Virus record (IMG/VR): IMGVR_UViG_3300025889_009691
Coordinates: 1-64,000 of that record
Strand: one strand, 5' to 3'
DNA length: 64,000 nucleotides
DNA from: a virus
In this document: one piece after another, positions 1 through 64,000 of the stretch
How the letters are laid out: each line of letters opens with the position of its first letter
Position numbering within the stretch: position 1 is the stretch's first letter
Notes under the pieces: model-generated
Databases searched by the model: none
Told to the model about the DNA's origin: nothing
What the model saw: only the letters and a program-made list of their open reading frames with translations
Position numbers and translations under genes: made by a program

Positions 1-544
1 AGAAGAAAAAGCCGCTGAAACTAAAGTGGAGTTTGAGGAACTCGGTATTGATACTCAAGGCGTTGAATTGCTTGAGGTTGATGAAGCAGAAGTCAAAGTT
101 GTGGAACAACTAGACGAGCTTGATGAGGAACTTGCGGAAGATTTCTTGAATGTCGTTGACGGTGAAATCACCACGGAAGAAATCAAAAGCCTTGTGACTG
201 ACGAAAACTTTGACAACATCTCTGACGATGCCAAAGTTGTTCTCGTCGCTGCCGTTAACGAAGCGGACGACGAAGTTAAGGCAGAGTTTGAAGAGACTGT
301 AGATATCTTTGACGACGAGGCTTTCAATGAATACATCGCTGAGGGTTCTGTGGTTGATACAGAAACTCGTCGTACTGTTGTTGCTGCCGCCGCAGCCGTG
401 ACTGTAGCCACTGCTGCGACATCTGCTGGTCCTGCCGGTGGCGGCGGTGGCGGTCCTTCCGGTGGTGGCGGAGGAGGAGGCCCCGGAGGCGACTCCGGTG
501 GAGGTAAAGGTAAAAAGGGTAATTCTAGAAGAAGGTCTCGGTGA
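1..544 (+). CDS. C-terminal part of an acidic protein with a hydrophobic/Gly-rich/basic tail (5' end truncated by the window)
   Basis: Frame is open from the window start. D/E-rich body, then RRTVVAAAAAVTVA, a poly-Gly stretch and a K/R-rich end. Confidence 0.7.
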   Translation, partial: EEKAAETKVEFEELGIDTQGVELLEVDEAEVKVVEQLDELDEELAEDFLNVVDGEITTEEIKSLVTDENFDNISDDAKVVLVAAVNEADDEVKAEFEETVDIFDDEAFNEYIAEGSVVDTETRRTVVAAAAAVTVATAATSAGPAGGGGGGPSGGGGGGGPGGDSGGGKGKKGNSRRRSR

Positions 545-555
545 AAGGAGGCACC

Positions 556-777
556 ATGAAAAAAATAATCAAACTAGCAGTAGGGGCCGTCCGTCGTATG
601 GGTAGAGAAATGCTTTACCTCGGATGGACATTAGCAGGTACAGGGTTGGTGTTGATCACCTTGTCATCGACCACGTTACGTCAGGGAATATATATTTCTC
701 TTGCGGGTCTTGCACTGCATCTAATGGGTACTGTATTAGACTATGTAGATGATGAGAGAGAAAATGAAAGCAACTAA
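556..777 (+). CDS. small membrane protein (2 TM)
   Basis: AAGGAGG before ATG 556; two hydrophobic segments (WTLAGTGLVLITL; IYISLAGLALHLMG). Confidence 0.7.
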   Translation: MKKIIKLAVGAVRRMGREMLYLGWTLAGTGLVLITLSSTTLRQGIYISLAGLALHLMGTVLDYVDDERENESN

Positions 778-1018
778 TCAACTTGTGTGGAACACCTTGG
801 GCCGCATTGCGGCGGTGTTTGCAATGAATGCTATGGCTATTGTTGGTAGCTCTAGTCTTATTGGTGGTATTGATCCGTGGAAGGCTGCCGTTTTGGCAGG
901 TGCTACCTCTGCTGCGACTGTTATTCAGAAGCTCGCCGCAGCGTATGCTGATGACGGAAAGATCACTGCCGATGAGATTGACGCTGCATTTAGCATGACC
1001 CAGCCCAAGAAAAGTTAA
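764..1018 (+). CDS. holin-like membrane protein
   Basis: Two hydrophobic helices and a C-terminal DDGKITADEIDAAF motif; lies in a cluster of small membrane genes. Confidence 0.55.
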   Translation: MKATNQLVWNTLGRIAAVFAMNAMAIVGSSSLIGGIDPWKAAVLAGATSAATVIQKLAAAYADDGKITADEIDAAFSMTQPKKS

Positions 1019-1121
1019 CTAAAGTTTCTATAAAGGTTCTTTTGGGGGCATGACGACTGTATGGTACAATATTTAAGAGGCAAATAGCCTTTTAAGTATC
1101 CCCTAACAAGGAGAATTGTAA

Positions 1122-1319
1122 ATGGATATGAACATGTACAAGCAGGTTGCTGAACGTGCTGCTATGACATTCATTCAGGCTTTCGCTGCGATGTTTGTTG
1201 TTACGGATATGTCATCAGCCAAGGGTGCTGCTGCCGCTGGCCTAGCTGCTGCCCTTTCAGTACTGAAGTCATTTGCCGCCACCAAAGTTGGCGACAAGTC
1301 ATCCGCTTCACTCGTCTAA
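1122..1319 (+). CDS. putative holin (r1t-like)
   Basis: AERAAMTFIQAF...AAALSVLKSFA pattern typical of r1t-type holins; strong SD AAGGAG. Confidence 0.7.
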   Translation: MDMNMYKQVAERAAMTFIQAFAAMFVVTDMSSAKGAAAAGLAAALSVLKSFAATKVGDKSSASLV

Positions 1320-1336
1320 GTTGTGTTAAGCATCGC

Positions 1337-1366
1337 TTGATCCAACTACAAGCGATACTGTAAACT
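1337..1366 (+). promoter_or_regulatory. sigma70/sigmaA-like promoter for the small RNA candidate
   Basis: TTGATC-18 nt-TAAACT, overlapped by inverted repeat ATCGCTTG/CAAGCGAT (1332-1356). Confidence 0.5.
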
Positions 1367-1371
1367 AAGAC

Positions 1372-1457
1372 TGTTGGGGGATGGCCTTTTGCTCCTTTTG
1401 TGTCAACCCACTAACAAGAAGACCCCCGGTCACGATTGTGACTGGGGGTTTTTCTTT
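1372..1457 (+). ncRNA. candidate small RNA: stem-loop with anti-SD loop (CUCCUU) plus intrinsic terminator
   Basis: Stem 1372-1385/1402-1416 with G-U pairs; loop CTTTTGCTCCTTTTGT; GC-rich terminator hairpin follows. Confidence 0.5.
1416..1457. terminator. intrinsic terminator, probably bidirectional
   Basis: AAGAAGACCCCCGGTCAC-GATT-GTGACTGGGGGTTTTTCTT between convergent transcription units. Confidence 0.8.
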
Positions 1458-1735
1458 GCCCTACGACGCTTAGTAGGAATGTGCTTCAGTCTATCAGGAG
1501 TAATCGATCTCCACTGGCCGTGGCCATGTGAGCCACCCCACAGGTCAATCCATTCACTAGCAGGCGTTAGGTTAGTGTTTACAACGTGGCGTTTGAAAAC
1601 AAACGTTCCACGCTCGCCTTTGATCTTGCACACATCGCCCTTGCCAAGTGTGATCTGACTAGAGATTTGATACTCTTCGCTAATGACCCATCCTTGAGGA
1701 GGGCCGACAGGTTGTTTACTTTTTTTCAAAGCCAT
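1430..1735 (-). CDS. hypothetical phage protein (basic, possible SH3-like beta fold)
   Basis: 101-aa ORF with SD AAGGAG; GDVCKIKGERGTFVF...EWIDLWGG pattern. Confidence 0.65.
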   Translation of the reverse strand: MALKKSKQPVGPPQGWVISEEYQISSQITLGKGDVCKIKGERGTFVFKRHVVNTNLTPASEWIDLWGGSHGHGQWRSITPDRLKHIPTKRRRAKKNPQSQS

Positions 1736-1784
1736 ATGCTTCTCCTTCTTTGCTCAGCAAGGATACTACATATGGTAGCGTTTG

Positions 1785-2759
1785 TCAAATTGTTGCGTAG
1801 ATGGTATCTGCGATTGTCTCTCGGATTTGCTCGTTTTCATCCAAGAAAGCTTTGGTATTGGCACGGCCCTGTCCAATGTTCTCGCCTTTGTAGGCGTACC
1901 ATGCGCCCTTCTTGTCAAGGATACCCATCTCAGCAGCAATGTCCACGATGTCTCCGGTACGGCTGATTCCTTCACCGTATGCAATTTCAAACTCTGCCTG
2001 ACGGAAAGGAGGAGCACACTTGTTCTTGACAACCTTGACTCGTGTCTTATTGCCAGATGCTTCGCCACCGTCCTTCAGCGTTTCGATACGACGAATGTCC
2101 ATCCGAACTGACGCATAGAACTTGAGTGCCTTGCCGCCAGTGGTTACTTCAGGAGAACCGAACATGACACCAATTTTTTCACGCAACTGGTTAATCATGA
2201 TAAGGGTTGTCTTAGAGTGATTAAGGTTAGCTACAATCTTTCGCATCGCCTGCGACATCAGACGAGCGTGCAGGCCAACGTGGCTGTCTCCCATTTCGCC
2301 TTCAATCTCGGCACGAGGAGTGAGCGCAGCAACTGAGTCTACAACTACTACGTCTAGAGCGCCTGATTCAATCAGCTTGTTAGTAATGGTCAGGGCTTGC
2401 TCACCTGTGTCTGGCTGTGCAACCAAAAGATTGTCAATGTCGCATCCGATTGCTTTAGCATACACAGGGTCTAGGGCGTGCTCCGCATCAATGAATGCAC
2501 ACTTGCCACCTTTCTTTTGGGCTTCTGCAATCACATGCAGGGCAATGGTTGTCTTGCCAGAAGACTCAGGTCCGTAGATTTCGGTGACTCGTCCACGAGG
2601 AACACCTCCAACCCCTAGCGCCAAGTCAAGAGCGATAGAGCCGGTTGAAATCGTTTCAATTTGCATTGAAGCAGCGTCGCCTAGACGCATGATGCTTCCA
2701 GCGCCAAACTGCTTTTCAATTTGTCCTAGAGCATCTTCGAGAAGTTTATCTTTATCCAT
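1785..2759 (-). CDS. recA: RecA recombinase
   Basis: [23 protein letters not shown], Walker [40 protein letters not shown]. Confidence 0.98.
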
Positions 2760-2765
2760 GTTTGT

Positions 2766-2809
2766 ATTCTACGGTTTAGGTGGAACGAAGTCAAGTGAGC
2801 GGATAGAAT
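2766..2809. promoter_or_regulatory. divergent promoters with leaderless starts (recA and ORF 2816)
   Basis: Minus strand: TTGACT-17-TAGAAT-acaaac-ATG. Plus strand: TAGAAT-aaacct-ATG. Confidence 0.7.
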
Positions 2810-2815
2810 AAACCT

Positions 2816-3169
2816 ATGAGTAAACGAGGCCCTAAGCGTACTGTCACTAACGCCGTGAAATTTGGCGAATACGGTAATACTATTTGGCATGTTGAGCTTG
2901 AGTGCTCTCACACAGTAGAGACTAAGCGCAAGCCTAAAGTTAATGAAGATAGACTTTGCTGTAAAGTTTGTGTTGCTCCGCCACCCCCTGCTGTCGTGGA
3001 CCCATTTGCGGATGTAGCGCCTTGGGTTGATTATGATCCGATGGATGAGCTGAAGATTAAAGCAACTTTGGCTTCTAAGGTTGGGGTCCCGCTAGACCAA
3101 GTTGAACTTGTAAACGGTACAGCGACAGTGTTTCTTGATGCACAACAACTAAGGAATATTTCAACATGA
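2816..3169 (+). CDS. hypothetical protein, possible Zn-binding N-terminus
   Basis: LECSH...LCCKVC motif; leaderless start; ATGA overlap with the next gene. Confidence 0.6.
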   Translation: MSKRGPKRTVTNAVKFGEYGNTIWHVELECSHTVETKRKPKVNEDRLCCKVCVAPPPPAVVDPFADVAPWVDYDPMDELKIKATLASKVGVPLDQVELVNGTATVFLDAQQLRNIST

Positions 3170-3888
3170 CGGATTTTTTGACAGTTGAAGAAGACGAAGA
3201 CTTTGCAACTTGGGAGCGTTTCAGAGATGCACCTGAAGTTCGTTGGGTGTTCAATAAGTTAGAAGTTGCGTTACATCAAGGATTAGAAGCAGGACCCGCT
3301 GGCTGCGCTCCACAATATGAAGGCTTTTACATTCACCGACCCGTCTACAACCTTTTTGGTATGGGCATTGGTGCAACGAAGTTTTTGTATCTTTCCCAAA
3401 TGGAAGAAGACTTTTTAAACAATGCCGTGGTCCCTCCCGGTAGTTTTTGGTGCGAGTGGCTAGATGGCCCACACCTTTCTATTGACTTTCAAAAAGATTC
3501 TGAAGGTGGCTGGCATACCGTATCAGCATGGGAAGGGTTTCATTCAAGCGACGAGAACTTGACTAGGTTTAGTCATTGGGAAAGACTACCTGAAACAGAT
3601 GTTTCTGATATTCATGAGTGCTCCCATTTTATCAACCTTGTTGACTTACCTGTCAACGGTATCAACATCGAAACTCGGTCAGGGTTTATTACTGAAATTC
3701 ATTTACGTCACGGTAATGATCCATTTGAGGACCTTCCTGTCGGTACACGCATTACGCCCGTTTGGCAAGACATGGACATTCCTGCAGGCGGTGTTTTCAT
3801 GCCGAACCTACACGAAGACCTAGAGAAGTACTCGGCCCACGGTCACCTGTCTGACGTTCGTCGTGGGTTTGTTATAGACGTACCTTAA
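3166..3888 (+). CDS. ATP-grasp-like protein
   Basis: RPVYNLFGMGIGA, FWCEWLDGPHLSIDF and INIE...ITEIHLR resemble ATP-grasp motifs. Confidence 0.5.
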   Translation: MTDFLTVEEDEDFATWERFRDAPEVRWVFNKLEVALHQGLEAGPAGCAPQYEGFYIHRPVYNLFGMGIGATKFLYLSQMEEDFLNNAVVPPGSFWCEWLDGPHLSIDFQKDSEGGWHTVSAWEGFHSSDENLTRFSHWERLPETDVSDIHECSHFINLVDLPVNGINIETRSGFITEIHLRHGNDPFEDLPVGTRITPVWQDMDIPAGGVFMPNLHEDLEKYSAHGHLSDVRRGFVIDVP

Positions 3889-3897
3889 AAAATAAAT

Positions 3898-4230
3898 CTA
3901 GGCTATTAGCAGAAGATAAAGCACTATTTGTAAATAGTGGAGTGCTTGGTCAGGGTAAACATGCCAGTAAGGTTTGGGCTTTCCAGTTTTCCACGGAAGA
4001 AACTGGTAGAAGAATGCGTCTGTTAGCCAGTGCCCTACAGCAAAGTACGCAAATATCCAAGGCGTGACTGTATCTCCCAACCAATACAGGGTAGCGCATA
4101 CAACTCCTGTGTATACCATAACGTGTTCAAAAATTGCAAACAGTCGCTTTGACTTTAACTTTATCAACCAGTCTGGTTGAAGCGCAACATCGGCAAAATG
4201 ATGTGCCGCTAGTAACCATATTAGTCGCAT
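3898..4230 (-). CDS. DUF3307-like membrane protein
   Basis: AHHFADVALQ...EH...GHWLTD...DQALH conserved His/Asp pattern with hydrophobic helices. Confidence 0.75.
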   Translation of the reverse strand: MRLIWLLAAHHFADVALQPDWLIKLKSKRLFAIFEHVMVYTGVVCATLYWLGDTVTPWIFAYFAVGHWLTDAFFYQFLPWKTGKPKPYWHVYPDQALHYLQIVLYLLLIA

Positions 4231-4640
4231 AGTAGTTCATTTCTTATCTGAGTGCTGCTAATTCCTGCTGTGTACTCCGTAAATTCAATAGGTATTCCTA
4301 GTTCAAGAATTGTTTCTTTTCCTGGGAAATCATAGTTGTCATTCCCTCGAATGAAAATAAACTCGTGGTCTGGATAGGCATCAAAAGCTTCTTTGAAAGA
4401 TGCGCTTGGGTCATCTGTGTAGGTGACAAGTACATTGTCAACCAAACCCGTTATTTTTAGGTTGTTCTTTCTGTGATCTAGTGTTTGGATTGGTATTTTG
4501 CCTTTAATGCTCCAACAAGATTCGTCGGAGTGTAAAACTACAACTACAACATCAGCACTAGCTTTCATGTGCTTTAAAAGTTTGATGTGTCCCTCATGAC
4601 ACAAGTCCATTATTGCTGCAGTGAGTGCTACTTTAGCCAT
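4221..4640 (-). CDS. cytidylyltransferase (TagD/glycerol-3-phosphate CTase-like)
   Basis: DLCHEGH (HxGH), VLHSDE, C-terminal YTAGISSTQIR. Confidence 0.88.
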   Translation of the reverse strand: MAKVALTAAIMDLCHEGHIKLLKHMKASADVVVVVLHSDESCWSIKGKIPIQTLDHRKNNLKITGLVDNVLVTYTDDPSASFKEAFDAYPDHEFIFIRGNDNYDFPGKETILELGIPIEFTEYTAGISSTQIRNELLCD

Positions 4641-5161
4641 TTAGTCTTGCCTCCTCTTTGAGGGATGCGCCACGTGTCATACCAATCAGTTAAATAACCA
4701 TCAATATCGTTAGGCACGCTAAATTCGTGACCTAAATAATTTTTGGTTGATAGGGGAGAGACTAGGTGCTTTGGTCTGATTAGATGACCGTCTTCTTTAA
4801 TATTTATTAAAAGTTCAGTATCTGTTGGGTGCGGCCACCAATGAAGCACGTCAAAAACTATGTTTGTGTCCTTATGTACATACGCTGCTTGCATCGGCCT
4901 GTCGCCATCACTGACAACTCTTCCTGCAAAGAACTCTTCTTCTGGTAGTCGTGCTTTATCCCAGTAACCCATAACAGCAATGTCTAGATCGGTGTCATGG
5001 GGAATGAACTCGTTGTCTCTTTCTAGCCCCAGCAACGTTCCTGCAGACAGCCAGTAGTCATCTAAAAACTCAAGTCCACGAAGCAAAACTTCCATGACTG
5101 GCTTGCCCTTTAGGGGCTGTAAAGTGTGTTGTTGCCATTCTAGTTTGATGTTTTCATACAT
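4628..5161 (-). CDS. LicD-family phosphotransferase
   Basis: YWLSAGTLLGLERDNEFIPHDTDLDIA signature; C-terminal PNDIDGYL...W. Confidence 0.88.
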   Translation of the reverse strand: MYENIKLEWQQHTLQPLKGKPVMEVLLRGLEFLDDYWLSAGTLLGLERDNEFIPHDTDLDIAVMGYWDKARLPEEEFFAGRVVSDGDRPMQAAYVHKDTNIVFDVLHWWPHPTDTELLINIKEDGHLIRPKHLVSPLSTKNYLGHEFSVPNDIDGYLTDWYDTWRIPQRGGKTKWLK

Positions 5162-5174
5162 GCGTTTATCCTAC

Positions 5175-5616
5175 TCGTTTTTGGCAGCGTTTTCCCTCCC
5201 TTTCGTGTGGTAGTTGACGCTAACGCACGAGAGGCTGGGACGAACCCAATTGGTTTATTCAAGGCTGTTCACTTCATGGACCCCAAGCACCGCCTATCTT
5301 TTTCAGCGATGCCCACTCTCCCTAGATATGGCTCTAGTAGCCCGTGTGCCGGAACCGCATGGGCGTTTGCTTGTTCCGAACCTGTTCCTCAAGGCTTGAT
5401 GTTCTCCGTGCAGTGACTGGCATCTCGTCAAGGATGTGTGTCCAGTTTATCGTGCGATTCAGATCGTTCCTCTTTGGGCAGGCGTGCCCTCTTGTTTCTT
5501 AAGTGTTAGTACCAGTTGCGTAACGAGTGTAACCCACCGGTCCTTCAGTGAACGTTTATGTCATCGGGATTACCCGGCTGCAGTCTTGTGGCAGTGTGCT
5601 CCTTGTGTAGTAGTTT
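5175..5616 (-). ncRNA. candidate ~450-nt structured non-coding RNA
   Basis: No credible ORF; upstream promoter; long-range helix 5267-5282/5539-5553 and several local stems with minus-strand G-U pairs. Confidence 0.5.
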
Positions 5617-5622
5617 GTGAGT

Positions 5623-5651
5623 ATGCTACTGGCTTCGACGGCGCAGGTCAA
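5623..5651 (-). promoter_or_regulatory. sigma70-like promoter firing into the non-coding region
   Basis: TTGACC-17-TAGCAT on the minus strand. Confidence 0.65.
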
Positions 5652-5729
5652 GGGGTAGGTTTTGGCTTGTCTCCTTGACGGGTGACAGGTATGATATTAC
5701 ACGTATGTTGTTTATAATTAAGGAGATTT

Positions 5730-5954
5730 ATGATTAAACTTTCTAGCCCTGAGTGGTTTGAGAGTGCGCCGTGTCGGGGTAATGACCGAACGTTTTTTTC
5801 GAGCAAGCCGTCGCAACGCAAGAGCGCCGTTAAGGTTTGTGCAGGTTGTACCGCTTCTGCTAAGTGCTTAGATTTTGCAGTCACGAATAAAATCACGATT
5901 GGTGTGTGGGGTGGTAAGACCGGGCCAGAGTTGGACAGGTTAGTTAATTCATGA
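5730..5954 (+). CDS. whiB: WhiB-family transcription factor
   Basis: W...APC...FF...VCAGC...C, GVWGG; SD AAGGAG. Confidence 0.93.
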   Translation: MIKLSSPEWFESAPCRGNDRTFFSSKPSQRKSAVKVCAGCTASAKCLDFAVTNKITIGVWGGKTGPELDRLVNS

Positions 5955-6343
5955 TTTATGATTGGGCTGATGAGTTTGACAGTGATGTGTTAGCAGTTGT
6001 TAAACGTGGGCAGATTGAGGTCACGTTCTTGACTGCTCCACGTGGTGCTATTAATGATAAAGACTACGATCTGGTAATGTGGAAAAAGAAAGAGATGCAG
6101 ATTGTTGTGGCGCAAGAGTATTTAGATGACTATGTGGATGAAGCGATTGCTTCTGAGATAGCATCCACGGTAAGAGAACGTTATGATTCTGATGAGCCTG
6201 CGGATGTGCGGGAGATGGCGATCAAGTTGTTGGCTAAGGAGCTTGATGCAATATTGAATGATGTTATATTTGTGTACTCAAATGATCCTGATGAGGTCAG
6301 TTTTGAGTCTGCGTTGAAGCGTTTACTAGATGATGAGGCTTGA
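5951..6343 (+). CDS. hypothetical acidic protein
   Basis: 130-aa ORF, ATGA-coupled to whiB. Confidence 0.7.
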   Translation: MIYDWADEFDSDVLAVVKRGQIEVTFLTAPRGAINDKDYDLVMWKKKEMQIVVAQEYLDDYVDEAIASEIASTVRERYDSDEPADVREMAIKLLAKELDAILNDVIFVYSNDPDEVSFESALKRLLDDEA

Positions 6344-6398
6344 CTACTGCAGTTGTTTTGGGTAGTCTATGGTTGATACTATTTATTAAGGAGACATA

Positions 6399-6917
6399 AT
6401 GTCAGTATTAGAAAATCCGACTGCATCTTTGAAGTCAGTTTATACGGCGCTTCGTTCAGTTGAGCGTGACATACTAGAGATGAAAGACACCTCAAATTTG
6501 GATTATGCGTCTGTTGAAGAGACGATGCAGTTGGCGAGTGATATGCATTTGGTTAAGTCGTACACGACTGAGTTGTTTAATGAGCTTCAGTCTATGATTA
6601 CGGAGCAGCTTGGTAATGTTCCTGTTCCTGTTCAAGTTGATGGGGCGACTGTTGAGATTAAGGCAGGTTCACCTCGTAAGACATGGGATCATAAGTCATT
6701 GATTGAAGATGTAAGTAAGCGTATTGTTGACAGCAGTGTCGATATGAGTACCGGTGAAATTGTGAAGACTCCCACGGATATGATTCGTGAGGCGTTGGAG
6801 TTTGCCGGTATTTCGTATTGGAAGGTTTCTAAGTTGAAGGACCTTCATTTGGATGCAGATGATTACTGTGAAGTTGGCGAAGCTAAGAAGAGTCTAGTTA
6901 TTAGGAGAGACAAGTGA
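6399..6917 (+). CDS. hypothetical protein of the recombination module
   Basis: SD AAGGAG; coupled to the Rad52-like gene. Confidence 0.7.
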   Translation: MSVLENPTASLKSVYTALRSVERDILEMKDTSNLDYASVEETMQLASDMHLVKSYTTELFNELQSMITEQLGNVPVPVQVDGATVEIKAGSPRKTWDHKSLIEDVSKRIVDSSVDMSTGEIVKTPTDMIREALEFAGISYWKVSKLKDLHLDADDYCEVGEAKKSLVIRRDK

Positions 6918-7588
6918 GTAATATGTTATCAGCGTTATCAGAGCCTTTTGACCCTTCGGTTGAGAAGCAGCTAAAGAAGGGCGGGGCAAGCCTTACGTAT
7001 ATTCCTGTTAGTGAGGTGATTACTAGATTAAATCGGGTACTAGGTGTGGACATGTGGTCTTACCATATTGTTTCGTGTGCCCGTGATACTTTGGACCCTG
7101 ACTATGTTGTTGCACATGTCCGACTCACTGCTACTTTTGTTCCCACGGATAATGCGCCTGCGCTAACTGTCGTTAAGGACGGTATTGGCGGTCAGAAGAT
7201 TAAGCGCACGAAGAATGGTGACATTGTTGATCTTGGCGACGAGATGAAGGGAGCGGTGTCTGATGCTTTGAAGAAGGCAGCGCAGCACTTCGGTGTCGGT
7301 TTGTATCTTGCTCGTTCTGAAGAGTCAATGAGTTTAGAGTATGCTCAAGAGGTAGCTGAGCAGCCTATTTCAGCGGAGCATTTTGAGAAGTTGCGAGAAG
7401 TACTGAACAGTCAGTCGCAGAGTGTTATGGATGCTTGTCGTGCGCATTGGTCAGAGATTTCTAACAATGCTGAGTTTGCGAATGAGAATATTACTCGTGA
7501 CTTGCTGAAGACTATGTTGGATTTTGTTAAGTCGATGAATGCTGAGAGCAGCGAAACGCAGGCAGGGGCTGACACTGATGCAGGATAG
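6914..7588 (+). CDS. Rad52/Rad22-like (Sak-type) single-strand annealing protein
   Basis: LTYIPVSEVITRLNRVLG...W...KGAVSDALKKAAQHFGVGLYL. Confidence 0.88.
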   Translation: MSNMLSALSEPFDPSVEKQLKKGGASLTYIPVSEVITRLNRVLGVDMWSYHIVSCARDTLDPDYVVAHVRLTATFVPTDNAPALTVVKDGIGGQKIKRTKNGDIVDLGDEMKGAVSDALKKAAQHFGVGLYLARSEESMSLEYAQEVAEQPISAEHFEKLREVLNSQSQSVMDACRAHWSEISNNAEFANENITRDLLKTMLDFVKSMNAESSETQAGADTDAG

Positions 7589-8372
7589 TTTGGATTTAGG
7601 TCCGTTGCCTTATGAGTATCCGAGGTACATGTCGCCTAGTTCTATCAGCACGTTTCAGCAGTGTCCGTTAAAGTTTAAGTTTTCAAAACTAGATAAGCTT
7701 CCATCGGAGTCTACTGAAGCGCAGCATCTGGGTTCGTTTGTTCATGAAGTGTTGGAAGAGTTGTTTAAGCTTCCTGCGGAAGAGCGGACAGAAAAGGCTG
7801 CGAGTCGTTTAGCGAAGAGCTTGTGGGAGTCAAAGTGGGCTGATGAGTACTTTGCTTTGGCTGATCGTGAAGATGATCCTAATGCATTTAAGTGGAAGGC
7901 TTGGTGGTGTATCGAAAACTACTTCGGGATGGAAGACCCCACGAAGTTTGACGCTGAAGGTATTGAAGCCAAGATGGACGGCGACATTGATGGCGTACCC
8001 ATCTTTGGCATCATTGACCGTTACACGATTGAGGACGGTAAGCTAGTAATCTCGGATTACAAGACAGGTAAGAAGCCTCGCAAGCAGTACGAGTGGGAGA
8101 AGAAGATGCAGATTACGATCTATAGCATTCTTCTTAAAGAGATGACAGGTATGGACGTTAAGCGTGCAGAGCTGCTCTACGTTAAATCTGGCCAGTTTGC
8201 ACGTTATGACGTGGACGAAGAGCTTGAGAATGCTGTTCGTGTTGAGGTTCGTAACACATGGGATCAAGTGAAGTCCATGTGTGAGTCGGGTGAGTTTGAA
8301 ACCCGGACTGGCCCTCTTTGCAACTGGTGTGATTATCAGTCTATCTGTCCTGAGTTTGGGGCGAAGCGATGA
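7578..8372 (+). CDS. Cas4/RecB-like PD-(D/E)XK exonuclease with 4-Cys cluster
   Basis: SPSSISTFQQCP, GIIDR, ISDYKTGK, QITIY, C-terminal LCNWCDYQSIC. Confidence 0.9.
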   Translation: MQDSLDLGPLPYEYPRYMSPSSISTFQQCPLKFKFSKLDKLPSESTEAQHLGSFVHEVLEELFKLPAEERTEKAASRLAKSLWESKWADEYFALADREDDPNAFKWKAWWCIENYFGMEDPTKFDAEGIEAKMDGDIDGVPIFGIIDRYTIEDGKLVISDYKTGKKPRKQYEWEKKMQITIYSILLKEMTGMDVKRAELLYVKSGQFARYDVDEELENAVRVEVRNTWDQVKSMCESGEFETRTGPLCNWCDYQSICPEFGAKR

Positions 8373-8821
8373 GTGAGACGTTTGAACTTTTGGTTTCTGA
8401 AGATGTTAAAAATAAGCTTGCTCAGCACGACAAAGACTTTTTGCGTTTGCCCGAGAACAGGGTGAAGTGGCGAGACTGCTTGTTGACAATTATTGACACG
8501 GTGACAACTAAGATAGATGGTCTTGAGGAAGAAATCAATCGCTTAAGAAATACCTATTCGGATTTCGTTGTTGACCCTGCTGCAAGTTTGGACGAGCAGC
8601 GAGATAAGGCTGTTCGCTTTAGGTTTTATGCTGAGAAGCGTTTGGCTGAAGCTGACAGGTTGTTAGCGTTGGGCGCAGATGCTGATCCGTCTCTTTCGTT
8701 GGCCACGTTTTTGCGAGATGCGATTATGGCGCATCGACAGTGGCATGCAGAAGAAGGTCTTGAGAGCACGGAAGGCGACGATTGCTTGTATGCTGCGCTG
8801 GATGGAGAGTGGAAGTTCTAA
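8369..8821 (+). CDS. hypothetical protein (coiled-coil)
   Basis: 150-aa ORF translationally coupled on both sides. Confidence 0.7.
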   Translation: MSETFELLVSEDVKNKLAQHDKDFLRLPENRVKWRDCLLTIIDTVTTKIDGLEEEINRLRNTYSDFVVDPAASLDEQRDKAVRFRFYAEKRLAEADRLLALGADADPSLSLATFLRDAIMAHRQWHAEEGLESTEGDDCLYAALDGEWKF

Positions 8822-9915
8822 TGAAGATTGGGTTTGCTTCTAACGATTGGTCTCGCACGGCTCTTGATGCTTTGGGCCGACCTGTTATGGGCGGGTCGGG
8901 CTATATCAGAATCGGTCAGTACATTAAGCATTATAAGGGTACTGGGATTGAGACTGTTGTTGGGATTTTAGCCCATAACTCTAGGACTGGAACTTTTGGT
9001 GTTCATTCTTGGGACGGTAACGACTATTTCGATTGTGATGTTATTGTGATGCAGCGTTACATGCATAAGCAGGTTTTGCCTGATATGAAGAGAGCGCAAG
9101 CGGCTGGTCAGATAGTTCTTCAAGATGTAGATGACTGGTATTGGGGATTAAGTAAGAAGAATCATGCGTATGATGCGTCTGATCCTTTGAAGAACCCTGA
9201 TGAAAATATCAAATGGTATGAAAACATTATTAAGAACTCAGATGGCGTTATTGCGTCTACTCCGTTCTTATTTAACCGTATGCGGGAGTGGAATGAAAAC
9301 ACGGTTCTTCACACCAACTATGTTGATACCGGTATGTTTGCGAAAGCATACGAGCACGAGCCTAAACTGAAAATTGTTGTAGGGTGGATGGGTTCAACAG
9401 CTCATCGCAGCGGTGATCTACAAATTCTAAAGCCATATACTTCTCAAATCTCGAAGTTTGCTAGTTGGCACCACACAGGGCATATAGAAGCTCCAGGCTG
9501 GCCAAGGTTTACTAAAGAACTTGGGGTTGAAGGAGGTAACACCACGACTTCTCCTTTTGTACCTCCCTATGAACTTAATACCGGCATAAAATTTGATGCA
9601 GGCATCGTACCTTTAACTGACATTGCTTTTAATCATGCTAAGTCGTATATTAAAGGACTAGAGTATGCTGCTGCTGGTGTTCCTTTTGTTTGCTCGTGGT
9701 CTCCACAGTATGAAGAATTGACACAAAAGCACGATATTGGTGTGTTGGCATCTAAGCCTGCAGACTATGTTAAAGAGTTAAAGAAATTTACTGATTGCGA
9801 TTATCGTAAAAAAGTTGCAGCCAAGAACCGTGAAAATGTCCGTAAGTTTGATAGCAAAATTGGGGCTGACCGGTTGTACACCAATATTAAATCTTTAGTA
9901 GAGCGTGCGAAATGA
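8821..9915 (+). CDS. glycosyltransferase (GT-B, family 1/4-like)
   Basis: DVDDWYW, VGWMGSTAH, GIVPL...FNHAKSYIKGLEYAAAGVP. Confidence 0.85.
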   Translation: MKIGFASNDWSRTALDALGRPVMGGSGYIRIGQYIKHYKGTGIETVVGILAHNSRTGTFGVHSWDGNDYFDCDVIVMQRYMHKQVLPDMKRAQAAGQIVLQDVDDWYWGLSKKNHAYDASDPLKNPDENIKWYENIIKNSDGVIASTPFLFNRMREWNENTVLHTNYVDTGMFAKAYEHEPKLKIVVGWMGSTAHRSGDLQILKPYTSQISKFASWHHTGHIEAPGWPRFTKELGVEGGNTTTSPFVPPYELNTGIKFDAGIVPLTDIAFNHAKSYIKGLEYAAAGVPFVCSWSPQYEELTQKHDIGVLASKPADYVKELKKFTDCDYRKKVAAKNRENVRKFDSKIGADRLYTNIKSLVERAK

Positions 9916-10388
9916 AGCGGGGCAAACCTTTAAAACGCACACCTCTTAAACGTGGGAGTAGTCAGTTAAAGCGCACCCCGTTGGCTCGTAGGTCTAAGAA
10001 AACAAAAGACTTATATGTTGAACGCAGAGAGATTGTGCAAGAGATGCTTGCGGCGCAACCAAATTGTGTAGCGTGTAAACTGTGGGCTGCGTTTGACCTA
10101 CACAACGGAAAGCAGTCAAATATAATTGTTAATGTCAATAAAACTCGTGACATACATGAGCTTGTAAACAGATCGCAAGGCGGATCAATTACAGAGCGGC
10201 GAAATTTGTTAGCAGTTTGCCGCCCTTGTCATAATAGAATAACAACAGAACCCAAAGATGCTGAACGCTTAGGTTTGCATTTAGAAAGCTGGTGCAATAC
10301 TAGTGCAGGGTTCAACGAAGCAGAAAGGCTTAGACATGAATGGTCGTCAGGTACTCCTACAGAACCTTCTTGGTTCCAAAACAATTGA
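9912..10388 (+). CDS. HNH-like endonuclease
   Basis: Basic KRTPL repeats; CVAC...HE...RSQGGS...NLLAVCRPCH. Confidence 0.8.
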   Translation: MKRGKPLKRTPLKRGSSQLKRTPLARRSKKTKDLYVERREIVQEMLAAQPNCVACKLWAAFDLHNGKQSNIIVNVNKTRDIHELVNRSQGGSITERRNLLAVCRPCHNRITTEPKDAERLGLHLESWCNTSAGFNEAERLRHEWSSGTPTEPSWFQNN

Positions 10389-11235
10389 ACATCCTGATTT
10401 GCTTGATGAGATCAATTCTTTATCAGGCAATTTTCAAGACGACGAACTTCCGCACCTTGACCGTGAAGAAGTAAACACTGATTTTCTATCAGATTTACAA
10501 AAGCAGTGGCGCAGTGACGGTGTTGTCATTTTAGATTCGTTTTTTCCTGACGACATGATTGAAGCCTATAGGTCTGACTGGATTCAACACAATAGGATCA
10601 ATCATGATCGACCTATGGGTTACCCTGGAGAGTGTGCATATTTTCAAGTTGAAAGCTTGATGCGTCTAGCTACCTACAAGCCGCTCCACGATATTCTCTC
10701 GCATTTGATCGGTGACGATATGGGAGTTCATTTGAATCTTACCGGCTGGAAGTCAACTCAAAGAAACTGGCATCAAGATGGATACTTAAACCCGGATTCA
10801 AACAAAGATCACTATTTGGCGGTGTGGATAGCGCTGGATGATGTCCATGAAGACTCAGGCCCATTTGAGTTTGTGCGTGGTTCGCATGTGTTACCTATCA
10901 TTACGCAAGACCAAACGCTGGCTCGGCTAGAAGTTAAAGAACGCACTGACCCCATGTGGCCTAAGTATTCTGAACGCTTTCTCACACCCATGTTTGAAGA
11001 TTTACTTGATCGTGGAGAGATGAAGACTGAAAAGTTTTTGGCAAAGAAGGGAGATGTTCTAGTATGGCATGCGAGGTTAATGCACAGAGGTTCGTTGCCT
11101 AATAATCCTGACTTGTGGCGAGAGACTGCTATCATTCACTATTCAGGTGTGAATCATAGACCCGACATGCCTACCGCTCACCAGTTTGAAGATGGGGGAT
11201 GGTTTTTCCCTATCAACCAAAATATTCCTCTTTAG
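10336..11235 (+). CDS. PhyH-family 2OG-Fe(II) dioxygenase
   Basis: WHQD (HxD), VWIALDD...GPFEFVRGSH, KGDVLVWHARLMHRG. Confidence 0.9.
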   Translation: MNGRQVLLQNLLGSKTIEHPDLLDEINSLSGNFQDDELPHLDREEVNTDFLSDLQKQWRSDGVVILDSFFPDDMIEAYRSDWIQHNRINHDRPMGYPGECAYFQVESLMRLATYKPLHDILSHLIGDDMGVHLNLTGWKSTQRNWHQDGYLNPDSNKDHYLAVWIALDDVHEDSGPFEFVRGSHVLPIITQDQTLARLEVKERTDPMWPKYSERFLTPMFEDLLDRGEMKTEKFLAKKGDVLVWHARLMHRGSLPNNPDLWRETAIIHYSGVNHRPDMPTAHQFEDGGWFFPINQNIPL

Positions 11236-11236
11236 C

Positions 11237-11617
11237 ATGCCTGCAAAGTACGGCCATCAAGATAAAGCCAAAGCCACGAAACTGCATAGTTTGCTAGTAC
11301 GCACTAGAGATAATTTCACTTGTCGATGGTGTGGTGTCTCTAAGAAAGATGGTAAGCAGATTCAGTGTGCACATATTATTTCTCGTAGTGTGTCTGCTAC
11401 TAGGACTGATGAGCGTAATGCCGTTGCTTTGTGTGCGTCGTGTCATTGGAAGCAAAGCAAGAATCCGATACTTTGGTCTAGGTGGATAGAGCAAGAGTTA
11501 GGTTCAGATCATATTGATGATTTGATTGAGCGAGGCGTCCCTGGCGTTGCAGTTGATTGGTCATTGGAGGTTGTTCGTCTACAATCTGCCCTTGACGATT
11601 TGGCTAGTAATGGGTAG
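11237..11617 (+). CDS. NinG/HNH-like nuclease
   Basis: VRTRDNFTCRWCG...QCAHIISR...TRTDERNAVALCASCH. Confidence 0.8.
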   Translation: MPAKYGHQDKAKATKLHSLLVRTRDNFTCRWCGVSKKDGKQIQCAHIISRSVSATRTDERNAVALCASCHWKQSKNPILWSRWIEQELGSDHIDDLIERGVPGVAVDWSLEVVRLQSALDDLASNG

Positions 11618-11626
11618 AATACAGTT

Positions 11627-11977
11627 ATGAATTATTCCCGCACGGCACCTATCAGTTCAGTTGAAGTTGAATCTGAGTTGATTCGTCTTACAGCTGATAT
11701 TGAGTCTGAGACAGAAGCGTTTGAAACGTTGGCAAAAGATCATGCTGTAAAAGAAGCTGAGTATAAGAAGCAGTGGTTTAAAGAATATCTTGCTGCTGAA
11801 GGTGCTGTAAAGCAAAAAGAAAGCTGGGCCGGGTATAAGACCAGCGAATTGTACTATGACGCACAAGTTGCGGAGGCGCTAGTTAAAGCCAAGCGAGAAA
11901 AGTTACATTCTTTGAGAACTGCTTGTGACGCTTTGCGGACTATTGCTGCAAATGTAAGATCGCAAGTTAAATTTTAA
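11627..11977 (+). CDS. hypothetical helical protein (leaderless)
   Basis: TTGACG-17-TAGAAT-6 nt-ATG; coiled-coil character. Confidence 0.7.
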   Translation: MNYSRTAPISSVEVESELIRLTADIESETEAFETLAKDHAVKEAEYKKQWFKEYLAAEGAVKQKESWAGYKTSELYYDAQVAEALVKAKREKLHSLRTACDALRTIAANVRSQVKF

Positions 11978-11986
11978 GGAGATAAT

Positions 11987-12613
11987 ATGAGTAACTATTT
12001 AAATGTTGGATGTGGTCATCACTATGCTGAAGGCTGGATAAACACAGACGTTTGGGAAGATGAAAAGACTAAACCAGACGTGCTTGTTAAGCGTGATGAA
12101 CCGTATCCTTTTGAAGATAACTATTTTGATGCTATTTATTTAGGGCACGTGTTAGAACACATATCGTGGACTAAGATTGGAGTCTTCCTAAAGGAAATGG
12201 TTCGTGTGGCTAAGCCTGGAGCACCAGTGTTAGCAGTCGGCCCTGATGTGTATCGAACAATTGAGCGGTGGAAGGATGGTCAAGAGCCATGGGATATGGT
12301 GAAGTCAGTTATGGAGCATCAAGACATTGACGCACAACTGTACCATACTGCCGATGACGGCTCATATGTCGCTTCTCCCCCTCTTACACCTGAATGGTGG
12401 GATGGTGCGGCACATTACTGGAACTGCCACGAAGCACGTTTAGAGCAAGTTATGAAAACACACTTTGGAGACGTTGAGGTGTACTCGTCTCACATTGAAA
12501 ATGATCTGCCCGGTAACCGTGTTAATTGGTTTGATTCACGAAACAACATGCGGTGGCCTGTCACCGGCTACTGGTGGTGGCAGTGTGCAGTCGCAGGTAA
12601 GGTGCACAAATGA
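11987..12613 (+). CDS. class I SAM-dependent methyltransferase
   Basis: LNVGCG, PFEDNYFDAIYLGHVLEH, RVAKPG. Confidence 0.85.
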   Translation: MSNYLNVGCGHHYAEGWINTDVWEDEKTKPDVLVKRDEPYPFEDNYFDAIYLGHVLEHISWTKIGVFLKEMVRVAKPGAPVLAVGPDVYRTIERWKDGQEPWDMVKSVMEHQDIDAQLYHTADDGSYVASPPLTPEWWDGAAHYWNCHEARLEQVMKTHFGDVEVYSSHIENDLPGNRVNWFDSRNNMRWPVTGYWWWQCAVAGKVHK

Positions 12614-13386
12614 TTCACAACATTGCAGATAATATTCAAAGCCTAGCAGTAGACATTGAGTTGTTGCGTCCACTGGAGAACAACGCACGCCGAGGCAATG
12701 TTGATGCAATCATGGCGTCGTATAACAAGTTTGGTCAGGTTAAGCCCATTGTGGCTGTAAGTGATGCTGATGGTTCGTTGACAGTCATTGCGGGTAACCA
12801 TCAGCTAGAAGCAGCTAAGCAGTTGGGATGGCAGCAGATTGCTGTGTCTATTGTTGATCTAGACAACGATGATGCGTTAGCGTTTGCATTGGCAGACAAC
12901 CGCATTTCTGACTTGGGCACAACTGACAATGAACTTCTGTACGAGTTGCTGACTGATGTCATTGGTGATGACGAGAGCTTTTTTGAAGTGCTAGGTTGGG
13001 ATGACTTTTCAGTGGCCGCAATTGAGAACACAGTTATTACAGCCGAGTTGGCTAACGATAGCAATGCTGGATGGACTGCCCCTGAAATCGTTTTGAATGA
13101 TGTGGGTGTAGACTCACCTCCTCCTGCAGCAACACCTCAGCCAACTGGCTCTGGAGATCAGCCTACACCAAGCACTTCCACGATTGTTACTCAGGGTAGT
13201 ACTAGTGCTGGTGTTTCTGGAGTCAACAATGCTTCAATTCAGTTTACGCTAGTGTTTGATAGTGCTGAACAGCAGTCAAAGTGGTATGCGTTCATTAAGT
13301 GGCTTAGAGAAAGCCCGGTCTATGATGGCGAAACGACTTCAGAACGACTGTTTGATTTTATTGCTCAGCATTCAGAGATGGGTTAA
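12610..13386 (+). CDS. ParB/Srx N-terminal domain protein
   Basis: NARRGNVDAI...FGQVKPIV...VIAGNH...ALADNR. Confidence 0.85.
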   Translation: MIHNIADNIQSLAVDIELLRPLENNARRGNVDAIMASYNKFGQVKPIVAVSDADGSLTVIAGNHQLEAAKQLGWQQIAVSIVDLDNDDALAFALADNRISDLGTTDNELLYELLTDVIGDDESFFEVLGWDDFSVAAIENTVITAELANDSNAGWTAPEIVLNDVGVDSPPPAATPQPTGSGDQPTPSTSTIVTQGSTSAGVSGVNNASIQFTLVFDSAEQQSKWYAFIKWLRESPVYDGETTSERLFDFIAQHSEMG

Positions 13387-13388
13387 GT

Positions 13389-14561
13389 ATGGCTAGACGC
13401 AGAATGTTTCTAGACATAAATTGTGTCGATGCGGCTCGTGAGCGTATCCGTCACGTGTATGACACATTTGATACTGTGTGCATTCAGTTTAGTGGCGGCA
13501 AAGACTCCACGGCATGTCTTTATCTGGCGAAGGAAGTTCATGAAGAGCGTGGCCTCGGTCCGGTTAAAGTCATTTTCCGTGATGAAGAAATGCTTTCTCC
13601 GGCTGTAGCAGAGTATGTGCAGCGGGTCAGCGAGTATGACTGGGTGGACATGGAGTGGTATTGCCTTCCTGTGGGGCAGGAAGTTTGGGTGCTTGGCGCA
13701 CGGGAGTATGTCTTATTGTGGTCTCCGAAGCGAGCAGCTGAAGGAAGACTGTTTAGACCTTTCCCTGATAATGCTATTAGGGCGGAGCACTTTGGTATTG
13801 ACCCCGGTAAGCCTATTCCTCGCAAGATTGACGAGTACACGATGCAGGGCAAGAAGGGGCGTACAGCGTTTATTACAGGTGTTCGTGCAAATGAATCAAT
13901 GATTCGTTACCGTACAGTTACTCAGAAACTCCATGAGAACTATATTAACCGTCCGTTCAAATTGTCAAAATCAATCCCGTTGCGGTTTGCCAAGATTATT
14001 TATGACTGGACTTCTGATGATGTTTTGAAGTTCATCTCAGAAGAACATAACGCTCCGTACTGTGCTTACTACGACTATGCTGCTATGAGTGGCGCAAATC
14101 AAAGAGTTGGTATTCCTCTTCACTCTGTTGCGTCTAGACGGTTGATTGATGTTCTGCGTACTGAACCTGAATTCTACGACGAGCTATATCGGTGCTTTCC
14201 TCAAATTGAAGCACAACGGCAGTTGTGGTCAGAGTTTGATATTGAGAAAGTTATCGACATGTATGAGTCAATGAGTTGGACTGGAGTGAAGTATTGCATT
14301 GAGGACAACATTTTGACTCCGGGTATGCGCAAAGCCGCAATGGTTTATAGTAACGATTTCAAGAAGAAGCACGTCAAAGACCCGTATGGGTATCCGATTG
14401 ATCATTTAATTCGCACGCTGCTGCTTAATGAGTTTATTGGGTCGCCTAGCCCGGTCGGTCCTAAAACAAAAGCACATAATAAACGGAAAGCTTTGCTAGA
14501 GCAAGAGGACCAGATTATGATGGATGCGAACAGCCTTGACATGCAAGATGATAGAAGGTAG
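13389..14561 (+). CDS. PAPS-reductase-like PP-loop protein (IbrA-like)
   Basis: FSGGKDS PP-loop, FRDEE, GVRANES, IYDWTSDDV, QRVG. Confidence 0.85.
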   Translation: MARRRMFLDINCVDAARERIRHVYDTFDTVCIQFSGGKDSTACLYLAKEVHEERGLGPVKVIFRDEEMLSPAVAEYVQRVSEYDWVDMEWYCLPVGQEVWVLGAREYVLLWSPKRAAEGRLFRPFPDNAIRAEHFGIDPGKPIPRKIDEYTMQGKKGRTAFITGVRANESMIRYRTVTQKLHENYINRPFKLSKSIPLRFAKIIYDWTSDDVLKFISEEHNAPYCAYYDYAAMSGANQRVGIPLHSVASRRLIDVLRTEPEFYDELYRCFPQIEAQRQLWSEFDIEKVIDMYESMSWTGVKYCIEDNILTPGMRKAAMVYSNDFKKKHVKDPYGYPIDHLIRTLLLNEFIGSPSPVGPKTKAHNKRKALLEQEDQIMMDANSLDMQDDRR

Positions 14562-14570
14562 GGTACTTAC

Positions 14571-15092
14571 ATGGATTTAGCTAACATTACAGATATTCGG
14601 CCAGCCAAGTGGACATCTGCTTGTTATTTGGTTTCTCCTGATTACAAGAAAATGGAGAAGTCTATAAAGCAGTATGGTATTTTAAGCCCGATTGTGATTC
14701 AACCTAACGGTACTATTATTGATGGTTTTCATCGCTGGAAGATCGCTAACGAATTAGAAATAGTAAAGGTTCCTGTCGTTGTTATTGACGTTGATGATAT
14801 TGAAGCCATGCTGCTCCACATTGATCTGAACAGGTATCGTAGCATTGTTATTGCCAAGTACTTGTCTAATATGATGGGAGAAATTTTACAGTCTGGCCGT
14901 TACGATCATGATTCGTTGCGTAGCCGCATGAGCTTGACTTCTGAAGAGTTTGATATTTTAGCAGAAGGCTCTTTGATCAAGATGCGTAAGATCAAGCAGC
15001 ACACCTACTCACCTGCCTGGGTACCCATTGAGTCTAACACTGGTGAAGACATCAAGGTTGAGCGTGTTACTGGACATTCCGAGCAAGTCTAA
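14571..15092 (+). CDS. ParB-like protein (IbrB-like)
   Basis: SIKQYGILSPIV...IIDGFHRW...LNRYR; directly follows the IbrA-like gene. Confidence 0.82.
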   Translation: MDLANITDIRPAKWTSACYLVSPDYKKMEKSIKQYGILSPIVIQPNGTIIDGFHRWKIANELEIVKVPVVVIDVDDIEAMLLHIDLNRYRSIVIAKYLSNMMGEILQSGRYDHDSLRSRMSLTSEEFDILAEGSLIKMRKIKQHTYSPAWVPIESNTGEDIKVERVTGHSEQV

Positions 15093-15095
15093 AAG

Positions 15096-15431
15096 GTGAA
15101 GTCTATGGACATGAATGCATACCAAGCTGCTGCTAAAGAAACCGCTGTGTTTCCTCCCGAGAAGGGTATAGAGTACACCACGCTAGGGTTAGTTAGCGAA
15201 GCAGGCGAAGTAGCTGATAAAGTTAAGAAAGTGATCCGTGATAGCGGCGGTGACTTCTCTGATGAAGTTAAAGAAGCGATCAAAAAAGAACTTGGTGATG
15301 TTCTCTGGTATGTGTCTGGTATGGCTTGGGAGCTTGGCTTTACTTTAACGGATGTTGCTGAAGCAAATATCTTAAAGTTGTCTAGCCGGTATGAGCGTGG
15401 TAAGATTGGTGGCTCTGGAGATGACAGATAA
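15096..15431 (+). CDS. MazG-like nucleotide pyrophosphohydrolase
   Basis: LGLVSEAGEVADKVKK...ELGDVLWY...N..KL..R...GSGDDR. Confidence 0.92.
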   Translation: MKSMDMNAYQAAAKETAVFPPEKGIEYTTLGLVSEAGEVADKVKKVIRDSGGDFSDEVKEAIKKELGDVLWYVSGMAWELGFTLTDVAEANILKLSSRYERGKIGGSGDDR

Positions 15432-16377
15432 TTATTCTTGGCGTTCACTTTCCACGCCTATTAATAGTAACTCCACGGAAGAGGCTTTGCGTCTCAGCAA
15501 GTCTAACTACAATGTCGTTCTAAACCCTATTTATGTTTGGGATCAGTTTCAGAATAAGTATGTTGAAGTTGAAGATCGCTTCTGTACTGGTAGACACGTT
15601 ACAGACGCATTAGCAGATTCTGGCGTGCGTCAGGAAAACTGGGAAGTTGTTAAAGACCGTTATGTTATTGTGCCCAACTCAGACATTATGGAGCGGGCAC
15701 ATTCAATTGTTGATGCTTTTAACGGCGCTGCACGCTTAGACAGTTGCGGCAATCTTGATGATGGTAGAAAGTTCTTTGTGGCAATCTTTACTGGAACGCT
15801 GGAGATTATAGGTTCTGGGGATAAAGACTTAGTTGACACTTATGTTATCGCCATGACTTCCCACGATGGTTCTGTGCCGGTTTGTTATTACAATCTTGAT
15901 GTTCGTAGACGCAACAATTCGGTTTATCGGTTTACTGATGAAAGCGCTGACTTTTGTATCCGTAAACGTCATACTCCCAATCATGCTGATAGGGATAGTG
16001 AGGTGACTGAAGTTTTGACGATGCGCCAAGCGTGGAGTACGTCTTTCAAGGCGACACTTCAGAAGTTGCTTTCGCCCGTGTCTGAGTTTCAGTTTGAAAG
16101 CGTTTTGCATTCTCAGTGGAACCCTAACACGGCGTCTTCTAAAAACAAGCGGGAGCACGCCGAAAACGTCATTGACACGATCAACTCTTTGTACCGCTCA
16201 GACTACAACTTCGGCATGTTTGGTCATAGTAAGTGGGCAGCGTTCAATTCCATCTGTGAGTACATTGATTTCCATAGGGACATCCCTGGTTTGGAAGCGG
16301 CTCAGCACTCTTTAGAGATTGACAACTTTAGTCATCGTTTAAAGGTGTCGTTGTACAACCAGCTCTGTTCCGTTTAA
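15421..16377 (+). CDS. DUF932-like protein
   Basis: RYVIVPN, G.LDDGRKFF, TSHDGS, KRHT, SKWAAFNSICEYIDF. Confidence 0.72.
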   Translation: MTDNYSWRSLSTPINSNSTEEALRLSKSNYNVVLNPIYVWDQFQNKYVEVEDRFCTGRHVTDALADSGVRQENWEVVKDRYVIVPNSDIMERAHSIVDAFNGAARLDSCGNLDDGRKFFVAIFTGTLEIIGSGDKDLVDTYVIAMTSHDGSVPVCYYNLDVRRRNNSVYRFTDESADFCIRKRHTPNHADRDSEVTEVLTMRQAWSTSFKATLQKLLSPVSEFQFESVLHSQWNPNTASSKNKREHAENVIDTINSLYRSDYNFGMFGHSKWAAFNSICEYIDFHRDIPGLEAAQHSLEIDNFSHRLKVSLYNQLCSV

Positions 16378-17690
16378 ATAATTATTTCAATCTTACGCCG
16401 TAGTCCCATGCCTAATCCGGCACAGGTGTTGAAGGCATGAACTGCGGCATCGACTTGGTCATCGTGAACTCGGGCTTCAGGGAAAGACGAAAGCTCGTCA
16501 ATAAAGTCGCTGTTCCAGTCAGCCCGGACAAGCCTTACGTTTCCGTTAGCTACTGCTGCGGCAAAAGGTTTGGCTCTAGTTACTTTATCACCGGTTGCTC
16601 TTTGACCTTTGAAGTCGTATCCGGGTAGAACATAACGGGCGTACTGATCAATAAGGTTTTTGCCTGCTGACCCCGGCTCTTGCTCCATTTGAATTGGAAC
16701 TTCCGGCCCATCTTCAATTGCGGTGTCTCGAACAAATTTCTCTACACGGTCGCCCTTGGCCCTGATTCTTCGAACATCCAAAATATAAAACACACCGTTT
16801 TCAAACGCCGCCAAGCATCCTACTGTCCAGTCAGGATCAGGGTTGCTTGCAGTAGGCTCCGTACCTGCCAAGTCCCAGAAGCGCACAATCTCTGTTTCTT
16901 TGCTGAAAGAAGGGATTTCTGTAAATTCAATGACTTCCAAATTGTTTCGGTCAAACATTGAGCCGAGTGTGGTTGCCCACCAGTCACCAAATTCAAGACG
17001 GTTTCTTTCAATAGGGTCTAGCTCTTGAAGCATGGCCCGGTAAGAGTCAGGATCAATTCCGGGGTTGTCGGTGAGCATGGAAGGAATAAAGATTCTTCCG
17101 CTCTTTTCACCTTCTACGAGGAATCGTTGTCGGACCCAGTTGGGGGCGGGGTTTGTAGCACATCTCATTCGTAGTGGCACTTCTGAAAGAGGTCCTGTGG
17201 CGGGACGACGTAAACGAGAGAACATGTATCGGTAGTCAGACTCTCGAATTTCTGTAACCTCGTCCATGCCAATGAATTGGAATTCCGAACCTTTGTATCT
17301 AAGGTAGTCGTTTACGTTGTTTAGGTACCCGAAGGTGATTCTAGCGCCGGATGGAAATGTTGCGGTGTACTGGTTGGCGTTCCAATGAACGTCGTCGTAT
17401 TGCATAATCCAGTCTCGGAAACGGTCCATGAGAGCGCCGGGTAGTGCAAGGTCAGCGTATGTACGCCTGAATAGGATTGCACTGTAACCTGGGACATCTA
17501 CGTACTGTAAGGCAGCCATGATTAGGGCGGAAGACTTACCACCGCCTGCTGCACCACCAAACATGACTTCTTGTCCCACGGATTTTAGGAATACTTTCTG
17601 AGTTAGTGAGGGTTCTTCAACCCAGTATTCTGAACGCCGTGGCTCTAGATACTCTCTAATTTTTTCCCAATCCTGAGTTTGCACTGACAT
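16374..17690 (-). CDS. terL: terminase large subunit
   Basis: Walker A GGAAGGGKS, Walker B IGMDE, ATNP, nuclease motifs RFWDLA...DWTVG and HDDQVDA. Confidence 0.93.
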   Translation of the reverse strand: MSVQTQDWEKIREYLEPRRSEYWVEEPSLTQKVFLKSVGQEVMFGGAAGGGKSSALIMAALQYVDVPGYSAILFRRTYADLALPGALMDRFRDWIMQYDDVHWNANQYTATFPSGARITFGYLNNVNDYLRYKGSEFQFIGMDEVTEIRESDYRYMFSRLRRPATGPLSEVPLRMRCATNPAPNWVRQRFLVEGEKSGRIFIPSMLTDNPGIDPDSYRAMLQELDPIERNRLEFGDWWATTLGSMFDRNNLEVIEFTEIPSFSKETEIVRFWDLAGTEPTASNPDPDWTVGCLAAFENGVFYILDVRRIRAKGDRVEKFVRDTAIEDGPEVPIQMEQEPGSAGKNLIDQYARYVLPGYDFKGQRATGDKVTRAKPFAAAVANGNVRLVRADWNSDFIDELSSFPEARVHDDQVDAAVHAFNTCAGLGMGLRRKIEIII

Positions 17691-17731
17691 ATCTGCTTGT
17701 CTCCTAGAGGTTTTCACGGTAAAGTATACCT

Positions 17732-17890
17732 ATGAAGAAATTTCTGTCCCGTTCTGTAGCTGCTCATGTTTGTATGGGCGCTGGCATTCTTTTTATCGGC
17801 TTTGGTATTAGTATACTAAGTTTGGGATGGGGGCTGGCAAGTGCTGGCCTTGCTTGTGGAATTTACGGGTACTTATTAGGGGCTGAATAA
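17732..17890 (+). CDS. small membrane protein upstream of portal (not in ORF track; 52 aa, MKKFLSRSVAAH...YLLGAE)
   Basis: TTGTCT-17-TAAAGT-6 nt-ATG; two hydrophobic segments; TAATG overlap with the portal start. Confidence 0.7.
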   Translation: MKKFLSRSVAAHVCMGAGILFIGFGISILSLGWGLASAGLACGIYGYLLGAE

Positions 17891-19530
17891 TGGCGTGGAA
17901 CTCTAGTTCAAATAAATCACTTCAATCAGGGGTTACAGAAAAAGCGGCACAGATTGCTGTGGGCGCTCCTGTTGCGTACAGTCCAACCATTCAGAACAAT
18001 AATCGTGGCTATCACGATGGCTGGGATATTGTTAAGACTTATAAAGAAGCTGTTGCTAAGGTAACTTGGGTTTATCGCTCAATTGACGTTATTGCGTCTA
18101 ACCAAGCTAGTCTTCCCATGATTCTTCGTAAGGACAATAATCCTTTTGGGGAGATTGTAACCGATAACCCTATTCTGAAGATTTTCAACAACACGGCGAA
18201 CGTTGGTGAGAATGCTTGGGCATTTCGTTATAGAATGAGTTCGCAGTTGATGATGAGCACGAGAGGAGTGTTTGTTGAGGTTGTGCGATCTAGAGATGGT
18301 ACGCCTATTGCTATGCATTTGTTGCCGCCTCAGAATACTTCTCCAATTCCTGATGTAAAGAACTTTGTTAAGGGGTTTGAAGTTCAGATCAATGCTATGG
18401 AGAAGCGGATCATTAAGCCTAAAGATGTGATTTGGATTCGCAGACCTCATCCGCTTGATCCATATTTGTCAATGACTCCGATGGAGGCTTCTGGTATTGC
18501 GATTGAGCAAGAGACTTTGGCTAAGCTGTACAATAGAAACTTCTTGATTAATGATGGGCGCCCCGGTGGATTGCTTGTGTTGCGTAGTGAGATTTCTGAC
18601 GAAGATAAAGATGAGTTGCGGTCTCGTTTCCGTGGGAATATTGGTAGAGCTGGTGCGGTCGGTGTAATTTCTGCAGATGATGGCGCTGATTTCGTGGATA
18701 CTGCTGCTAGTCCTCGTGATGCTGCGTATCAGCAGATGCGAACAATTACGAAGGAAGAAATTTTAGCGGCATTTGGTGTACCAGAGTCGATTATTGGTAA
18801 CTCTGCTAATCGAACGTTTTCTAATGCGATGGAGGAGGGCAAAGTCTTCTGGATGGAGACTATGACTCCTCATTTGAATCTTATTGCTCGTTCGTTTGAC
18901 GCTATTGATGAGTCATACTTTGTAGACTTTGATACGTCTGATGTTCCGATTTTGATTCTGTCGAAGCAGGAGCGAGAGAAGCACTACTTGTCAGAGTTCC
19001 AGCAGGGGCTGATTAGTACTAATGAGTATAGAGAGGCGGCAGCCCGTAAGAAGGTTGAGTCTGAGCTTGCTGATTCACTGCTGGCTAATCCCAACCTTAC
19101 TCCTGTTGCTAATACTGAAAAGCCTATGCAGCCTGAAGGACAGCAGGATCAAGGCATGGGTGCTGATGCTGGTATGGCTGGCATGGGTGCTGATGCTGGT
19201 ATGGCTGGCATGGGTGGCATGGGCGGTATGGACCCAATGGCTGGTGGTGCTCCTGCTGCTCCCGCTCCTCCTGATGGTGGGTTTGTTGAAGCTGGTGTTC
19301 CTCTTCAGCAGCAAGCTACCGCCGCTCTACAGCAGCAGGTCACAGAGTTTAGCCCAGAACAAGGCGCTTTTGTTCCGATGGGTGACGTTCAAGGAACCCA
19401 GCAGATTGAAGCCCCCGCAAGTGCAGTTCCTAGCGAACTAGACGATGAGGAGGACGAGGAGGGCCAGGAGGGTGAGAAGAGTCTCCCTTTAGAACGAAGA
19501 CTGGCGCTGCTGGAGGACCTTCTCTCTTAA
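17890..19530 (+). CDS. portal protein (HK97 family)
   Basis: WVYRSIDVIA, HLLPP, NFLINDGRPGG, EILAAFGVPES, STNEYR; low-complexity C-terminal linker. Confidence 0.92.
   Translation: MAWNSSSNKSLQSGVTEKAAQIAVGAPVAYSPTIQNNNRGYHDGWDIVKTYKEAVAKVTWVYRSIDVIASNQASLPMILRKDNNPFGEIVTDNPILKIFNNTANVGENAWAFRYRMSSQLMMSTRGVFVEVVRSRDGTPIAMHLLPPQNTSPIPDVKNFVKGFEVQINAMEKRIIKPKDVIWIRRPHPLDPYLSMTPMEASGIAIEQETLAKLYNRNFLINDGRPGGLLVLRSEISDEDKDELRSRFRGNIGRAGAVGVISADDGADFVDTAASPRDAAYQQMRTITKEEILAAFGVPESIIGNSANRTFSNAMEEGKVFWMETMTPHLNLIARSFDAIDESYFVDFDTSDVPILILSKQEREKHYLSEFQQGLISTNEYREAAARKKVESELADSLLANPNLTPVANTEKPMQPEGQQDQGMGADAGMAGMGADAGMAGMGGMGGMDPMAGGAPAAPAPPDGGFVEAGVPLQQQATAALQQQVTEFSPEQGAFVPMGDVQGTQQIEAPASAVPSELDDEEDEEGQEGEKSLPLERRLALLEDLLS
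19153..19216 (+). repeat. 27-bp tandem repeat (GMGADAGMA) in the portal linker
   Basis: GGCATGGGTGCTGATGCTGGTATGGCT twice plus a partial third copy. Confidence 0.9.
19485..19491 (+). other. candidate -1 ribosomal frameshift heptamer C_CCT_TTA (portal to MuF-like domain)
   Basis: In-frame X_XXY_YYZ; the -1 frame is open 19476-20306; GGAGG lies 13 nt upstream. Confidence 0.7.
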
Positions 19531-20306
19531 ACGCTTCCGACTGGAAGACTAAAACTTTATACACAGTCAGCTCTTTAGAAGACAGACTAAACTCAGAACT
19601 TGATAAAGTTTTTGACGATCAAGAGCAGGCTGTTCTAGATGAGTTAGATAGCGATGCTGTACAAGCTGCAATTGCTAGTGGCTCTGTTGCTTTAATTCTG
19701 TCTGCAATTCCTGTGGCGTTACTTACACCGTCAACTGTTGCGTTGTTAGCTTCTATGGCAGCCACGTATCGTAAAGCGGTTGAAGACAATATTGAAGAAG
19801 GATATGGCGCTCCTGTCTCTGAGCAAGTGTCAGAAGCAGCGACATCTGAACATTTAGCAGCAGTCAATAATTTTAACACAACCACGCAAGAAGAAGTTGC
19901 GGCTGCTTTAGTTACTGCTGCACAATTGACTGATGAGAATGATGGCGACGTTGATATCGCTTTAAAGATTGCTTTAGCCTATTCTTTGATAAAAGCTATT
20001 TTCAATAAACTCCGAACAAAGCGTCGAAAGTTGATTGTTGACGCTGCTGTTTTGGGTCCGTACAATCAAGGCTTGTATGATTCTGCAGTTGCGGAAGAGC
20101 AAAGAACGGGTCAAATTGTACAAAAACAGTGGGTGTCTTTAATGGATGAGCGGGTTAGGTCTGCTCATAGGCAGTTACATGGTGAAAAAGTTGCTGTTGG
20201 TACGCCGTTTTTTGTGAATGGTGTATCTATTCGATTCCCGAAAGACCCTTTGGCTCCGCCCGGTTTGACGATCAATTGTCGTTGTATTCTGCGCTTCAGC
20301 AGGTAG
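19485..20306 (+). CDS. MuF/gp7-like head morphogenesis domain, probably made as a portal fusion
   Basis: KQWVSLMDERVRSAHRQLHG...PF...FPKDP...INCRC; no good independent start or SD. Confidence 0.85.
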   Translation, partial: PFRTKTGAAGGPSLLNASDWKTKTLYTVSSLEDRLNSELDKVFDDQEQAVLDELDSDAVQAAIASGSVALILSAIPVALLTPSTVALLASMAATYRKAVEDNIEEGYGAPVSEQVSEAATSEHLAAVNNFNTTTQEEVAAALVTAAQLTDENDGDVDIALKIALAYSLIKAIFNKLRTKRRKLIVDAAVLGPYNQGLYDSAVAEEQRTGQIVQKQWVSLMDERVRSAHRQLHGEKVAVGTPFFVNGVSIRFPKDPLAPPGLTINCRCILRFSR

Positions 20307-20397
20307 TTTATATATAAGTATTTATATATAGTAGCGGCTGGGCGCCCCCTTGGGTCTGTACAATATCACATAGGAGACTAGTCCTCAGAGGAGAGTT

Positions 20398-21960
20398 ATG
20401 ACTGTTGCAGAACTAAATGACACCGAGCACGACACCCAATTCAAGGCTATTTCAGGCCAGATTGGTATCGACAAGGCTCAAGGCATCGTTGAAGCGTTTG
20501 TGTCAGGTATTGGAAATAAAGATTCTGTTGGCGACATCGTTATCGCAGGTGCGTTTAACGGGTCTCTGAAGCGACGCAAACCACGGGTTGTTTGGGGCCA
20601 CGATTGGAATCAGCCAATTGGTAAAGTTCTAGAGATTTACGAAGTCCCTAAGACTGATCCACGCCTGCCTGAAAAGATGAAGCAGGCTGGAGTTGGTGGC
20701 TTGTTTGCTAAGGTTCAGTTCAACCTTAATACTGAACGTGGTCGTGAAGCGTTTGCAAATGTTGCATTTTACGGCAATGAGCAAGAGTGGTCAATTGGTT
20801 ACAAGACAATTACTGCAGATTTTGATGCAGTTAAGCAAGCTAACATTCTCAAAGAGGTAGAGTTGTACGAAATTTCTCCTGTTCTGCATGGAGCGAATCA
20901 GTTGACCGCAACGATTTCTGTTAAAGATGATGAAAAGGGCAAGGCATCCAAAGGCTATTACGTTGAGGATGAAGATAAAGACGGCCCTGCTAGTACTATG
21001 GATGCAATGTCAGAGCGTTTGGGGCGAATGCTGTCTCAGGCTTTGCGTAAGCCCGTTCAGATTATTGAAATGGATGGAAATAACGTTGTATTCCAAACAG
21101 GCGAAGACATGACATGGAGCGCCACGATTTCTGTTGAAAATGGTCAGGTTCAGGTTGGTCGGCCTACACGTGTAAAGCCCACAACAAGCTACACCCCGGT
21201 AGGGGAGGAGGCACCCCCTTCAATGATGATTAAAGATACTGACGAAAAGAATGCTGAAGAGCCTGCGGGCGTGAGAGATGCTGATGATGAGCAGGGTTCG
21301 TGGGCTACCCCGGATATTGCTCTTGCTTGGGCTAAGACCTTTGGTTGTTCTGGTTATCACTCACATGGCGGCGGTTACATGCCGTGTGAAACGCATGAAG
21401 AGTATTTAGAAGCACTTAAAAAGTTTGATGGTAACGCTAACATCAACTCGCATAACAACTACCTTGCTGGGGTTGAGGTTGAAGAAGCAAAGGCTGCAGG
21501 GTGTTCTTGTGGGACCGAAGAAAAGGGCCATATGATGCCTAGCAAGAAGCCTGAGTATCTTAAGGACCCCATGGCTCTGCTACTTATGGCTTACAATGAG
21601 ATGCTGAAGCTTCGTGGTGCCGGTGAGTTGCGTGAGGCCACGTTGACTTTGATCGGTGCGGTCGAAGACTTCTTGACTGAAGCCCCGATGTCTCGTCCTG
21701 GCGAGCAGGGCGAGAAGGTGACTTCAGGCTTTGTTGTCCATGTCAAGTGTTCAGAGAAAGAAGCACTGGCTGTTAACGGCGCTATGTCTGGCCTGCCTGT
21801 GTTCTCGTTTAAGTCAGAAGATGGCGTTGATGTCCACTTTACGACAGAACTTGCAGAAGAAGAACTGATGGAAAAAGTCGCTGTGTCGCTTGCGGGATTA
21901 GCGTTTGAGCCTGAGGTAACAGTAACAAGACCGATTGACACCACCGAGGGTGTTCAGTAA
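20398..21960 (+). CDS. prohead protease (HK97 family) with long C-terminal extension
   Basis: DSVGD...GAF, WGHDWNQPIG, WSIGY, LYEISPVLHGAN. Confidence 0.92.
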   Translation: MTVAELNDTEHDTQFKAISGQIGIDKAQGIVEAFVSGIGNKDSVGDIVIAGAFNGSLKRRKPRVVWGHDWNQPIGKVLEIYEVPKTDPRLPEKMKQAGVGGLFAKVQFNLNTERGREAFANVAFYGNEQEWSIGYKTITADFDAVKQANILKEVELYEISPVLHGANQLTATISVKDDEKGKASKGYYVEDEDKDGPASTMDAMSERLGRMLSQALRKPVQIIEMDGNNVVFQTGEDMTWSATISVENGQVQVGRPTRVKPTTSYTPVGEEAPPSMMIKDTDEKNAEEPAGVRDADDEQGSWATPDIALAWAKTFGCSGYHSHGGGYMPCETHEEYLEALKKFDGNANINSHNNYLAGVEVEEAKAAGCSCGTEEKGHMMPSKKPEYLKDPMALLLMAYNEMLKLRGAGELREATLTLIGAVEDFLTEAPMSRPGEQGEKVTSGFVVHVKCSEKEALAVNGAMSGLPVFSFKSEDGVDVHFTTELAEEELMEKVAVSLAGLAFEPEVTVTRPIDTTEGVQ

Positions 21961-21990
21961 GATATTCTCTATAAGGATACAGGAGTAAAA

Positions 21991-23817
21991 ATGAGTGATA
22001 ACCTTAATGAAGACCTTCAGAAGATGGAAGCTTTGAGCGAAGTCATCGATTCTGGGGAAAGCATGTCTGCCGCAGAGAAGGCTATGCATGATATGAAGAA
22101 AAACGCACCGTCTGTGTTTATGACTGACATTCGTTTCAAGGAGTCAATGGAAGTTGGCGATTTGCTTAGCGAAGAAGCTTTCATGTCTCTTGATGCTGAT
22201 GAGCAGAAGGGCTATGAGATGGTTCAGGTCATGGACGAGAAGAGCAAGGAGCCTATGGGCTGGGTGTTCCGTTTTAAGTCTGATGAAGATGATGAGGACG
22301 ATGCTGAAGACATTGTTGAAGAGGTCGTTGAAGATGCGGTTGAAGAATCCGTGGAAGAAAAGTCAGATGCTGATCCTATCTCAGAAAAGGCCGCTGCACT
22401 CATGTCGCAGATGCGTGCCCCTGATGATGAAAAGCCTTCAATGTTCCTTACCGATAGTCGTTTCAAGGAAATGATGGACGCTGGCGAGCTTGTTTCATCA
22501 GAAGACTATGACGTTTTAGACGAAGACGCTAAAGAAGCATTTGAGGCTGTTGATGTTTATGAAGAGGGCACCGGCAAGGGTTATGGTCGGCGCTATCGTC
22601 GTCGCAGCCCCCTTGAGTTGACAGCAATGCGTAAGGGTCAGGGTATGGATGAAAAGGCTGAAGACGGCATGGAAGACATGTTTGATTCGGAAGCTGAAGC
22701 TCTTGAGCGTGCGGCGGCGCTAGGTTGCCAGGGCGTTCATCGTGCAGGTGAAAAGTACATGCCTTGTGCAACCCACGATGATTGGATGAAGCTTAGCAAG
22801 CCTGCTGAGGCACCGGCTCCTACTCCGGCCCCTGCCCCCGCTCCGGCTGCGCCTGCTCCTGCTCCTGCTCCTGCTCCGGCTGCTGCCCCTGGTGGCATGA
22901 TGAAGTCAGAAGAAGAGTTCCTCTGTGGTTTCCAGCGCAAGTCAGTTGAGCAGCCTTGCGAGTTCTGCACAGGCGGCTGTGCTCCTGAAGATGGCCTTCC
23001 AGGGCTTGCTGACATTGAAAGTCAGGTCAAGTCAGCCTACGAGGGTTCTGAAATTATTGGCTCAGGCTACTCAGCCGGTGACGACGTATTCGTTGTCGAT
23101 GTCAAGCGGGCTGACGGTTCCTTTATTGAAGTGTTCCTGACCGGCGACGGCGAGGAGCTTGGTTGGCTGCGTTTGGATCAGAGCGCTATTGAAGGCAAGT
23201 CCGCTGAAGCTATTGAGATTGTTTCTAAGTCTGATGCTGAGGCTACGGCACGTGACGCTATTAGCGAGATGGGAATCAAGGCTGAGGTCATGAGCGTTAC
23301 TGTTGACATCTTCGCAGATGAAGATGTGTACGTGGTTGAGCTTGATGCTGAAGAGAAGAGCTACGACGTGTTCGTTGCTGCTGATGGCAAGGTGCTCGGC
23401 TATGATGAGTACGATTATGACGCTGAGGGTTCATATGAGCTTTCTGAAGAGGAAGAGATTAAGGCTATTGAGGCTGAACTTGAGATCAAGCGGATGTACT
23501 CTCGTGAGCAGCGTGAGGCGATGGCTGAGTCCGGTGAGGCTCTGCCTGATGGTTCGTTCCCGATTGCTGATGAGGCTGACCTAAGCAACGCTATCCAAGC
23601 GGTGGGTCGTGCGGCTGATCAAGAAGCTGCTAAGGCGCACATTATGAAGCGTGCTAAGGAACTGAAGTTGGAAGATATGATTCCGGCTGATTTTGCTAGC
23701 GGCGGCTCGCCTGCTCCTGCAGCCCCTGATGCTGATGCTGAAGAGAAGGTGCTAGACGAAGATATTCTTAAGGCGATGGAAGAGTTCAACAGCCTGTTGG
23801 AAGACGATTCTATCTGA
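21991..23817 (+). CDS. acidic multidomain head-module protein (internal repeat, Cys/His module, 2 PepSY-like domains, ALPDGSFPI domain)
   Basis: Motifs visible in the translation; own promoter TTGACA-17-TAAGAT and SD AGGAG. Confidence 0.7.
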   Translation: MSDNLNEDLQKMEALSEVIDSGESMSAAEKAMHDMKKNAPSVFMTDIRFKESMEVGDLLSEEAFMSLDADEQKGYEMVQVMDEKSKEPMGWVFRFKSDEDDEDDAEDIVEEVVEDAVEESVEEKSDADPISEKAAALMSQMRAPDDEKPSMFLTDSRFKEMMDAGELVSSEDYDVLDEDAKEAFEAVDVYEEGTGKGYGRRYRRRSPLELTAMRKGQGMDEKAEDGMEDMFDSEAEALERAAALGCQGVHRAGEKYMPCATHDDWMKLSKPAEAPAPTPAPAPAPAAPAPAPAPAPAAAPGGMMKSEEEFLCGFQRKSVEQPCEFCTGGCAPEDGLPGLADIESQVKSAYEGSEIIGSGYSAGDDVFVVDVKRADGSFIEVFLTGDGEELGWLRLDQSAIEGKSAEAIEIVSKSDAEATARDAISEMGIKAEVMSVTVDIFADEDVYVVELDAEEKSYDVFVAADGKVLGYDEYDYDAEGSYELSEEEEIKAIEAELEIKRMYSREQREAMAESGEALPDGSFPIADEADLSNAIQAVGRAADQEAAKAHIMKRAKELKLEDMIPADFASGGSPAPAAPDADAEEKVLDEDILKAMEEFNSLLEDDSI

Positions 23818-23838
23818 TATTCTAGGAGGCATAGTATC

Positions 23839-24018
23839 ATGCAGCCTAGCCAAGTAACGCAAAGGATTGCTGCTGCTAATCAAACTTTAGCAGAATTAGG
23901 AGCATATGCTGTTCTTGGCGACCACGTTAGAGATAACGAGGTAGAATACCTGTACAGAGATGGATTAGAGCATGTCTTTAGTCCCTTAGAAACCGCTGGG
24001 GATTCGGATGACGATTGA
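23839..24018 (+). CDS. small hypothetical protein (59 aa, not in ORF track; MQPSQVTQR...GDSDDD)
   Basis: SD AGGAGG before ATG 23839; overlaps the start of the giant ORF. Confidence 0.6.
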   Translation: MQPSQVTQRIAAANQTLAELGAYAVLGDHVRDNEVEYLYRDGLEHVFSPLETAGDSDDD

Positions 24019-27000
24019 GTTTAAAGCACCTGAGATTGGGCCAAACGCCGATGCTTTGACCAGCCTTACACGAGGGCGTGGTCCTCGTCGTGGCAATCTT
24101 GAGGACCTTCTCAAGTATTGGCGTCCGATTATGAAGAAGCCGGGTGGCTTCCGTCGTTGTGTTGTTATCCTTATGGATAAGCCGCAGTTTGGTGGTAAGC
24201 CTCAGCGTATTTGTGCTTGGCTTCACCACGAGTTGACTGGCAAGTGGCCCAACGAGGGCAAGGGTAAGCGTGGTAGAGGTAAGGGTAAGCGGAAGCGTCG
24301 TGGTCGTTCGGTGACTCGTCGTGTTCGGTCTGCGGGCAAGAAGTCTTTGACTGGTATTTCACCGTTAACTGAAGTTACTTCGTTGCGTATGACGATTCGT
24401 GAGTCTCGTGAGTTTGGTGGTATTCTTGTTCAGCCTATTGCTGGTCGTAAGAATGCTGTGGAGATGAAGGCTGCGATGTTCTTGCAGCATTCGGAGCGGC
24501 TGCCTTTGTTTGCTGGTAACGAGGTTAAGCGTGTTGGTGTGTTTGGTTCTTCTAGCCGTTTGGGTCAGGCTGCGCAGGCTGCGGGCAGTATTATTCTTCC
24601 GGGCGATTTGTCTGATATTCGTAGCCCTATCCGTTCTCAGATTTATGAAACGCTGACTCCTGGCGTTCCGAATATTCCTAATGCTCGTGGTGGTCGTATC
24701 CTGCGAAGCAGAGGTCGTGGTGCTCGTAATAAGTTCCGTTGTCCTCCAGGCTTTGAGAAGGGTGGTACGTTCACTAACTCCGAGTTTTCGACGTGTGGTG
24801 CCCAGATTTTGGGGATTGCTACTTCGGGTCCGGGTTCGCCCACCCCCGAGGCAAACAATAGACTTTCTCGTTTGGCGAACACTGCAGGTTTAGTTAATGA
24901 AATTGGTGATCTTCGCAACAACGACAGTGCTGTAGATATTATTCGTGCAGCTCAGATTCCGGCTGCCCCGAAGAAAGGTAGCCCGACCCGGGCAGAAACA
25001 TCTATTGATTTGGTGTTGACACGTTATGAGCAAGAAGATTTCCCAACTAAAGTTGTTCGCCGTGATGGTGTCATTTTAGAACCTGTTGTTTCAGTTGAAG
25101 CGCTTGGTAAACTTAACGAGTTTGATGACATGGCTGACGGTAGCCTTATTGAAAGATATGAGGCAGGTCAGATTGGTGCTTCTACTGTTCCTGCGTTTAG
25201 CACGAATTTGCGTAACGTGTTTGTTTCTATCCCTGATGCTGGCGCTGTTAAAATCAGTCGTGTTGGGGGAGAAATTTCTGATGCGGAACGGGCAGGGCTT
25301 CTTCGTTCGTTTGCTACTGGCATAAGCCGAAGCGCTGATTTGCCTGATCCTTCTGCTGCTGTTCGTGCGTGGGCTGACGGTTCTGATGGCCGGTTTACTG
25401 TTGAGTTTGGTGAAGTGACCGAGACCGGCTTTGCGATCGCTGAGGGCAAGAACGATTTGATTAAGGTCTCTACGGCTGGCGGCAAGACTGAAACAGTGCC
25501 TCGTTGGGTTTATGAAACGTTCTTGTCTCGTTCTGCGCCACGTCGTGCAAAAGATGCTCCGATTTATGAGATTGTTGCTGAGGAAGGTGCGGAAGAGAAG
25601 AGTGGTTCACCGTTTGCTTTCTCTCAGAAGTCAGCACCGGTTGCTACTGACTTTACTGATGTGCTTGATGCAAAGTACTATCACATGTCTGTCAATAGTA
25701 AGATTGAAGCGTTTACGTCTTTGACTGAGATTGATTTTAAGGCTCCTAGAGGTCGTGGTTTGGGTCGCCGGATCGGGCGTGGTGGTCGTGCTGTTGGTGG
25801 CCGTAGCCGTGCGGTGTTTGATGGTAACTTGGGTAGATATCGTTGTCCTCCTGGCACTCGTTATGGCGGTCGGTTCTCTAATCAGTTTGCTAGCAACTGT
25901 GGTTATTCTCTTCCACGTCAGATTGTTAATAACCTTGTTGATTTGGGTACTCGTCTTGAAGACGCTATGGAGAGGCGGCGTCGTCGCCGGTTGGACACGA
26001 GTCCGGGTGATGGTCGAAGCAATTTGAAGCCTGAGACGGCGGAGAAGCTTGATGATGCTATTCGTACTCTTGATGCTGCTACTGGTGATTTGGGTAGGGT
26101 GTTTGAGAAGACTGAGGGTGTTGAAGGCGGTAAGTTGGGTCGCACGCTTGGTGAGGCTCAGCGTGATGTTGATTTGACTCCTGAAGAGCGTCAGTTGCTT
26201 GAGGGTGAGGCTTTGGAGGCGGCGCTTAAGAATCTTCGTGATGTTATGAATGATCAGGATTTGGCTAACGCTAATTTGGATGAGATTCGTAAGGCGTATA
26301 AGGCTGTTGAGAAGGCTGCGAATACTGAGGCTGGTCGCTTGTCTGATAATCCTCCTCGTACTCCTGAGCAGCGGAGTCGGCAGGATGGTATTCTTGGTTT
26401 CTTGAGAGAGTTGATTTTGCGTTTCTTGGGTCTTTGGAATGAAGACTTTGAGCGTGAGCGTGCTGGTCGTCGTGATCGGGATGTTGTTCCGGGTGATGAG
26501 GGTGTGCCGGGTGGCCCTGGTGGTGGCGGTCCTCGTCGTCCTAGAGCGCCGGGTGTGCCGGGTGATGGTCCTGATAGTCGTGCTCCTGATGGTCGTACTC
26601 CTGATGGCCGCACTCCTGATCCTGATGATATTCCAGAGGCGCTTCAGCCCAAACCTGTTGGGGAGATGACTGATGGAGAGCTAGTTAGAGAATTCTTCAG
26701 ATTACGGCATGGTAGCCCGGGGCTTCTCATTCCGGGTCAGCGTGACGAAGAAATGGATAGACGTAGGCTTCGTGAAATCAACGCTGAGCTTCGCCGTAGA
26801 AATATTGACCCGTATAATCCTCAGACAATAACTTATACCCCTGCTGATGATGCTGACGATCCTGAAAAAATAATGGACGAGTTTGCACGAATTCTTCAAG
26901 AGTTCCGTGAGCGGGCTGAAGAATACAGAGTTTCTGGTGGCGGCAGAACCCTAGATTTTGTTGAGTCACTAGATGATGACGATTTAGATAAATACATCAA

Positions 27001-30000
27001 TGCGTTTGAAACTGCTGCTGAGGCTATGGCTGACAACCCACAGTTTGATGATATTCGTGCGGCTTTGGAGCGTTTACGGGCTGAAAGAGATCGCCGCAAC
27101 AGAAGCCGTAGTCTTGTTAATGCTAACTTGCGAGATCGTTTTGATCTTGAAACTGAAGAGGGCATGGCGGAAGCAATTCAGCATTTTTATGATCTAGCTG
27201 AGGAATATAACGCTAGAGACGCTATGACTGTAGAATTCATTCAACTTCTTAATGACGACGAAGTCGCTTTCTTCCAAGACGTATTTGATCAAGCGATTAT
27301 TCAGTTCCCTGAGGTAGCGCAGCGTGATAATGCGTTTATGAAGATTGCTGCCCGCTTAGCGGATGAACGAGATCGTCGTGACCGCCTAAACAAGGTGCCT
27401 GCCTCAGAGATTAAACCTGAAGATTATCAACGGGTCCTTGCTGAGATGGAAGCGCATATGGAGCGTTACAGGGTTGCTGGCGGCGGCATGACTCTTGACT
27501 TCTTTAATGCTATTTCTGATGATGATTTGATTAAGTATCGGCGTGCTGTCCGTGATGCTATAGATGCTAATGCGGTTCCGGCTGATGAAATCGGAAACTT
27601 GCAAGAGTTGCTGAAGCGTATGGATAACGAGTTTGATCGTCGTTTCCAAGGCCCAGGTAAGCGTCCTCGTATTGAGTCGGAAGAAAACAACATTAAGGAT
27701 AAGTTTGATCTAGACGAAAACGCTGATTTGTTTGCGGTTATTGCCGAGTTCGAGAAGCGGGCTGCAGACTTTAAGGTTTCTGGCGGCGGCATGACTCAAA
27801 ACATGTTAGAGACTTTGAGTGATGACGAACTTGACGTTTTCTTTAATGCTCATCTGCGGCTATCGGACCTTTACGCAGCTGAAGGCCGTGAGGGGTTAGA
27901 AGACCTTGAGGAACTTATTGGCCGTCTTGCGGCGGAGCGTGATCGTCGTAGACTGCAGCAGGCTGCTTTTGATCCGGGGTCCCGATCTGACCCTGATAGC
28001 CGTTCGTTGCGGAATGTAAATAATAGGTTCCCACGTAATGGTTTGCCGGGTCGTGCTTATTGGCGTGATGATGATTATAACGGTACTGATGCTGCTGAGT
28101 TGGATAGGCGTTTTGGTGGTTACTATGATGCTGATGGCAATTTGAATGATCGTGGCCGTGAGGTTAATCGTCGTCTTCGTCCTAGTGATCCTACTGATCC
28201 TAATGCTGGTGCCGGTGGTGCGCCGGAGCCGCCTGATCCGAATGATCCTGATGTTCTTGATCGGTTTAGTGATGATGAGCTTAGGGCGTTGATTGAGGCT
28301 GGCGATGATTTTCCTTTCAATCTTCAACGTATTTCTGATGATGACTTGGTTCGTCTGGATAATATTACCGGCGAGATGGCGAGAGAAAACATAAACGCTG
28401 GCAATCTGCGCAACTGGCGAGCGATCAGAGCCGAGTATAATGCTCTTGAGGATGGTACAAGAGACCCGAATCGTTTAGGTGTGAATGTTCCTGGGTCTGC
28501 GTCTAACAGGCCGCAGCGTCTGCCGGAATACAGAAATGACCCAGGCTTTAATACTCAGGGCCGGAGAGACCCTGTAAACATGCCTGAGCTTGATAATCTG
28601 ACTCCTGAGCAGATTGATAACGTGGCGGGTGCGGCTGTTCGTGAGCATCAAGAAGTTCTGCAATTGATTCTCAATGAGGTTGGTCCTCTTCAGGATGGTT
28701 GGAATGTTGCTGATCTTGAAGCGGCAGTTCGTAGGAGGATAGAGGAGGAGGACTTCCCTCAGGCCGGTGCTCGCCTACTTACGTTACGACTTCAAGCGTT
28801 CCGTGAGTTGAACCAAATGGTTGATGGTCTACGGTTTGTTCGTGAAGAAGAAAGTTTTGATGCAAATGATACTGCTGCTCGTGCGGCTCGTGATTTAGAT
28901 GTTTTGAAAGAGTATCTGCCATATCTTGCCCTAAATCGCCGTGAAGGTATTATGAATTTGCGTGATAACCCAGATGCGGCTCTTTCTCGAATTGATCCAG
29001 ACTTTGAGTTCCTTGTTGATGGTGCCCCTTCAGCTAATCGGGTAGTTGACGAACCAGAGGTTGATATTATATTTAACCGGGTTGATCCTGATTATGATGA
29101 TGCGCTTAATAGGTATGACGCTGACCCAGATCGCTTCCTTTCTGATCTTGATTTGTATTCTGCTGGAGACTTGTTAGACATGTTTGACGCTAGAGTCGGC
29201 GCTGGCGAAGTCGTTGATCCTAGCTTAAGAGCAGCATTAAAAGCCAGATATGCTGATTTGTTAAATATTAACGACGGCGATGTGGATGATCTGGCACGAC
29301 GCATGGCGAACATGGATGATGCGATGCTGGATGATATGAGTCCTCGTGATCGTGCACTCCGGCAAGCCCGTTTGCGTGCAGGCAATGCGGGCCGTCCTCC
29401 GTCTAGAGCGGCTGCAGAGCAGGCTGACCGGTTGCGTGCTGCTGATCAGCGTCGTGCTGATGCTGACAGAGGCGGCATTCCTTCAGGGGGTCCTTTCGAG
29501 TTTACGGAAGGAATGACTAGCCGTGAGCGGTTTGATGCTGTTATTGATGCAGCAGATGCTGATCCTGCGGGCGTGAGATTACAGGGGTACTTAGAAAATA
29601 TGTCTCCTGAAGAGTTTGGGCGTTTCGAACGTGAGTATGGTTCGTTATTGGCTTTTGCGGCTCAGCGTGACGCTAATGGCCTTTCTGAAGATGATGTTCA
29701 ACGGTATTTTGACTACTTAAGTGACGCTATGGACCGTGAGCGTGCTAGGCGTGGAAACATTAACCGTTTCCAGTTGGACAGAGATTTGCAGGATCGTTCC
29801 GATGAAGCTTTGGAAGCACACATAGAGCACTTACAAAACAGCAAAGCTTGGGGTCTTGACACGCTGGGTAGAGATGTTGATGAATTAGATGCTTTGATTA
29901 ATAGACTTCAGAGTGAGGTAGAAGCTAGAAGACTTAGGAACCTGGGTAGTGTTACTCCTGACCTTGTGGATCAGCCTCGGCAGGGCGATGCCGCTGTAAG

Positions 30001-33000
30001 GGTGAGACTTAGAGACGCAATGTTTGAAGATAATATGAATGCTGATAAGATACCCGGTGCGAAAGCTATGCTGAGAAACGAACTTATGCTGGCAGAAGCT
30101 TCAACTAATGAAATGTTGCGGTATAGAGAACGCATTCTAAACAGCACGAATCTTTCTGACAGTCAGAAAGATGATCTGATGCGATCTTGGAACCGTGCAA
30201 TGCGGATCAGAGGAGATAGAAGTTTTGAAAGAAACCTTCCTCTGAATGAAAGGTCAGTTGAGGCTATTGATCGTCATTTAGAGTATGTTCAAGAACGTCT
30301 TGACAACATGGACCCAAACATCATAGACGAAAATGGTCTTCTTACTTTACGTGAGGAGCTTCTTGATGGTCGTGCGGTTGCGTCGGCTCGGGCGAATCTT
30401 GGAGACGCTGTTGATAACAAGCCGCAGTTGTCTGATAGATGGCGTAAGGTGGGTAGATGGAACTTCCTCAAAGCTAGACGGCAGCGTCAGCAGAAGCGTG
30501 AGCAGAAGATTAAAGACATTGCTGAGCGTCGTTATGGTGATAGGGAAACGCAGCCGTGGGATATTGGCGGGCGTGATGGCCTGAGTGCGATGACTGATGC
30601 GCAAGTTGAATCACGAATCAGAGATGCGTTCTTGTTGGATACGGATCAGCCGGTTCAGGTTGGGTCTGTAGAGATTAATGGTAAGACGTACACGAAGCAG
30701 ATTATTCCCACGACTGATGGCCGTGGCGATGGTGTTTTCATTTCTCGTGACGGCCCTCGTGGAGATATTCTGCAGATTGATGTTCAGTCTAGTATGAAAT
30801 TCCAACTATTAGATTCTGATGGTAATGTTGTTGCTGAAGAAACTTATTCCGAAAACGATGGAGGGTTCCGGCTAGGCAGAATGTCTCGTACCATCACTTG
30901 GGATGCGCAAGGTGACGGTAAGGTTAAGCATAATTTGTTAGGTACGAGCCGTGTTATACAGTTTGAGGGACAAGACATTTCGTTTGCCGGTGGCGGTTTC
31001 ACTGAAGAGATGTTTAACAACAACTTGTTGTTCTATAGAAATATGGGTGTTAGCAAAGTTAAGGTTGGTGCTGTTGATGATGGCCGGGTTGTTTGGCCTC
31101 GCATTGGGTTTAGAGATGATAATCCTAACCATATTAGGAACCTTAACGAGGGTATGGTTGAGGTTTTGAAAGATTACAATGGCTATAAAGAAGCGAAACG
31201 TACAGGTATTGAACCTACGTTGAAGCAGCGTGCCGCAAAGGCTCTTATTCAGGATGATGTGAGGGCTGAACGTATTGAGGCTATGGTTGAGCCTTTATTG
31301 AACGTTGATGACCCAGTACGGGTGCTGGCTTCCATGGATGCTAGAGAAATTAATGAACTGCCAGACATGCATGATTTCATGTTGGCGTTGGAAGGCGAGG
31401 GTATTAGAAACTCTGTTGCGTTCCAGATGTTTAGAGGCGGTGGAGTTTACATCGGTAGAAACGTCGGTGACGACCCCGCTAACAATATTGGTGCTTTAGA
31501 TGGAGATATGGTTGATCAGTTGCTTGCTGATGACCCTGAGCTAGCAGGTTTGACGCTTCCCAACCCGTTTAGGGGCACCACGTTCAGTGACGGTACTTGG
31601 GATATTACAGATATTTTGAGTGATGCTGACGGCGATCCACGTCAGGTAACACCTGATTTGATTGATCCTTATGATCGTCCTCCAGAGCCGTCGATTCCTT
31701 CGATTCCTTCGGTACCTTCAGGACCTACTCCTCCTCCTCGTCAGAGCGACGCCAGACCGAATCAGAAATTAGACCCGAACTTTGATAGGGGCGAGCAGCG
31801 TCCGCTTCCAGCGGTTCCTGTGGGGGCGAATGGTATTGAGTCTGTTGATCAAGGTGCTGAGTGGATGAGAGATGGTAATAATGATGTTTCTGGTGTTCCT
31901 GATGAGTTCCTTAATCCTGTGGTTCTGGCGGTGTCTGATATTGGAGAAGACCGTTTAGGTCAGTATTCAAATGAGATGCTTGAAGAGTTGGTTGAAGAGT
32001 CTTTGGATGATTTGCCTTTTGATGTTACTCGTTTGTCTGATAATGACTTACAGCGGCTTGTGGGAGTAGTTGATCGTTTGTACGGTCAGAACGGTTCAGG
32101 GTATAGACATGGGCAAGCGATTCGTGATGAACAAAACCGTGTCTTGCGACGTGACGACCGTGAACCAAATGCAAGGTTTGAAATGTTGGTTCCTGGGATG
32201 GGCATGGATGACGGTGGGGGTGTCAATAACAGAGGTAATGCAATAAATGGTGCGCAGCTTATAGTAGATACTGCTACTGGTCAGATATTTATGATTAAGT
32301 TTAATGATGGGCGTTCATATGGTCGTGACGAAGACGGTAACGAACTAGTTGGCCGTGCGTTGATGATTCGTCTGGGCTTTGTTCAAGGGCAGATGAGGTT
32401 AGATGGGCCTGCAAATCCAAACGCTGCTAACCGAGACCCGTGGGATGATCCTGCTATTAACCCCGCTCGTGGCTTGATGGGTGAGGCTTTGCAGAATTAC
32501 CTTCCTGAAGGCGCTACCGATATTATGATAGGTAGACGGAACCCGGGACAGTATGATTTCTCTAATGAGAACACTCTAGACGATGCAACTCACATGATGC
32601 TGGGTGACGCTTTGTTGTTTAACAGTGATAGGCATGGTAGCAACTGGCTTCAGTACACGGATCGTGACGGAAATGTTAGACTTGTTCCTATTGACATGGG
32701 CCTGACTTTGGGTGGCCGTGACGGAGAAGATGGGACTGATAATGACTTCTTTGGGGTTGAGTACCGTGATCCACGGACGGGTGACCTCGTAAGACTTAGC
32801 CCTGAAGAACAATTTGCTGCTCGTGCCGCTAATAGCAGAGGTCCCCGTTTAAGTGGCGATCTTTATAGTCAACTTGCAGCTGCTTCAGCATCTGATCGGG
32901 CCGCTGTTGCGGCATCGTTTGATCGTGCCCTTGAAAGATTGCGGGCGGCTCAGAGTGCGGAAGATATGGAAAAGGTAATTGGCGATATTGTTGGTGCGCA

Positions 33001-33163
33001 CGGTAACCTTGATAGCGATGGGTGGAAGCGATCTCAGGAGATGTTCTTAGAACGGTACGGCTGGTTAATGGAAACAGATTATACCGGAGAAGAACTTATG
33101 GACCTAGTTTTGTTTGGCAATTACAGAGGTATGCCTCAACGCCAGAGTAACGTTGGACTTTAG
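24008..33163 (+). CDS. giant 3051-aa multidomain protein, putative virion internal/effector protein with GNAT-like and C-terminal HipA/PI3-PI4-kinase-like domains
   Basis: Uninterrupted ORF inside the head module; FMIK...E...GDALLFNSDRHGSNWL...LVPIDMG kinase motifs; GGGF...FYRNMGV...VWPRIGF GNAT-like motif. Confidence 0.75.
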   Translation: MTIEFKAPEIGPNADALTSLTRGRGPRRGNLEDLLKYWRPIMKKPGGFRRCVVILMDKPQFGGKPQRICAWLHHELTGKWPNEGKGKRGRGKGKRKRRGRSVTRRVRSAGKKSLTGISPLTEVTSLRMTIRESREFGGILVQPIAGRKNAVEMKAAMFLQHSERLPLFAGNEVKRVGVFGSSSRLGQAAQAAGSIILPGDLSDIRSPIRSQIYETLTPGVPNIPNARGGRILRSRGRGARNKFRCPPGFEKGGTFTNSEFSTCGAQILGIATSGPGSPTPEANNRLSRLANTAGLVNEIGDLRNNDSAVDIIRAAQIPAAPKKGSPTRAETSIDLVLTRYEQEDFPTKVVRRDGVILEPVVSVEALGKLNEFDDMADGSLIERYEAGQIGASTVPAFSTNLRNVFVSIPDAGAVKISRVGGEISDAERAGLLRSFATGISRSADLPDPSAAVRAWADGSDGRFTVEFGEVTETGFAIAEGKNDLIKVSTAGGKTETVPRWVYETFLSRSAPRRAKDAPIYEIVAEEGAEEKSGSPFAFSQKSAPVATDFTDVLDAKYYHMSVNSKIEAFTSLTEIDFKAPRGRGLGRRIGRGGRAVGGRSRAVFDGNLGRYRCPPGTRYGGRFSNQFASNCGYSLPRQIVNNLVDLGTRLEDAMERRRRRRLDTSPGDGRSNLKPETAEKLDDAIRTLDAATGDLGRVFEKTEGVEGGKLGRTLGEAQRDVDLTPEERQLLEGEALEAALKNLRDVMNDQDLANANLDEIRKAYKAVEKAANTEAGRLSDNPPRTPEQRSRQDGILGFLRELILRFLGLWNEDFERERAGRRDRDVVPGDEGVPGGPGGGGPRRPRAPGVPGDGPDSRAPDGRTPDGRTPDPDDIPEALQPKPVGEMTDGELVREFFRLRHGSPGLLIPGQRDEEMDRRRLREINAELRRRNIDPYNPQTITYTPADDADDPEKIMDEFARILQEFRERAEEYRVSGGGRTLDFVESLDDDDLDKYINAFETAAEAMADNPQFDDIRAALERLRAERDRRNRSRSLVNANLRDRFDLETEEGMAEAIQHFYDLAEEYNARDAMTVEFIQLLNDDEVAFFQDVFDQAIIQFPEVAQRDNAFMKIAARLADERDRRDRLNKVPASEIKPEDYQRVLAEMEAHMERYRVAGGGMTLDFFNAISDDDLIKYRRAVRDAIDANAVPADEIGNLQELLKRMDNEFDRRFQGPGKRPRIESEENNIKDKFDLDENADLFAVIAEFEKRAADFKVSGGGMTQNMLETLSDDELDVFFNAHLRLSDLYAAEGREGLEDLEELIGRLAAERDRRRLQQAAFDPGSRSDPDSRSLRNVNNRFPRNGLPGRAYWRDDDYNGTDAAELDRRFGGYYDADGNLNDRGREVNRRLRPSDPTDPNAGAGGAPEPPDPNDPDVLDRFSDDELRALIEAGDDFPFNLQRISDDDLVRLDNITGEMARENINAGNLRNWRAIRAEYNALEDGTRDPNRLGVNVPGSASNRPQRLPEYRNDPGFNTQGRRDPVNMPELDNLTPEQIDNVAGAAVREHQEVLQLILNEVGPLQDGWNVADLEAAVRRRIEEEDFPQAGARLLTLRLQAFRELNQMVDGLRFVREEESFDANDTAARAARDLDVLKEYLPYLALNRREGIMNLRDNPDAALSRIDPDFEFLVDGAPSANRVVDEPEVDIIFNRVDPDYDDALNRYDADPDRFLSDLDLYSAGDLLDMFDARVGAGEVVDPSLRAALKARYADLLNINDGDVDDLARRMANMDDAMLDDMSPRDRALRQARLRAGNAGRPPSRAAAEQADRLRAADQRRADADRGGIPSGGPFEFTEGMTSRERFDAVIDAADADPAGVRLQGYLENMSPEEFGRFEREYGSLLAFAAQRDANGLSEDDVQRYFDYLSDAMDRERARRGNINRFQLDRDLQDRSDEALEAHIEHLQNSKAWGLDTLGRDVDELDALINRLQSEVEARRLRNLGSVTPDLVDQPRQGDAAVRVRLRDAMFEDNMNADKIPGAKAMLRNELMLAEASTNEMLRYRERILNSTNLSDSQKDDLMRSWNRAMRIRGDRSFERNLPLNERSVEAIDRHLEYVQERLDNMDPNIIDENGLLTLREELLDGRAVASARANLGDAVDNKPQLSDRWRKVGRWNFLKARRQRQQKREQKIKDIAERRYGDRETQPWDIGGRDGLSAMTDAQVESRIRDAFLLDTDQPVQVGSVEINGKTYTKQIIPTTDGRGDGVFISRDGPRGDILQIDVQSSMKFQLLDSDGNVVAEETYSENDGGFRLGRMSRTITWDAQGDGKVKHNLLGTSRVIQFEGQDISFAGGGFTEEMFNNNLLFYRNMGVSKVKVGAVDDGRVVWPRIGFRDDNPNHIRNLNEGMVEVLKDYNGYKEAKRTGIEPTLKQRAAKALIQDDVRAERIEAMVEPLLNVDDPVRVLASMDAREINELPDMHDFMLALEGEGIRNSVAFQMFRGGGVYIGRNVGDDPANNIGALDGDMVDQLLADDPELAGLTLPNPFRGTTFSDGTWDITDILSDADGDPRQVTPDLIDPYDRPPEPSIPSIPSVPSGPTPPPRQSDARPNQKLDPNFDRGEQRPLPAVPVGANGIESVDQGAEWMRDGNNDVSGVPDEFLNPVVLAVSDIGEDRLGQYSNEMLEELVEESLDDLPFDVTRLSDNDLQRLVGVVDRLYGQNGSGYRHGQAIRDEQNRVLRRDDREPNARFEMLVPGMGMDDGGGVNNRGNAINGAQLIVDTATGQIFMIKFNDGRSYGRDEDGNELVGRALMIRLGFVQGQMRLDGPANPNAANRDPWDDPAINPARGLMGEALQNYLPEGATDIMIGRRNPGQYDFSNENTLDDATHMMLGDALLFNSDRHGSNWLQYTDRDGNVRLVPIDMGLTLGGRDGEDGTDNDFFGVEYRDPRTGDLVRLSPEEQFAARAANSRGPRLSGDLYSQLAAASASDRAAVAASFDRALERLRAAQSAEDMEKVIGDIVGAHGNLDSDGWKRSQEMFLERYGWLMETDYTGEELMDLVLFGNYRGMPQRQSNVGL

Positions 33164-33219
33164 CGTTTGTTGAGTACAGAAGTTTTGCTATTTTCAGAAG
33201 ATTAAGGTAGACTAACAAC

Positions 33220-33456
33220 ATGAAAAAATTTGGATTTTATGACTTAGACAACACTCTTGAAGGGACTGTTACTGAAACACCTGACGGCCTTGTTGCGGAA
33301 AATGTAGATAACCCGAAGTTTAAAGAGTTTATAGATTTTTTAATTGAATCTGATGGCGGGCAAGCTAGGACTGTAAGACAACTCACACGATCAGGGTTCT
33401 CATACACAAGTATTAGAGAAATTCGAGATAAGCCTAAAGGTGGTGCAGCAACATGA
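33220..33456 (+). CDS. small protein after the giant ORF, putative immunity/partner
   Basis: Own promoter TTGCTA-17-TAGACT with leaderless ATG. Confidence 0.6.
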   Translation: MKKFGFYDLDNTLEGTVTETPDGLVAENVDNPKFKEFIDFLIESDGGQARTVRQLTRSGFSYTSIREIRDKPKGGAAT

Positions 33457-34070
33457 TTAAACACTACATTTTAACGAAAAACGCTACGATGCTGCTTACC
33501 GTTTCTAGTCTTAACTCTGTAGAGTTTTTTGTTAAGCGTGGCTTTGAAGAAGAGGCAGCCGAACTTGAACTAGAGATGAGTATTCGGGCTACCCGTGAGC
33601 CTGATACTGACATGTATACGCCCACAAGAATTAAGCGACGTTTTCCAGATGCTATTGAAGTAGATTCAGCTAAGTTTGAAGATGCTCGCAAAAAAGTTGA
33701 GCAGTTTAACGCTGATTATGATGATAATGTTGCTGAGCTTGAAGCTATGTCTTTAGAAGACTTAAAAACTTATATCTCCACGGCTCCTGCTAGAATGCCG
33801 AAACTAGTGAACTATAAGCAACTTAACGAGTTGTGGCAGGTGTTGTATGCTAGTAGTGAATCAGGGTTTATGGCTATTGATGAAGAGGACAGAGAAGACG
33901 AAGAAGTTAGAGAAGATATTCATGCGTTGTATACGTTGTTGAAAGATGCTGAGATTACTAACGACAACTCTTCGATTAAAGAAGTTTTGAAATTAGCGAA
34001 GTTTGTTTCTCCTGATGCTATAGGTGTTACTTTTGAGGCAATTGAGCCGGAGGCTGAGGCTGATGGCTAA
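33453..34070 (+). CDS. acidic hypothetical protein
   Basis: 205-aa ORF coupled to the previous gene. Confidence 0.7.
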   Translation: MIKHYILTKNATMLLTVSSLNSVEFFVKRGFEEEAAELELEMSIRATREPDTDMYTPTRIKRRFPDAIEVDSAKFEDARKKVEQFNADYDDNVAELEAMSLEDLKTYISTAPARMPKLVNYKQLNELWQVLYASSESGFMAIDEEDREDEEVREDIHALYTLLKDAEITNDNSSIKEVLKLAKFVSPDAIGVTFEAIEPEAEADG

Positions 34071-35577
34071 GGACCCTTTAGAAGGACAGACAGTACCCAC
34101 GAAAGAAATGGCGGAAAACCTATCCGACATTTTAGGCTGTACGGGTGCTCACAAAGTCGGTGATGACGCTTGGGGTCCTTGCGAGTCCGCTGAAGATTTG
34201 CAGCAGCTTATCAAGCTAGGTAATCCTGCTTTTCGTGAATGGAAAGAACGGCAGGGAAAGAAAACTGGCAGTAAAGAAATGCTGCGGTTGAAAGCCGCTA
34301 AAGGAAAGAGCGTGTTTTCTTCTCGGGCTGAAGCGGAGCAGGCTGCTGTCAAGTTAGGTTGTTTTGGGGCGCATCAAACTGCTCAAGGCAAGTGGGCACC
34401 TTGTGCTACACCTGAAGAGCGTAATGCTGCCCAAGGTAACGGCGGCAATGGGTCTGCGAGAGTTATTCGTGCTCAGCGGCCTGCCCGCAGAACTGTAACT
34501 AATGAGCGTAGGTGGGAGAATCTGCGTGAGCGTGGCCCACGTGGTATTGAAACTCTTCCCGGTGGCGGGCTTGTTTCTGGCAAGGCAGGTGTTTCGGATT
34601 CTTTTAAGCCGACTGCTGGTATGGTGTCGGAGGCTAAGAAGGGTTTGGAGTGGCGTAAAGAGTTTGGTCGTGGCGGCACTATGGTTGGTGTTGCTCGTGC
34701 TCGTGATATTGCGAACGGGAAGAACTTGCCGTATCGTACTGTGAAGCGGGTTAAGGCTTATTTTGATCGTCATCAGAGCGATTCAAAAGCTGGGGGTTAC
34801 CGTCCGGGCGAGAAGGGGTTTCCTTCTAATGGGCGCATTGCTTGGGCTTTGTGGGGTGGCGATGCCGGTTATACTTGGGCGAAGGCTATTGTTCGTCGTG
34901 TAGAGGGCGGCGAGAAGACGACGTTTGACACTATTGAGGAAAAGCGGTTCTATACGCAGAAGCGTCGGGAAGAGTACGCTAAGCGGGGTTGGGCGCTTCC
35001 TGACGGGTCGTATCCGATTAGAGATGTTGGTGATTTGCGGAACGCTATCCAAGCTTACGGTTTAGGTAAAGATAGAGAGGCCGCTAAGCGTCACATTATG
35101 AAACGTGCCCGTGCTTTGGGTAGGACTGAGTTGATTCCAGATAATTGGAAAGTTCGTGAGAAGGCTGCTAGAAAGTATGGGCCGAATGATCCGAAGACTC
35201 CTGCTAAACCGTCTGAACGTATTAGCGGTTCACGTCGAAACAAGCCGGGTACTGCTGCAAATACTCGTGGGGGGATTAAACTTTCGGCTGCGGTTGAAAA
35301 GTCTTTGAAAGAAAAGGTTAAGACTCACAACGAGAAGATGACGAAACGGAATAAAGATAGCCGTAAAGTTACGCTCGGCATGTTAAAAGCTGTGTGGCGA
35401 AGAGGCGCTGGAGCGTTTTCGCAGACTCATCGCCCGAAGATGGGGCGGCAGCAATGGGCTATGGGCCGTGTCAATGCGTTTCTTAAGTTAACGTCTAGCG
35501 GAAAACCATCAAATCCGAAGTATACAACCGACAACGACTTGCTTCCTAAAGGTCATCCACGGTCTACTCGCAAGTAG
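34063..35577 (+). CDS. basic multidomain head-module protein
   Basis: Two GCxGAH...W.PC modules, AWALWGGDAG domain, ALPDGSYPI domain, WAMGRVNAFL domain. Confidence 0.72.
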   Translation: MAKDPLEGQTVPTKEMAENLSDILGCTGAHKVGDDAWGPCESAEDLQQLIKLGNPAFREWKERQGKKTGSKEMLRLKAAKGKSVFSSRAEAEQAAVKLGCFGAHQTAQGKWAPCATPEERNAAQGNGGNGSARVIRAQRPARRTVTNERRWENLRERGPRGIETLPGGGLVSGKAGVSDSFKPTAGMVSEAKKGLEWRKEFGRGGTMVGVARARDIANGKNLPYRTVKRVKAYFDRHQSDSKAGGYRPGEKGFPSNGRIAWALWGGDAGYTWAKAIVRRVEGGEKTTFDTIEEKRFYTQKRREEYAKRGWALPDGSYPIRDVGDLRNAIQAYGLGKDREAAKRHIMKRARALGRTELIPDNWKVREKAARKYGPNDPKTPAKPSERISGSRRNKPGTAANTRGGIKLSAAVEKSLKEKVKTHNEKMTKRNKDSRKVTLGMLKAVWRRGAGAFSQTHRPKMGRQQWAMGRVNAFLKLTSSGKPSNPKYTTDNDLLPKGHPRSTRK

Positions 35578-35765
35578 TATCGCTGGATTAAGGTTTGCGA
35601 TATACATTAGAATAGTACTGTTGCTTGCCGCAAGAGAATCTTGGGAAAGTTCCCGTGAACCCCTTTACGTAGGTGATAGCATAATACTTGACTGGTGTCA
35701 CCAGATTGTTGGGTCGCCTGTCATTAAAGTAAACATGTTAAACTCAAACCTTAAGGAGACTAAAC

Positions 35766-37052
35766 ATGAGTTTTGATGAAAGCCGACTCAACGAGCTGAA
35801 GTCTGCTCTTACCCAAAAGATGGATGAGCAGAAGCAGATCGCTGATTCGATGCAATTTGAGGGCACAACCCTCATCGCTGATGACGAAAAGAAGTCAGCA
35901 TTCCAGAATAACATGACCCAGATTCGTGAGATCAAGGGTCTTATTGAGGACATGAGCACTCTTCGTGACGTGTCCGCTTGGTCTTCAGAGGCCGAGTACA
36001 AGTCAGTTGCTGCTGAGGTTGCTGCTGGCGTTGAGTCAGAGGTTTCTCGTCACCGTTCAGTCGGTGATGCGTTCCTTAACTCAGAGGAGTTCAAGTCACT
36101 TCAGGGTGGCAAGGCTGGCGTAAACATGACCTCTCCGTTCATGGCCAAGTCGCTTCAGCAGAAGGACCTTTACTCAGGTCTTCCTACTGGCACTCCTGAC
36201 GCTTTCGGCGCTATTGAGCGTGACGGTATCGTCCCGATTGCTCAGCGTCGTAGCCGTGTGCGTGACCTTTTCCCGGCACGTACCACCAACTCAGCGGTTG
36301 TTGAGTACTTCCGTCAGACCGGCTTCACGAACAACGCTTCAGTTGTTCCTGAGTACTCGTCAGGCAACTTCGGTGCCAAGCCTCAGTCAACGATGACCTT
36401 CGTTGGTGAGCAGGCTCCGGTGCGGACGATTGCTCACTGGGAAGCCGCTCACCGTAACGTTCTTGCCGATGAGCCGCAGCTGCGTTCAATCATCGACAAC
36501 GAGCTTCTTTACGGTCTTCGTCTGACCGAGGATGCCCAGATTCTTTCCGGTGCTGGCACTGGTGAGGACCTTACTGGTATTCTCAACACCACTGACATCC
36601 AGACCTACGCATGGTCTGATGGCGCAACTTCACCTGTTGCTGACACCAAGGCCGATGCTCTCCGTCGTGCGGCTACTCTGGCATACCTTGCCTACTACGA
36701 GCCGACCGGCATCATCGTCCACCCGTCAGACTGGGAAGACATTGAGCTTACCAAGAACTCACAGGGCACGTACCTTCTTGCCATGTCAGTTGCTGGTGGC
36801 GCTGAGTCACGTGTCTGGCGTATCCCCGTCATTGACACTCCGGCCATCGCTGAGGGTACCGCTCTTGTCGGTGCGTTCGGTACTGGCGCTCAGCTGTACG
36901 ACCGTGAGGCTGCTTCAATCCGTATTTCGGAACAGCACTCAGACTTCTTCGTCCGCAACGCCATCGTGGTGCTTGCTGAAGAGCGTCTTGCCCTCGCTGT
37001 CAAGCGTCCCGAGGCGTTTGTGAAGGTCACCTTCGACGCCGAACCGAGCTGA
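35766..37052 (+). CDS. major capsid protein (HK97 fold) with N-terminal delta/scaffold domain
   Basis: N-terminal coiled coil; RDLFP, VRTIAHW, EDAQILSG, FVRNAIVVLAEERLALAVKRPEAFV; strong codon bias and SD. Confidence 0.95.
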   Translation: MSFDESRLNELKSALTQKMDEQKQIADSMQFEGTTLIADDEKKSAFQNNMTQIREIKGLIEDMSTLRDVSAWSSEAEYKSVAAEVAAGVESEVSRHRSVGDAFLNSEEFKSLQGGKAGVNMTSPFMAKSLQQKDLYSGLPTGTPDAFGAIERDGIVPIAQRRSRVRDLFPARTTNSAVVEYFRQTGFTNNASVVPEYSSGNFGAKPQSTMTFVGEQAPVRTIAHWEAAHRNVLADEPQLRSIIDNELLYGLRLTEDAQILSGAGTGEDLTGILNTTDIQTYAWSDGATSPVADTKADALRRAATLAYLAYYEPTGIIVHPSDWEDIELTKNSQGTYLLAMSVAGGAESRVWRIPVIDTPAIAEGTALVGAFGTGAQLYDREAASIRISEQHSDFFVRNAIVVLAEERLALAVKRPEAFVKVTFDAEPS

Positions 37053-37097
37053 TCCTAGAGATCAACTTAAGAGTTGCTAAAACTTAGCGACTAGTTC

Positions 37098-37130
37098 AAA
37101 GGCCCCCCGGCTTCGGTCGGGGGGCTTTTG
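37098..37130 (+). terminator. intrinsic terminator after the capsid gene
   Basis: AAAGGCCCCCCGGC-TTCG-GTCGGGGGGCTTTT. Confidence 0.9.
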
Positions 37131-37142
37131 CTATAATAGGGT

Positions 37143-37880
37143 ATGCCTATCTTTGAAGAAGATTCAGATTTGCCTATACCTACGTGGACTCGTGATGAAG
37201 TAGTGGTGCTTGAGTCTATTGATGAGTTTTATTCTGCTGGTATTATCAACATGCTTCAGTTTTTGGTTGCTGAAGAAGGCGCTGTTCTGGATGAGACAAT
37301 TGATTTGACTTTGGTCATGCACTCTGTTGTTAATGCTCACAATGATAAGTATTCGTTTGATCAGACAGATATTTTGTTGGCGTTGGCAAGCGAGTTTTGT
37401 TTGATTGATTCGGTTCATGACCGGCAGGTGCTGGCGGGTATTGAGTTGCTGGACAATGCTGTTCTGTACTTAGCGATGCACGACGAGCCTGACTATGCGT
37501 TAGAGGCGGCTGTGTGTCTCAGTCAAAGCAGCAGATCAATTATGCAAGTGTCAGCGGTACTTCCGTCTTTGTCGTTGTTTGGGCATTGGGAAGAATTTGC
37601 TGCTGTAATCATTAGTTCTATATTGACGCAGCGTGCCACATGTAGTAGAATGTCTGTACTGTACTCTGCTATAGAAACTCTAAATGTAGGGGTTGACAGC
37701 AAAGTTGACTTTGTGGATTACATCCGAAAGTTGTGTGCTGTCAATTTGCTTTCTCTGGAGATGCCGAAGTCATCTCAAGGAGAAGCATCAGTTCATTTAA
37801 ATACCCAGGCAGCTGGGTTGTTTTTGCTCTTCTCTAACAGAGTGGAGTTAGCGAAAGAACTAGCAAGCTTGTCAGTTTGA
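37143..37880 (+). CDS. hypothetical protein (leaderless)
   Basis: TATAAT-5 nt-ATG; 245-aa ORF. Confidence 0.65.
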   Translation: MPIFEEDSDLPIPTWTRDEVVVLESIDEFYSAGIINMLQFLVAEEGAVLDETIDLTLVMHSVVNAHNDKYSFDQTDILLALASEFCLIDSVHDRQVLAGIELLDNAVLYLAMHDEPDYALEAAVCLSQSSRSIMQVSAVLPSLSLFGHWEEFAAVIISSILTQRATCSRMSVLYSAIETLNVGVDSKVDFVDYIRKLCAVNLLSLEMPKSSQGEASVHLNTQAAGLFLLFSNRVELAKELASLSV

Positions 37881-38024
37881 CATGCTGCCACGTTCATGGT
37901 AGCATGATCTAGCAAGATTTTTGCAACTCTCACAATGACTTGACGATTGTAGTTCATTGTGGGTGGCTACAATAGTAAAACCATTATTTTTATACACACG
38001 TTCACAGCCATAGGAGGACATAAG

Positions 38025-39980
38025 GTGAACCCTTTTTTCATTTCAGACGACCACGCTAACGACTACGCAGACAAGATGCCTCCTTGGGGTTTCAACGGTC
38101 TGGGGTATGTAACGTATAAGCGTACTTATGCCCGACCTATTTTTGAAGGCAACACTGACGTTATTGAACGCACTGAGGAATGGCATGAGACTATTCAGCG
38201 AGTTGTTAACGGTGCACAGAACATTGGTGCCCAGTTGACACAGGATGAGGCTGAGCGTCTGTATGATTACTTGTTTAACTTGAAGGGTTCTGTTGCTGGT
38301 CGAATGCTTTGGCAGTTAGGTACTCCTAACAACCAGCGTTTGGGCGGCGACTCACTTGTGAACTGCTGGTTTGTTGACGTTCAGAAGCCTTCAGATTTTT
38401 CGTGGTCTGTTGAGCGCCTTATGCTTGGCGGCGGCGTAGGATTCTCATGCGATAAGCCTGAGCGTCTTGGTGTCGTCCGTAGTGCGTGGGTTTCCCATCA
38501 GGATGAGAACGATTCAGATTTCATTGTTCCTGATACTCGTGAGGGATGGGCTGAACTGATCCGTAAGGTGTTTGAATGCTACCTTGGCGATGATGACAAC
38601 CCTCGCTGGATGACATATGCAACTCATTTGATTCGTCCCGCTGGAGTTCCCATTAAGACGTTTGGTGGAACTGCTTCAGGACCTGAAATTCTTATCTCTG
38701 GTGTTGAAAAGATTTGCAAGGTGCTAGACGGTGCTGTTGGCCGCACGCTTACTTCCGTTGAGGTTCTTGACTGCATGAACATCATTGGCTCTATTGTTGT
38801 TGCCGGTAACGTTCGTCGCAGCGCTGAAATTGCGGTTGGCCGTCTTGACGATGAAGATTACCTGATGGCGAAGCGTTGGGACCTTGGCGATATTCCTATT
38901 GAGCGGGCCATGTCGAACAATACTGTTTTTGTTTCTCCTGAAGAAATGAAGGATATGCCTGATTTGATTTGGGAAGGGTACAAGGGCAACGGCGAACCTT
39001 ACGGGTTCTTTAACCTAGAAGCTTCACGTCAGTTTGGCCGCATGGGCGAAGAGCGTCCTGATCCTTCAATTGTTGGCGTTAACCCTTGCGCTGAAATCCC
39101 TCTGGCTAACCGTGAGTCGTGCAATCTGTCTGAGATTTTCCTTCCCATGATTGATTCACCTGAGCAGCTTAAGGATGTTGCCAAGTTGCTGTACAAGGTC
39201 CAGAAGGCTACTGCCGCTTTGTCGTACCTTGATCCTGCGTCTGATAAGATCACTTCTCAGAACATGCGTTTGGGTCTTGGTATTACTGGTGTTGCTCAGG
39301 CTCTTGACAAGATTGATTGGCTAGATGAGACTTACACTGAACTGCGTGAGTTGGATGCTGCGTGGTCAGAGGAGCGTGGCTGGCCTGAGTCTGTTCGTCT
39401 TACCACGATTAAGCCTTCTGGTACGCTTAGCCTTCTTCCCGGTGTGACCCCCGGTGTTCACCCCGGCTTTAGCCAGTACTTCGTTAAGCGTATGCGTATG
39501 TCTGCTACGGATGTGCTTGTAAACTACTGCAGGTCAAAGGGGTTCTATGTAGAGCCTCTGCGTAACTTTGATGGTTCAGAAGATCATCGGACGGTGGTTG
39601 TAGAGTTCCCTTGTGCGTTCCCTGAGGGCACTGTGTTGGCTGAGGATATGACTGCTATTGAGCAGATGGACCTTGTTCGCCGTTTGCAGAAGGTTTGGGC
39701 AGACAACGCTATTTCGGTGACTGTCTACTACAAGAGCGAAGAGCTTGACGGTATCCGTGAGTACCTTGCGGAGCATTGGAGCGAGATGAAGTCTGTTTCG
39801 TTCTTGCTGCATAGCGAGCACGGGTTTGATCAGGCCCCTATGGGGGAGTTGACGAAGGACGAGTATGAAACCGTGCTTAAGACCACTTCGCCTCTTGGAG
39901 AGAAGCTTACTGGTTCAACTATCATGTCGGACGACGAGTTCGATGCGGAGTGCGCCACTGGAGCTTGCCCTATCCGATAA
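38025..39980 (+). CDS. nrdJ: class II (adenosylcobalamin-dependent) ribonucleotide reductase
   Basis: YKRTYAR, SLVNC, GGGVGF, VVAGNVRRSA, GVNPCAEI, CNL, TTIKPSGT, C-terminal ECATGACPIR; GTG start after GGAGG. Confidence 0.93.
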   Translation: MNPFFISDDHANDYADKMPPWGFNGLGYVTYKRTYARPIFEGNTDVIERTEEWHETIQRVVNGAQNIGAQLTQDEAERLYDYLFNLKGSVAGRMLWQLGTPNNQRLGGDSLVNCWFVDVQKPSDFSWSVERLMLGGGVGFSCDKPERLGVVRSAWVSHQDENDSDFIVPDTREGWAELIRKVFECYLGDDDNPRWMTYATHLIRPAGVPIKTFGGTASGPEILISGVEKICKVLDGAVGRTLTSVEVLDCMNIIGSIVVAGNVRRSAEIAVGRLDDEDYLMAKRWDLGDIPIERAMSNNTVFVSPEEMKDMPDLIWEGYKGNGEPYGFFNLEASRQFGRMGEERPDPSIVGVNPCAEIPLANRESCNLSEIFLPMIDSPEQLKDVAKLLYKVQKATAALSYLDPASDKITSQNMRLGLGITGVAQALDKIDWLDETYTELRELDAAWSEERGWPESVRLTTIKPSGTLSLLPGVTPGVHPGFSQYFVKRMRMSATDVLVNYCRSKGFYVEPLRNFDGSEDHRTVVVEFPCAFPEGTVLAEDMTAIEQMDLVRRLQKVWADNAISVTVYYKSEELDGIREYLAEHWSEMKSVSFLLHSEHGFDQAPMGELTKDEYETVLKTTSPLGEKLTGSTIMSDDEFDAECATGACPIR

Positions 39981-40010
39981 TTTGACTTCCGCCAAAGGGG
40001 CGGGTATAAT

Positions 40011-40529
40011 ATGTTCATGATTGGATTGAATGAACAGTTTCCCCCCTTTGGCGCAGTCGGTGTTACGGCGTCAAACGAATTTACTAATGTAAGCCTAGAC
40101 GACTTTGATGGTCGTTGGAAGGTATTCTATTTTTACCCTAAGGACTTTACGTTTATCTGTCCTACTGAGATTAAGGAAATGGATCGTGTTCTTGATGAGG
40201 ATGCGGTTGTTGTTGGTTTCAGTGGCGACAATGAGTTCTGCAAGTTGAATTGGAAGAAGTCCAACGACCTGATTAGAGACATCAGGCATACTCTTGTGGC
40301 TGATACAGGTCTGTATTTGGCTGAGTACTTGGGTGTGGTTGATGACTCAGAAGGCGTCGCTTTGCGTGCCACGTTTATTGTTGACCCTATGAATGTCATC
40401 AGGTCAATTACTGTAAACGATGTGGACACTGGCCGTAACGTAGATGAGACTATTCGTACTCTAAACGCTATTCGTGCGGGCGGTCTTACTGGGTGTTCTT
40501 GGACTCCCGGCGACACGTTTGTTGGCTGA
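40011..40529 (+). CDS. ahpC: peroxiredoxin (AhpC/TSA family)
   Basis: FYFYPKDFTFICPTE, ALRATFIVDP, GRNVDETIR. Confidence 0.92.
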   Translation: MFMIGLNEQFPPFGAVGVTASNEFTNVSLDDFDGRWKVFYFYPKDFTFICPTEIKEMDRVLDEDAVVVGFSGDNEFCKLNWKKSNDLIRDIRHTLVADTGLYLAEYLGVVDDSEGVALRATFIVDPMNVIRSITVNDVDTGRNVDETIRTLNAIRAGGLTGCSWTPGDTFVG

Positions 40530-40585
40530 TTTTTTATTATAGTCAGTAAACTTGCACTGTTGTGCAACTTGGGGATATAGATTAT

Positions 40586-40715
40586 TTCTTGTACCGGCAA
40601 GAATGACTAACCCCAAGGAGGTTGATTGTGGATATCGGTTAAGACGCCGGTAACCGATATGCGATCAAGTATCTGAGCGGGGTTCGGTCATTGCACCGGA
40701 CCCCGTTCTTGTTTT
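40586..40715 (+). ncRNA. candidate ~125-nt structured RNA/minigene with terminator
   Basis: Three consecutive hairpins; loops 1 and 2 are complementary; exposed AAGGAGG. Confidence 0.45.
40676..40715 (+). terminator. intrinsic terminator
   Basis: GAGCGGGGTTCGGT...ACCGGACCCCGTTC followed by TTGTTTT. Confidence 0.75.
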
Positions 40716-40726
40716 AGAATATTGTT

Positions 40727-41092
40727 ATGACTTCGCTTCAAGAACTGCACGAGCATAAGCTACACGTGGACTTAATGTATCTTGCTGATATGGTGGAAGT
40801 TGCTGGAGTTTCTCAAACGGTTCCTGTCGATGCTGAGGGGGCCGTTTCTTTGTCTTATGCGATAGCCATGCTGTGTGGTGCGACTGCATATCCGCATGTA
40901 GATGACTTTGCTCATTTGTTGGAGATTGTGCCTGCGGTTAATCGCCGCAGGTTTATTTATTGTTGGGATGCGTTAGAGTTTGAGTTTGGTAGCGATATTG
41001 TGTCTTGGTCTGAGCATGTTGGAACCGTAGCTACTGTTAAAGGTATTCGTCGTTTAGCAAAAGAAATTGAGCATTTCAAAGTTTCCCCTTGA
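40727..41092 (+). CDS. hypothetical protein (leaderless)
   Basis: TAGAAT-6 nt-ATG. Confidence 0.65.
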   Translation: MTSLQELHEHKLHVDLMYLADMVEVAGVSQTVPVDAEGAVSLSYAIAMLCGATAYPHVDDFAHLLEIVPAVNRRRFIYCWDALEFEFGSDIVSWSEHVGTVATVKGIRRLAKEIEHFKVSP

Positions 41093-41123
41093 CATGGTAG
41101 ACGCTATTCACTAATATAGTTCT

Positions 41124-41513
41124 ATGAATCATGATATGAGATGGCGAAGGCACTATGAAGCCTTACTTCAATACAATGATCGTTTTGGAGACGCACTAGT
41201 TCCGAGCGGCCACGTTGAGTTTTTAGACTCCGGGGAAGAACTGAATTTAGGGAACTGGGTAAGTTACATGCGGACACGGTATCGACAAAACGCATTGCCA
41301 GCCCAACGAGTTGCTCTGCTAGAATCTATTCCTTCATGGGAGTGGGGGCCGGTGCGACCGGGACCAAAATCTAGAGATGTTGTATTAGTAAGAAATAACG
41401 AAATTATATCCAAGCACATGTCGGGCGGTGTGCCGTTGTCTACGTTAGCCCGAGAGTATGGTTTATCACGCCAAAGAATTCATCAAATAATTAAGGAGAA
41501 CACAAATGCGTAA
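41124..41513 (+). CDS. helicase-associated (HA) domain plus HTH protein
   Basis: W...YEALLQY...G...VP...LGNWVSYMR...LLESI; C-terminal LAREYGLSRQRIHQI; promoter TTGACA-17-TAATAT. Confidence 0.8.
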   Translation: MNHDMRWRRHYEALLQYNDRFGDALVPSGHVEFLDSGEELNLGNWVSYMRTRYRQNALPAQRVALLESIPSWEWGPVRPGPKSRDVVLVRNNEIISKHMSGGVPLSTLAREYGLSRQRIHQIIKENTNA

Positions 41514-41805
41514 TTCAGAAGAATGGGAACGAGTACTAAATCAGATGACTGAAAACAGTCAGCCAAAACCTAAGGTTACCCTGGGTATCTTGATCTCTGC
41601 TTTAATTTCAGTAGCAGCGATTAGTGCTTTTGGCGGTATGGCTATCATGCTGCTAAATATGGTCGTAAACAGTGCGTGGCCCAACCTAGACGTTTTGCGT
41701 CCCGGTATCGGCTATCGTCACGGAGCAGCTATTTTTGCTATCTGGTTTATCTGGTTTGGTTTTAAGACGCAGGTTGCAAACAACATTACTAAGGGAGAAG
41801 GCTAA
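41506..41805 (+). CDS. membrane protein (2 TM)
   Basis: Two hydrophobic segments; SD AAGGAG. Confidence 0.7.
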   Translation: MRNSEEWERVLNQMTENSQPKPKVTLGILISALISVAAISAFGGMAIMLLNMVVNSAWPNLDVLRPGIGYRHGAAIFAIWFIWFGFKTQVANNITKGEG

Positions 41806-42314
41806 TGTCTGTAGTTTCTGACGTAGCCACCTGGGATGCTGCGGCCAAAGAGCGACTTAAAGATGTATGGCTTTTTCATGCAGCCACGGTTTTCCAAGGT
41901 GAAGATTCATTAGAGCATATCCTTGTAAACTTGCGCAGCCATTTAGATGAGCTTATTGATACTTACTTTGGTACAAACGAAAGCCCTGAAAAGCATGAGT
42001 GGGTTATCACGGCAAAGTATGCCCTTTTGGCTGATAGTGGTCTGGCGGATGAGCCGGAGGATATGTGGCGGACTTTGTGCTCGAAACAGAATGACTATGG
42101 TCCGAATAACATTGCAAGGTTTGGCTCGTCGGGGGTTTTGCTGCGCATGCATGACAAGGTTGCCCGGTTAGAGAACTTGATTGGGAATGGCCTGACTGTT
42201 GAGAACGAATCGTTGCACGATACGTATTTAGACCTTGTTGGTTATTCTGTGATTGGTATGATGTTAGACGACGGCAGTTTCTTTTACCCTATGGGGGAGG
42301 ACTGGCAGAAGTAA
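41805..42314 (+). CDS. nucleotide-modification-associated (DUF1599/MazG-like) protein
   Basis: KQNDYG.NNI...GVLLRMHDKVARL.NL...ESLHDTYLDLVGY. Confidence 0.75.
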   Translation: MSVVSDVATWDAAAKERLKDVWLFHAATVFQGEDSLEHILVNLRSHLDELIDTYFGTNESPEKHEWVITAKYALLADSGLADEPEDMWRTLCSKQNDYGPNNIARFGSSGVLLRMHDKVARLENLIGNGLTVENESLHDTYLDLVGYSVIGMMLDDGSFFYPMGEDWQK

Positions 42315-42379
42315 TCGTGGGGTAGGGCTTAGGTACGGTATTATAGTAGTAATGTACGTTCCGATGGAGGAGAAAGCAT

Positions 42380-42520
42380 ATGCCCCCGACAACTGATAAG
42401 CCAGACACTGAAACGCCTAGACCTAGAGGGCTTATTGAGCGAGTTCTAGACGCTATTGATGCAGGCCGACGTGATGGTCTGTTGCCCCCTAATCCCAATA
42501 ATAGACCGCAGGCCGGTTAA
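42380..42520 (+). CDS. small Pro/Arg-rich protein (46 aa, not in ORF track)
   Basis: GGAGGAG SD before ATG; MPPTTDKPDTETPRPRGLIERVLDAI... Confidence 0.5.
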   Translation: MPPTTDKPDTETPRPRGLIERVLDAIDAGRRDGLLPPNPNNRPQAG

Positions 42521-42578
42521 GCGGATTTTTAGTCGTCACTTAGCTATTTAGCTTTGTATTATTCTTGGCAGGTCGTGA

Positions 42579-43220
42579 ATGGCTCTTATTACAGTTTCTG
42601 ATATTACAACATATATGGACATTACGCTCAGTAATGTGCAAGAAGACGCTGCTGAGATTGTCATTGACGGCCTACAAGCAGAGTTAGAAGCATACCTGCG
42701 CAGACCTATTGAGCAGCAGTCCTTTACTGAAACCTATCGAATCCCTGATGTAGGGCGTGGAGTAGTGAATCAGCAGTACTATTACAACTACACTACTGAT
42801 CCTTCCACGACGCTTACGTCTCCGGGTATTATCTATACTCCGATGTATACGTTGTATTTGGATAATAGTCCGGTTATTTCGGTTTCTTCTGTTTCGATTA
42901 CTCCTGCTTCTGCTTCTGCTACAGCGACTGATCAGGTGGCTGAGAGAGATTACATAACTCGTGATTATGGCATTGAGTTGTTTAATGCTTTTGCTAATGA
43001 CCGTGTTACGATAACATACACGGCTGGCCTAGATGGTGCCAACATCAAAGTTTTTAAGTTGCTGTTGTTGAGAGCGGCTGCCCGTGAGATGCAGAACATG
43101 CATGACGATGTGGTTGGTTTGAAGGATTTGACGACAAGAAATGTTGCACCTTTGGAGACTGGGTTTTCTGAGCGTGAGCTTATGAGCATTAAAAAGTACC
43201 GTAGAGTTAGGGTGGCCTAA
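42579..43220 (+). CDS. head-tail adaptor/connector
   Basis: Gene position; LEAYLRR...VTITYTAG...YRRVR pattern. Confidence 0.75.
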   Translation: MALITVSDITTYMDITLSNVQEDAAEIVIDGLQAELEAYLRRPIEQQSFTETYRIPDVGRGVVNQQYYYNYTTDPSTTLTSPGIIYTPMYTLYLDNSPVISVSSVSITPASASATATDQVAERDYITRDYGIELFNAFANDRVTITYTAGLDGANIKVFKLLLLRAAAREMQNMHDDVVGLKDLTTRNVAPLETGFSERELMSIKKYRRVRVA

Positions 43221-43221
43221 C

Positions 43222-43731
43222 ATGGCTGCTCAAGTACGTGTCAAAAAAGTCCGAACTGGACCTCTAAAGCGTCGATTTGCTACGATGGTGCGCAGGTCAA
43301 ATAACTTTAAGCCTGTGTTTCGTTGGGCTATGCGTGAGCTTGCGAATGCCCACGAGCAGTTGTTTGCGACAGAGGGTGCGGCTGCTGGTGGGCGGTGGGA
43401 GCGCCTTAACGAAGAGTATGCCTCGTGGAAGTTAGAGAACTACGGGGCAAACGGTATTCTTGTTGCTGATGGCTCATTGCGCCGGTCTTTAACTGCGATC
43501 AATTCAGGGCGTGGCGTTGTTCGTGATATTGGTGCTTCAAAAGCACAGTTTGGTACGTCAATTCCTTACGCTGACTACCACTTTACGGGAACTCGCAAGA
43601 TGCCTGAACGCAGACCACTTTTTGTTCCGAGAACGTTTTCTGACAGAACCGCATTTATAGTTGGCCGATATATTATGGACGGGCAAAAGGGTATTGATGC
43701 GGCGGCTGCTGCGGCAAAGGTGACGATCTAA
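43222..43731 (+). CDS. neck/virion morphogenesis protein (Mu gpG-like)
   Basis: F..EG...GRW..L...IL...G.LRRSL...FGT.IPYADYH..GT.KMPER. Confidence 0.78.
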   Translation: MAAQVRVKKVRTGPLKRRFATMVRRSNNFKPVFRWAMRELANAHEQLFATEGAAAGGRWERLNEEYASWKLENYGANGILVADGSLRRSLTAINSGRGVVRDIGASKAQFGTSIPYADYHFTGTRKMPERRPLFVPRTFSDRTAFIVGRYIMDGQKGIDAAAAAAKVTI

Positions 43732-43732
43732 A

Positions 43733-44605
43733 ATGATGTCAGGACCTAGATTAGCAAAATCATATGTGTCGAATTATCTCGTTAATGACATTCCGGGTAG
43801 GCTGCTTACGTATCGGAATCATTGGGGATTGAGTTCTTCTCAGCTTCCTGAGCCACGTAAGTATTTGTCGTATGAGCCGTTTGCTTTGGATGCTTGGCCG
43901 ACGTTAATTACGTTGGCTATTAGTACCGGCAATATTGAGCGGACTGATTATGCTGTTGATGCTGATCCTATTTTTAGGGTGACGTATCAAATGCGTACTT
44001 ATGTTTGGGTGCGTGATAGCGGTGGTCAGATTGTGACTGATCAGCGAGATAATCTTGTTGCTGTTGTTCGTGAAGCGCTTATGGACGGACCTTCGTTGTC
44101 TGCGTATGACTCGTCTGTTCCGTGCTATCCGAAGATTGATGAGTCTTCAATTCGTGAAGAGTTTTCTGATTTGACTTTGATCAAGGGTGAGCGTTTGCTA
44201 GCTGGCGCTTTTGTAGGTTATGATCTGTCTTTGGAAGAACGTGTAGATCATGATCCTCTTGGTGTGATGCAGTCTACGCAGGTAACTGTAGAGAAGATGG
44301 CGATCACCGCTAATGCTCCCACGAATCTTATTGCGGTTGCTGGAGATACTGAAGTTACTTTGTCTTGGACAGATTCAACATGGAACGGCGGCGTGTACGA
44401 TATTACTGGATATAACATTCAGCAGTCTTCAGATTCTGGTTCTACGTGGACGACTGTTGTGAGCGATACTGATTCTTTGGATACGGCTTATACTGTTACG
44501 GGTTTGACTAATGGCACGTCGTATCAGTTTAGGGTTGCTTCTGTTAATCAGGCTGGAGTGGGAGCGTATTCGGCTAGTAGCCTTGCTAAAACACCGACTG
44601 CGTGA
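43733..44605 (+). CDS. tail completion/terminator-like protein with C-terminal fibronectin type III domain
   Basis: APTNL...VTLSW...ITGYNIQ...YTVTGLTNGTSYQFRVASVN (Fn3). Confidence 0.75.
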   Translation: MMSGPRLAKSYVSNYLVNDIPGRLLTYRNHWGLSSSQLPEPRKYLSYEPFALDAWPTLITLAISTGNIERTDYAVDADPIFRVTYQMRTYVWVRDSGGQIVTDQRDNLVAVVREALMDGPSLSAYDSSVPCYPKIDESSIREEFSDLTLIKGERLLAGAFVGYDLSLEERVDHDPLGVMQSTQVTVEKMAITANAPTNLIAVAGDTEVTLSWTDSTWNGGVYDITGYNIQQSSDSGSTWTTVVSDTDSLDTAYTVTGLTNGTSYQFRVASVNQAGVGAYSASSLAKTPTA

Positions 44606-44617
44606 TAGGATAATACT

Positions 44618-47485
44618 ATGGCTATTGGTAGTGGTAGATGGGGCGGGTTGCGTCAAGAGCCGTATAATCCTAACCCTAAAGATGCTGATAATGACGGTAT
44701 TGTTCAAGAAGGTACGCCGTTTGAGCGGCCTATTGGCACCCGGTATTTGAATGCTGCGGGCGAGGAAATTTCTAGTCTCTTAAACGGGTCTAATGTTTCT
44801 CAGTTGGACGGATTGCGCCTGGTTGATGCTAACGATAATCCTGTTGAGTATCGACAGTCGTGGCGGAGCGAAAATCTTGCGTTGGGTGAACGTCAGGAGA
44901 CTATTGGTCAGTCGTTGGGGACTGTTGGGCAAACGCTGGGGACTGTTGATGAAGTTCCTGCTACTGGTGATTATAGGATTGAGCATCGTCCGCCTGGAAG
45001 GGGAGAAGGTGCACCGTTGCATGCTTTGGATCAGATTTATCCACCGGATGTTTATTCTGCGGACGCTATGAGGCTGTATGGGTCTGGTGTGCGGGCGGAT
45101 GCTGCTAAAGATCGTGAGATGGCTGAAGTTATTAGTCGTGTTCGTGGTAACCCTGACGCTGAAGTGATTATGTATCGTGCTGTACCTGTGGATGGTGTGG
45201 ATACTATTAACGCTGGTGATTGGGTTACCCCTTCTAGGTTGTATGCTGTTGAACATGGTGAGGGTCCGATGCGTGGCGAGTATCGTATCATTGAGATGCG
45301 TGTGCGTGCCGGTGACTTACATACGGACGGTAACTATATTTACGAGTTTGGTTATGATCCGATGCCTACGGCAAAACCAATTGATGACCGTGACTTGAGT
45401 CCTGCAGCTAAAGAGTTGCATGACGATATCATTCCGTCGTGGAGGTCAGGTGATGAAGCATGGGCTGATTTCCCCGATCTAGAAGAACGTGGTATTGCTC
45501 TCATCGACGCTTACGAAAACGGCGAGATTGACGTTTATGACTATGAGTCTAGTTACATTGAAATAGTGACTGAAGGTTTAGAGCGTCGGTTGGAATCTAT
45601 TAGACAAGTGTATGGTGCAGAAACTGGTGACGTGTTAGACGCTTGGGTGCGTGGCGACTACGGGGCGACCGAAAGTATCCGTGACGGCATCAGTGAGGGG
45701 CAGTATAGTGGCTTAATTGAATTAATTGATGATTCGCCGCCTCAAGAAACGCTGTGGCGTGGCATGATGATTGATGCTGAGACGCAGCAGCGTATGGAAG
45801 CTGCGGGGGTTATCTCTATGCCTTTAGGTGCCACGTCTTCAAATGAGAGAGCTGCTGGCGAGTATGCTGGCTTGTCGGTTACTGGCGGTGGGCCGTCATC
45901 TGTTATGATTAAGGTTGAGGGCGCTAATGCGTTTCCTGCGAGAACTATTTCGCCTGTAGAGTCTGATGATGAGTGGCTGGTTGCTGGCGATTTTGAGATT
46001 GTTTCTGTTGATGAGTATGTTCAGCCGGGTGCGTTTGCTGACGCTACTCCGATTAAGCAGTGGACTGTTCGTCCTCGCCGTAAGTCTGATCCTGAAAGTC
46101 CGAGAGCTAATGTTCCGAAGGCTAAGGAGATGCGTCCCCAGGACAAAGGTGTGATGTTTTCTTCTTTGGATAAGGATGGTGTTAGATCGACGGATGACAA
46201 GGTTGTTCACCCTAATGGCACGTTGTCAATTGAGGGTATGAATGCTGATGGGTCTTTTGTTGAGTTTAGTGAAGAGTTAGAAAAGAAACTTGATGCCCGT
46301 TTTGAAGAGTTGGGTATTAGCCGAGATGAACTTACTTTGAACTTGGCTCATTCCGCCATGATAGCAATGGGTTATGACCCTGTTACTGGTGAGTTTGATC
46401 CTGAAAAAGTTAAAGAGGGTTTAGAAAAGTCACGGTGGTATTCAGAGCAAGGTGATCGGCTTCGTGCTTTGGCTGATGCACAAGATGTGGATTTGGAACG
46501 TGTAGTAGCGGCGGCCACGGTAATGTCTGCGGGTCGTCTATGGGATGGTCCTGCTAACGGCAATTATGAGAGTACTGAACGACTTATCAACATTTTGAAA
46601 GCTGATGAACCTATTGAGATTACTCCAGCTATGGCAGAGTTTCTGGCTTGGCGTAAGGGTAAAGCAACTAAGAAGACAAGCAGTTTGGGTTTTCACCAAG
46701 ATTTAAAGCCGGGTCAGTCTATTCGTCCGTCTGAGTTAGACTCTGCACAGTTAGTTGAAGTTTTGTATGCCGCTAATAGCATGCGAGGCTACACTTCGTT
46801 TAAGGATTGGAAGCGAGATTCTGATACTGGTACGAAAACCCCTAAAGGTTATACGGGTGTTGAGTCTCCGTATCCGTTGTTTACGTCTAAGGGTACACTG
46901 CAGGTTAAGCAAGCTGTTGCTGTTTTGCGTGGCGATGTGACAGTACGTGATGCTATTTCTGGGCCAAAGTATTCTAGTTTTTATTCCAATCTTTTGCGCC
47001 CTGATCTTGATTATAGTTCGACCAATGATACTTGGCATTACAGGGTAATGGCCGGTAATGCGGTATTGAATCCGCTTACGAATAAAAATAAGCTTGGTTC
47101 GGGTACCATGCGAGAACTAACACTAAAAACTGAGGCAAAGTTTGGGCATTGGGAAATTGATGAAGAAACAGGCGTAAGAACGTGGAAGGCTTACACGGCT
47201 ACAGCACAGGATTTGTTCCAGAGTGGTTTATCTTCAAAACCAAATGGGCTTGGTTCTGGCGACTTAATGTTCCGTGATAGCACAAAAATTTCAAGAGGGG
47301 CATTAGCTTCGCTTAAAGCGGCTCACCCAGAAATTTTTGGAGATATGACATTACACGAAATGCAAGCATTAGTTTGGGTTCACTATGGCGGAGGCACTAT
47401 GAGCGCTGATGAGGGCCTGGATATTTGGGGTGATGCTTTGAGTAAGTTGCCTGTTGACGGGGCCTGGATTGACCTGATAGACTAG
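44618..47485 (+). CDS. 955-aa multidomain protein with two ADP-ribosyltransferase-like domains and a C-terminal GPK..SF..N domain
   Basis: YRAVP...GDWVT...YA...EFGY; LWRG...ATSS...DDEWL; WY...GPKYSSFYSNL...D.W..R...QALVW. Confidence 0.68.
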   Translation: MAIGSGRWGGLRQEPYNPNPKDADNDGIVQEGTPFERPIGTRYLNAAGEEISSLLNGSNVSQLDGLRLVDANDNPVEYRQSWRSENLALGERQETIGQSLGTVGQTLGTVDEVPATGDYRIEHRPPGRGEGAPLHALDQIYPPDVYSADAMRLYGSGVRADAAKDREMAEVISRVRGNPDAEVIMYRAVPVDGVDTINAGDWVTPSRLYAVEHGEGPMRGEYRIIEMRVRAGDLHTDGNYIYEFGYDPMPTAKPIDDRDLSPAAKELHDDIIPSWRSGDEAWADFPDLEERGIALIDAYENGEIDVYDYESSYIEIVTEGLERRLESIRQVYGAETGDVLDAWVRGDYGATESIRDGISEGQYSGLIELIDDSPPQETLWRGMMIDAETQQRMEAAGVISMPLGATSSNERAAGEYAGLSVTGGGPSSVMIKVEGANAFPARTISPVESDDEWLVAGDFEIVSVDEYVQPGAFADATPIKQWTVRPRRKSDPESPRANVPKAKEMRPQDKGVMFSSLDKDGVRSTDDKVVHPNGTLSIEGMNADGSFVEFSEELEKKLDARFEELGISRDELTLNLAHSAMIAMGYDPVTGEFDPEKVKEGLEKSRWYSEQGDRLRALADAQDVDLERVVAAATVMSAGRLWDGPANGNYESTERLINILKADEPIEITPAMAEFLAWRKGKATKKTSSLGFHQDLKPGQSIRPSELDSAQLVEVLYAANSMRGYTSFKDWKRDSDTGTKTPKGYTGVESPYPLFTSKGTLQVKQAVAVLRGDVTVRDAISGPKYSSFYSNLLRPDLDYSSTNDTWHYRVMAGNAVLNPLTNKNKLGSGTMRELTLKTEAKFGHWEIDEETGVRTWKAYTATAQDLFQSGLSSKPNGLGSGDLMFRDSTKISRGALASLKAAHPEIFGDMTLHEMQALVWVHYGGGTMSADEGLDIWGDALSKLPVDGAWIDLID

Positions 47486-47489
47486 ATTT

Positions 47490-47666
47490 ATGAATCCTAA
47501 TAATTCCCCCATGACAGATGACGGCAGTTTTGATTTTGACAGTCTGGAAGATGACGATGAGCGTTGGGAATATGCACAGTACATCGTAAACACTCCTGCT
47601 GAAGACCGGCCTGAAATTTCTGAAGAAGATGCTGCAGCCGCTTTAGAATGGTTACGTTATTCTTAG
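47490..47666 (+). CDS. small acidic protein (58 aa, not in ORF track), putative immunity/partner
   Basis: TTGACG-18-TAGACT-6 nt-ATG; MNPNNSPMTDDGSFDFDSLEDDDERWEY... Confidence 0.6.
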   Translation: MNPNNSPMTDDGSFDFDSLEDDDERWEYAQYIVNTPAEDRPEISEEDAAAALEWLRYS

Positions 47667-47789
47667 AGATTAGTTACATTGACCACTAGACGCTGCGTGG
47701 TAATATAATACTTGACAGAGCAGACGCTAAGTCTAGCCCTCAGGGCAAGTCAATACGGTATTGAACGACAACGAAATTGGAGGCTAAAG

Positions 47790-49298
47790 ATGCCGGGAGT
47801 TAACGTCACCACTGCAGTACGCACTGGTCCTGTGGGTACTACAGATGTCGTGGCAGGTCAAGTATTTATGGTCGGTGAGACTGAGCGGGGTCCTACAGAT
47901 GAACCCACGCTTCTTCGATCTTTTAACGACTATACGACCTACTACGGAAATTATGAATCAGGATCACTTTACAGCCATGTCAAGACTTTCTTTGATGAGG
48001 GCGGTTCTCGGTGCTATGTGCAGCGTGTCCTAACCAATAGTACAGACACGCCTAGTGCGGCTGGTTCTATCACTCTTACCGATTCTTCCGGTTCGGCTAC
48101 TATGGTTGCTACCGCAAAGAATGCTGGTGATTGGTCAGACAATCTAGATATTGAGATTGCTGCTGCTGACGTTTCGGGTTTCAAGGTTAAGGTGTATCTA
48201 GATGATGCTCTCCTCCTTTCAACTCGTGACCTTACGTCAGTTACAGACGCAATCAACGTGGTGAACAGTTCAGCAGTTTCGCATCTTGTTGAACTTACTG
48301 ACGATGATACGTCGTCTTCTAACCCAGCTACTTCTGCGGCTACTGCTCTTTCTGGTGGTAGTGATGGTCTTGCGGTTGCGGATTCAGACTATGTGACAGC
48401 AATTGCTGTAGCGACTACTAACATTACACCCAACCTTGGCACGGGCGCTATTTGTGCTCCGGGCCGTTATGGTTCTGATGTTTGGGATGCGCTTCGGGAT
48501 CATGCGGCTGAGCATAATCGTGTAGCGCTCTTGGGGTTTGATGACGTTGCTGCCGCTTCAGCACGAAGCTCAGCAGCAGACTACTACGCTGATGATAAAG
48601 CAAGCTACATGGCGTTCTACTGGCCACACATCAAGGTTCCGTCACCGAACGCTGCGGAGCTGGCTTCAGGTCAGTCATCGGTTGCTGGCGCAACGGTCAC
48701 GATTTCACCTGAGGCGTTTGCTGCAGGTGCTCGTGCTAGAGCAATTCAGCAGAGCGGTGGCCCGTGGCGTGCAGGTGCTGGACAGATTTCTCAGGCTCGA
48801 ACTGTTAGTGCCCTGTCAAAGGATGTTACTGCTGCGACCGGCGAAACAATGGATGCGGCCCGAGTTAACGTGATTCGCAAAATTGGTAACGGAATCCGTG
48901 TTTACGGTGCCCGCTCAGTATCAAACGATGAGGCTAACTGGCGCTACATTACGATGCGTGACACCATGAACTACATTGTGACTGGTGTTGAGGCCCGTAT
49001 GGAAGAGTACGTGTTTGAGACGGTAGACGCCCGAGGCAACTTGTTCGGTCGTATCCGTGGCTCAATCAAGGCTTTCTTGGAGCCGATCCGTGCTGCTGGT
49101 GGCCTTTACGAAGCGTTTGATGATGATGGCGTGATGATTGACCCCGGCTTCAATGTCGTGGTTGACAGCACTCTTAATCCAGCGACGCAACTTGCCAACG
49201 GTCTTGTTAAGGCCCAGGTTGGGGTCCGGGTTTCCGGGGTTGCGGATTTAATTGATATAGTAATCACTAAGAGCAATCTTTCGGCTCCCGTAATCTAA
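47790..49298 (+). CDS. contractile tail sheath protein
   Basis: MPGVNV...GETERGP...FFDEGG; YWPHIKV; VNVIR...VYGARS; YVFE; SD GGAGG. Confidence 0.92.
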   Translation: MPGVNVTTAVRTGPVGTTDVVAGQVFMVGETERGPTDEPTLLRSFNDYTTYYGNYESGSLYSHVKTFFDEGGSRCYVQRVLTNSTDTPSAAGSITLTDSSGSATMVATAKNAGDWSDNLDIEIAAADVSGFKVKVYLDDALLLSTRDLTSVTDAINVVNSSAVSHLVELTDDDTSSSNPATSAATALSGGSDGLAVADSDYVTAIAVATTNITPNLGTGAICAPGRYGSDVWDALRDHAAEHNRVALLGFDDVAAASARSSAADYYADDKASYMAFYWPHIKVPSPNAAELASGQSSVAGATVTISPEAFAAGARARAIQQSGGPWRAGAGQISQARTVSALSKDVTAATGETMDAARVNVIRKIGNGIRVYGARSVSNDEANWRYITMRDTMNYIVTGVEARMEEYVFETVDARGNLFGRIRGSIKAFLEPIRAAGGLYEAFDDDGVMIDPGFNVVVDSTLNPATQLANGLVKAQVGVRVSGVADLIDIVITKSNLSAPVI

Positions 49299-49308
49299 GG
49301 AGATATAA

Positions 49309-49758
49309 ATGGCTAAAGCAACTCAGAGGCAGATTGTCGCAGAGATTTCAGCGGTTAGAGATGTTCCCGGCCATATTCCGGGTCCGTCTTTCGCCACGTA
49401 CTTTGCTACAGTCAGCGGCGGCGAAATCAGCGCTGCAGTAGAGAAGGTGTATGACGGGGGATCGACGTTCCCTGAGGTTCTTTGTGCTCCTTCAGAAATT
49501 GGTGACATCACTCTCAGCAGGTTCTATAATCCTGATGACGATGCTGATAGATTGAACAACCTTCGTCAGTTGGTCGGTTCAACCTATTATGATGTCAAGA
49601 TTTACACGCTTAATTGTGATCTGGCTGAGCCTGGGTCTGAGCGTGTGTATCCGAAGTGCTTGCTTGTTGGGCTTACTGAGCCTGATGGTGATGCTTCTTC
49701 AGGTGCTCCTGCTTCTTTCTCGCTCACGTTCTCAGTGAGCCGGGTAAGCGCTATCTGA
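49309..49758 (+). CDS. tail tube protein
   Basis: Directly after sheath; FATVSGGE...ITLSR; strong SD; followed by a terminator. Confidence 0.8.
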   Translation: MAKATQRQIVAEISAVRDVPGHIPGPSFATYFATVSGGEISAAVEKVYDGGSTFPEVLCAPSEIGDITLSRFYNPDDDADRLNNLRQLVGSTYYDVKIYTLNCDLAEPGSERVYPKCLLVGLTEPDGDASSGAPASFSLTFSVSRVSAI

Positions 49759-49787
49759 TCCTCGCATAAACATAATTGAATAAAGAT

Positions 49788-49820
49788 TGGGCGCTGCTTC
49801 GGTAGCGCCTTTTCTTTTTT
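49788..49820 (+). terminator. intrinsic terminator after the tail tube gene
   Basis: GGGCGCTGC-TTCG-GTAGCGCCT followed by a T-rich tail. Confidence 0.88.
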
Positions 49821-49890
49821 ACATTGCTTGCGTGGGAGTGTAGATTTTTATATGCTATTGTTGATATGTATTGTCTACATGAGGTTAATC

Positions 49891-50628
49891 ATGAGTATTC
49901 CAACAGTTAGTAGTCGGGTCAATGTTAAAGACCTGCACCCTAAGTTTAAGGCCCGTCTGGAAGCGTTCTTTGCTGATCCACGTATTGCGGGCAAGGTTGC
50001 TGTTGTGTCTGGTGTTCGCACCTACCAGCAGCAGAAGTACCTGTATGATGGCTATAAGAGCCGTAAGCCCGGTTTCAATCTGGCAGCTAACCCGGACCGT
50101 GTAAACAGCGCCGGGTTTCAGGGTTCGTATCATATGAGCCAGCCGAAGTTTGATGGTTACGGTTATGCGGTTGACTTCCGTATCATCAAGCGGGGTTCTA
50201 TCTCTACCACGCAGGTGAATAAGATTGCTGAAGAGTATGGTATTCGTAAGACCGTGGCTTCGGAGTGGTGGCATCATCAGCCGTGTCGTGTGAGCGGTTC
50301 GAAGATGGATTGGTTCCCTGTTAAGGGCGATATCAAGGTTCCGAAGGCTGCGTCGGTTAAGTCTGAGCAGGCTCAGGCGCTTGAGTTTATTGCGGCGTGT
50401 TTTAAGACTGTTGTGCGTCGTGGCGATAAGGGGCCGGTTGTTGAGTTCCTTCAGAAGCTTCTGGATAAGAACGGTTACAAGCTGACTTCTCGTCCTCGTA
50501 AGAATTCTGGCGTTGACGGCGACTTCGGTGCTAAGACGTTGAAGGCTGTGAAGCAGTTCCAGCGTGATGAGGGTCTTGCTGCGGACGGTGTTGTTGGTCC
50601 CAAGACTTGGGCAGCGCTTGCTGACTAA
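49891..50628 (+). CDS. endolysin-like M15-type peptidase with C-terminal peptidoglycan-binding domain
   Basis: SGVRTYQQQ..LY, SYH...AVD, EWWH; DGDFGAKT..AVKQFQ...GL.ADGVVGPKTW. Confidence 0.85.
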   Translation: MSIPTVSSRVNVKDLHPKFKARLEAFFADPRIAGKVAVVSGVRTYQQQKYLYDGYKSRKPGFNLAANPDRVNSAGFQGSYHMSQPKFDGYGYAVDFRIIKRGSISTTQVNKIAEEYGIRKTVASEWWHHQPCRVSGSKMDWFPVKGDIKVPKAASVKSEQAQALEFIAACFKTVVRRGDKGPVVEFLQKLLDKNGYKLTSRPRKNSGVDGDFGAKTLKAVKQFQRDEGLAADGVVGPKTWAALAD

Positions 50629-50676
50629 TGTGTCTTGCTAGTTGACTTGATTCTAGGAAAGGAATAGTATATAAAC

Positions 50677-51189
50677 ATGAGCACAGAAAATGAAATTATT
50701 GAGGTTGCAGGTTCCGCACCTGCTGCCGCACAGAAAAAGGCCAGCAAGGTTACTTTGCTGGATCAGTTGAAGACGGAGATTGCTAAAGAAGTTACCCGTC
50801 CTGAGATTGAGATTCCTATTCCTGAGCGTAAGGGCGTTACTGTCCGTTACTCTCCTAACATTACAAACGACCAGTTGAAGGCTTGGCGTCGCAACTCTAC
50901 TAACCGCAAGACTGAAGAACTTGACTCAATTAAGTTCTCTTGTTATGTGGTTGGGCAGACTGTGACTGGCATTTTCTTCAACAACGAGCTTGTTCTGGAT
51001 GATGACGGGAATGCGATTACGTTTGCATCGCCGGTCGTTATGGAGATGACGGACACTGATCGTCCTTTGCCTGATGCTATCAGGGCGTTCTTTGCTGTTG
51101 ATCCACACCTTGAGAGCACCGCTCTTAAGATTCTTGACCATGCTGGTTATGGTGACGACGTGGACATGGAGGACCCTACGAAGGGCTAG
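50677..51189 (+). CDS. tail assembly chaperone
   Basis: Position before the tape measure gene; ends ...EDPTKG. Confidence 0.78.
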   Translation: MSTENEIIEVAGSAPAAAQKKASKVTLLDQLKTEIAKEVTRPEIEIPIPERKGVTVRYSPNITNDQLKAWRRNSTNRKTEELDSIKFSCYVVGQTVTGIFFNNELVLDDDGNAITFASPVVMEMTDTDRPLPDAIRAFFAVDPHLESTALKILDHAGYGDDVDMEDPTKG

Positions 51190-51380
51190 TTGATAGCCTT
51201 TCGGAAGATGTCCGAATCAAATCAGCGGCCCGTCTAGGTGAAACGTTCCACGTTGACCCTATCCAGTTATTAGATTCCACGAATGATGAGTGGTTGATTC
51301 GTATGGCTTGTGCGCAGGCATTGGCTAGGGATCAGGCGGAAAGAGAAAGACAAAGAAAGGCCATGCAAGGTGGCTACTAA
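51174..51380 (+). CDS. tail assembly chaperone -1 frameshift extension (gpGT-like)
   Basis: -1 frame from GAC_CCT_ACG reads PYEGLVDSLSEDVRIKSAARLGETFHVDP...QGGY*; no SD-led start. Confidence 0.7.
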   Translation, partial: PYEGLVDSLSEDVRIKSAARLGETFHVDPIQLLDSTNDEWLIRMACAQALARDQAERERQRKAMQGGY

Positions 51381-51441
51381 GCACCGGGGATTTCTGTAGA
51401 ATATCTATAGGAATTCCCGGTTCTTCTTTTTAGGGGCAGTT

Positions 51442-54400
51442 ATGGCTGAAGCTAGAGAACGTGTTGTAATTGAGGTTGAGATCGATGCTGATATTAGCGG
51501 CGATCTTGCTGCTATTGAGCGTAGGTTGAAGGCGTTAGAGGATCGTCAGAACGCTTTGGGTCGTGCGACTCGTGGCGCTGCTAACGCTAACCGAGATTTT
51601 GATCGCACAAACCGTCGTCTAAATAAAACAGCTGATTCAAATACACGCAAGTTTGACCGGTTCCGTAAGGTAATGGACGGGTTTAAGAACGGCCTTATGA
51701 AGGTTACCGGAGTCTTAAAGAAATTTTTGATGACTTTTTCTAAGTTGTCGTTTATTGCGATTGCTGCTGAAATTGCTATTTTTTCGGCTGCGTTGTTAGC
51801 TGTTAAAGGCTTGTTAGTTAGTGGTAGGGTTGCTGTTAAAGGTTACCAGATAGCCCTTAAAGGTTTGTCAGCGGCGGCTGCTGGTGTTGCTACTGGTTTG
51901 GCGGTGGCGGCTGCGGCTATTAGAGAATTTCAGGAAGTGCAGCTTACGCCGTTCTTTGGTGGTGGTCAGCAAGGTGCTCGTGGTGCCCGTCAGTTAAGTC
52001 GTAGTTTTACTTCGCAGACTCGTTCGTTGTTGGGTGAGTCTACTGGGGCTGTTGCTGGTTCGTTTGCGCAGGCGGGCATTCGCCGTGGTAATGTTTTGGC
52101 TAACCAGTTGTTTAACTTGTCTGGCGGTGATGCTAAGGCGGTGCAGTCGTTGGCTGCGGCTTTTGCGTCTGCACAGAAGTCTGGCGATACGGCTGGCCTT
52201 ATTACGGCGTTGCAGGGTGCTAGGGGTTTTCGTGCTGAGTCTATTGCTGAGGGTGCGTCTTTAAGTAGTATTATTGGTACTGTTTCTAGAGGTGGTGCCA
52301 CGGCTGATGCGTTCCAGGGTTTGGGTGATGCTTTTGCGGGGACGTTTATTGGTACGTTGAAGGCTGAAGCCGAGTCGTTTAAAAGTATTTTTGCAAACAT
52401 TGGTGAGCCGTTACTGAAGCCGTTCCGTGATTCGTTTTTGCAGATTAGTCAGATTATTAAAAACGATGTGTTGGGTATTGCTCAGATTATGCGGGAGTTT
52501 GGCCCGGATTCGATGGCTCCTGCGTTGGTTGGTTTTACGGATGCGGTAAGTGAGTTTATTCGTTCTAACATTGTGCAGAATGTTAGCGATATTGCGGGTG
52601 CTGCTGATAAGTTTATTAACTTCTTTAGGTCTGTTGGTGATTTCTTTACTGGTTTTGGTGATTGGCTTCGTAGTTATGAGGGTGCTGCTGATGTTGTTAT
52701 GGACATGCTTAGGGCAATGTTTAGTAGTTCTGAGGGTGGGCTGTTTCGGTCTTTCTCAAATTTGCTTGAAGAGAACAGAGAGGCGTTTATTGCCTTTGGT
52801 GATGCCTTAGGTAATGTGATAAATGCATTTAAGCAGGGCTTTGCGCAAGGAAATAGTGGTTTCTTTAATGCTCTTCCGAGGCTGGTTGATACGTTGAATG
52901 TGGTGGCTACGAGTGTGTTGCCTAACTTGTTTGAAGTGTTTGGTGCTATGACGCCGCTGTTTGAGCGGTTCCCTGAGATTATTCGTGATATTACTGAAAC
53001 GCTTGGGCCTATGTTGGTGCGTATTTTTGAGGCGATGGAACCTATTTTTGATAAGTTACCTGATGCGTTCAAGGGATTGTTGAAGGTGTTGTCTGCTCTT
53101 GAGCCTCTTATCATGTTGTTGATTAAGGCTGTTGATTTGTTGGCTTCTGCTCTTCTCGCTATTCCGGGTGGGGATATGGTGTTGGGTCTTGGCGGCTTGT
53201 ATGCGTTTGGTAAGGGCAAGTCTGCCCTGAATGCTAGAAAAAATCCTGCCGCTGCAGCCCGTCGTGCCAATCGTGGTCCTAGCTTTTTCTCTCGTGGAGT
53301 TAGTGCCTTAGATGACACTATGTATAACAGAACTGGGCCTGTCGCTAACCGTTATCTAAATATGCGCACAAATCCTAATGGCATGTTTTCTGCGGGTACA
53401 AGCAAAGCTGCGTTTGCTTCAAAATTGTTAACTCCACTCGCTGGCGCTTTAGGTGCTAAAAACTTTTATGACGCATATCAGGCGGGTGTGGCAGAAGGGG
53501 GCGGAGGACGAAGCTCTAACGCCTTCGGCCTTGATCGTGGTCTTAGCATGGATGGTCTGAGGGGTATTTCTAATTACATGGAGAATGATCCTATTGGTGC
53601 TGGTTTTTCTGCTGCTGGTATGGCTGCCACTGCGGCTTTGTTTGGCGCAAATCCGGCTTTGGCTGCAGTGATAGGCGGCGGTGTGACTACTTATGGTGCC
53701 GGTAAGCAAGCCCTGAGTCAAGGTTCGTCTATGGGAAACACACTTACAGGCATTGCAGGGTCCACGGTTATGGGTGCCGGTTTAGGGCAAATGCTGATTC
53801 CGATTCCCGGTGTAGGCGCATTAATAGGTGCGGGTGCGGGTGCTATTGCTGGCACTATTGCGTTTGGCGGCACGCATGTGCTTCAATCGATGGGCTTCTT
53901 GGGCGGCACAAAAGGTGATAGGCAAAGACAACGAAACGAAGATTTCGCAGCAGGCATGTCAACAAACCTGTCATCGATTGCGGCTAACGGCGGAACCGAC
54001 GCACAGTTCATGGAAGCACAATCGTTGTTACAAAGCGCTGAAGCAGCCATGATGGCAGGCATGACCGCAGAAGGTTTCACTGAAGGCGACACGAACGCTA
54101 TGAGAACGTTCCTTATGCAAGCTCAAAGTTCTGGGCTGTTAGCGGGCACAGAGTTCGCTAATATGGACTTTACGCAAATGCATTTAGATGACTTTATTCA
54201 GAATGAACTTGGTGGCGTAATGGATTCGTTAACAAAGACGATTGAATCTGAAACTGCTCGTCGCCAACGTGAGGAAGAAGAAAGACTCCGCAAGATCAAT
54301 ATTGCTGTTGGTGACTTGTCTGAAACGTTAGAGGTTTCTCGTGGCGAAATTGAACGGTTTGTTTCAGAGTTTGGTATTGCGTTGGATACAGCAAACTTGG

Positions 54401-55281
54401 CGGGTGTTGAAACTCTCTTTGAGTTGTATAACGCTCCTATGATTGATTTGGCTCAAGGTTTCTTGCCTGACCTTACCACGACTACTGCTTATGGTATGGA
54501 AGCGAAAGCTAGTGCAAACGCTGCGTTAAATGCGTTGGCTGATGCAGATAAACTAGGCCAGTATAACACTGCTGATTTGCAGCAGTTTATCAGTGACTAT
54601 ACTTCTACGGAGGTTGCGTTTGGTGGTAACGCTGCTGTTTCTGGTTTGTCTGCGATTATGGAGTTGAAGCGTCAGGTAGAAACTGGCGGTTTGAGTGAAG
54701 AGTTTGCCTCCATGTTTAACCTTGATGAGTTGTTGGCTAGTACTGCCCTAGAGATGGCCACGACGTTTGGTGTTCCGGTTGAGAACATAATGGCTGCGAT
54801 TGAAACGGGTAATGTTGATAACGTGACGGCTTACCTTGAGGAGACTGATAGGACGAGAGAGATTGCTCGTGCGGGCGTGTTTGGTACGGGAACTTATGGT
54901 CAGCAGCAGGCGTATCTTGATGAGAACGCTGCTTCTTTGGTTCAGGATTCTAGGTTCCGTGAGATTTTGATGAATTCGTATGATATGTTCTCTGGTATGG
55001 AGGACGCTGATATCGCTATGATGCAGCGGGGCGGTCTTGATTATGAGCAGATTTTGCGGAGCGCAGCTGAGGAAGGTAGTTTGCCTGCGATTATGCAGCA
55101 GTACCTTTCAGAGGTGGGCAACGATAATGATGCGAGCCTTGCAGCGCTGCAGGCGATTGAGACTGCAATTGAGGGGGTTGCTCCGATGGTTTCATTGAAT
55201 GGTGAACCTGCAACACGAGTTTCTCAGAATGGTTCAGAGTACTCTTTCACTATAAACGTCGCACCAGTTTCAACTGAGTAA
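51442..55281 (+). CDS. tape measure protein
   Basis: 1279 aa, Ala/Gly-rich and helical, 11-residue periodic region, follows the chaperone genes. Confidence 0.88.
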   Translation: MAEARERVVIEVEIDADISGDLAAIERRLKALEDRQNALGRATRGAANANRDFDRTNRRLNKTADSNTRKFDRFRKVMDGFKNGLMKVTGVLKKFLMTFSKLSFIAIAAEIAIFSAALLAVKGLLVSGRVAVKGYQIALKGLSAAAAGVATGLAVAAAAIREFQEVQLTPFFGGGQQGARGARQLSRSFTSQTRSLLGESTGAVAGSFAQAGIRRGNVLANQLFNLSGGDAKAVQSLAAAFASAQKSGDTAGLITALQGARGFRAESIAEGASLSSIIGTVSRGGATADAFQGLGDAFAGTFIGTLKAEAESFKSIFANIGEPLLKPFRDSFLQISQIIKNDVLGIAQIMREFGPDSMAPALVGFTDAVSEFIRSNIVQNVSDIAGAADKFINFFRSVGDFFTGFGDWLRSYEGAADVVMDMLRAMFSSSEGGLFRSFSNLLEENREAFIAFGDALGNVINAFKQGFAQGNSGFFNALPRLVDTLNVVATSVLPNLFEVFGAMTPLFERFPEIIRDITETLGPMLVRIFEAMEPIFDKLPDAFKGLLKVLSALEPLIMLLIKAVDLLASALLAIPGGDMVLGLGGLYAFGKGKSALNARKNPAAAARRANRGPSFFSRGVSALDDTMYNRTGPVANRYLNMRTNPNGMFSAGTSKAAFASKLLTPLAGALGAKNFYDAYQAGVAEGGGGRSSNAFGLDRGLSMDGLRGISNYMENDPIGAGFSAAGMAATAALFGANPALAAVIGGGVTTYGAGKQALSQGSSMGNTLTGIAGSTVMGAGLGQMLIPIPGVGALIGAGAGAIAGTIAFGGTHVLQSMGFLGGTKGDRQRQRNEDFAAGMSTNLSSIAANGGTDAQFMEAQSLLQSAEAAMMAGMTAEGFTEGDTNAMRTFLMQAQSSGLLAGTEFANMDFTQMHLDDFIQNELGGVMDSLTKTIESETARRQREEEERLRKINIAVGDLSETLEVSRGEIERFVSEFGIALDTANLAGVETLFELYNAPMIDLAQGFLPDLTTTTAYGMEAKASANAALNALADADKLGQYNTADLQQFISDYTSTEVAFGGNAAVSGLSAIMELKRQVETGGLSEEFASMFNLDELLASTALEMATTFGVPVENIMAAIETGNVDNVTAYLEETDRTREIARAGVFGTGTYGQQQAYLDENAASLVQDSRFREILMNSYDMFSGMEDADIAMMQRGGLDYEQILRSAAEEGSLPAIMQQYLSEVGNDNDASLAALQAIETAIEGVAPMVSLNGEPATRVSQNGSEYSFTINVAPVSTE

Positions 55282-55298
55282 AGTAAAGGGTAAAGATT

Positions 55299-56171
55299 AT
55301 GGCAGCAAGTACAATTATAGCTTTATCGGGAAACCCGATTGCGTTTCCTGAGTGGACTACGGTTGATGTTAAGCGTGCGATTTTGCGTGCAAGTACCTCA
55401 AGGGGGCCGAGCGGTACACCGCCGGACCCGGAGCCGCTACTGGCCCGTGCGGTATCAGCACCACGAGACCGTCTTTCGGCTCCGTTCGAAACGCTTGACG
55501 CTGAAGAAGCTCCTGCAGAGGAACCGCTGCCAGAGTTCTTGGAAGTAGTGTTTCCGTTTGGTCCACAAAACTTACAGCACCAAAACTATGGCGGAACTTA
55601 CCAGCAAATTCAGCGACCCTACCTTAAACCGTTAAACGTCTATTCAACTCCACAGTTGCGTACTGTCACGTTTAATGCGGTCATTGCTCACCGCCCAAGC
55701 GGCGGCATGTCGGTTGGACCTCTGAACGAAGACGGCGATTCGGTACAGGGTGTTGTTGACACGTTAGAGCAAATTGCTAGTTCTGGTTTTCCATGTGAGT
55801 TTATTTACGGTACGCAGGCTTTGCCGTTTTTGTCGTTCTTGACACAATTTTCGTATACGGTTAAGTATCGTAATAAAGATGGTGAGCCTTTACGTATTGA
55901 GGCTAGTATTCAGTTGACTGAGCGGGTGGAGTATAGGCCGTTGACGGAGGAGTTGCCGTTGATTGAAAGACCTCCTAAAGCGGTGGGGGTTGGATCACCT
56001 CCTCCTGCTGACCCGTTAAATTATGCTGATCTTGCTGTAAAATACGGTCAAGATGCGGCGGAGATGGAGGCATTTTTAATAGATGTTTCCGTAACAGCCA
56101 CCACACAATACGGTTTAAGCGATACAGAGGCTTACGAAACACTCGCTAGCATTGGCGAACTAGCGTTTTAA
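55299..56171 (+). CDS. tube initiator/baseplate protein
   Basis: Follows the tape measure gene; FPFGP...RP.LKPL...F.A...G.PLRIEASIQLTE. Confidence 0.65.
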   Translation: MAASTIIALSGNPIAFPEWTTVDVKRAILRASTSRGPSGTPPDPEPLLARAVSAPRDRLSAPFETLDAEEAPAEEPLPEFLEVVFPFGPQNLQHQNYGGTYQQIQRPYLKPLNVYSTPQLRTVTFNAVIAHRPSGGMSVGPLNEDGDSVQGVVDTLEQIASSGFPCEFIYGTQALPFLSFLTQFSYTVKYRNKDGEPLRIEASIQLTERVEYRPLTEELPLIERPPKAVGVGSPPPADPLNYADLAVKYGQDAAEMEAFLIDVSVTATTQYGLSDTEAYETLASIGELAF

Positions 56172-56179
56172 GGTTAAAT

Positions 56180-57643
56180 ATGAACTTTTTACCTCTAGAC
56201 AGTCTACTCATCGGTGAACTTGACGAAACCGAACTGAAAGAAATCAAAGAAGGCATCATGAACCTATCTATTGATCTCACAAGCAAAATGGTAAGCGAGC
56301 TAAAGTTCACAGTCTACGACAACAACTTTAACATGTTTACCAACAACTACTTTATCATTGGGCGAAGAGTTACTTTCCTTAATGAAGAGTACGAAATTGC
56401 TGAAGCGTCGCTAAACTTCAATGCCCGCAACCGCAACATTACAGTTCGTGCAAGGTCACGAGCAACAGAACAGATGCGGAAAGATAAAGGCGCAAAGTCG
56501 TTTGGTAACATTTCGCCTTCAATTTTTGCTGCCAACATGGCTGAAAAGTTTGGGTTGCAAATTTTTGCTGAAGATAGTCCACGGAAAGCGATCAAACGAG
56601 AAGCTTCGGAGAATAAAGAAGAGTCTACGTGGGATGTTCTTGTTCGGTTGGCTAGAGAGTTAGAGTTTATGTGTTTTGAGGCTAGAGGGGTGTTGTTCTT
56701 TGCGTCTCAGGATTTTATTGCGGATCATGCTCCTGAGGTTACTATTTCGACTCCTCCGTTTCAAATTAACACATATGGTGAGTTGGATTATTCTAGGATT
56801 TCGGGTGAGAATCCGTTGGAGGCTACTTCGCTTGATTTTAAAGCTTCGCAGGATGAGGAGAAGCCTTATAATGGTTCTTTGTCGTTGTTGACGAATGCTA
56901 CTAGTAGGTCTTTTTATCCGGGTGTGGTTGTTAAGCTTCCAGATTTGACTGCAAAGTATGGTAATCCTCGTTTGATGGTTGAGCGTGTGAGTGTGGAGGC
57001 TGGTGTTGATAAGTTGGTGAGGATTACTTGTTCGTCTGTTGATTCGTTAGAGGAGCTTGAGTGTAAGTTGAAAACATTTGAGAGGGGTGCGTCTGGTGAT
57101 TGTGTTAAGCGTATTCAGCGTGCTGTTAAAACTCAGGTTGATGGGAAGTTTGGTCCGGCTACGGAGGCGGCGGTGAAGCGGTTCCAGGCGTATGTTGGTT
57201 TGCCTGAGACTGGTGTTGTGGATGCTGCGACGTGGGATAAGATTGAGAGCACTACGGTTGATTTCCCGTTGCAGACGAGTAGTGGCATTACGAGTCGCTC
57301 AGCTAGTACGTCTACTACGGATGATGGTGGGGTTTCAGAAGCGGAACGGCTGGCAGCTGCTAGAAGGCGGCAAACTGAATTGGAAGATCGTGAGAGGAGA
57401 TTACGTTCGCCGGGTATTACAGCAACTAAAAAAGTATTGTCTCCTACGGACGCTGAAATTGAAGCGGGTGTTCTTAGAGTAAAGAAGGCTGCTAGTGCGA
57501 TTGTGGACAATTTCTTGGAGATTGTGTCCCCGCCTCGAACGAATCCTACGGTACCGAATGAGGTATTAACTGACTTTTGGAATAGTCCACAGGGTATCGC
57601 TTTGGCTGAACACCACAAAGAAAAAGGGAACATACTACCTTAG
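56180..57643 (+). CDS. baseplate hub (gpD/gp27-like) with peptidoglycan-binding domain
   Basis: ESTWDVLVRLARELEF.CFE..GVLFF; GDCVKRIQ...DGKFGPATEAAVKRFQ...TGVVD..TW. Confidence 0.75.
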   Translation: MNFLPLDSLLIGELDETELKEIKEGIMNLSIDLTSKMVSELKFTVYDNNFNMFTNNYFIIGRRVTFLNEEYEIAEASLNFNARNRNITVRARSRATEQMRKDKGAKSFGNISPSIFAANMAEKFGLQIFAEDSPRKAIKREASENKEESTWDVLVRLARELEFMCFEARGVLFFASQDFIADHAPEVTISTPPFQINTYGELDYSRISGENPLEATSLDFKASQDEEKPYNGSLSLLTNATSRSFYPGVVVKLPDLTAKYGNPRLMVERVSVEAGVDKLVRITCSSVDSLEELECKLKTFERGASGDCVKRIQRAVKTQVDGKFGPATEAAVKRFQAYVGLPETGVVDAATWDKIESTTVDFPLQTSSGITSRSASTSTTDDGGVSEAERLAAARRRQTELEDRERRLRSPGITATKKVLSPTDAEIEAGVLRVKKAASAIVDNFLEIVSPPRTNPTVPNEVLTDFWNSPQGIALAEHHKEKGNILP

Positions 57644-57656
57644 GATAGATTGAATT

Positions 57657-60600
57657 ATGGTTTCTAGAGCAATAAACACAGCATACTCTACAGGCGGCGG
57701 CGCTAACGGTCTTTGGCGTGCCATCGTACAAGCAGTAAACGACAACTCTCTTAACGTTACTATTCCACGTTTGGGTCAAAACAACGTGTACGAAAACGTG
57801 CCGTATATTGGTTTCACTCCGCAGGTTGGTGACCGTATTTGGGTTGGGTTTATTGAGGGTCGTTCTTTTGAGCCTGTGGCGTTTGTTGGCGCTAATAACA
57901 CTTCTGGTGATCCCGCAGAGGCTGATATAACAGAGGTGATCGCTGGGCTTGGTTTAAGCGGCGGAGGCGATACTGGTTCGGTTACGATTGACTTTGAACC
58001 AAGCGAACTCACAACCGTGACATTAGCATACGACGACAAAGTAGTCATCAGTGATGACAGCGATAGCGGCGAACCTAAGCTCGTTCCTATCTCTGAAGTG
58101 ATCACAACCGCTAATGGTGACGGCGGCGAGCCTATCGGTCATGAAGACAAATCCGAGAGCGTTATCTCTTTTGATTATTCCACGAGAACTTTTACGATTG
58201 CCCCCGTAAGCGACAGTTATGTGGTTTGGTGTGCCGGTCAGAAGTTTGTTAAGACAGATTCTGAGAGCGTAGTTATCGGTAGTTCTTCGGATTTGTACTA
58301 CATTTCGTTTGACGCTGAAGGCGTGTTGCAGGCTACTACGACATTTTACCAGTGGGATTCGGAAACCCCTACTGCTTACATTCATTACAACTCTGGTGAG
58401 CCTGCTAAGTACATGCTGTTTGATGAGCGGCACGGTATTGTTTTGGATTGGCAGACGCATGAGTATTTGCATCGAACCCGTGGAGCGGCGATTGCTAATG
58501 GCTTTGATGCGTCTAATTTTGATGTTTCTACACAGAATGGTAGCACTGACGATCAGGCGTATATTGATATTGCTGATGGTACGTTCTTTGATGAGGACTT
58601 GCAGGTAGATATTGTTCATTCTAATACTCCCACGGCGAATACGTGGGAGCAAGATTTGCAGGGGCCTGCTCAGATTCCTGTGTTTTATCAGAGCGGCACG
58701 ACTGGGTGGACTTATGATGCTCCAACTAACTTCCCTTTGAAGTATGGTGGTACTCCTAGTCCGACTTATAATTTGAATTCTGGTGGCACGTGGAGCACTC
58801 CTGAGATCACTTCAAACAATTATGGTATCAGTTGGATCGTGGCAACTAACCAGTTGAATTATCCTGTGATTGCGATTATGGGTCAGGATTATTACACGAA
58901 TGTGGGTGATGCTGAGGCGGTGACTTGGGATTCAATGAATCTTGACGATTTGCCTGTGGTTGAGTTGCGGGTATTGTATAAGGTTATTTATCGTGCTTCT
59001 GGGTCGAACACTCCGGGCGCTTATTTTGTTGAGGTTGATGATTATCGTAGGGCGTTGTCGTCTGCTACGAGTACTGCTGCGGCTGTGGTGGATCATGGTA
59101 ATTTGACTGGTTTGGGTGATGATGATCATACGCAGTATTTGTTGGTTGATGGTTCTCGTGATGCTGTTGAGTTGACGGTTACTGGTGATCTTGTGGTTGA
59201 TACGGACACGTTGCATGTGGATGCAACGAATGATCGTGTTGGTATCGGCACTACGTCTCCTGCTGCGGCTCTTGATGTGGCAGCGACTGGGGCGGATGCT
59301 GTTCACCTTCATGGTCAGGTTCGTATTGATGGCGCTGACCCTAGCCGTTTGACTATTGGTGCGAAGGATTCAAGCAACCTCTGGAATCTGGACAACAACA
59401 ACGGGACGCTTCGGATTTTCCGTGAAAACTGGGCTGCTTCGGGCACTGGCTCAAGCGGTAGCACCAAAATCACCATAACCGATGACGGTGATGTGGCGTT
59501 TGATACGGACACGTTGTTTGTGGATGCAACGAATGATCGTGTGGGTATCAACACTACCTCTGTGACTGCTGGTCATGTTTTGGAGACAAGAGGAGCAGTC
59601 CTCATCTCGTCTACGGCTGGCGTTGGCAACACGCACTTCCCGTTCACCGACGGACGGTTCTATTACACCGCCGACCCGGAGACGGGCGGCACAGGTGACC
59701 ATGTGTTCCGTCATTACAGTGGTGGTTCGTATGTAGAGCAGATGCGGATTTTGGAGGGTGGCAAGGTCGGCATCGGCACTAATTCGCCTGTTGCCGGGTT
59801 GGATATTGCTACGACTGCTGGCGACACATGGACGACTAACGGTTGGGATTCGGGCCTGATTCTCAACGCAGCTTCGGCGCTGCGTTGGCGGACCGCCAAC
59901 GGTGTCGATTGGGGAATCGGCAACTCCGGCTCGACCCTCTACTTCATGTCGTCTACGAGTTCTACTACGGGTGCGGCTGCTGATTATCGGATGGTCATAA
60001 ACGGAAGCGGTCAGGTGGGCATTGGCACCACGGCGCCTACTGCGGGTTATGAGTTGGACGTTATCGGAGATGGCCGGTTCAGCAGCAGTGTCTACGCACA
60101 GCTCCACAACTCAAACAGCAACCAATCACGAGACAAGCTGCGGGTGTGGGATAGCTCTCCGTTTACCATTGGTATGAAGACCGGCTACTCGTTCGGATAC
60201 CTCGGCGGTGTGACCACCGGCACCGATTACGCCATGTCGTTCCAGATGAGTAACAACGCTAACCGTGGCTGGTGGTGGGGCGATACTGGTCACACCGACG
60301 CTCAAGGTGCGATGTCGCTGACGACGCAAGGACAGCTCTACGTTGCCACTCGTATTCATGTCGGTGGTGGCGAGTCAAGGACCGATCCGCTGACGACGTA
60401 CAACTTCGTCAACAGTGGCACGTCGTACCTGTACGGCAATGTTTCAGCACCCGGCATTTACAATCTCACGACAGTAGCGACCACGCCATACATCCATTTG
60501 AGTTCAGGCACCTACGCCTACAAGCTTTACCGCTCAACCTCGACGCTTGCGTCCAAGCGGAACATCGAAGAGTTGAGCGACACTTACGCCGACCTCATGC

Positions 60601-60899
60601 TTCAGTCTCGGCCTGTTTGGTATCAGTCGGCTGTTGAGACTGACGACCCTGGCTGGTCATGGCTCGGCTTGATCGCTGAAGAACAAGCCGCTCTTGATCC
60701 TCACCTTGCCAACTGGCAGGTGCGGGAAGATTGGGAAGGCGAGGAGTTTGAGCACCTGTCGATGTACCCAGCCGAAGCACTTGAAGTTTCAGGTGTTCCC
60801 TACGAAAGATTGTCGGTGCCTTTGTTGTTGCTGTGCCAGCGTCAGCAGCGAGAGATTGACGACCTTCAAGCACGACTAGCTGCGCTAGAGGCACAGTAA
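57657..60899 (+). CDS. spike (gpV/gp5 OB-like N-terminus) fused to tail-fibre repeats with C-terminal S74-like chaperone
   Basis: V.IPRL...PQVGDRIWVGF..G; repeated RVGIGTTSP; S..SKRNIEEL...GLIAEE...Y.RL...Q..EID.L..RL..LE. Confidence 0.75.
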   Translation: MVSRAINTAYSTGGGANGLWRAIVQAVNDNSLNVTIPRLGQNNVYENVPYIGFTPQVGDRIWVGFIEGRSFEPVAFVGANNTSGDPAEADITEVIAGLGLSGGGDTGSVTIDFEPSELTTVTLAYDDKVVISDDSDSGEPKLVPISEVITTANGDGGEPIGHEDKSESVISFDYSTRTFTIAPVSDSYVVWCAGQKFVKTDSESVVIGSSSDLYYISFDAEGVLQATTTFYQWDSETPTAYIHYNSGEPAKYMLFDERHGIVLDWQTHEYLHRTRGAAIANGFDASNFDVSTQNGSTDDQAYIDIADGTFFDEDLQVDIVHSNTPTANTWEQDLQGPAQIPVFYQSGTTGWTYDAPTNFPLKYGGTPSPTYNLNSGGTWSTPEITSNNYGISWIVATNQLNYPVIAIMGQDYYTNVGDAEAVTWDSMNLDDLPVVELRVLYKVIYRASGSNTPGAYFVEVDDYRRALSSATSTAAAVVDHGNLTGLGDDDHTQYLLVDGSRDAVELTVTGDLVVDTDTLHVDATNDRVGIGTTSPAAALDVAATGADAVHLHGQVRIDGADPSRLTIGAKDSSNLWNLDNNNGTLRIFRENWAASGTGSSGSTKITITDDGDVAFDTDTLFVDATNDRVGINTTSVTAGHVLETRGAVLISSTAGVGNTHFPFTDGRFYYTADPETGGTGDHVFRHYSGGSYVEQMRILEGGKVGIGTNSPVAGLDIATTAGDTWTTNGWDSGLILNAASALRWRTANGVDWGIGNSGSTLYFMSSTSSTTGAAADYRMVINGSGQVGIGTTAPTAGYELDVIGDGRFSSSVYAQLHNSNSNQSRDKLRVWDSSPFTIGMKTGYSFGYLGGVTTGTDYAMSFQMSNNANRGWWWGDTGHTDAQGAMSLTTQGQLYVATRIHVGGGESRTDPLTTYNFVNSGTSYLYGNVSAPGIYNLTTVATTPYIHLSSGTYAYKLYRSTSTLASKRNIEELSDTYADLMLQSRPVWYQSAVETDDPGWSWLGLIAEEQAALDPHLANWQVREDWEGEEFEHLSMYPAEALEVSGVPYERLSVPLLLLCQRQQREIDDLQARLAALEAQ
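59197..59549 (+). repeat. 50-bp direct repeat pair (59197-59246, 59500-59549) in the fibre gene
   Basis: TTGATACGGACACGTTG..TGTGGATGCAACGAATGATCGTGT.GGTATC, 3 mismatches. Confidence 0.9.
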
Positions 60900-60976
60900 C
60901 GCCACGTTTATGGAAACAGGGTTGCTTCTTTAACCCGTATCCACTATACTATTGGAAGCAACCAATGGAGTAGAAC

Positions 60977-61711
60977 ATGTTTCCCAAAACGTTTACGCAA
61001 CTGTTTGCGTCTTTAACCGCAGCCTTCTTGCTTATAGGCTGTGCTGCTGATGATCCGCTAGACATCAACGACCCTGAGCCTAACCCTGAGCCTGTTGTGG
61101 AAGAAGTAGAAGAACCTGTTTCTACTCCACGGCGAGTAGAAGACTATTCGTCTGTAGCGCCTGCCAATTTGAGCGCTCTAGAACCTGTTATTGACGTTCT
61201 ACTAGACGAATATACGTGGGGCCGTGGAGACAACGTAGAAGCCTTACAGAGAGTCTTGGGCGTCACAGCAGACGGCCAGTATGGCCCTAAAACCAAAGCA
61301 GCCCATATCGAACTGTTAGAAGGCATGGGGTGGAGTACAGACAACGTTCCAGGGTCTCCTGTGGTAAGTTCAACGGCGTCTAACACGAACCCTACTCCGC
61401 TGTGTACTGAATGGTGGGATGTGGCTCGTTCTGCGGGGTGGGCTGAAGAAGATTTGCCTAAACTTGGGCAGATCATGTTTGAGGAGTCCACGTGCAGGCC
61501 CGGAGCTATTAGTCCTACGAGAGATTATGGTTTGACTCAGATTAACTGGGCGGCACACGGAGGTAGGCTGACAGGTCTTGGTTTGACTCGTGAAGATTTG
61601 CTTGATCCGTACACTAATTTGGTGCAAGCCAAGTACATTGCGGATTCGGCTGCTAGTTGGGCTGGCTGCAAGTGGCAGCCTTGGTATATGAGCGGCAGTT
61701 GGTGCGGCTAA
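60977..61711 (+). CDS. lipoprotein with PG-binding-like segment and lytic-transglycosylase (SLT-like) domain
   Basis: Lipobox LLIG-C; LQRVLGVTADGQYGPKT; IMFEES.C...DYGLTQIN...LLDPYTN...WQPW. Confidence 0.78.
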   Translation: MFPKTFTQLFASLTAAFLLIGCAADDPLDINDPEPNPEPVVEEVEEPVSTPRRVEDYSSVAPANLSALEPVIDVLLDEYTWGRGDNVEALQRVLGVTADGQYGPKTKAAHIELLEGMGWSTDNVPGSPVVSSTASNTNPTPLCTEWWDVARSAGWAEEDLPKLGQIMFEESTCRPGAISPTRDYGLTQINWAAHGGRLTGLGLTREDLLDPYTNLVQAKYIADSAASWAGCKWQPWYMSGSWCG

Positions 61712-61750
61712 TGTGGTATACTAGGTGTGTAACCTATTTTGGAGTTTGTT

Positions 61751-62035
61751 ATGGCTAGAAAGAAAGCTGTTAAAAAGACTGTTAAAAAGACTGTTAAAAA
61801 GACTGTTCAGTCTCAGCCCGCAGTTGAAGAGTACATTGCGCCAGAGTATCTAGGCGTTTTACGTAACGGGTCTAGAGATGCATCTGTAAATCACGTGCAA
61901 GAAAAGCTAGGAATTACGGGAGACGGATGGTACGGGCGAGAAACCACTCGTGCTGTCCGAAAGTACCAGCAAAACAACAAACTCTATAATGACGGTATTG
62001 TTGGCCCTAAAACATGGAAGCACATGTTCGGATAG
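61751..62035 (+). CDS. peptidoglycan-binding domain protein with basic N-terminal repeat
   Basis: LRNGS...VQEKL...DGWYGRET..AVRKYQ...DGIVGPKTW. Confidence 0.8.
   Translation: MARKKAVKKTVKKTVKKTVQSQPAVEEYIAPEYLGVLRNGSRDASVNHVQEKLGITGDGWYGRETTRAVRKYQQNNKLYNDGIVGPKTWKHMFG
61767..61807 (+). repeat. 12-bp tandem repeat (VKKT)
   Basis: CTGTTAAAAAGA three times plus a partial copy. Confidence 0.9.
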
Positions 62036-62079
62036 CCATAGGCTTGACAGACTAACCTGCTTTGGGGTAGACTACCTCT

Positions 62080-62595
62080 ATGGATAAAAAGATTGTCAGA
62101 GAAGCCGTAGCACCCGCTGCGATCCCGACTTTAGCGGAGAATACGCATCGGGCTATTGAGCTACTGATTGCAAAAGACGGCGTGTTCCGAACCGACGAGT
62201 CTTGGGTGTACACTGCTCTGCAGCCGCTAATTAAAAGCGGCCACGTTGACGTTGACGGAACTACCATTTCAATCGGTAAGGACTTTGAACCGTTCCTGCT
62301 AAACATGGCTGACCGTTCTGCAATTTACAACACAACTCTAAAGAACTACAGACAGTTGGTTGCGTCTAATGCTGAAAAGTATGATGTAACCAATTTTGAC
62401 GTTATGGACAAAGTTGCTTCAATACATAACACTGATGAGAAAATTGTTTACCTCACAAGTGTTTTGGCTGAAACTTTCGGCAAGCTAGAAGAAGCTTTGA
62501 ATCGAACTTCTTATTTGGAAAACCTTTGTAAAGAGATGGATATTTCGTTATCTGTCATGGAGTCTATGACTTTTGATGAGAGTTCTGACAGTTAA
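62080..62595 (+). CDS. hypothetical protein (leaderless)
   Basis: TTGACA-18-TAGACT-6 nt-ATG. Confidence 0.7.
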   Translation: MDKKIVREAVAPAAIPTLAENTHRAIELLIAKDGVFRTDESWVYTALQPLIKSGHVDVDGTTISIGKDFEPFLLNMADRSAIYNTTLKNYRQLVASNAEKYDVTNFDVMDKVASIHNTDEKIVYLTSVLAETFGKLEEALNRTSYLENLCKEMDISLSVMESMTFDESSDS

Positions 62596-62839
62596 TGCAC
62601 GAGTTCTGCTCGCCGTGCTGGAGCATCCTGATATGACTCAGAAGCAAATAGCTGACGAGTTGGGGATGCGCTACCAGCATGTTTGGCGGGCGTTAGACCG
62701 ACTAGTAAAGGAAGGAATACTGCGGAAGGAACGTCAAAATAGACGGACCTACTTTTTTGCAGATGAAGGGTTTTACAGCCTTGATGACATTCAACGCTTA
62801 CAGGCTTGCATGTCGCTGCAACATGTGGTAAACTCATAG
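62576..62839 (+). CDS. winged-HTH (MarR/ArsR-like) protein
   Basis: PDMTQKQIADELG.....V.RALDRLVKEGIL.KER..RRTY. Confidence 0.82.
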   Translation: MRVLTVNARVLLAVLEHPDMTQKQIADELGMRYQHVWRALDRLVKEGILRKERQNRRTYFFADEGFYSLDDIQRLQACMSLQHVVNS

Positions 62840-62842
62840 ATT

Positions 62843-63604
62843 ATGGCTAAGATACTGTATTACGATATAGAGACGGCACCGAACCTAAGTATGGTTTGGG
62901 GCCACTACGAGCAGAATGTGATTACACATGAGCGAGAGTGGTATATGCTTTGTGTCTCTTACCGTTGGGAGCACGAGAAGAAGTCTCATGTGACTTCGCT
63001 GGTTGACTTCCCTGCGGACTATAAGAAAGACCCTGAGAACGACTTCCACGTGGTTAAGAAGCTGTGGGAGTTGTTTGATGAGGCTGACATTGTGATTGCT
63101 CACAACGGTGACAAGTTTGATATGCGTAAGGCTAACGCTCGTTTCGTGGCCCACGGTTTAGGTCCTGCGTCGCCTGTTAAGTCAATAGACACGTTGAAGG
63201 TTGCCCGTAAGTACTTTATGTTCAACAGCAACAAGCTAGATCATCTGGGCGATCATTTGGGCGTTGGCCGTAAGGTTTCTACCGGAGGGTTTGAAACCTG
63301 GGCCGGTTGTATGCGTGGCGATATGAAGTATTGGAAGTTGATGATTAAGTATGCTAAGCAGGATGTTGATTTGCTTCGAAAAGTTTATCTTCAGTTGCGT
63401 CCTTGGATGACGAATCATCCTAACCTTAACATCTTTGATGGTACGAATGCGTGTCCTACGTGTGGGTCTAAGCGCTTGCAGAAGCGGGGTACTAAACGTA
63501 CACAGGTGTCGGTTTACCAGCAGTATCAATGTAACGACTGTGGGTCTTATTCTCGTCAGCGAGTCGCTGATGCTGACGCTATCAAGCCTGAGATTGTTCC
63601 CTGA
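62843..63604 (+). CDS. DnaQ/RNase H-like 3'-5' exonuclease with C-terminal Zn ribbon
   Basis: YDIET, AHNGDKFD, IDTL, YAKQDV; CPTCGS...YQCNDCG. Confidence 0.88.
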   Translation: MAKILYYDIETAPNLSMVWGHYEQNVITHEREWYMLCVSYRWEHEKKSHVTSLVDFPADYKKDPENDFHVVKKLWELFDEADIVIAHNGDKFDMRKANARFVAHGLGPASPVKSIDTLKVARKYFMFNSNKLDHLGDHLGVGRKVSTGGFETWAGCMRGDMKYWKLMIKYAKQDVDLLRKVYLQLRPWMTNHPNLNIFDGTNACPTCGSKRLQKRGTKRTQVSVYQQYQCNDCGSYSRQRVADADAIKPEIVP

Positions 63605-63615
63605 TTTAGATTGTT

Positions 63616-63849
63616 ATGTTTACATCAGACGATCTGTATGGAATGGCTCCAGACAAGTTACTAGTTTCTGACGACTTTACTGTCTGGTACGCCTTTTATG
63701 ACGATGAACTATCCGTGCTGTCCAATGCTGAGGGCACGCTTGAAGCTTACAGTTACGACAATAAGTCGGAGTATCGTGAAGTTCGTCGGTTTATTAAAGA
63801 GCAGTATCCTGTGAAAGAGACAAATGCGTACACCTACGATGAAGATTAG
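63616..63849 (+). CDS. small acidic hypothetical protein
   Basis: 77-aa ORF overlapping the next start codon. Confidence 0.6.
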
Positions 63850-64000
63850 ACCCAAAGCTTACACGTTTGATGATGTGCTAATTGTTCCGAAGTATTCGGA
63901 AGTGCGAAGTCGAACAGATGTAGACTTGTCCGTAAAACTAGGCAAGCATCATTTAACGATGCCGTTGATCGCCGCCAACATGGACACAGTATGTGGTCCT
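63839..64000 (+). CDS. IMP dehydrogenase/GMP reductase family protein, N-terminus (runs off the window)
   Basis: Translation [30 protein letters not shown]...[14 protein letters not shown]. Confidence 0.88.

Follow-up and report, generated by a model that had tools for sequence, protein, structure and literature searches.

Directly 3' of the holin gene of the phage genome studied here lies a conserved RNA element that is very probably a real small-RNA (sRNA) gene, separate and discrete, whose ~85-nt product would carry an exposed anti-Shine-Dalgarno (anti-SD)-type loop. We consider the gene to be real because its promoter is kept in relatives with the spacing typical of leaderless genes, its predicted fold is stable, its stems co-vary, it occurs as a single copy after the holin gene, and it contains no conserved ORF. 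The family appears to be previously uncatalogued, and the clade carrying it to be one of uncultured myovirus-like phages, probably of Actinomycetota. The source record is a 90,291-bp IMG/VR virus (estimated completeness ~61%; G+C 47.5%), and the window, i.e., the whole stretch of DNA analyzed here, is its first 64 kb; it codes for portal, protease, capsid, sheath, and terminase proteins, which point to the myovirus type, and ARAGORN listed no tRNA or tmRNA in it. The features of the locus are as follows:

1122-1319, + strand: holin gene, 65 aa (Pfam Phage_r1t_holin, 33.7 bits against a cut-off of 26.9; PHROG 443 holin)
1332-1356, + strand: hairpin HP1 (ATCGCTTG, 9-nt loop, CAAGCGAT), predicted by RNAfold, with arms that change together in relatives
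1337-1366, + strand: putative sRNA promoter, with -35 TTGATC (1337-1342), an 18-nt spacer, and -10 TAAACT (1361-1366), conserved in relatives
1373-1457, + strand: predicted sRNA, ~85 nt, with its 3' end in the U tract and a putative start at G1373
1373-1416, + strand: hairpin HP2, from RNAfold and comparative covariation
1387-1399, + strand: exposed 13-nt loop UUUUGCUCCUUUU predicted by RNAfold, the most conserved segment of the sRNA
1418-1457, both strands: bidirectional intrinsic terminator (GC core 1423-1433/1438-1448; U tract 1449-1457)
1430-1735, - strand: DUF7246 gene, 101 aa, convergent to the holin and sRNA genes

The promoter with its 18-nt spacer, the stem, the pyrimidine loop with CUCCUU, and the terminator had all been noticed in an initial annotation of the sequence, and each is present where it was placed. 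On the + strand RNAfold pairs 1372-1386 with 1400-1416 and leaves the HP2 loop unpaired (P about 0.9-1.0); the 16-nt loop of the initial annotation corresponds to this 13-nt loop together with a weak closing pair. We assign the HP2 structure to the + strand because its two G-U pairs, G1376-U1412 and G1384-U1403, exist only there. The terminator hairpin (1418-1453) has 16 bp and is followed by the U tract up to 1457; it is common to the sRNA and holin genes on the + strand and the convergent DUF7246 gene on the - strand, whose stop codon (1430-1432) forms part of the stem and beyond which the next gene codes for a RecA/UvsX-like protein. The 141-nt stretch folds far more stably than its shuffled versions (z = -5.35; 0/200 shuffles as stable), the fold of the - strand being the weaker one (z = -3.65). 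A generic consensus scanner listed neither the promoter (8/12 matches, below its cut-off) nor the terminator, and the case for both therefore rests on the comparison with relatives.

These relatives were viral contigs found with the two flanking proteins (16 and 57 loci), and the comparative set comprises 16 distinct sequences from the closer clade. Homology extends over the ~140 nt that follow the holin stop codon in every closer-clade locus, and the position of the sRNA gene directly 3' of the holin gene recurs in every related locus. The arrangement TTGnnn-17/18-TAnnnT-6 nt-GUU is kept in 16/16 distinct relatives and its other positions vary, with the -10 taking the forms TAAACT, TAATAT, TAGTAT, TATAAT, TAGAAT, TAAGAT, and TATTAT; across these relatives the predicted sRNA begins with GUU(A/G)G, six bases past the -10. 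Counted from the -10, the A of the ATG occupies the 7th base in the leaderless genes of the phage, which is the position of G1373, and from this match in geometry between the leaderless genes and the sRNA promoter we infer that transcription starts at G1373.

The predicted structure is conserved along with the promoter. In 15 of the 16 homologues the MFE structure consists of a 5' hairpin whose loop is large and open and, after it, the terminator. With the covariance model R1, built from the homologues, each related record yields a single copy (48-90 bits, E 1e-9 to 1e-20), and this holds also for the distant pair L016/L017, in which DUF7246 retains no more than 59% identity; no copy was found in the more distant holin loci L043-L074 or in five Actinomycetota genomes. 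The initial annotation had proposed testing related contigs for conservation of the loop and covariation of the stem, and both are seen: in the model-based alignment 87.7% of the cells are paired and 12 of the 29 pairs are changed on both sides, an alignment that is fitted to the model and somewhat favors structure but with which independent single-sequence folds agree. The covariation score is 0.364, as against 0.243 in shuffles (0/500 as high) and at most 0.168 when the partners are slid; helix 2, the terminator, is 94.8% paired with four doubly changed pairs. The loop is nearly invariant in 13/16 distinct sequences, and it is the whole 15-nt loop that is conserved, not just CUCCUU; its variants are ACUCC (L035/L041), CCGCUCCGUUG (L016/L017), and UUUGCUCUUA (L039/L040).

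A coding function finds no counterpart in this conservation. As the initial annotation held, there is no credible ORF: ATG1381 is not conserved in the relatives, where it becomes ATT or falls within TAA/TAG. Coding readings of a 30-aa and a 94-aa ORF on the + strand were rejected, neither being conserved, as was coding on the - strand, where an AAGGAG occurs with no start codon downstream. Searches of Rfam gave no match at the gathering score in the 64-kb window, and at relaxed thresholds (E up to 5, positions 1000-6000) only chance matches of the terminator type, namely NsiR1 (22 bits, 39 needed) and P37. The exact loop-plus-terminator pattern had 0 matches in 185,579 species genomes, and in viral contigs the same pattern was found in only 13 contigs, all of them already known.

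HP1 directly follows the holin stop codon and overlaps the -35 and spacer of the sRNA promoter. Its arm pairs in relatives include ATCG/CGAT, CACC/GGTG, and GGAC/GTCC, with G-U pairs on the + strand only, and it is not clearly retained in the distant relative L016. It is probably a terminator devoid of a U tract or a 3' stabilizer of the holin transcript, and possibly an operator. The presence of HP1 bears on a different account of the locus, in which there is no separate gene but a structured 3' UTR of the holin operon ending in a shared terminator, the promoter-like hexamers being functionless. As HP1 is without a U tract, transcription of holin probably continues past it as far as the 1418-1457 terminator, and the omission of the hexamers by the generic promoter scan is in line with this account. 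However, 16 diverged sequences have retained the TTG...TAnnnT spacing and the distance from there to the base of the hairpin, the promoter is kept even in L016, whose surrounding sequence differs, and a plain stabilizer needs no invariant 15-nt loop, so that a mere 3' UTR seems quite unlikely. Within such a 3' UTR the loop and 5' arm could still act inside the holin message.

No segment of the RNA is better conserved than the loop, which is also predicted to be single-stranded. We propose, as the most likely of the readings considered, that the ~85-nt terminator-ended sRNA might act as a base-pairing antisense regulator of the initiation regions of a few specific messages, and we give this reading close to, though short of, an even chance. 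The sRNA would be transcribed independently from its own promoter, end at the intrinsic terminator, and occlude the translation-initiation regions of a few specific messages rather than of all SD-led genes. On the holin message, its 5' arm would pair with AUCCCCUAAC beside the SD and the CUCCUU of its loop would contact the SD itself; as the sRNA sits in the holin 3' region, the same pairing would be possible within a read-through holin transcript, or in trans. What the sequences show directly are the features themselves, their fold, the conservation of the family, and the complementarities; the start of transcription, the production of the sRNA, and every target and effect considered for it are our inferences. 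The region of the holin message concerned is the following:

1098-1124, + strand: candidate target, the holin initiation region, with AUCCCCUAAC (1098-1107), SD AAGGAG (1108-1113), and ATG (1122), with complementarity to the 5' arm of the sRNA

The holin leader consists, in order, of an extended -10 promoter, a small co-varying hairpin, the motif AUCCCCUAAC-AAGGAGAA, and the ATG; the motif is conserved well past the needs of an SD and is invariant in 9/10 lineages. The 5' arm of HP2, GUUGGGGGAUGG, is complementary to this leader in addition to its own partner, with AUCCCCUAAC, which abuts the holin SD, being the complement of GUU(A/G)GGGGAU in the arm. The complementarity extends over 9-14 bp in 8/10 lineages:

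This genome: 11 contiguous bp
L042: 12 contiguous bp
L030: 13 contiguous bp
L035/L041: 10 contiguous bp
L039: 9 contiguous bp
L029 type: 10 bp, bulged
L016 (most distant): 14 contiguous bp
L023 group and L034: weak pairing

The leader sequence of L016 is unlike the partner that the 5' arm has inside its own hairpin. When whole records were scanned with the 5' arm, the holin leader was the best non-self site in four (G001, G002, G008, and G013), ranked 7th-8th in G000 (this genome) and G006, and came about 30th in three others. In an alignment of leader to sRNA with 14 proposed pairs, 81% of the cells are paired, as against 39-56% when it is slid, and within the match a 10-bp core is able to pair in 13-17 of the 17 sequences. 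A single pair is doubly changed, a compensatory AU-to-GC change in L035/L041 at a position unpaired within the hairpin, and shuffles are not exceeded; thus, the complementarity of leader and 5' arm is conserved, not co-varying. The 5' arm is predicted to be locked in a stable stem, and its cofold with the holin leader in this genome yields a net gain of only -1.6 kcal/mol. Taking the leader complementarity together with the invariable position of the gene after holin, we place the holin message first among the conserved candidate targets, albeit as a rather doubtful one. The suggestion of the initial annotation that the adjacent holin is a target is thus a reasonable one, with a conserved 10-bp core behind it, but the best match is made through the 5' arm and not, as had been supposed, through the loop, whose predicted match to the core of the holin SD spans 6 nt, the longer 10-bp match lying upstream of the SD.

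The 3' arm of HP2 and the GA-rich linker that follows it themselves resemble the holin translation-initiation region, with CCCUAAC plus purines present in all lineages, and this likeness could reflect an origin by duplication or a built-in competitor. A more elaborate version of holin control, which is speculative and on balance unlikely, would be an RNA-based lysis clock, wherein the sRNA, made from a host-type promoter and also present in the holin 3' region, silences the holin message. Its 5' arm and anti-SD loop would pair with the holin initiation region and keep holin silent, its 3' arm, by mimicking the holin leader, would be the built-in competitor, and the whole would amount to control of a holin in the manner of a type I antitoxin, possibly cross-wired to a further RNA of ~450 nt with an SD-like box (see below).

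The initial annotation had combined its anti-SD loop with the use of leaderless and SD-led genes in the phage and put forward a switch between the two. Leaderless genes are indeed abundant: the strict pattern TTGA-N19-20-TANNNT-N6-ATG occurs eight times in the window against 0.40 expected (0/100 shuffles reached eight), and a looser scan yields about 15 leaderless starts in the 90-kb record. AAGGAG-type SDs precede about 25 genes, and the holin, capsid, tube, and protease genes have AAGGAG/GGAG as had been described. However, some units of the structural module, too, begin with a leaderless start (33220, 40727, 41124, 44618, 47490, 50677, and 62080), and the proposed split with non-structural genes being leaderless therefore fails. 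The contrast is between the first gene of a unit and a later gene, not between early and late genes.

In its general form such a switch would have the loop mimic the 3' tail of 16S rRNA, bind SDs at large, and thereby favor leaderless messages. In two Acidimicrobiia genomes the 16S tail is GGAUCACCUCCUUUCU, which has CUCCUUU in common with the loop; the U-rich flanks of the loop suit A-rich contexts of ribosome-binding sites (RBSs), and genes of both classes are abundant in the phage. Yet typical uAAGGAGa sites offer only ~6 contiguous pairs with no net gain in cofolding, a calculation that cannot model loop kissing, so that little weight attaches to its near-zero values at short SD sites. Where 16S has C immediately 5' of CUCC, the loop has a conserved G or A, and the anti-SD CCUCC is not copied. 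CUCCUU, which the initial annotation expected in the loops of homologues, is found in most sequences, but the 16S-like core shrinks to CUCC in L016/L017 and is lost in L039/L040 (GCUCUUA), with the gene being retained. Moreover, with leaderless genes being the first of their operons, structural ones included, a block of SDs would cripple the downstream genes of the phage itself; the RNA would presumably be required at levels comparable to those of ribosomes; and the better complementarity to holin lies in the 5' arm and not in the loop. Of the switch as initially conceived, the abundant leaderless promoters and the sRNA gene stand, whereas a global action on SD-led messages, with its ~6-bp pairings and a core eroded or lost in two lineages, is highly improbable.

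For the specific antisense action that we prefer, partners of the loop were sought on other messages, with 500 flank-shuffled loops that keep CUCC as controls. The only long complement in this genome is a perfect 15-nt match, CACAAAAGGAGCAAA (G000:89164-89178), which is the RBS of an ORF at G000:89182 (99 aa) outside the window; 2/500 controls were as long. In G004 the RBS of a lipoprotein-like gene is matched over 14 nt, a length likewise reached by 2/500 controls, and the match includes the variant loop base of that lineage; a 13-nt match at the RBS of thyX in G003 was equaled by 15/500; in nine other records the loop matches did not rise above the controls. A conserved mRNA target for the loop was rejected on these matches, as the orthologues of the G000, G004, and G003 genes are without them, and the three sites are at best lineage-specific candidates.

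That no conserved phage mRNA partner was found for the invariant 15-nt loop could be understood if the sRNA regulates host messages or is a decoy for an RNA-binding protein that recognizes a holin-type leader or a 16S-like tail, and the copying of the holin leader pattern by the 3' arm and linker in all lineages would suit such a decoy. The host is probably an actinobacterium, as the nearest isolate phages and the RecA matches point there, although this is a lead and not proof. By protein searches with terminase and DUF7246, the nearest isolates infect Gordonia, Arthrobacter, Curtobacterium, and Microbacterium, blastn giving no match to isolate phages, and the phage RecA is 66-71% identical to Actinomycetota RecA, the top-listed matches being mostly from Acidimicrobiia. 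No candidate protein emerged, however, and the complement of the 13-nt core, CAAAAGGAGCAAA, is not enriched in 401 Acidimicrobiia genomes (14 occurrences vs 9 of a reversed control), leaving host regulation or a decoy improbable.

A further potential partner is encoded near the sRNA gene, namely an ORF-less RNA of ~450 nt on the - strand (5175-5651; promoter TTGACC-17-TAGCAT):

5596-5651, - strand: promoter (TTGACC 5651-5646, TAGCAT 5628-5623) and SD-like 5' box CUACACAAGGAGCAC (5610-5596) of the conserved ORF-less RNA

Every record that extends far enough has both its promoter and its body conserved, and even distant relatives share 77-83% identity with it over ~440 nt, their flanking DUF7246 (101 aa) and holin proteins being only ~59-75% identical. 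The 5' box has the consensus ACAGAAGGAGCAAAC with no start codon downstream, and in 14/14 records holding it, G002 included, 8-12 nt separate it from the predicted 5' end. The sRNA could accordingly be imagined as a regulator of this larger RNA, or as one half of a sponge pair, with the loop pairing with the box. The potential pairing amounts to 8-15 bp and is the best non-self site of the loop in G003, G008, and G009, the second in G005, G007, and G015, and the fourth in G002 and G010; in G002, whose loop has diverged, 10-12 bp are retained by a register shift (GAGCAAACUA), and in L016 an A-U to G-C change is compensatory. The greater conservation of the large RNA relative to the neighboring proteins also speaks for this partnership. 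Against a partnership, the pairing is weak in the lineage of this genome (8 contiguous bp; ranks 14-28 in G000, G001, G004, and G006), and non-compensatory changes are seen in the L035 type, where both sides have changed to leave A opposite A, and in the L023 type, with C opposite A, such that consistent covariation of loop and box across lineages was not found. Further, folding of the ~450-nt RNA is predicted to engage most of the GGAGC of the box in internal pairs, and any SD-like box would match an anti-SD loop. On this evidence we see only a slim chance that the two RNAs are partners. Pairing of the loop with the linker of the sRNA itself, i.e., a pseudoknot, was checked by eye and is inconsistent across lineages.

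The usual explanation of lysis timing is by proteins (holin/antiholin). With a conserved RNA gene that keeps its place beside holin and is complementary to its initiation region, control of lysis by RNA could be put to a concrete test, and the family allows the reading of specific targets to be tested against that of global competition. To our knowledge, the sRNAs of lytic Actinomycetota phages are almost unexplored, and the host group has many leaderless messages, with no Hfq-type chaperone known from it. Exposed pyrimidine loops that pair with SD regions are a feature of RsaE/RoxS, RNAIII, and Cuckoo/CcsR, each of which has several C-rich motifs and a fold unlike that of the phage sRNA; the RsaE, 6C, Cuckoo/ar14, and csRNA families gave no Rfam match in the window at gathering or relaxed thresholds.

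Among characterized systems, the csRNAs (cia-dependent small RNAs) of Streptococcus are ~50-200 nt long, have their own promoters and one or two stem-loops including a terminator, and contain an unpaired anti-SD stretch that is thought to block translation initiation (PMC3091779). The phage sRNA resembles them in its own putative promoter, the terminator stem-loop, and the unpaired anti-SD. However, in the csRNAs the anti-SD is found between stem-loops, together with an adjoining anti-AUG (CAU), whereas the phage motif is in an apical loop with no anti-start codon; the csRNAs are also host-encoded and driven by CiaR, with no sequence or Rfam relation to the phage sRNA. The 6C sRNA (B11) of Actinobacteria pairs with several mRNAs via pyrimidine-rich hairpin loops and does so without a chaperone (PMC6486639). 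It shares with the phage sRNA the probable host phylum and a pyrimidine hairpin loop, but it is chromosomal and widely conserved with two C-rich loops, in contrast to the U-rich phage loop with its single CUCC and no Rfam match.

In the icaR mRNA of Staphylococcus aureus, an anti-SD motif 3' of the coding region can pair with the RBS of the same message (PMC3868564), which is reminiscent of the placement of the phage element in the holin 3' region with complementarity to the holin leader and SD. Unlike icaR, the phage element has its own conserved promoter, read-through and pairing are predictions, and the match to the SD core is only 6 nt. Type I toxin-antitoxin systems couple a small membrane toxin with an RNA antitoxin (reviewed in PMC6563280); similarly, the phage locus has a gene for a 65-aa membrane-damaging protein and an adjacent sRNA complementary to its initiation region. 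In contrast to those systems, the phage RNA gene is in tandem on the same strand rather than antisense or overlapping, the complementarity is only 9-14 bp, and what the lysis cassette encodes is a phage holin of the ordinary sort (Pfam r1t holin). We regard the phage sRNA as a well-supported new family of a known mechanistic kind, that of RNAs exposing an anti-SD loop.

The holin gene and the predicted sRNA directly downstream of it (an ~85-nt RNA with an anti-Shine-Dalgarno-type loop) are associated with several putative regulatory elements, which we list here with further promoters and a second RNA from the window:

1040-1121, holin leader: extended -10 promoter TGGTACAAT, then a small hairpin
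1332-1356, inverted repeat overlapping the -35 element and spacer of the sRNA promoter
1418-1457, bidirectional terminator whose stem holds the 3' end of the convergent DUF7246 gene
5170-5651, minus strand, conserved RNA lacking an ORF, ~450 nt long and headed by a promoter of its own (TTGACC-17-TAGCAT)
2757-2794 (minus), 11592-11629 (plus) and 62044-62082 (plus), three examples from eight leaderless sites

The holin promoter lacks a clear -35 element and thereby contrasts with the leaderless-type promoters, in which the ATG begins at the seventh base after the -10 element. The hairpin downstream of it shows stem covariation across relatives (GAGGCAAAUAGCCUU, GAAGGAAUUCCUUC, GAGACAGAUUGUCUU). 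Together, these sequence features suggest that the holin gene is served by a distinct promoter class, perhaps a late one. The two arms of the inverted repeat likewise vary in concert among the relatives, and this element could serve as an operator or, alternatively, terminate the holin unit without a U tract. The DUF7246 reading frame ends within the terminator stem at the distal end of the sRNA, which encompasses its final codons together with its stop (1430-1432).

The ~450-nt RNA has an SD-like 5' box with no start codon downstream and retrieved zero matches from Rfam. Its counterparts in distant relatives are 77-83% identical across ~440 nt, and in the relatives compared its conservation exceeds that of the adjacent proteins.

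Beyond the window, in the full 90,291-bp record (G000), the RBS of a 99-aa ORF is perfectly complementary to the sRNA loop over 15 nt (89164-89178), and an AAGGAGC RBS precedes a 260-aa ORF (76770-76789); neither product could be placed confidently in a Pfam or PHROG family. Separately, the stretch at G000 ~68020-68055, upstream of an ORF at 68056, includes GGTTCGAGTCCCACC, which resembles the 3' portion of a tRNA gene.

As a lead to the host, the phage RecA (1785-2759, minus) is 66-71% identical to Actinomycetota RecA, with the top-listed matches being mostly from Acidimicrobiia MAGs. The leaderless configuration TTGAC-17/18-TAnnnT-6 nt-ATG is enriched 20-fold in the window (8 sites vs 0.40 in shuffles), an arrangement typical for both Actinomycetota and the phages that infect them.

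Follow-up and report, generated by a model that had tools for sequence, protein, structure and literature searches.

The segment 5615-5195 on the minus strand of the phage DNA analysed here (the window, by which we mean the whole 64-kb stretch) is in all likelihood a stand-alone gene for a structured non-coding RNA of about 420 nt. The initial annotation of this DNA had put forward a large structured minus-strand RNA of this kind, and that proposal was borne out by a promoter, sharp edges of sequence conservation, compensatory changes at 50 of the 93 modelled base pairs, strand-specific G-U pairs and the lack of any Rfam match. The RNA is predicted to fold into at least 13 helices, and the phage lineage that carries the candidate gene is widely represented in marine metagenomes. 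An AGGAG motif that is invariant and unpaired in the predicted fold suggests that the RNA works in trans, as a scaffold or decoy whose target may be the small ribosomal subunit. No description of this RNA turned up in searches of the literature.

Genomic setting and conservation of the locus

The window is contained in a 90-kb IMG/VR virus record. A non-coding gap had been noticed at 5175-5651; this gap is real, and the gene-free interval spans 5162-5729, where it separates the divergent genes licD (4628-5161, minus) and whiB (5730-5954, plus). To the left of the gap, licD is accompanied on the minus strand by genes for a cytidylyltransferase and a DUF3307 protein. On the other side, the plus strand carries whiB, the genes for two uncharacterised proteins that we refer to as f0 and f3, and those for a Rad52-like annealing protein and a Cas4-like exonuclease. 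The record also encodes a terminase, a portal protein, an HK97-type capsid protein, a tail sheath, a class II ribonucleotide reductase and a bacterial-type RecA and, judging from these genes, the virus is a large contractile-tailed phage. Since it encodes WhiB, which published work takes as marking an actinobacterial host (PMC7771536), its host is presumably actinobacterial. A search with the RecA sequence matched only marine metagenome proteins, and relatives of at least 84% identity comprised more than 120 protein clusters.

Relatives of the locus were collected via LicD, by scanning for an exact 17-nt motif, by synteny with f3 and by scanning metagenome contigs with an invariant 28-nt probe, the last of which added 45 loci, several of them from Tara Oceans assemblies. 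Overall, 81 full-length copies of the RNA were recovered from viral and marine metagenome contigs, representing 46 distinct sequences of 399-423 nt. In every homolog, similarity to the window as detected by blastn or nhmmer began at 5611-5617, just past the -10 box of the promoter, and ended at 5193-5198, past the last hairpin. Within these limits the RNA region was 66-99% identical to the window; identity was 30-58% over the 54 nt upstream and 25-58% over the 36 nt downstream. When the closest relatives were excluded, the neighbouring proteins f0 and f3 showed amino-acid identities of 26-39% (about 30%) and 43-84%, respectively, and RecA (82-99%) was the sole neighbour conserved comparably to the RNA. 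The predicted RNA gene is the best-conserved DNA at the locus in dozens of these uncultured marine phages.

Outside this lineage the searches were negative. No match to the RNA was found among isolate phages (INPHARED) at blastn sensitivity, and the invariant 28-nt probe had no copy in the GTDB species genomes of bacteria and archaea. More distant phages with f3 at 34-47% identity (loci L046-L061) carried neither whiB nor the RNA, and nhmmer with the --max option found none there.

On its upstream side, the RNA adjoins whiB in all loci but two (L079 and L083), where about 1.1 kb has been inserted between them and the promoter has stayed with the RNA. The gene downstream varies by phage. In most it is that of f1, a small basic protein with a C-x-H...CC-x2-C motif, which is convergent with the RNA and ends 10-40 nt from it; in others it is the licD cassette (as in the window), 1-3 kb of other cargo, or recA. 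f1 matched no Pfam or PHROG family and its AlphaFold model (pLDDT 48) was too poor for use, while a Foldseek search of the PDB with the AlphaFold model of f0 (pLDDT 71) gave no match at E<=0.001. The search for a partner protein gave no candidate that we retained, and f1 is missing beside the RNA in one clade.

This arrangement bears on the idea that the RNA acts in cis as the 5′ leader (a riboswitch or attenuator, for example) of licD in the window or of recA in some relatives. licD lies on the same strand and starts 33 nt after the conserved block, and no U-tract terminator was found after the RNA in the window, so that the RNA could read through into licD; the 3′ hairpin P13 may also act as a terminator. 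In one clade (L081, L086, L092, L094, L105 and L107), the start of recA lies about 40 nt beyond the RNA. However, the next gene is the convergent f1 in most phages, the inserted cargo differs between phages, and conservation ends before the downstream start region. In addition, licD appears to have a -10 element of its own, as had been annotated: in three lineages, a -10-like box (TAGGAT, TAAAAT or TAAGAT) is kept 6 nt upstream of its ATG. Given a downstream gene that changes between phages and is often convergent, we do not regard the RNA as a leader, a reading that we consider very unlikely.

Promoter, strand and non-coding character

The predicted RNA gene has its own conserved sigma-70-type promoter. 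A consensus scan placed it exactly where the initial annotation had (Table 1), and it was conserved as TTGAC-17/18-TAnnnT among the 46 distinct homologs, with the exception of L074 and L101, in which the -35 box reads TTGCGC. Alignment columns are invariant for TTG in the -35 box and for TA...T in the -10 box; the spacer is unconserved. Based on the position of the -10 box, the 5′ end of the RNA is expected at about 5616 +/- 2, and its 3′ end is placed where conservation stops.

The pattern of base pairs points to the minus strand as the one that is folded. The modelled pairs contained 491 G-U cells as against 85 A.C cells, and many pairs vary from G-U to G-C or A-U, which is compatible with the minus strand only; four G-U pairs of hairpin P12 vary in this manner. 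The RNAalifold consensus likewise reached -162 kcal/mol for the minus strand versus -145 kcal/mol for its complement. The initial annotation had read the hairpin at 5233-5200 as folding better on the plus strand. The hairpin belongs to the minus-strand RNA, and its C.A mismatch in this clade gives no plus-strand evidence, since the position is U-A or A-U in other clades.

Open reading frames are present at the locus, with lengths of 61-80 aa (plus strand) and 42 aa (minus strand) in the window and of 34-92 aa in every homolog, and could be taken to encode one or more small proteins. The plus strand is A-poor, however, which makes stop codons rare by composition and so produces long plus-strand frames. 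Variation between homologs showed no 3-base periodicity (0.477, 0.481 and 0.437), single-base indels are polymorphic in the most conserved core (columns 198, 295, 367, 371, 382 and 389), the frames and ends of the ORFs differ between clades, and the substitutions are those of compensatory pairs. The probability that the locus is protein-coding is, in our view, close to negligible.

It was also conceivable that the region functions as DNA or as a replication primer, namely as an origin, perhaps with a structured primer like ColE1 RNA II. It lies between divergent operons, beside genes for the Rad52-like protein, the Cas4-like exonuclease and RecA, it has a strong promoter, and GC skew changes sign at the gap. 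This change in skew nevertheless coincides with the change in gene direction. Behaviour as a replication origin had been named at the outset as an observation that would speak against an RNA; a scan of the region for repeats found no origin-type repeat arrays. The 50 compensatory pairs, the one-strand G-U pattern, the pseudoknot and the kissing interaction described below favour a folded RNA over duplex DNA. Overall, we consider an origin or primer role highly unlikely.

Comparative support for the fold

The secondary structure model comprises 93 pairs in 17 helices and was evaluated on an alignment (A8) of the 46 distinct sequences built with MAFFT, that is, by sequence rather than by a covariance model. 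Overall, 96.5% of the cells were paired, and the 50 pairs with changes on both sides did so in 468 cells; an absence of covariation, which had been listed beforehand as grounds for doubt, was therefore not what we observed. The covariation score was 0.344, compared with 0.044-0.076 when the 3′ partners were slid by 1-3 columns (33-40% pairing and 4-10 double-change pairs), a comparison that favours the model, as the structure was derived from the same sequences. The count of double-changed pairs and the eight versions of the kissing interaction are independent of this bias, and none of 500 shuffles reached the observed covariation values.

Folding energy told a different story. The minimum free energy of the single minus-strand sequence was close to chance relative to shuffled sequences (z = +0.55 for 5162-5729 and -0.03 for 5195-5615; z = -1.54 for the plus strand). 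The initial annotation had held that folding no better than shuffled controls would argue against the RNA, and this is what was found, but it is outweighed by the covariation, and single-sequence folding energy is an uninformative test here. Because the energy was no better than in shuffles, the helices rest on comparison and not on thermodynamics.

Table 1. Predicted features of the RNA gene, listed from promoter to 3′ end
Feature	Position	Strand	Basis or remark
Promoter	5651-5623	minus	-35 TTGACC (5651-5646), 17-nt spacer, -10 TAGCAT (5628-5623); consensus scan
Predicted transcribed region, about 420 nt	5615-5195	minus	Conservation edges
AAGGAG, Shine-Dalgarno-like	5604-5599	minus	In unpaired A/C-rich 5′ leader (5615-5577)
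P1 hairpin CGGG-UAAU-CCCG	5576-5565	minus	3/4 pairs double-changed; 100% of cells paired
Junction AUGACAUAA, P1-P2	5564-5556	minus	Nearly invariant, 44/46
P2a and P2b, 5′ strands	5553-5547 (P2a), 5543-5539 (P2b)	minus	GAA internal loop between; covariation
P3 long-range helix	CACUC 5529-5525 with GAGUG 5318-5314	minus	100% of cells paired
Pseudoknot	GGGC 5489-5486 with GCCC 5364-5361 in P10 loop	minus	Covariation
Long arm P5-P9	5483-5380	minus	Constant length, 104-108 nt
P5	5483-5476 with 5388-5380	minus	5/8 pairs double-changed
P6	5472-5469 with 5394-5391	minus	1/4 pairs double-changed
P7	5465-5451 with 5408-5398	minus	2/8 pairs double-changed
P8	5446-5442 with 5420-5416	minus	3/5 pairs double-changed
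P9	5436-5432 with 5425-5421	minus	5/5 pairs double-changed
P9 loop UUGACG, kiss partner	5431-5426	minus	Complementary to CGUCAA 5219-5214
P10 hairpin, loop GCCC (5364-5361)	5379-5349	minus	3/9 pairs double-changed; 100% of cells paired
Single-stranded CACACGGGC	5348-5340	minus	Invariant in 46/46
P11 hairpin CUAGA-GCCAUA-UCUAG	5337-5322	minus	One pair U-A in 25, C-G in 21
P12 hairpin, A-rich loop GAAAAAGAUA	5313-5286	minus	5/9 pairs double-changed
P2b and P2a, 3′ strands	5282-5278 (P2b), 5273-5267 (P2a)	minus	AUGA internal loop between; covariation
Linker with weak small hairpin (5247-5237)	5266-5234	minus	32-36 nt in 46/46; sequence variable
P13, 3′ hairpin, loop CGUCAA (5219-5214)	5233-5200	minus	4/8 outer and 2/2 inner pairs double-changed

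Several helices had been recognised in the initial annotation (Table 1). The long-range helix formed by GUUCACU-GAA-GGACC and GGUCC-AUGA-AGUGAAC was recovered at exactly the proposed position, with 8 of its 12 pairs double-changed (4/7 in P2a and 4/5 in P2b). Covariation also supported the local stems CGGG/CCCG (5576-5573 with 5568-5565, in three of four pairs), CUAGA/UCUAG (5337-5333 with 5326-5322) and GGCAUCGCU/GGCGGUGCU (5313-5305 with 5294-5286). Two further local stems found no support. The ACUC of the proposed GGGU/ACUC stem lies in a strand that pairs over a long range to form P3, in which the pair types CG/GC/GU/AU and UA/AU/GC occur. Similarly, the GGGC assigned to a GGGCA/UGCCC stem pairs with the loop of P10 as a pseudoknot, and GCCUGCCC is the 5′ strand of the long arm and not part of such a stem. 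At one column pair of the pseudoknot (188/317), 35 sequences have G-C and the other 11 have A-U, and the switch is also seen inside one subclade.

Based on these helices, the RNA would fold as a multi-branched core closed by the long-range helices P2 and P3, from which an arm of 105 nt (P5-P9) would project. The GGGC/GCCC pseudoknot would tie the base of this arm to the loop of P10, and a loop-loop kiss of 5-6 bp would connect the arm's tip with the 3′ hairpin loop. Among the homologs, eight complementary versions of this kiss are seen (UUGACG/CGUCAA, UACCG/CGGUA, UAGCG/CGCUA, GUAGUG/CGCUAC or CACUAC, CUGCUA/UAGCAG, UAGGC/GCCUA, UUAGCG/CGCUAA and UGGUA/UACCA); at least 5 bp can form in every sequence, and all five modelled pairs are double-changed. 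The P9 loop reads TTGACG as DNA and resembles a -35 box, a coincidence of the majority clade, as the loop covaries to unrelated sequences elsewhere; a 9-nt match of this loop to the whiB promoter region is likewise a coincidence of the majority clade.

Two predicted pairings were discarded. That of 5519-5511 with 5347-5340 showed no covariation and had six mismatches at one pair, and that of the 3′ tail with 5240-5237 was paired in only 73% of cells, the weak local hairpin of the linker being preferred.

Sequence conservation is also seen in elements that the model leaves unpaired. The 5′ leader, covering the first 40 nt or so, is 71% A+C on average, unpaired and variable except for AGGAG. Every one of the 46 sequences carries this motif, 14-20 nt downstream of the -10 box and about 12-17 nt into the RNA as predicted, and the consensus fold leaves it unpaired. 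It is not followed by a conserved start codon in the 46 sequences, and the distance from AGGAG to a conserved AUG (34 nt) is too long for normal initiation. In the junction between P1 and P2, AUGACAUA is invariant in all 46 sequences, 44 of which carry AUGACAUAA and two AUGACAUAC; no partner strand was found for this junction. The P11 loop GCCAUA is nearly invariant, and an A-rich conserved loop, GAAAAA(G)AUA, is among the invariant unpaired elements. A second copy of CACACG is present in the last hairpin (5209-5204).

Possible role and relation to known large RNAs

The promoter is strong, of host type and located at the head of a leftward transcription unit, which suggests early and abundant synthesis. 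We propose that the RNA would be made by the host RNA polymerase early in infection and would act in trans, as a rigid scaffold that presents the unpaired AGGAG, AUGACAUAA, CACACGGGC, the loop GCCAUA and the A-rich loops to a partner. Our best, though tentative, candidate for this partner, and the simplest one, is the small ribosomal subunit of the host, which the RNA might contact by pairing of AGGAG with the 3′ end of 16S rRNA, serving as a decoy or as a docking platform. Precedents are GOLLD, for which ribosome binding is reported, and OLE, proposed to hold a ribosomal protein. This idea rests on a single 5-nt motif. The phage's own genes, such as whiB, use the same AAGGAG, so that a pure decoy would be costly in competing with them.

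As the linker to the 3′ hairpin keeps a nearly fixed length of 32-36 nt despite its variable sequence, we read the kiss between P9 and P13 as intramolecular, and contact within one molecule is, on balance, more likely than contact between copies. Alternatively, the RNA may self-assemble through a head-to-tail P9-P13 kiss into an RNA-only multimer (a ring, chain or cage), which would be a variant of the main explanation and not its opposite. The kiss is formed by two distinct loops, with eight covarying versions; the covarying kisses of ROOL and GOLLD were first read as tertiary contacts and proved to be inter-chain bridges (PMC12286853); and a 2026 preprint reports assemblies of shorter natural RNAs. 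The A-rich conserved loops and the two linkers of variable sequence are also in keeping with a multimer. The measured length of the linker, however, fits an intramolecular tether better than a free arm, and we regard multimerisation as possible but rather doubtful. More speculative still would be a new class of self-sufficient RNA machine, either a homo-oligomer built head to tail by the P9-P13 kiss, whose several exposed copies of AGGAG capture host 30S subunits, or a new ribozyme, which would work without a dedicated protein during the takeover of marine actinobacteria; we think this improbable.

Few classes of non-coding RNA in bacteria and phages exceed 400 nt with an elaborate conserved fold, to our knowledge. 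Earlier classes of this sort (RNase P, tmRNA, OLE, GOLLD and ROOL) each proved to be functionally unusual. The RNA described here would be the first large ornate RNA linked to phages that encode WhiB, and hence presumably to actinobacterial hosts. Its alignment is already rich enough in covariation to guide structural work, and the exposed AGGAG, the pseudoknot and the kiss, which can be mutated and rescued, offer testable handles.

In size (400-420 nt) and in its long-range helices the RNA resembles RNase P RNA or tmRNA, and it might be a diverged member of one of the known classes (RNase P RNA, tmRNA, group I intron, 6S/Ms1, OLE, ROOL, GOLLD or raiA), of which the initial annotation had listed Ms1, GOLLD, ROOL and raiA as candidates to be searched for. 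None of the 4227 families of Rfam 15 reached its gathering score in the 64-kb window, and even at E<=10 no family matched on the RNA in the window or overlapped it in 12 diverse homologs. The only E<=10 match in the window was to hsp17 (E = 7.9, 5159-5233), which clips the 3′ hairpin and is far below the gathering score. The covariance models of RNase P RNA, group I and II introns, 6S, Ms1, ROOL, GOLLD, OLE, raiA, HEARO, IMES and other large or marine Rfam RNAs were all unmatched, and ARAGORN detected neither tRNA nor tmRNA in the window; tmRNA was further set aside on account of the unpaired first 40 nt. This is in line with the initial annotation, in which no RNase P, tmRNA or intron motif had been recognised, and membership in a known class is accordingly extremely unlikely. 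As a descriptive class and not a homology family, the large ornate non-coding RNAs do accommodate the present one, given its 399-423 nt, 17 helices, 50 covarying pairs, pseudoknot, kiss and non-coding character.

Among the RNAs of this kind, ROOL is one of the closest. Both are phage-encoded and several hundred nucleotides in length, with covarying helices, pseudoknots, a kissing loop and variable linkers, and for both there is no recognised protein partner and no established function. At about 420 nt the present RNA is smaller than ROOL, which measures about 580 nt, and the two share no similarity in sequence or to the Rfam model. ROOL is often found beside tRNA islands, whereas the present RNA lies in a 64-kb window without tRNA genes, in a nearly constant position next to whiB within a single marine phage lineage, and carries an invariant 5′ AGGAG. 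Lastly, ROOL assembles into an RNA-only homo-oligomer, as seen in its cryo-EM structure (Kretsch et al. 2025, PMC12286853); the covarying kiss of the present RNA joins two different loops and may lie within one molecule.

GOLLD is likewise a large structured phage RNA with no established function, and also occurs in marine metagenomes. It differs in being about twice as long, in often lying next to tRNAs and in having a variable 5′ half, and its model was unmatched here. Its covarying kissing loop later proved to link separate chains (PMC12286853), and, as cited in the same work, it is reported to bind ribosomes in pull-downs.

The OLE RNA of Bacillota (about 600 nt) resembles the present RNA in being large, highly conserved, non-coding and built of many helices. 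It is part of a ribonucleoprotein complex and has been proposed to hold the ribosomal protein bS21. Unlike the present RNA, OLE is bacterial and not phage-borne, has dedicated partner proteins encoded next door, and its model was unmatched here.

The 6S and Ms1 RNAs, which bind RNA polymerase, provide a parallel as abundant trans-acting decoys; Ms1 occurs in Actinobacteria, and the present RNA adjoins the gene for a sigma-factor-binding WhiB protein. The long rod with a central bubble is, however, missing from the present RNA, and no Rfam match to either was found. ColE1 RNA II is comparable in being a structured RNA, several hundred nucleotides long, that is made from a promoter near replication and recombination genes, but no origin-like repeat arrays are present here, and the predicted fold is far more elaborate and more conserved.

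Overall, since the resemblance to these systems is one of kind, and not of sequence, model, size or genomic setting, the predicted RNA is a new family within a known kind, that of the large ornate phage RNAs, with ROOL and GOLLD as its closest counterparts.

Variable gene content downstream of the RNA gene

The licD gene that follows the RNA gene had been suggested in the initial annotation to be transcribed without a leader, and a leaderless transcript would indeed fit the TAGGAT box found 6 nt before its ATG, as well as the TAAAAT and TAAGAT counterparts located at equal distance from the licD ATG in the related loci L004 and L005. Comparison with L007, L012, L013 and other relatives revealed that the licD/cytidylyltransferase/DUF3307 cassette is carried by only some of them. 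An insertion hot spot separates the RNA gene from f1/recA; it is either empty or filled with 1–3 kb of cargo that varies by phage.

The small, basic protein encoded by f1 starts with MSKRGPKR and contains an invariant C-x-H...CC-x2-C motif, which is probably a zinc ribbon; no family was found for it in Pfam or PHROG, and its structure model was of too low quality for interpretation. In most loci f1 is oriented towards the RNA gene and converges on its 3′ end, whereas one clade lacks f1.

The RNA gene and its promoter side

Between window positions 5100 and 5700, the plus strand shows a strong excess of T over A (AT skew of about −0.3), and it is because of this skew that long spurious ORFs run across the RNA gene. 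The RNA itself contains two copies of an invariant CACACG with a G-rich sequence after it, CACACGGGC in a junction and CACACGAAAGGG in the 3′ hairpin. This doubled hexamer could be a repeated recognition site.

In L079 and L083, an insert of ~780 nt without convincing ORFs separates whiB from the RNA promoter. It is built of repeats, with units of roughly 80 nt containing GGACCCCAAUAU...UUAGGGACU and a 54-nt unit present in two copies of 93% identity, and may be a further repeated RNA or DNA element.

Coordinates of features (in the window unless a locus is named)
Feature	Position	Strand	Remark
f1	2816–3169	plus	counterparts L007:1991–2356, L012:2897–3310 and others
licD/cytidylyltransferase/DUF3307 cassette	3898–5161	minus	
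TAGGAT	5168–5173	minus	upstream of licD
CACACG copies	5340–5348; 5204–5209	minus	
Spurious ORFs	5207–5416; 5436–5678	plus	
Large head-region proteins	20398–21960; 21991–23817; 34024–35577	plus	
3051-aa ORF	24008–33163	plus	
ORF-poor insert	L079:3453–4233		also in L083

Large proteins of the head region

No Pfam match was obtained for the 3051-aa ORF, which is located within the structural region, with the prohead protease region on one side and the capsid genes on the other. Three large head-region proteins each carry a short DUF3721 motif.

Follow-up and report, generated by a model that had tools for sequence, protein, structure and literature searches.

A putative programmed −1 ribosomal frameshift linking the portal and MuF-like head protein genes of uncultured phages

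Among the minor head proteins of phages, the portal-associated MuF/gp7 proteins are widespread, and some of them carry toxin domains. To our knowledge, it is poorly understood how their low copy number is set and how they are targeted to the procapsid. In the locus described here, a portal gene is followed, in another reading frame, by a MuF-like gene with no plausible start codon. It lies in a 64,000-nt stretch of viral DNA (positions 1 to 64,000 of IMG/VR record IMGVR_UViG_3300025889_009691), called the window in the following, for which an initial annotation had proposed that a programmed −1 frameshift fuses the two proteins. Based on the comparisons reported below, we consider it highly probable that a −1 ribosomal frameshift joins the portal to MuF in a fraction of the chains.

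Portal and MuF reading frames

The two genes and their neighbor are arranged as follows:

17890..19530, + strand: portal gene, 0 frame, 546 aa
19491..20306, + strand: −1 frame after the shift, MuF/gp7-like head protein, 271 codons plus TAG (20304–20306)
19542..19712, + strand: conserved N-terminal part of MuF (W-x-x-K-x-LY-x-V-x-SLE...DDQE...), 5′ of the first canonical start
19713..19715, + strand: GTG, first ATG/GTG/TTG of the MuF frame (codon 80), no Shine-Dalgarno (SD) sequence
20398..21960, + strand: next gene, prohead protease (S78, HK97 gp4-like) with a DUF3721 module (PF04586, 2.1e-13; phrog_80)

The portal gene was assigned from the list of open reading frames (ORFs), its translation, matches to phrog_2662/phrog_12 and a PF04860 match (2.7e-49; 168.5 bits, cutoff 39.1) covering profile positions 2–319 of 321. 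Its C-terminal part, located 5′ of the shift site, is a long low-complexity linker rich in Gly, Met, Ala, Pro and Gln. A nucleotide search of cultured phages with window positions 17800–21000 gave no match; at the protein level, the nearest cultured relatives of the portal, Cantare and DalanDe, share about 40% identity with it. In these nearest cultured phages portal and MuF are fused in frame, in line with the initial annotation, according to which such fusions occur in phages. Also, phrog_2662 (717 positions) spans portal and MuF colinearly.

The −1 frame opens after a TGA (19473–19475) and is free of stops from 19476 up to the TAG at 20304–20306. The MuF domain recognized in it by the initial annotation was recovered as PF04233 (Phage_Mu_F; 41.5 bits, cutoff 29.6; residues 181–272, nt 20016–20291), and phrog_2468 ('head morphogenesis') matched residues 31–275 of the −1 frame with 3.7e-22. 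The gene is situated between those of the portal and the prohead protease.

As annotated initially, the MuF frame has no start codon in the first approximately 79 codons and no SD sequence, and the GTG at 19713 is, judged from the sequence around it, not a plausible start. The part of MuF ahead of this GTG is conserved at the protein level across the 44 related loci described below, and in almost all loci tblastn alignments begin at query residue 1–23. Between the opening stop of the −1 frame and the conserved Trp (W23, 19542–19544), the window locus contains no CTG or ATH codon, and most −1 loci have no ATG, GTG, TTG, CTG or ATH ahead of this Trp. The first canonical start of the relatives is found 17–77 codons after the shift site at no conserved place.

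These observations bear on the alternative that MuF is made separately, either from an internal or non-canonical start (GTG 19713 or a near-cognate codon) or by termination-reinitiation, the conserved nucleotides at the junction then encoding a mere peptide such as a protease site. Precedents exist among the relatives: a sister sub-lineage (L041–47) starts MuF at an independent ATG that overlaps the portal stop and apparently makes it as a separate protein, so that covalent linkage is not obligatory, and in the L005–7 clade a TTG precedes the conserved Trp by three codons. Fusion is thus not the only workable expression route. For the window and most relatives, however, no start-like codon is available ahead of the conserved N-terminus, and initiation at the first canonical start, which is unfixed in position and lacks an SD sequence, would remove conserved protein. 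The nucleotide pattern of the junction, described in the next section, also speaks against separate synthesis, which we regard as improbable overall.

The putative shift site and its conservation

Between the two frames, the following elements were identified:

19467..19491, + strand: conserved recoding island of 25 nt, GGAGGGTGAGAAGAGTCTCCCTTTA; family consensus GAG GGT RRG AAG AGY NNC CCT TTN
19467..19472, + strand: SD-like GGAGGG (conserved core GAGGG), 12–13 nt 5′ of the heptamer, putative upstream stimulator
19473..19475, + strand: TGA closing the −1 frame just 5′ of the shift site; the heptamer starts 9 nt later
19485..19491, + strand: slippery heptamer C_CCT_TTA in phase X_XXY_YYZ; predicted re-pairing CCU to CCC in the P-site and UUA to UUU in the A-site
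19492..19530, + strand: short 0-frame tail of the unshifted portal, ERRLALLEDLLS and stop TAA

Re-reading of the 0-frame codons around the site (AGT CTC CCT TTA GAA) confirmed that C_CCT_TTA is correctly phased and is followed by 12 sense codons and the portal stop (TAA, 19528–19530). It is the only phased heptamer within the portal ORF. The long + strand ORFs of the window contain 64 phased heptamers, or 0.0037 per codon, with about 0.07 expected in the 18-codon overlap; judged on the window sequence alone, the heptamer is not beyond chance. Among the 64, only C_CCT_TTA has a −1 frame extending more than 90 nt past the end of its ORF. Heptamers of the type C_CC.U_UU.A shift at >0.1% without stimulators and are under-represented in genes, and in E. 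coli the H_HH.U_UU.Y type ranks with the most efficient ones (PMC4066793). A point against the proposal is that the window heptamer ends in A (A-site UUA), whereas the forms ranked with the most efficient end in Y (U_UU.Y, PMC4066793).

In relatives, the conservation of the heptamer is, by the following comparisons, far beyond chance. The −1 layout is retained by 36 distinct portals of IMG/VR, corresponding to 44 distinct 2.5-kb loci, and all of them carry the island consensus. When −1 loci were chosen by tblastn frame alone, 33 distinct junctions were obtained, with identities down to 65% for the portal and down to 39% for MuF, and the heptamer was present at the same offset in each of them. 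Metagenomes contributed 24 further junctions, which likewise retain heptamer, phase and −1 layout. A search of IMG/VR with a 23-nt motif yielded contig matches exclusively at portal ends, in phase and with MuF in the −1 frame (56/56). The same applied to 42 of 54 matches in metagenome contigs, the remaining 12 lying outside a portal context and about equaling a rough chance estimate. Consequently, the check for conservation suggested with the initial annotation turned out in favor of a programmed frameshift, as every homologous −1 locus retains heptamer, phase and layout.

The conservation is concentrated on nucleotides of the island. Its mean entropy is 0.27 bit versus about 1.6 in the flanks, and the third codon positions show 0.27 versus 1.7. 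Across distinct loci, the codons GAG (44/44), GGT (43/44) and CCT (44/44) are nearly or fully invariant at a background synonymous use of 0.36–0.43. The heptamer occurs as CCCTTTT (31), CCCTTTA (12) and CCCTTTC (1). The codon preceding CCT encodes varying amino acids (L, V, D, A, H, R), its third base, which is the first of the heptamer, being an invariant C. Similarly, the 0-frame codon over the closing stop varies (GAG/AGG/AAG, i.e. E/R/K), and yet 44/44 loci have a stop (TGA, TAG or TAA) and never TGG in the −1 frame. The 0-frame tail after the shift site comprises 1–13 codons in relatives and is unconserved. The island may owe part of its conservation to a conserved peptide (EGxKS-x-P-F/L), because in-frame fusions likewise have P-F and x-K|S-like motifs in their linkers, a point in favor of separate synthesis of MuF. 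A peptide constraint, however, can account neither for the invariant synonymous positions nor for the invariant C in a variable codon.

In a phylogenetic tree, the −1 loci fall into one clade (SH-aLRT 100), with in-frame fusions outside. The motif is absent where MuF has its own ATG (L041–47), again arguing against a separately made MuF in the loci that retain it, and where MuF is missing (L058, L060, L066–72). Homologs with an independent start, sought as possible counter-evidence to the initial annotation, are few. Overall, the relatives form a natural series that can be used for experiments: portal and MuF are fused in frame, split and connected by a putative frameshift, or encoded separately with an ATG for MuF, or MuF has been lost.

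Apart from recoding, a frame break could result from a sequencing or assembly indel or from recent decay of an in-frame portal-MuF gene, and the in-frame fusions in outgroups and cultured relatives as well as L054, an in-frame contig nested inside the −1 clade, would fit this explanation. However, 44 distinct loci of IMG/VR and another 24 junctions of metagenomes, together covering many samples, have the same break at the same place, and both ORFs are intact and conserved at the protein level. The junction of the window is also present in four other metagenome assemblies, its first 107 nt being identical in 4/4, and two of the four differ by one base within 60 nt past the portal stop. An indel, which the initial annotation wanted excluded, is effectively refuted by the conservation across these sequences, and we assign this explanation a negligible probability.

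Transcriptional slippage, that is, stuttering of the RNA polymerase, might join the frames instead of ribosomal slippage. It usually needs long homopolymer runs of about 7 or more A or T, and the longest homopolymer at the site is T3–T4 or C3. Moreover, the conserved feature is a phased X_XXY_YYZ, to whose phase a polymerase is indifferent. Either mechanism would give a −1 fusion and transcriptional slippage is used in some phage genes (PMC5009743), but at this site we consider it very improbable.

Proposed mechanism and dosage of MuF

From the layout and its conservation we infer slippage, stimulation, a product ratio, co-assembly and possibly cleavage in the following manner. The majority of ribosomes would terminate at the portal stop (19530), yielding the 546-aa portal. 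Some ribosomes would move back by one base on C_CCU_UUA (19485–19491), the tRNAs re-pairing from CCU/UUA to CCC/UUU, and continue in the −1 frame to 20306. The predicted transframe product of about 805 aa (534 + 271) consists of portal, linker and MuF and has the junction ...EGEKSLP[L/F]RTKTGAAGG...; the corresponding junction peptide would be SLP[L/F]R, continuing with TK/TGAAGGPSLLNASDWK.

The upstream SD-like GGAGGG is the likely stimulator and would act by base-pairing to the 16S rRNA tail while the ribosome elongates. The initial annotation had placed GGAGG 13 nt upstream of the heptamer; it is present at 19467–19471, but its leading G is not invariant in relatives and the conserved core is GAGGG(T), with GAGGG invariant in 44/44 distinct loci. 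The spacing of this core to the heptamer (12–13 nt) falls inside the range of 6–17 nt used for stimulatory SDs (PMC4066793). The phage's own genes use SDs of the type AGGAG/GAGG. As GGAGG occurs 49 times on the + strand of the window and is not rare, it is conservation and spacing that argue for an SD role. By analogy to dnaX and IS911, anti-SD pairing would be the likely mode of action.

When the 60 nt following the heptamer were folded for 37 distinct junctions, no conserved downstream structure emerged; the folds were weak (−4 to −17 kcal/mol, mean z = −0.38) and had no hairpin in common. In the absence of such a structure, the shift efficiency is probably modest. A CUUCC/GGAAG stem (19533–19546) was considered as stimulator and rejected as unconserved, and a hairpin of the SD-like block with CCUCCC was discarded because the pairing fails on inspection.

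Portal C-termini point into the capsid interior. Fusion subunits co-assembled in the dodecamer would therefore bring a few MuF copies into the procapsid. SPP1 gp7 is a portal-binding protein packaged at few copies per capsid; if linked covalently by frameshifting, MuF would need no portal binding for its targeting. Thereby, how many MuF copies a dodecamer receives would be set by the translational ratio, with the portal acting as their carrier, a simple and testable arrangement.

Once delivered, MuF may be released by the S78 prohead protease encoded next to it, through a cut at a conserved EG(E/K/R)K|S immediately 5′ of the shift site; this sequence resembles the x-K|[S/G/T/A] motifs that linkers of in-frame fusions contain. 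Since its lysine is Q in the L005–7 clade, this protease site is offered as a conjecture only.

A broader and clearly tentative possibility, which we regard as rather doubtful, is that the slippery site is an old switch for the ratio of portal with and without MuF in both layouts and that phages repeatedly evolved recoding to dose a portal-tethered, protease-released head protein. In the split layout of the window the shift would add MuF. In the in-frame fusions of the L080/L139–146 clade and L054, a phased C_CCT_TTN is found at the homologous linker position, the −1 frame closing after 2–7 codons, and a shift would there give a MuF-less portal, as in dnaX. The portal/MuF junction of Hankyphage has an unrelated cassette consisting of T_TTT_TTC and a hairpin, which, taken together with a ratio switch in both layouts, would mean repeated evolution of MuF-dosing recoding in tailed phages. 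If true, this would represent a Gag-Pol-like packaging logic so far undescribed for phages.

For annotation, the layout implies that gene callers will either shorten MuF of this locus to a 197-aa ORF or overlook its N-terminus, across a whole group of uncultured, mostly marine phages.

Comparison with known systems

A literature search revealed no report of a portal-to-MuF frameshift, only in-frame fusions and the usual tail-chaperone and capsid frameshifts, and portals are unmentioned in a recoding review (PMC5009743) and in the PRFect paper (PMC10885494). Actinophage portal-MuF genes combine the same two domains in the same order in one polypeptide (Microbacterium clusters EA/EB, PMC7302621), further examples being Streptomyces phage Gilgamesh, Brevibacterium phage Cantare gp7 and Gordonia phage DalanDe gp18. 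There, every subunit carries MuF unless processed, whereas here the frames differ and thus only shifting ribosomes would make the fusion.

The site resembles those of E. coli dnaX (tau/gamma) and IS911/IS3-type elements in its phased X_XXY_YYZ with an internal SD-like element about 10–14 nt upstream; there, a single mRNA gives two products in a set ratio (PMC4066793, PMC5009743), as is predicted for the window. It differs in using C_CCU_UUN instead of A_AAA_AAG, in having no conserved downstream hairpin or pseudoknot and in affecting phage head genes. The longer product would be the shifted one here, as it is in IS911 and unlike in dnaX.

With the G/GT tail chaperones of lambda and most long-tailed phages, it has in common a conserved −1 site near the end of a structural-module gene (Xu, Hendrix & Duda 2004, as cited in PMC7302621). 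In these chaperones, a minority of chains is extended into a start-less downstream ORF and the position is conserved despite protein divergence, as proposed here. G/GT belongs to the tail module, whereas the window has a portal-to-MuF head pair, and the lambda site is without known stimulator, in contrast to the conserved SD-like block found here. A tail-chaperone frameshift was sought as internal control in the window ORFs at 49309–51189, and no phased heptamer was present in them.

The proposed logic is also that of retroviral and totiviral Gag-Pol, in which a minor component is fused by a −1 shift to an assembling structural protein, which provides both ratio and delivery (PMC5009743). Gag-Pol is found in eukaryotic RNA viruses, uses pseudoknot or hairpin stimulators, has enzymatic cargo and is released by a maturation protease, whereas cleavage in the phage is only conjectured.

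Comparable cases are also the major capsid protein extensions of T7 (10A/10B), T3, Lactobacillus phage A2 and Listeria A118/A500, where a −1 shift near the end of a head gene yields two C-terminal variants that are co-incorporated (PMC5009743). Those extensions are short or Ig-like decorations, whereas here a whole separate assembly protein would be placed on the portal. With portal and MuF, the short catalog of phage structural genes subject to recoding would gain a new pair.

The portal/MuF junction

The window belongs to a 90-kb IMG/VR virus record with an estimated completeness of ~61%. Its portal gene overlaps a second frame for a MuF-like head protein, and the junction has the following features.

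Features of the portal/MuF junction (window positions)
17890-19530, + strand: portal ORF (PF04860, 168 bits)
19467-19471, + strand: GGAGG, Shine-Dalgarno (SD)-like, from the sequence
19473-19475, + strand: TGA, final -1-frame stop ahead of MuF, from translation
19485-19491, + strand: slippery heptamer C_CCT_TTA in correct X_XXY_YYZ phase, 0-frame codons CTC CCT TTA from 19483
After this TGA, open to TAG 20304-20306, + strand: -1 frame, MuF/gp7-like protein (PF04233, 41.5 bits, residues 181-272)
19713, + strand: GTG, earliest ATG/GTG/TTG of the MuF frame (codon 80), from an ORF scan

The initial annotation had placed a phased heptamer 12 codons before the portal stop, and the codons CTC CCT TTA, followed by 12 sense codons, confirm this; the GGAGG upstream of it was likewise found. 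Translation and the PF04233 match bear out its statement that the -1 frame is open after TGA 19473-19475 to 20306 and encodes the MuF/gp7 domain, and the MuF ORF indeed has no start codon in its first ~79 codons. The initial annotation is thus factually right throughout. Homology of the -1 frame to phrog_2468, a family of stand-alone head-morphogenesis proteins, starts at residue 31, far upstream of GTG 19713. Also, the 'portal' family phrog_2662 (717 positions) spans both ORFs in succession, the portal matching profile positions 26-499 and the MuF ORF 491-707, so that the two are colinear with known single-chain portal-MuF proteins. In the C-terminal region of the portal (19150-19330), a low-complexity stretch of Gly/Met/Ala with internal repeats (GMGADAGMAGMGADAGMAGMGGMGGM) precedes sequence rich in Pro/Ala/Gln; this region presumably is a long flexible linker whose length differs among relatives.

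From this single sequence, the case for the heptamer exceeding chance is only modest. Phased heptamers occur in the long + strand ORFs of the window at 0.0037 per codon, corresponding to ~0.07 expected in the 18-codon overlap, and only one out of 64, that at 19485-19491, enters a -1 frame extending >90 nt past the ORF end.

Conservation and specificity of the site

With the portal as query, 80 loci (57-98% identity) were retrieved from IMG/VR; the frames in which tblastn placed portal and MuF were the sole basis for sorting them. In ~60 loci, representing 33 distinct junction sequences, MuF lies in the -1 frame with an overlap of 22-58 nt, and all of these carry C_CCT_TTN at the identical offset, 9 nt past the -1-frame stop. 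Heptamer and frame, for which the initial annotation had proposed a comparison of homologous contigs, are thus kept in all 33 junctions. The sequencing indel it had considered is excluded by this conservation across many assemblies, which makes a sequencing error or a pseudogene the least probable explanation of all.

The set was enlarged to 44 distinct 2.5-kb loci with the consensus GAG GGT RRG AAG AGY NNC CCT TTN, in which the heptamer reads CCCTTTT (31), CCCTTTA (12) or CCCTTTC (1). Within a 25-nt island (-18 to +6, anchored at the heptamer) mean entropy is 0.27 bit versus ~1.6 bit in both flanks, and at third codon positions 0.27 versus 1.7 outside; anchoring relied on a regular expression that matches the motif, so it is the difference from the flanks that carries information. 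Synonymous choices are frozen (GAG 44/44, GGT 43/44, CCT 44/44, and AAG in 41/41 of the Lys codons there), while elsewhere in the same genes these codons make up only 36-52%. The codon preceding the heptamer specifies one of L, V, D, A, H and R with an invariant third base C, the first heptamer base, and RRG stands for E, R or K and in the -1 frame always reads as a stop (TGA, TAG or TAA), which argues that nucleotides rather than peptide are under constraint. Past the heptamer, the 0 frame continues for 1-13 unconserved codons, whereas the -1 frame continues through a short variable linker into the conserved block W-x-x-K-x-LY-x-V-x-SLE...DDQE.

Among 2.9 million IMG/VR contigs the 23-nt motif has 56 exact matches, all of them in phase where a portal homolog ends; MuF follows in the -1 frame in 54, i.e., in all contigs long enough. 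A much larger metagenome collection gave 54 exact matches, of which 42 are in phase at portal ends (40 with MuF in the -1 frame), and these add 24 distinct junctions to the earlier set. The remaining 12 matches (among L287-L340) have no portal or MuF homology nearby, and their number is close to a rough chance estimate for this collection. Judged by these comparisons, the recoding signal at the portal/MuF junction is real and strongly conserved.

Start codons and other arrangements of the gene pair

In most -1 loci, including the window, no start-like codon (CTG and ATH included) precedes the conserved Trp at the start of the conserved MuF part, and the earliest canonical start lies 17-77 codons past the heptamer at an unconserved position. 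This argues strongly against independent initiation of MuF. Other layouts of the gene pair in the same portal clade act as natural controls. In loci L041-47, MuF lies in the +1 frame and has an ATG of its own ~10 codons before the Trp; this ATG overlaps the end of the portal, where three stops stand in a row (TGA TGA TAA; L042:5480-5520; also L041, L043, L045-L047), and the recoding motif is absent. MuF apparently can work as a separate protein there. Independent translation or re-initiation of MuF at the -1 loci is improbable, since start codons are lacking, synonymous sites are constrained, and the motif is lost exactly where an ATG is present. The motif is also absent from L058, L060 and L066-72, loci of the same clade without MuF after the portal. 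There, an AT-rich intergenic region follows the portal before the next head gene (L058:5400-5700; also L060, L066-L072). One contig inside the frameshift clade (L054:4805-4811, = L168) has portal and MuF in frame and retains GAGGGT...C_CCT_TTA, and its -1 frame closes 7 codons on. This contig either is a revertant or carries an assembly indel.

In a midpoint-rooted maximum-likelihood tree of the portal N-domain (63 distinct sequences), one clade (SH-aLRT 100, stem length 0.3) contains every one of the 36 -1 loci as well as the +1 pair, the six MuF-less loci and L054, while 18 in-frame fusions lie outside. The simplest history suggested by the tree would start from an in-frame fusion as ancestor; the split gene with frameshift would have arisen once, followed by three changes. 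In the nearest cultured phages, portal and MuF genes are in frame, and portal-MuF fusions have been described for Microbacterium phages (PMC7302621).

In-frame portal-MuF proteins of cultured phages
Brevibacterium phage Cantare: gp7, 793 aa
Gordonia phage DalanDe: gp18, 923 aa
Streptomyces phage Gilgamesh: annotated 'portal and MuF-like fusion protein'

Among the in-frame fusions, one outgroup clade with proteins of ~754 aa (L080/L139-144/L146) carries C_CCT_TT[C/T], in phase, at the homologous point of the linker; in L080 (4037-4043) it is the sole phased heptamer of the ORF, and the -1 frame ends 2-5 codons on. Shifting there may give a MuF-less portal, a reversed, dnaX-like layout, or the P-F codons may have been raw material for the split-gene signal; the case for the reversed layout is weak, since independent sequences are few and P-F is conserved at the peptide level, too. 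In the Hankyphage (Bacteroides phage p00, BK010646; L341 13305-13257, minus strand), a phased T_TTT_TTC at the portal end is followed after a 6-nt spacer by a GCCCCG...CGGGGC hairpin (-14.2 kcal/mol). Its MuF is in the -1 frame, yet the annotated ATG overlaps the portal stop (ATGGTGA). This textbook-looking arrangement is an unrelated cassette at the same gene junction.

Proposed mechanism, function and known systems

Taken together, the sequence evidence indicates that portal and MuF are very probably joined by a programmed -1 frameshift. Tandem slippage on C_CCT_TTA would use a standard type of site. H_HH.U_UU.Y heptamers, to which the majority form C_CCU_UUU of the -1 loci belongs, are among the most efficient in E. 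coli, and C_CC.U_UU.A, the form in the window, is under-represented in genes and shifts >0.1% with no stimulator present (PMC4066793); West Nile virus frameshifting papers, too, give C_CCU_UUU as slippery sequence. Transcriptional slippage as the link between the frames is very improbable, as a homopolymer run is absent and a phased motif would be unnecessary. No conserved RNA structure was found downstream of the heptamer among the relatives, and the upstream element GAGGG(T) is conserved at a 12-13 nt spacer, within the range for SD-like stimulation of -1 shifting (PMC4066793); the junction is therefore read as a dnaX/IS911-type shift of probably modest efficiency, which GAGGG(T) would stimulate. 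Ribosome-binding sites of this phage's genes are of the AGGAG/GAGG type. The predicted transframe product would comprise 534 + 271 = 805 aa with the junction ...EGEKSLP[L/F]RTKTG...

Portal C-termini face the capsid interior. With the long low-complexity linker before the site, fusion subunits would thereby deliver MuF in sub-stoichiometric copies into the procapsid, and the covalent fusion would make portal-MuF recognition unnecessary. In-frame relatives have phi-x-K followed by S, G, T or A immediately ahead of the MuF N-terminus, and the -1 loci, including the window, have a similar EG(E/K/R)K|S directly 5' of the shift site (Lys being Gln in one clade). As an S78 prohead protease of HK97 type is encoded right after MuF, it is plausible that MuF is released by cleavage during maturation. 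At 20398-23817, two ORFs, that of the protease (520 aa) and the following one (608 aa, no PHROG match), each contain a DUF3721 module (PF12518) beside their main parts. Further downstream, ORFs between the tube-like and tape-measure genes (49309-51442) contain no phased X_XXY_YYZ; the usual tail-chaperone frameshift is therefore either missing, based on a different motif, or located elsewhere.

A literature search yielded no account of a portal-to-MuF frameshift, only tail-chaperone and capsid cases; portals are not mentioned in the PRFect paper (PMC10885494), and the word 'portal' is absent from the accessible part of a recoding review (PMC5009743). Maturation release of MuF, here a proposal, would parallel Gag-Pol. 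Programmed -1 frameshifting in which an SD-like element lies upstream is a known kind of mechanism; not described in the literature found are the portal-MuF gene pair that it would link here and the associated logic of virion assembly.

Follow-up and report, generated by a model that had tools for sequence, protein, structure and literature searches.

A 3051-residue head-module protein of an uncultured marine phage ends in a predicted PI3K/HipA/CotH-type kinase exchanged together with a small downstream gene

What might a protein of 3051 residues do when it is encoded among the head genes of a phage? The question is raised by a stretch of 64,000 nucleotides from an uncultured marine phage (positions 1 to 64,000 of the IMG/VR record IMGVR_UViG_3300025889_009691, hereafter the window), in which a giant gene lies within the head module. 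According to Pfam and PHROGs, the genes follow in the order portal, MuF, S78 protease, giant, and HK97-type capsid gene (Table 1). A preliminary description of this DNA, made from its letters, had placed one giant reading frame between the protease and the capsid genes, and both the ORF call and the head context bear this out; the interval is shared with orf608 and a conserved 59-aa ORF upstream of the giant and with orf78, orf205, and orf517 downstream. The order S78 protease, giant, HK97-type capsid is kept in every relative (L002, L003, L006–L010, and L017–L021).

Table 1. Features of the head module and of the giant protein; positions are those of the window, and aa numbers are those of the giant.
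Feature	Position	Strand	Basis or remark
TerL	16374-17717	-	Pfam/PHROGs
Portal	17890-19530		Pfam/PHROGs
Phage_Mu_F, orf197 (197 aa), separate gene	19713-20306		PF04233, E 8.8e-11
Peptidase_S78	20398-21960		Pfam/PHROGs
Acidic 59-aa ORF	23839..24018	+	Overlaps the giant's start by 11 nt; conserved position in relatives
Giant CDS, 3051 aa (P0001), putative polyvalent head-module protein	24008..33163	+	ATG start, ORF call
Family-defining N-terminal module, aa 1-800	24008..26407	+	Identity among giants
RCPPG..GG.F..C motif 1, aa 244-263	24737..24796	+	Invariant block
RCPPG..GG.F..C motif 2, aa 612-631	25841..25900	+	FKAP/RG-rich stretch just before
Four tandem ~90-aa acidic/Arg-rich helical repeats, aa 950-1316	26855..27955	+	Pairwise local alignment
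Conserved middle domain (MID), aa 2135-2541	30410..31630	+	Conservation; spans the GNAT-like segment 30880-31110
Pro-rich linker, aa 2542-2590	31631..31777	+	19 Pro in aa 2501-2600; holds the left recombination breakpoint
Exchanged cassette: kinase module (aa ~2582-3051), intergenic promoter, orf78	31750..33470	+	DNA identity vs L002
Predicted kinase core, aa 2742-3037, PI3K/PI4K-HipA-CotH-type protein-kinase-like fold	32231..33118	+	AF2 model, Foldseek, VIA
Catalytic loop NSDRHGSN (2872-2879) and metal-binding PIDMG (2894-2898)	32621..32701	+	Family alignment
Promoter-like TTGCTA-17-TAGACT	33185..33213	+	TTGCTA 33185-33190, TAGACT 33208-33213
orf78, 78-aa acidic protein, pI 5.0	33220..33456	+	Co-swapped with kinase; orthologues after terminal-kinase giants
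orf205, conserved head-module gene outside the variable cassette	33453..34070	+	98% identical to L002 across the swap
HK97-type Phage_capsid	35766-37052		Pfam/PHROGs

The N-terminal module of 800 residues defines the family: 62 giants share it at 43–95% identity, and their C-terminal halves differ. It has no Pfam match, no match in cultured phages, and no known head-targeting or MuF domain; a match to phrog_6439 covers aa 43–90. The very basic N-terminus, the two RCPPG motifs, and the long D/R-rich helical repeats that had been read from the sequence were all recovered. The first 100 residues contain 26 Lys and Arg, and the Arg/Lys-rich segment aa 1–130 has a pI of 11.6. Many other kinase-bearing proteins, shorter ones included, have the second type of RCPPG motif close to their N-terminus. 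The four tandem repeats align locally with z of 9–22 against shuffles, and a fifth unit (aa 1405–1490) recurs directly ahead of the kinase at aa 2655–2725 (z 11). We regard the module as probably the part responsible for head incorporation or delivery, which would build the giant into the prohead. The acidic ORF overlapping its start (identity 42–98%, position unchanged in L002–L006, L010, L017, and L018) may serve the basic N-terminus as a chaperone or partner.

The C-terminus had been proposed to be a HipA/PI3K-like kinase, and modelling by domain confirmed a predicted fold of the PI3K/HipA/CotH type with an intact set of catalytic motifs. The AF2 model of the core is bilobal, with a pLDDT of ~90. 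In the Foldseek comparison CtkA came first (E 3.7e-5), followed by PI3K, HipA, and CotH, with actin-fragmin kinase also matched, all at prob 1.00; VIA gave Z values of 14.8 for CotH (257 aa, rmsd 4.2), 13.8 for PI4KII-alpha, 13.3 for CtkA, and ~12 for HipA/HipT. The top structural matches are all atypical kinases, with VIA Z of 11–15 across 210–270 residues. The motifs are nearly invariant in the family: the ATP-binding Lys of the IK motif is K2764, the catalytic residues are D2874-R-H..N2879, and PID2896 is the metal-binding equivalent of DFG. Among 35 sequences, D2874 is invariant, and D2867, N2872, R2875, H2876, N2879, P2894, and D2896 are at least 90% conserved.

The Pfam family PI3_PI4_kinase (PF00454) is matched by 15 of the 35 family members at E ≤ 1e-3 (best E 1.8e-8), and the giant's own domain scores 17.6 bits (E 0.0037), under the gathering threshold of 27.1 bits. 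It is therefore filed here as a PI3K/HipA-like kinase and not as a member of PF00454, the homology being indirect, through the family members. With HipA and HipBST (PMC6581861, PMC10627512, PMC9325769) it shares the same atypical kinase fold, including Asp-x-x-His..Asn and the metal-binding Asp, and the possible control of the kinase by a small, separately encoded protein. Unlike those systems, neither the giant nor orf78 has a Pfam match to Couple_hipA or HipA_C (HipA_2 is matched in just 2 of the 35 relatives); the neighbours orf59, orf78, and orf205 match no HTH family in Pfam or PHROGs, with no adjacent HipB-like antitoxin; the candidate partner lies downstream and not upstream; and the kinase is no free toxin but forms the C-terminal end of a phage protein of 3051 aa. 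The modelled fold does not tell whether the substrate is a protein, a lipid, or a small molecule; we incline to the view that the kinase acts on host proteins.

What travels with the kinase can be seen by comparing the window phage with L002, a phage 95–99% identical to it. The DNA identity is ~95% up to position 31740, 45–70% in the cassette, and 97–100% from ~33500. The left breakpoint, where identity falls at ~31740–31760, lies in the Pro-rich linker and the right one at the start of orf205, so that the swap encloses exactly the kinase module and orf78. Protein identity is 0.92 for the middle domain (MID), 0.50 for the kinase domain (KIN), 0.38 for orf78, and 0.98 for orf205, and the swapped alleles belong to the same kinase family. 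Both genes downstream of the giant had been considered earlier as candidate antidotes; since the drop in identity covers the kinase and orf78, it is orf78 that behaves as the cognate partner and not orf205, which has orthologues in all relatives.

Orthologues of orf78 follow the terminal-kinase giants of the window phage, L002/L011/L014, L015, L003, and L016, and positional orthologues of 94–95 aa stand behind those of L017–L019; the position straight after the kinase thus persists across lineages that share only ~50% identity in their N-terminal modules. The terminal-kinase giant of L020/L021 and the internal-kinase giants of L006–L010 are not followed by the gene.

The TAGACT hexamer ends 6 nt before the ATG of orf78, giving a leaderless layout. 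Identical hexamers with the same spacing precede orf78 in L002, L003, and L015, a similar site is found in L016, and the positional orthologues of L017/L018 have TANNNT-type −10 variants. The arrangement TTGCTA-17-TAGACT-6-ATG is retained though the flanking DNA is just 45–70% identical. Of the promoter claimed in the preliminary description, the string is present, and the site is conserved in diverged relatives. A generic consensus-promoter scan of the region gave matches not enriched over shuffles, which counts against the reading preferred below. A conserved promoter of its own implies that orf78 is regulated apart from the late operon.

Judged by its sequence context, orf78 behaves as the cognate partner of the kinase module. 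That it is an inhibitor of the giant's kinase is a tentative proposal, to be weighed against readings in which the giant is still a delivered polyvalent protein and orf78 serves the C-terminal module as a chaperone or packaging adaptor, works with the kinase as its substrate or co-factor, or is a small early gene, unrelated to it, that was carried along in one recombination event. The joint exchange was observed once, with sharp breakpoints, and as one recombination event it could be accounted for by physical linkage alone; other pairs of relatives differ to an even degree throughout and add nothing on co-exchange. The absence of the gene behind some kinase-bearing giants also favours these readings, as does its lack of any antitoxin, immunity, or other family match in Pfam, PHROGs, PDB-profile, and hhalign searches. 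Against them stand the breakpoints that enclose precisely these two elements, the post-kinase position kept across diverged lineages, the separate regulation implied by the promoter, and the small size and acidity of the product, which resembles many proteinaceous enzyme inhibitors. We consider a non-inhibitory orf78 of this kind unlikely, though not negligibly so. It should be noted that orf78 was also considered as a HipS-like protein, and this candidate failed the Pfam, PDB-profile, and hhalign tests (HipA N-domain profile probability 0.8%); the sole positive sign is an Atlas structural lead to the HipA N-terminal/HipS fold, with TM 0.50–0.51 and mixed matches.

The second conserved domain of the C-terminal half, MID, accompanies the kinase in most members of the family. 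A GNAT-like segment had been recognised within it, and the segment does lie inside a real conserved domain; the GNAT fold itself is weakly supported (Z ≤ 5.8). The MID model has a pLDDT of 79, with a best Foldseek E of 6e-3 (ICL2 acetyl-CoA domain, NatD, HAT1), and in VIA the best Z of 5.8 is below the level that the tool deems reliable, with GNAT acetyltransferases forming the majority of the top 50 rows. MID carries an invariant GGG-helix-strand...W.R.GF pattern; the hallmarks of GNAT proteins are an alpha/beta fold and, in it, the beta4-alpha3 loop for the acyl-CoA pyrophosphate, Q/R-x-x-G-x-G/A. No Pfam GNAT match was found among 10 members, nor any sequence match in the PDB, and MID is possibly a GNAT-type acyltransferase.

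The giant belongs to a family of at least 60 clusters of proteins of 1.7–4.8 kaa from uncultured phages, among them the full-length relatives L002 (3067 aa), L003/P0002 (2796 aa), and P0051–P0106; no cultured relative was found in the cultured/GenBank phage set. Across the family, the N-terminal module is joined to MID with this kinase, NUDIX, a 2H ligase (2'-5' RNA ligase), or sigma-70 r4/HTH/polyA polymerase. Domains also shuffle within the C-terminal half: relative to L002, MID is the better conserved domain of the window phage, and relative to P0051 it is the kinase (MID 0.65, KIN 0.86), so that the two shuffle independently. In this cargo half, evolution and recombination run much faster than in the flanking structural genes. 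The sequence comparisons thus support a modular, cargo-swapping build, which is the architecture of capsid-delivered polyvalent effectors.

Polyvalent proteins were described as multidomain effectors packaged in capsids, with kinase and GNAT domains included (Iyer, Burroughs, Anand, de Souza, and Aravind 2017, PMC5512222). Like them, the giant is a very large polypeptide with at least two effector-type domains and an architecture that varies among relatives, and it is encoded beside head genes of the portal/terminase type, with predicted packaging and delivery at invasion. The kinase of that work is a distinct Ser/Thr/Tyr-kinase clade without the C-terminal subdomain, from phages of Verrucomicrobia and Bacteroidetes, whereas here it is of the PI3K/HipA/CotH type; the N-terminal 800-aa module of the giant has no named domain; and the term 'immunity protein' is never used there, whereas here a small putative cognate gene travels with the kinase.

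The preliminary description had also likened the giant to MuF-linked effectors. The MuF polymorphic toxins of temperate phages (Jamet et al. 2017, PMC5576092) are likewise head-module proteins with a conserved N-terminal part, a variable C-terminal enzyme, and a small cognate gene downstream, and their C-terminal domain recombines jointly with that gene, as seen here in one swap. In contrast to them, the giant is ~3–6 times larger, has more than one cargo domain, and carries no MuF domain (PF04233) on any segment in Pfam, MuF being a separate gene; its swapped alleles are of one kinase family and not of unrelated toxin folds, and the phage is without temperate signs in the window. In BFVD, the kinase fold of the giant is fused, in other phages that include those of Mycobacterium and Gordonia, to MuF 'head morphogenesis' proteins, to an HK97 portal, and to ART proteins. 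We consider it likely that the giant is packaged in virions and injected.

A different role would be that of a protein inside the head, as a core, a scaffold-like component, or an organiser of the DNA, whose enzymes act in morphogenesis and not on the next host, for example by CotH-like phosphorylation of head proteins. CotH, which phosphorylates spore coat proteins, heads the VIA matches (Z 14.8); the gene sits in the place of a scaffold gene, in the protease–capsid interval; the charged helical repeats are long, and the very basic N-terminus could bind DNA. The capsid protein, however, has its own N-terminal region of ~150 aa preceding the Phage_capsid domain, which means that a scaffold is already provided; the Z values of CotH, PI4K, CtkA, and HipA lie within 2–3 units and do not single out CotH; NUDIX, RNA ligase, and sigma-factor/HTH cargo in relatives makes little sense for assembly; and the cargo half changes and recombines far faster than the adjoining structural genes. 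A structural or assembly role appears improbable.

The Gratiaviridae, tailed phages of the gut, likewise encode a protein with a HipA-family kinase in the interval from the portal to the major capsid gene, for which superinfection exclusion was favoured (Benler et al. 2021, PMC8008677). They belong to another phage lineage with another host group, their kinase is not described as part of a giant with several domains and a partner gene that varies with it, and a comparison of the giant with the cultured/GenBank phage set detected no sequence similarity. The shared late-gene position would fit a non-packaged kinase that modifies host or envelope components late in the producing cell, for example for superinfection exclusion, but this is very unlikely in view of the conserved 800-aa module joined to unrelated cargoes, hard to explain without a role in delivery or incorporation, the fusions of the same fold to MuF and portal proteins, which point to the capsid, and the window itself, which has no integrase or other sign of a temperate lifestyle, a lytic myovirus being expected to gain little from late exclusion of other phages.

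Our preferred reading, a packaged and injected polyvalent kinase effector with orf78 as its partner or inhibitor, has as a whole about an even chance of being correct. The basic N-terminal module would build the giant into the prohead, followed in the chain by the helical spacer repeats and the two cargo domains. The giant would be produced late and packaged into the capsid, perhaps with trimming by the S78 protease, and would be expelled along with the DNA into the next host, probably an actinobacterium, where the kinase would phosphorylate host proteins ahead of any phage gene expression, for takeover or for disarming of defences. With a leaderless mRNA that starts from a sigma-70-like promoter of its own, orf78 would most likely act as a stoichiometric inhibitor that silences new kinase in the producing cell and/or stops the injected kinase once early expression begins.

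The T7 protein kinase gp0.7, a broad anti-defence factor acting on host proteins at the start of infection (PMC13645617), is a functional precedent for early takeover by a kinase; it is early-expressed, of another kinase family, and without a sign of packaging in the text of that paper, whereas here early action would be achieved by the proposed virion delivery. P1 DarB and the N4 virion RNA polymerase exceed 2000 aa, are packaged in heads, and are injected to act before phage gene expression (PMC5512222); the giant has no sequence or domain similarity to them, and they were shown in virions experimentally, whereas for the giant packaging is a prediction.

If orf78 is truly a HipS-like, split-off subdomain of the kinase, the arrangement would parallel the HipBST mechanism in a form delivered by a phage, set within a family of at least 60 giant head proteins. 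A more specific possibility, which we rate as improbable, is that orf78 and the kinase module make up a virion-borne, time-gated pair resembling a toxin and its antitoxin in a previously unnamed family of giants: the kinase would arrive as protein, free of inhibitor, and attack its host targets immediately, and orf78, transcribed from its own host-type leaderless promoter, would later shut it off and keep new kinase silent until packaging. Should that be true, some giants with the same N-terminal module would deliver sigma-factor-like domains instead.

The window covers the opening 64 kb of an IMG/VR virus record that is 90,291 bp long and has a completeness rating of 61%, and the tail sheath gene at 47712 marks the virus as a myovirus. 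As the preliminary description had it, a giant open reading frame (3051 open codons from an ATG) lies between the protease and capsid genes of the head-morphogenesis block. Its product, called the giant here, ends in a kinase module (aa ~2582–3051), and the genes of 78 and 205 aa behind it are called orf78 and orf205.

Features of the head-morphogenesis block
Feature	Position	Strand	Place
Large terminase	16374–17717	−	head-morphogenesis block
Portal	17890–19530		head-morphogenesis block
Phage_Mu_F protein	19713–20306		head-morphogenesis block
Peptidase_S78 prohead protease	20398–21960		head-morphogenesis block
608-aa protein (orf608)	21991–23817		after the protease, before the 59-aa ORF
59-aa acidic ORF, C-terminal GDSDDD	23839–24018	+	11-nt overlap with the giant's ATG
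Giant	24008–33163	+	after the 59-aa ORF; then ORFs of 78, 205, and 517 aa
517-aa protein (orf517)	34024–35577		between orf205 and the major capsid gene
HK97-type major capsid protein	35766–37052		end of the listed head block

The 59-aa ORF is kept in place in every relative examined, the distant contigs L006, L010, L017, and L018 included, at 42–98% identity, and its product, whose translation may be coupled to that of the giant, may be a chaperone for the giant's basic N-terminal module or a partner of it. One copy of DUF3721, a short Cys/His motif (G-C-x-G-x-H ... M/A-P-C), is present in orf608 and two are present in orf517, and the motif is also found in the C-terminal half of the protease; orf608 and orf517 further have the motif ALPDGS[FY]PI...AI.A.G...HI.KRA in common. 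These may represent a shared signature for head targeting or metal binding. Two genes past the capsid gene, amid the structural genes, lies a gene for a class II (B12-dependent) ribonucleotide reductase (37959–39980, + strand).

HK97-type proteases cleave after lysine (K103/S104 in HK97 gp5). In the capsid protein, residues 126/127, which precede the Phage_capsid domain, read AK/SL and recall the K/S site of HK97 maturation. Two [ED]FK/AP sites occur in the giant (residues 6/7 and 578/579), and K6..P8 is invariant in all N-terminal modules compared. These positions in both proteins are candidate protease sites.

A search with the N-terminal 800 aa of the giant yielded 62 proteins of 1.7–4.8 kaa with the N-terminal module at 43–95% identity, drawn from JGI, ENA, Logan, Tara, and NCBI metagenome assemblies (contigs ≤ 137 kb). 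Their C-terminal halves differ: most carry a conserved domain, MID (aa 2135–2541 of the giant), and a terminal kinase, one group has NUDIX and an internal, apparently degenerate kinase-like region, and one has a 2'-5' RNA ligase as cargo. A group of giants of 3.5–4.8 kaa (P0091–P0099) contains sigma-70 region 4, XRE-type HTH (HTH_3), and polyA-polymerase/nucleotidyltransferase domains without the kinase, and the sigma-factor-bearing head-module proteins among them are, by their domain content, candidate injected transcription factors. Cargo domains recombine independently among close relatives: for the window against L002, a contig with a full-length giant, the values are 0.98 for the N-terminal module, 0.92 for MID, and 0.50 for the kinase module, and against P0051, another full-length giant, they are 0.95, 0.65, and 0.86, respectively. 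Between L017 and L018, the first 1100 aa are 71–96% identical and the remainder 21–53%, the C-terminal half being variable without a sharp cassette.

A constant N-terminal part with swappable enzymatic cargo in a head or packaging context is the definition of "polyvalent proteins" (Iyer et al. 2017, PMC5512222), for which the authors predict capsid packaging and delivery on invasion and whose domain list includes kinase and GNAT. The giant family has this architecture, as the 62 relatives show, in line with the large polyvalent proteins of head modules named in the preliminary description.

The very basic N-terminus, the two RCPPG motifs, and the D/R-rich repeats of the preliminary description were all recovered. 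The pI over aa 1–130 is 11.6, with 26 K+R among the first 100 residues; RCPPG..GG.F..C stands at aa 244–263 and aa 612–631; and four tandem ~90-aa acidic/Arg-rich repeats occupy aa 950–1316, as detected by windowed alignments (z 9–22 against shuffles), self-BLAST of the giant having given none. A further repeat unit at aa 1405–1490 reappears at aa 2655–2725, directly ahead of the kinase. In L017 (3422–5821), an insertion ahead of the second RCPPG motif is a copy of the GS..R.GQAA...GSII.PGD.S...SPIRS block that precedes the first, indicating that the N-terminal module is an ancient internal duplication. The module had no Pfam match, matched phrog_6439 alone at aa 43–90, and, as the N-terminal 800 aa, gave no tblastn match in 50,697 GenBank phages; we infer that it has a role in incorporation or delivery. 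A short motif at aa 1327–1390 (window 27986–28177), NRFP.NGLPGRAYWRDD...ELDRRFG.YYD...LNDRGR.VNRRL, recurs at 48–67% identity in P0022, P0025, and P0032, which are otherwise unrelated, shorter kinase-bearing proteins.

The kinase domain was found in 49 clusters (HMMER, 1.84 billion representative proteins), nearly always at the C-terminus, in proteins of 300–4900 aa. In an alignment of 35 family members, D2874 is the one invariant Asp, and conservation reaches at least 90% at K2764, D2867, N2872, R2875, H2876, N2879, P2894, and D2896; the residues correspond to the predicted ATP-binding Lys, DRH..N catalytic loop, and PID metal-binding motif. PI3_PI4_kinase is matched by 15 of the 35 members at E ≤ 1e-3 (best E 1.8e-8), HipA_2 and Fam20C by two each, and the window's own domain scores 17.6 bits, below the Pfam threshold of 27.1; when the giant was searched against Pfam as nine segments, this weak match was the only one. 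The kinase gave nothing significant in a PDB sequence search, no tblastn match in the 50,697 GenBank phages, and no match in IMG/VR scans, whether with the kinase alone or with the related protein P0035.

An AlphaFold2 model built on the 35-member alignment has a core pLDDT of around 90, and Foldseek against the PDB returned kinases only, led by CtkA (E 3.7e-5) and followed by PI3K, HipA, CotH, and actin-fragmin kinase. The VIA-align values, Z 14.8 for CotH (257 residues, rmsd 4.2), 13.8 for PI4K II-alpha, 13.3 for CtkA, and about 12 for both HipA and HipT of HipBST systems, are too close to pick one family, so whether the kinase acts on a protein, a lipid, or something else does not follow from the fold. 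The kinase motifs first noticed by eye are thus present, and the C-terminal domain, as modeled, has a kinase fold.

In BFVD, the best viral structural matches to the kinase model include a 1201-aa HK97-type portal protein and two MuF proteins ("phage head morphogenesis"), each longer than 1000 aa. Also among them are ADP-ribosyltransferase proteins, one of them from Mycobacterium phage Onyinye, and large proteins from Gordonia phages and from tailed viruses of haloarchaea. The kinase fold has thus repeatedly been joined to proteins built into heads, and these matches lend independent support to head association. In "Gratiaviridae" gut phages, a HipA-family kinase gene sits between the portal and capsid genes (PMC8008677), the same place as that of the kinase-ending giant here.

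The earlier assignment of a GNAT-like segment holds only in part. The segment lies inside a real conserved domain, MID, which accompanies the kinase in most relatives and whose invariant residues include a GGG loop, Y, DG, W, and R, but the evidence for a GNAT fold is weak. With a model of pLDDT 79, the best Foldseek E was 6e-3 (ICL2 acetyl-CoA-binding domain, NatD, HAT1), and against 48,161 PDB representatives, GNAT acetyltransferases made up most of the top 50 rows at Z ≤ 5.8, below the tool's reliable level. Pfam, PDB sequence, PDB profile, and near-length searches with MID gave no match, and an Atlas lead was sub-threshold (score 0.88, a cluster with 20% of members carrying Acetyltransf_1). 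MID is possibly GNAT-like.

Gene order is identical in the two relatives for which the full context was found: L002, whose giant has 3067 aa, and L003, whose 2796-aa giant is the same as P0002. Between L002 and the window, the flanking proteins are 95–99% identical, the giant is about 95% identical up to aa ~2550 and 26–60% over its last ~470 aa, orf78 is 37–38% identical, and orf205 98%. DNA identity is about 95% to about 31740, 45–70% over about 31750–33470, and 97–100% from about 33500, with the left breakpoint in the Pro-rich linker ahead of the kinase module and the right one at the start of orf205. Taken together, these data indicate that one recombination event swapped exactly the kinase module and orf78 for a diverged allele, which keeps the catalytic motifs in L002. 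This is the pattern of a toxin domain and its cognate immunity gene in polymorphic toxins.

Since the exchange is a single event, physical linkage alone could account for it, which favors the alternative that the giant is an effector and orf78 a hitch-hiker, or else a chaperone or substrate; we consider this alternative doubtful. Co-variation of kinase and orf78 over further pairs carried no information either way, all other pairs being uniformly about 50% diverged. Orthologues of orf78, all acidic (pI 4.1–5.0), come immediately after the terminal kinase in the window, L002/L011/L014, L003, and L016. In the distant L017–L019, this place behind the kinase is taken by positional orthologues of 94–95 aa with the same N-terminal pattern. 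L015, a short contig, has orf78 and orf205 but lacks the kinase. No orthologue was found behind the terminal-kinase giant of L020/L021 or the internal-kinase giants of L006–L010.

The leaderless TTGCTA-17-TAGACT-6-ATG site previously noted before orf78 also occurs in L002, L003, and L015, within an otherwise diverged stretch, and variants stand 6 nt before the ATG in L016 (TATACT), L017 (TAAAAT), and L018 (TTGCTA...TAAGGT). In a generic promoter/terminator scan, the region was not enriched relative to shuffles, so it is conservation, rather than a consensus match, that carries the argument. A leaderless, separately promoted gene within a late operon suggests that the timing of orf78 may be unlike that of the giant gene. 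The same layout is seen at two more TTGACN-17/18-TAGACT-6-ATG sites in the window (47454–47492 and 62044–62082), one of which follows a 955-aa ORF (44618–47485) with no ART domain and only a weak DUF7178 match in Pfam.

Family searches with orf78 gave no match. Its ESM Atlas model has a TM of 0.50–0.51 to stand-alone Couple_hipA (HipA N-terminal) proteins and HipA-toxin N-termini, among mixed rows that include LolB, a methyltransferase, and others. The likeness is of interest because in HipBST systems the antitoxin, HipS, corresponds to an N-terminal subdomain of HipA that has been split off (PMC6581861, PMC10627512). Pfam at E ≤ 10 and a PDB profile search were negative, and the hhalign probability against an alignment of HipA N-domains (E. 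coli hipA and relatives) was 0.8%. A HipS-like orf78 is not supported and stays a weak lead.

On the best-supported reading, the giant would be made late and enter proheads through its conserved basic N-terminal module, where the S78 protease may trim it at the candidate Lys sites; it would then be ejected into the next cell, and the kinase and the MID enzyme would act ahead of phage transcription. The product of orf78 would bind and silence the cognate kinase in the producing cell, after early expression, or both. A structural or assembly role of the giant, with the kinase acting on head proteins, seems improbable to us, and a late kinase that is not packaged more improbable still.

The best cultured relatives of the capsid protein are in Gordonia and Brevibacterium phages (46–47% identity), and leaderless TANNNT promoters are in keeping with Actinomycetota. 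A genome scan with kinase patterns gave no match, and one with the N-terminal module matched nothing but MAG contigs, which are spread over five unrelated phyla and most likely represent mis-binned phage DNA, so genome scans do not provide a host assignment.

Both polyvalent proteins delivered by the capsid and head-module kinases of the HipA/PI3K-like type are already known in kind from phages. What is new is an N-terminal module without a named match that defines a large family in uncultured phages, the pairing of a PI3K/HipA/CotH-type kinase with MID, and a small, separately promoted partner gene exchanged with the kinase module, which joins the themes of polyvalent proteins and polymorphic toxins. 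To our knowledge, a cargo domain that travels with a small partner gene is a polymorphic-toxin trait not yet described among polyvalent proteins.

Proteins that enter the cell together with phage DNA are active before phage genes are read and thus govern the first minutes of infection; we know of few such proteins, and of almost none from abundant uncultured marine phages. The locus defines a large family of head-module giants with kinase, possible acyltransferase, NUDIX, RNA ligase, and sigma-factor-like cargo. If confirmed, it would offer a natural scaffold for bringing proteins into Actinomycetota-type hosts as well as a new pair of kinase and inhibitor, and it would allow a direct test of whether phosphorylation-based takeover or anti-defence (cf. 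the T7 kinase) can be delivered in the form of a pre-made protein.
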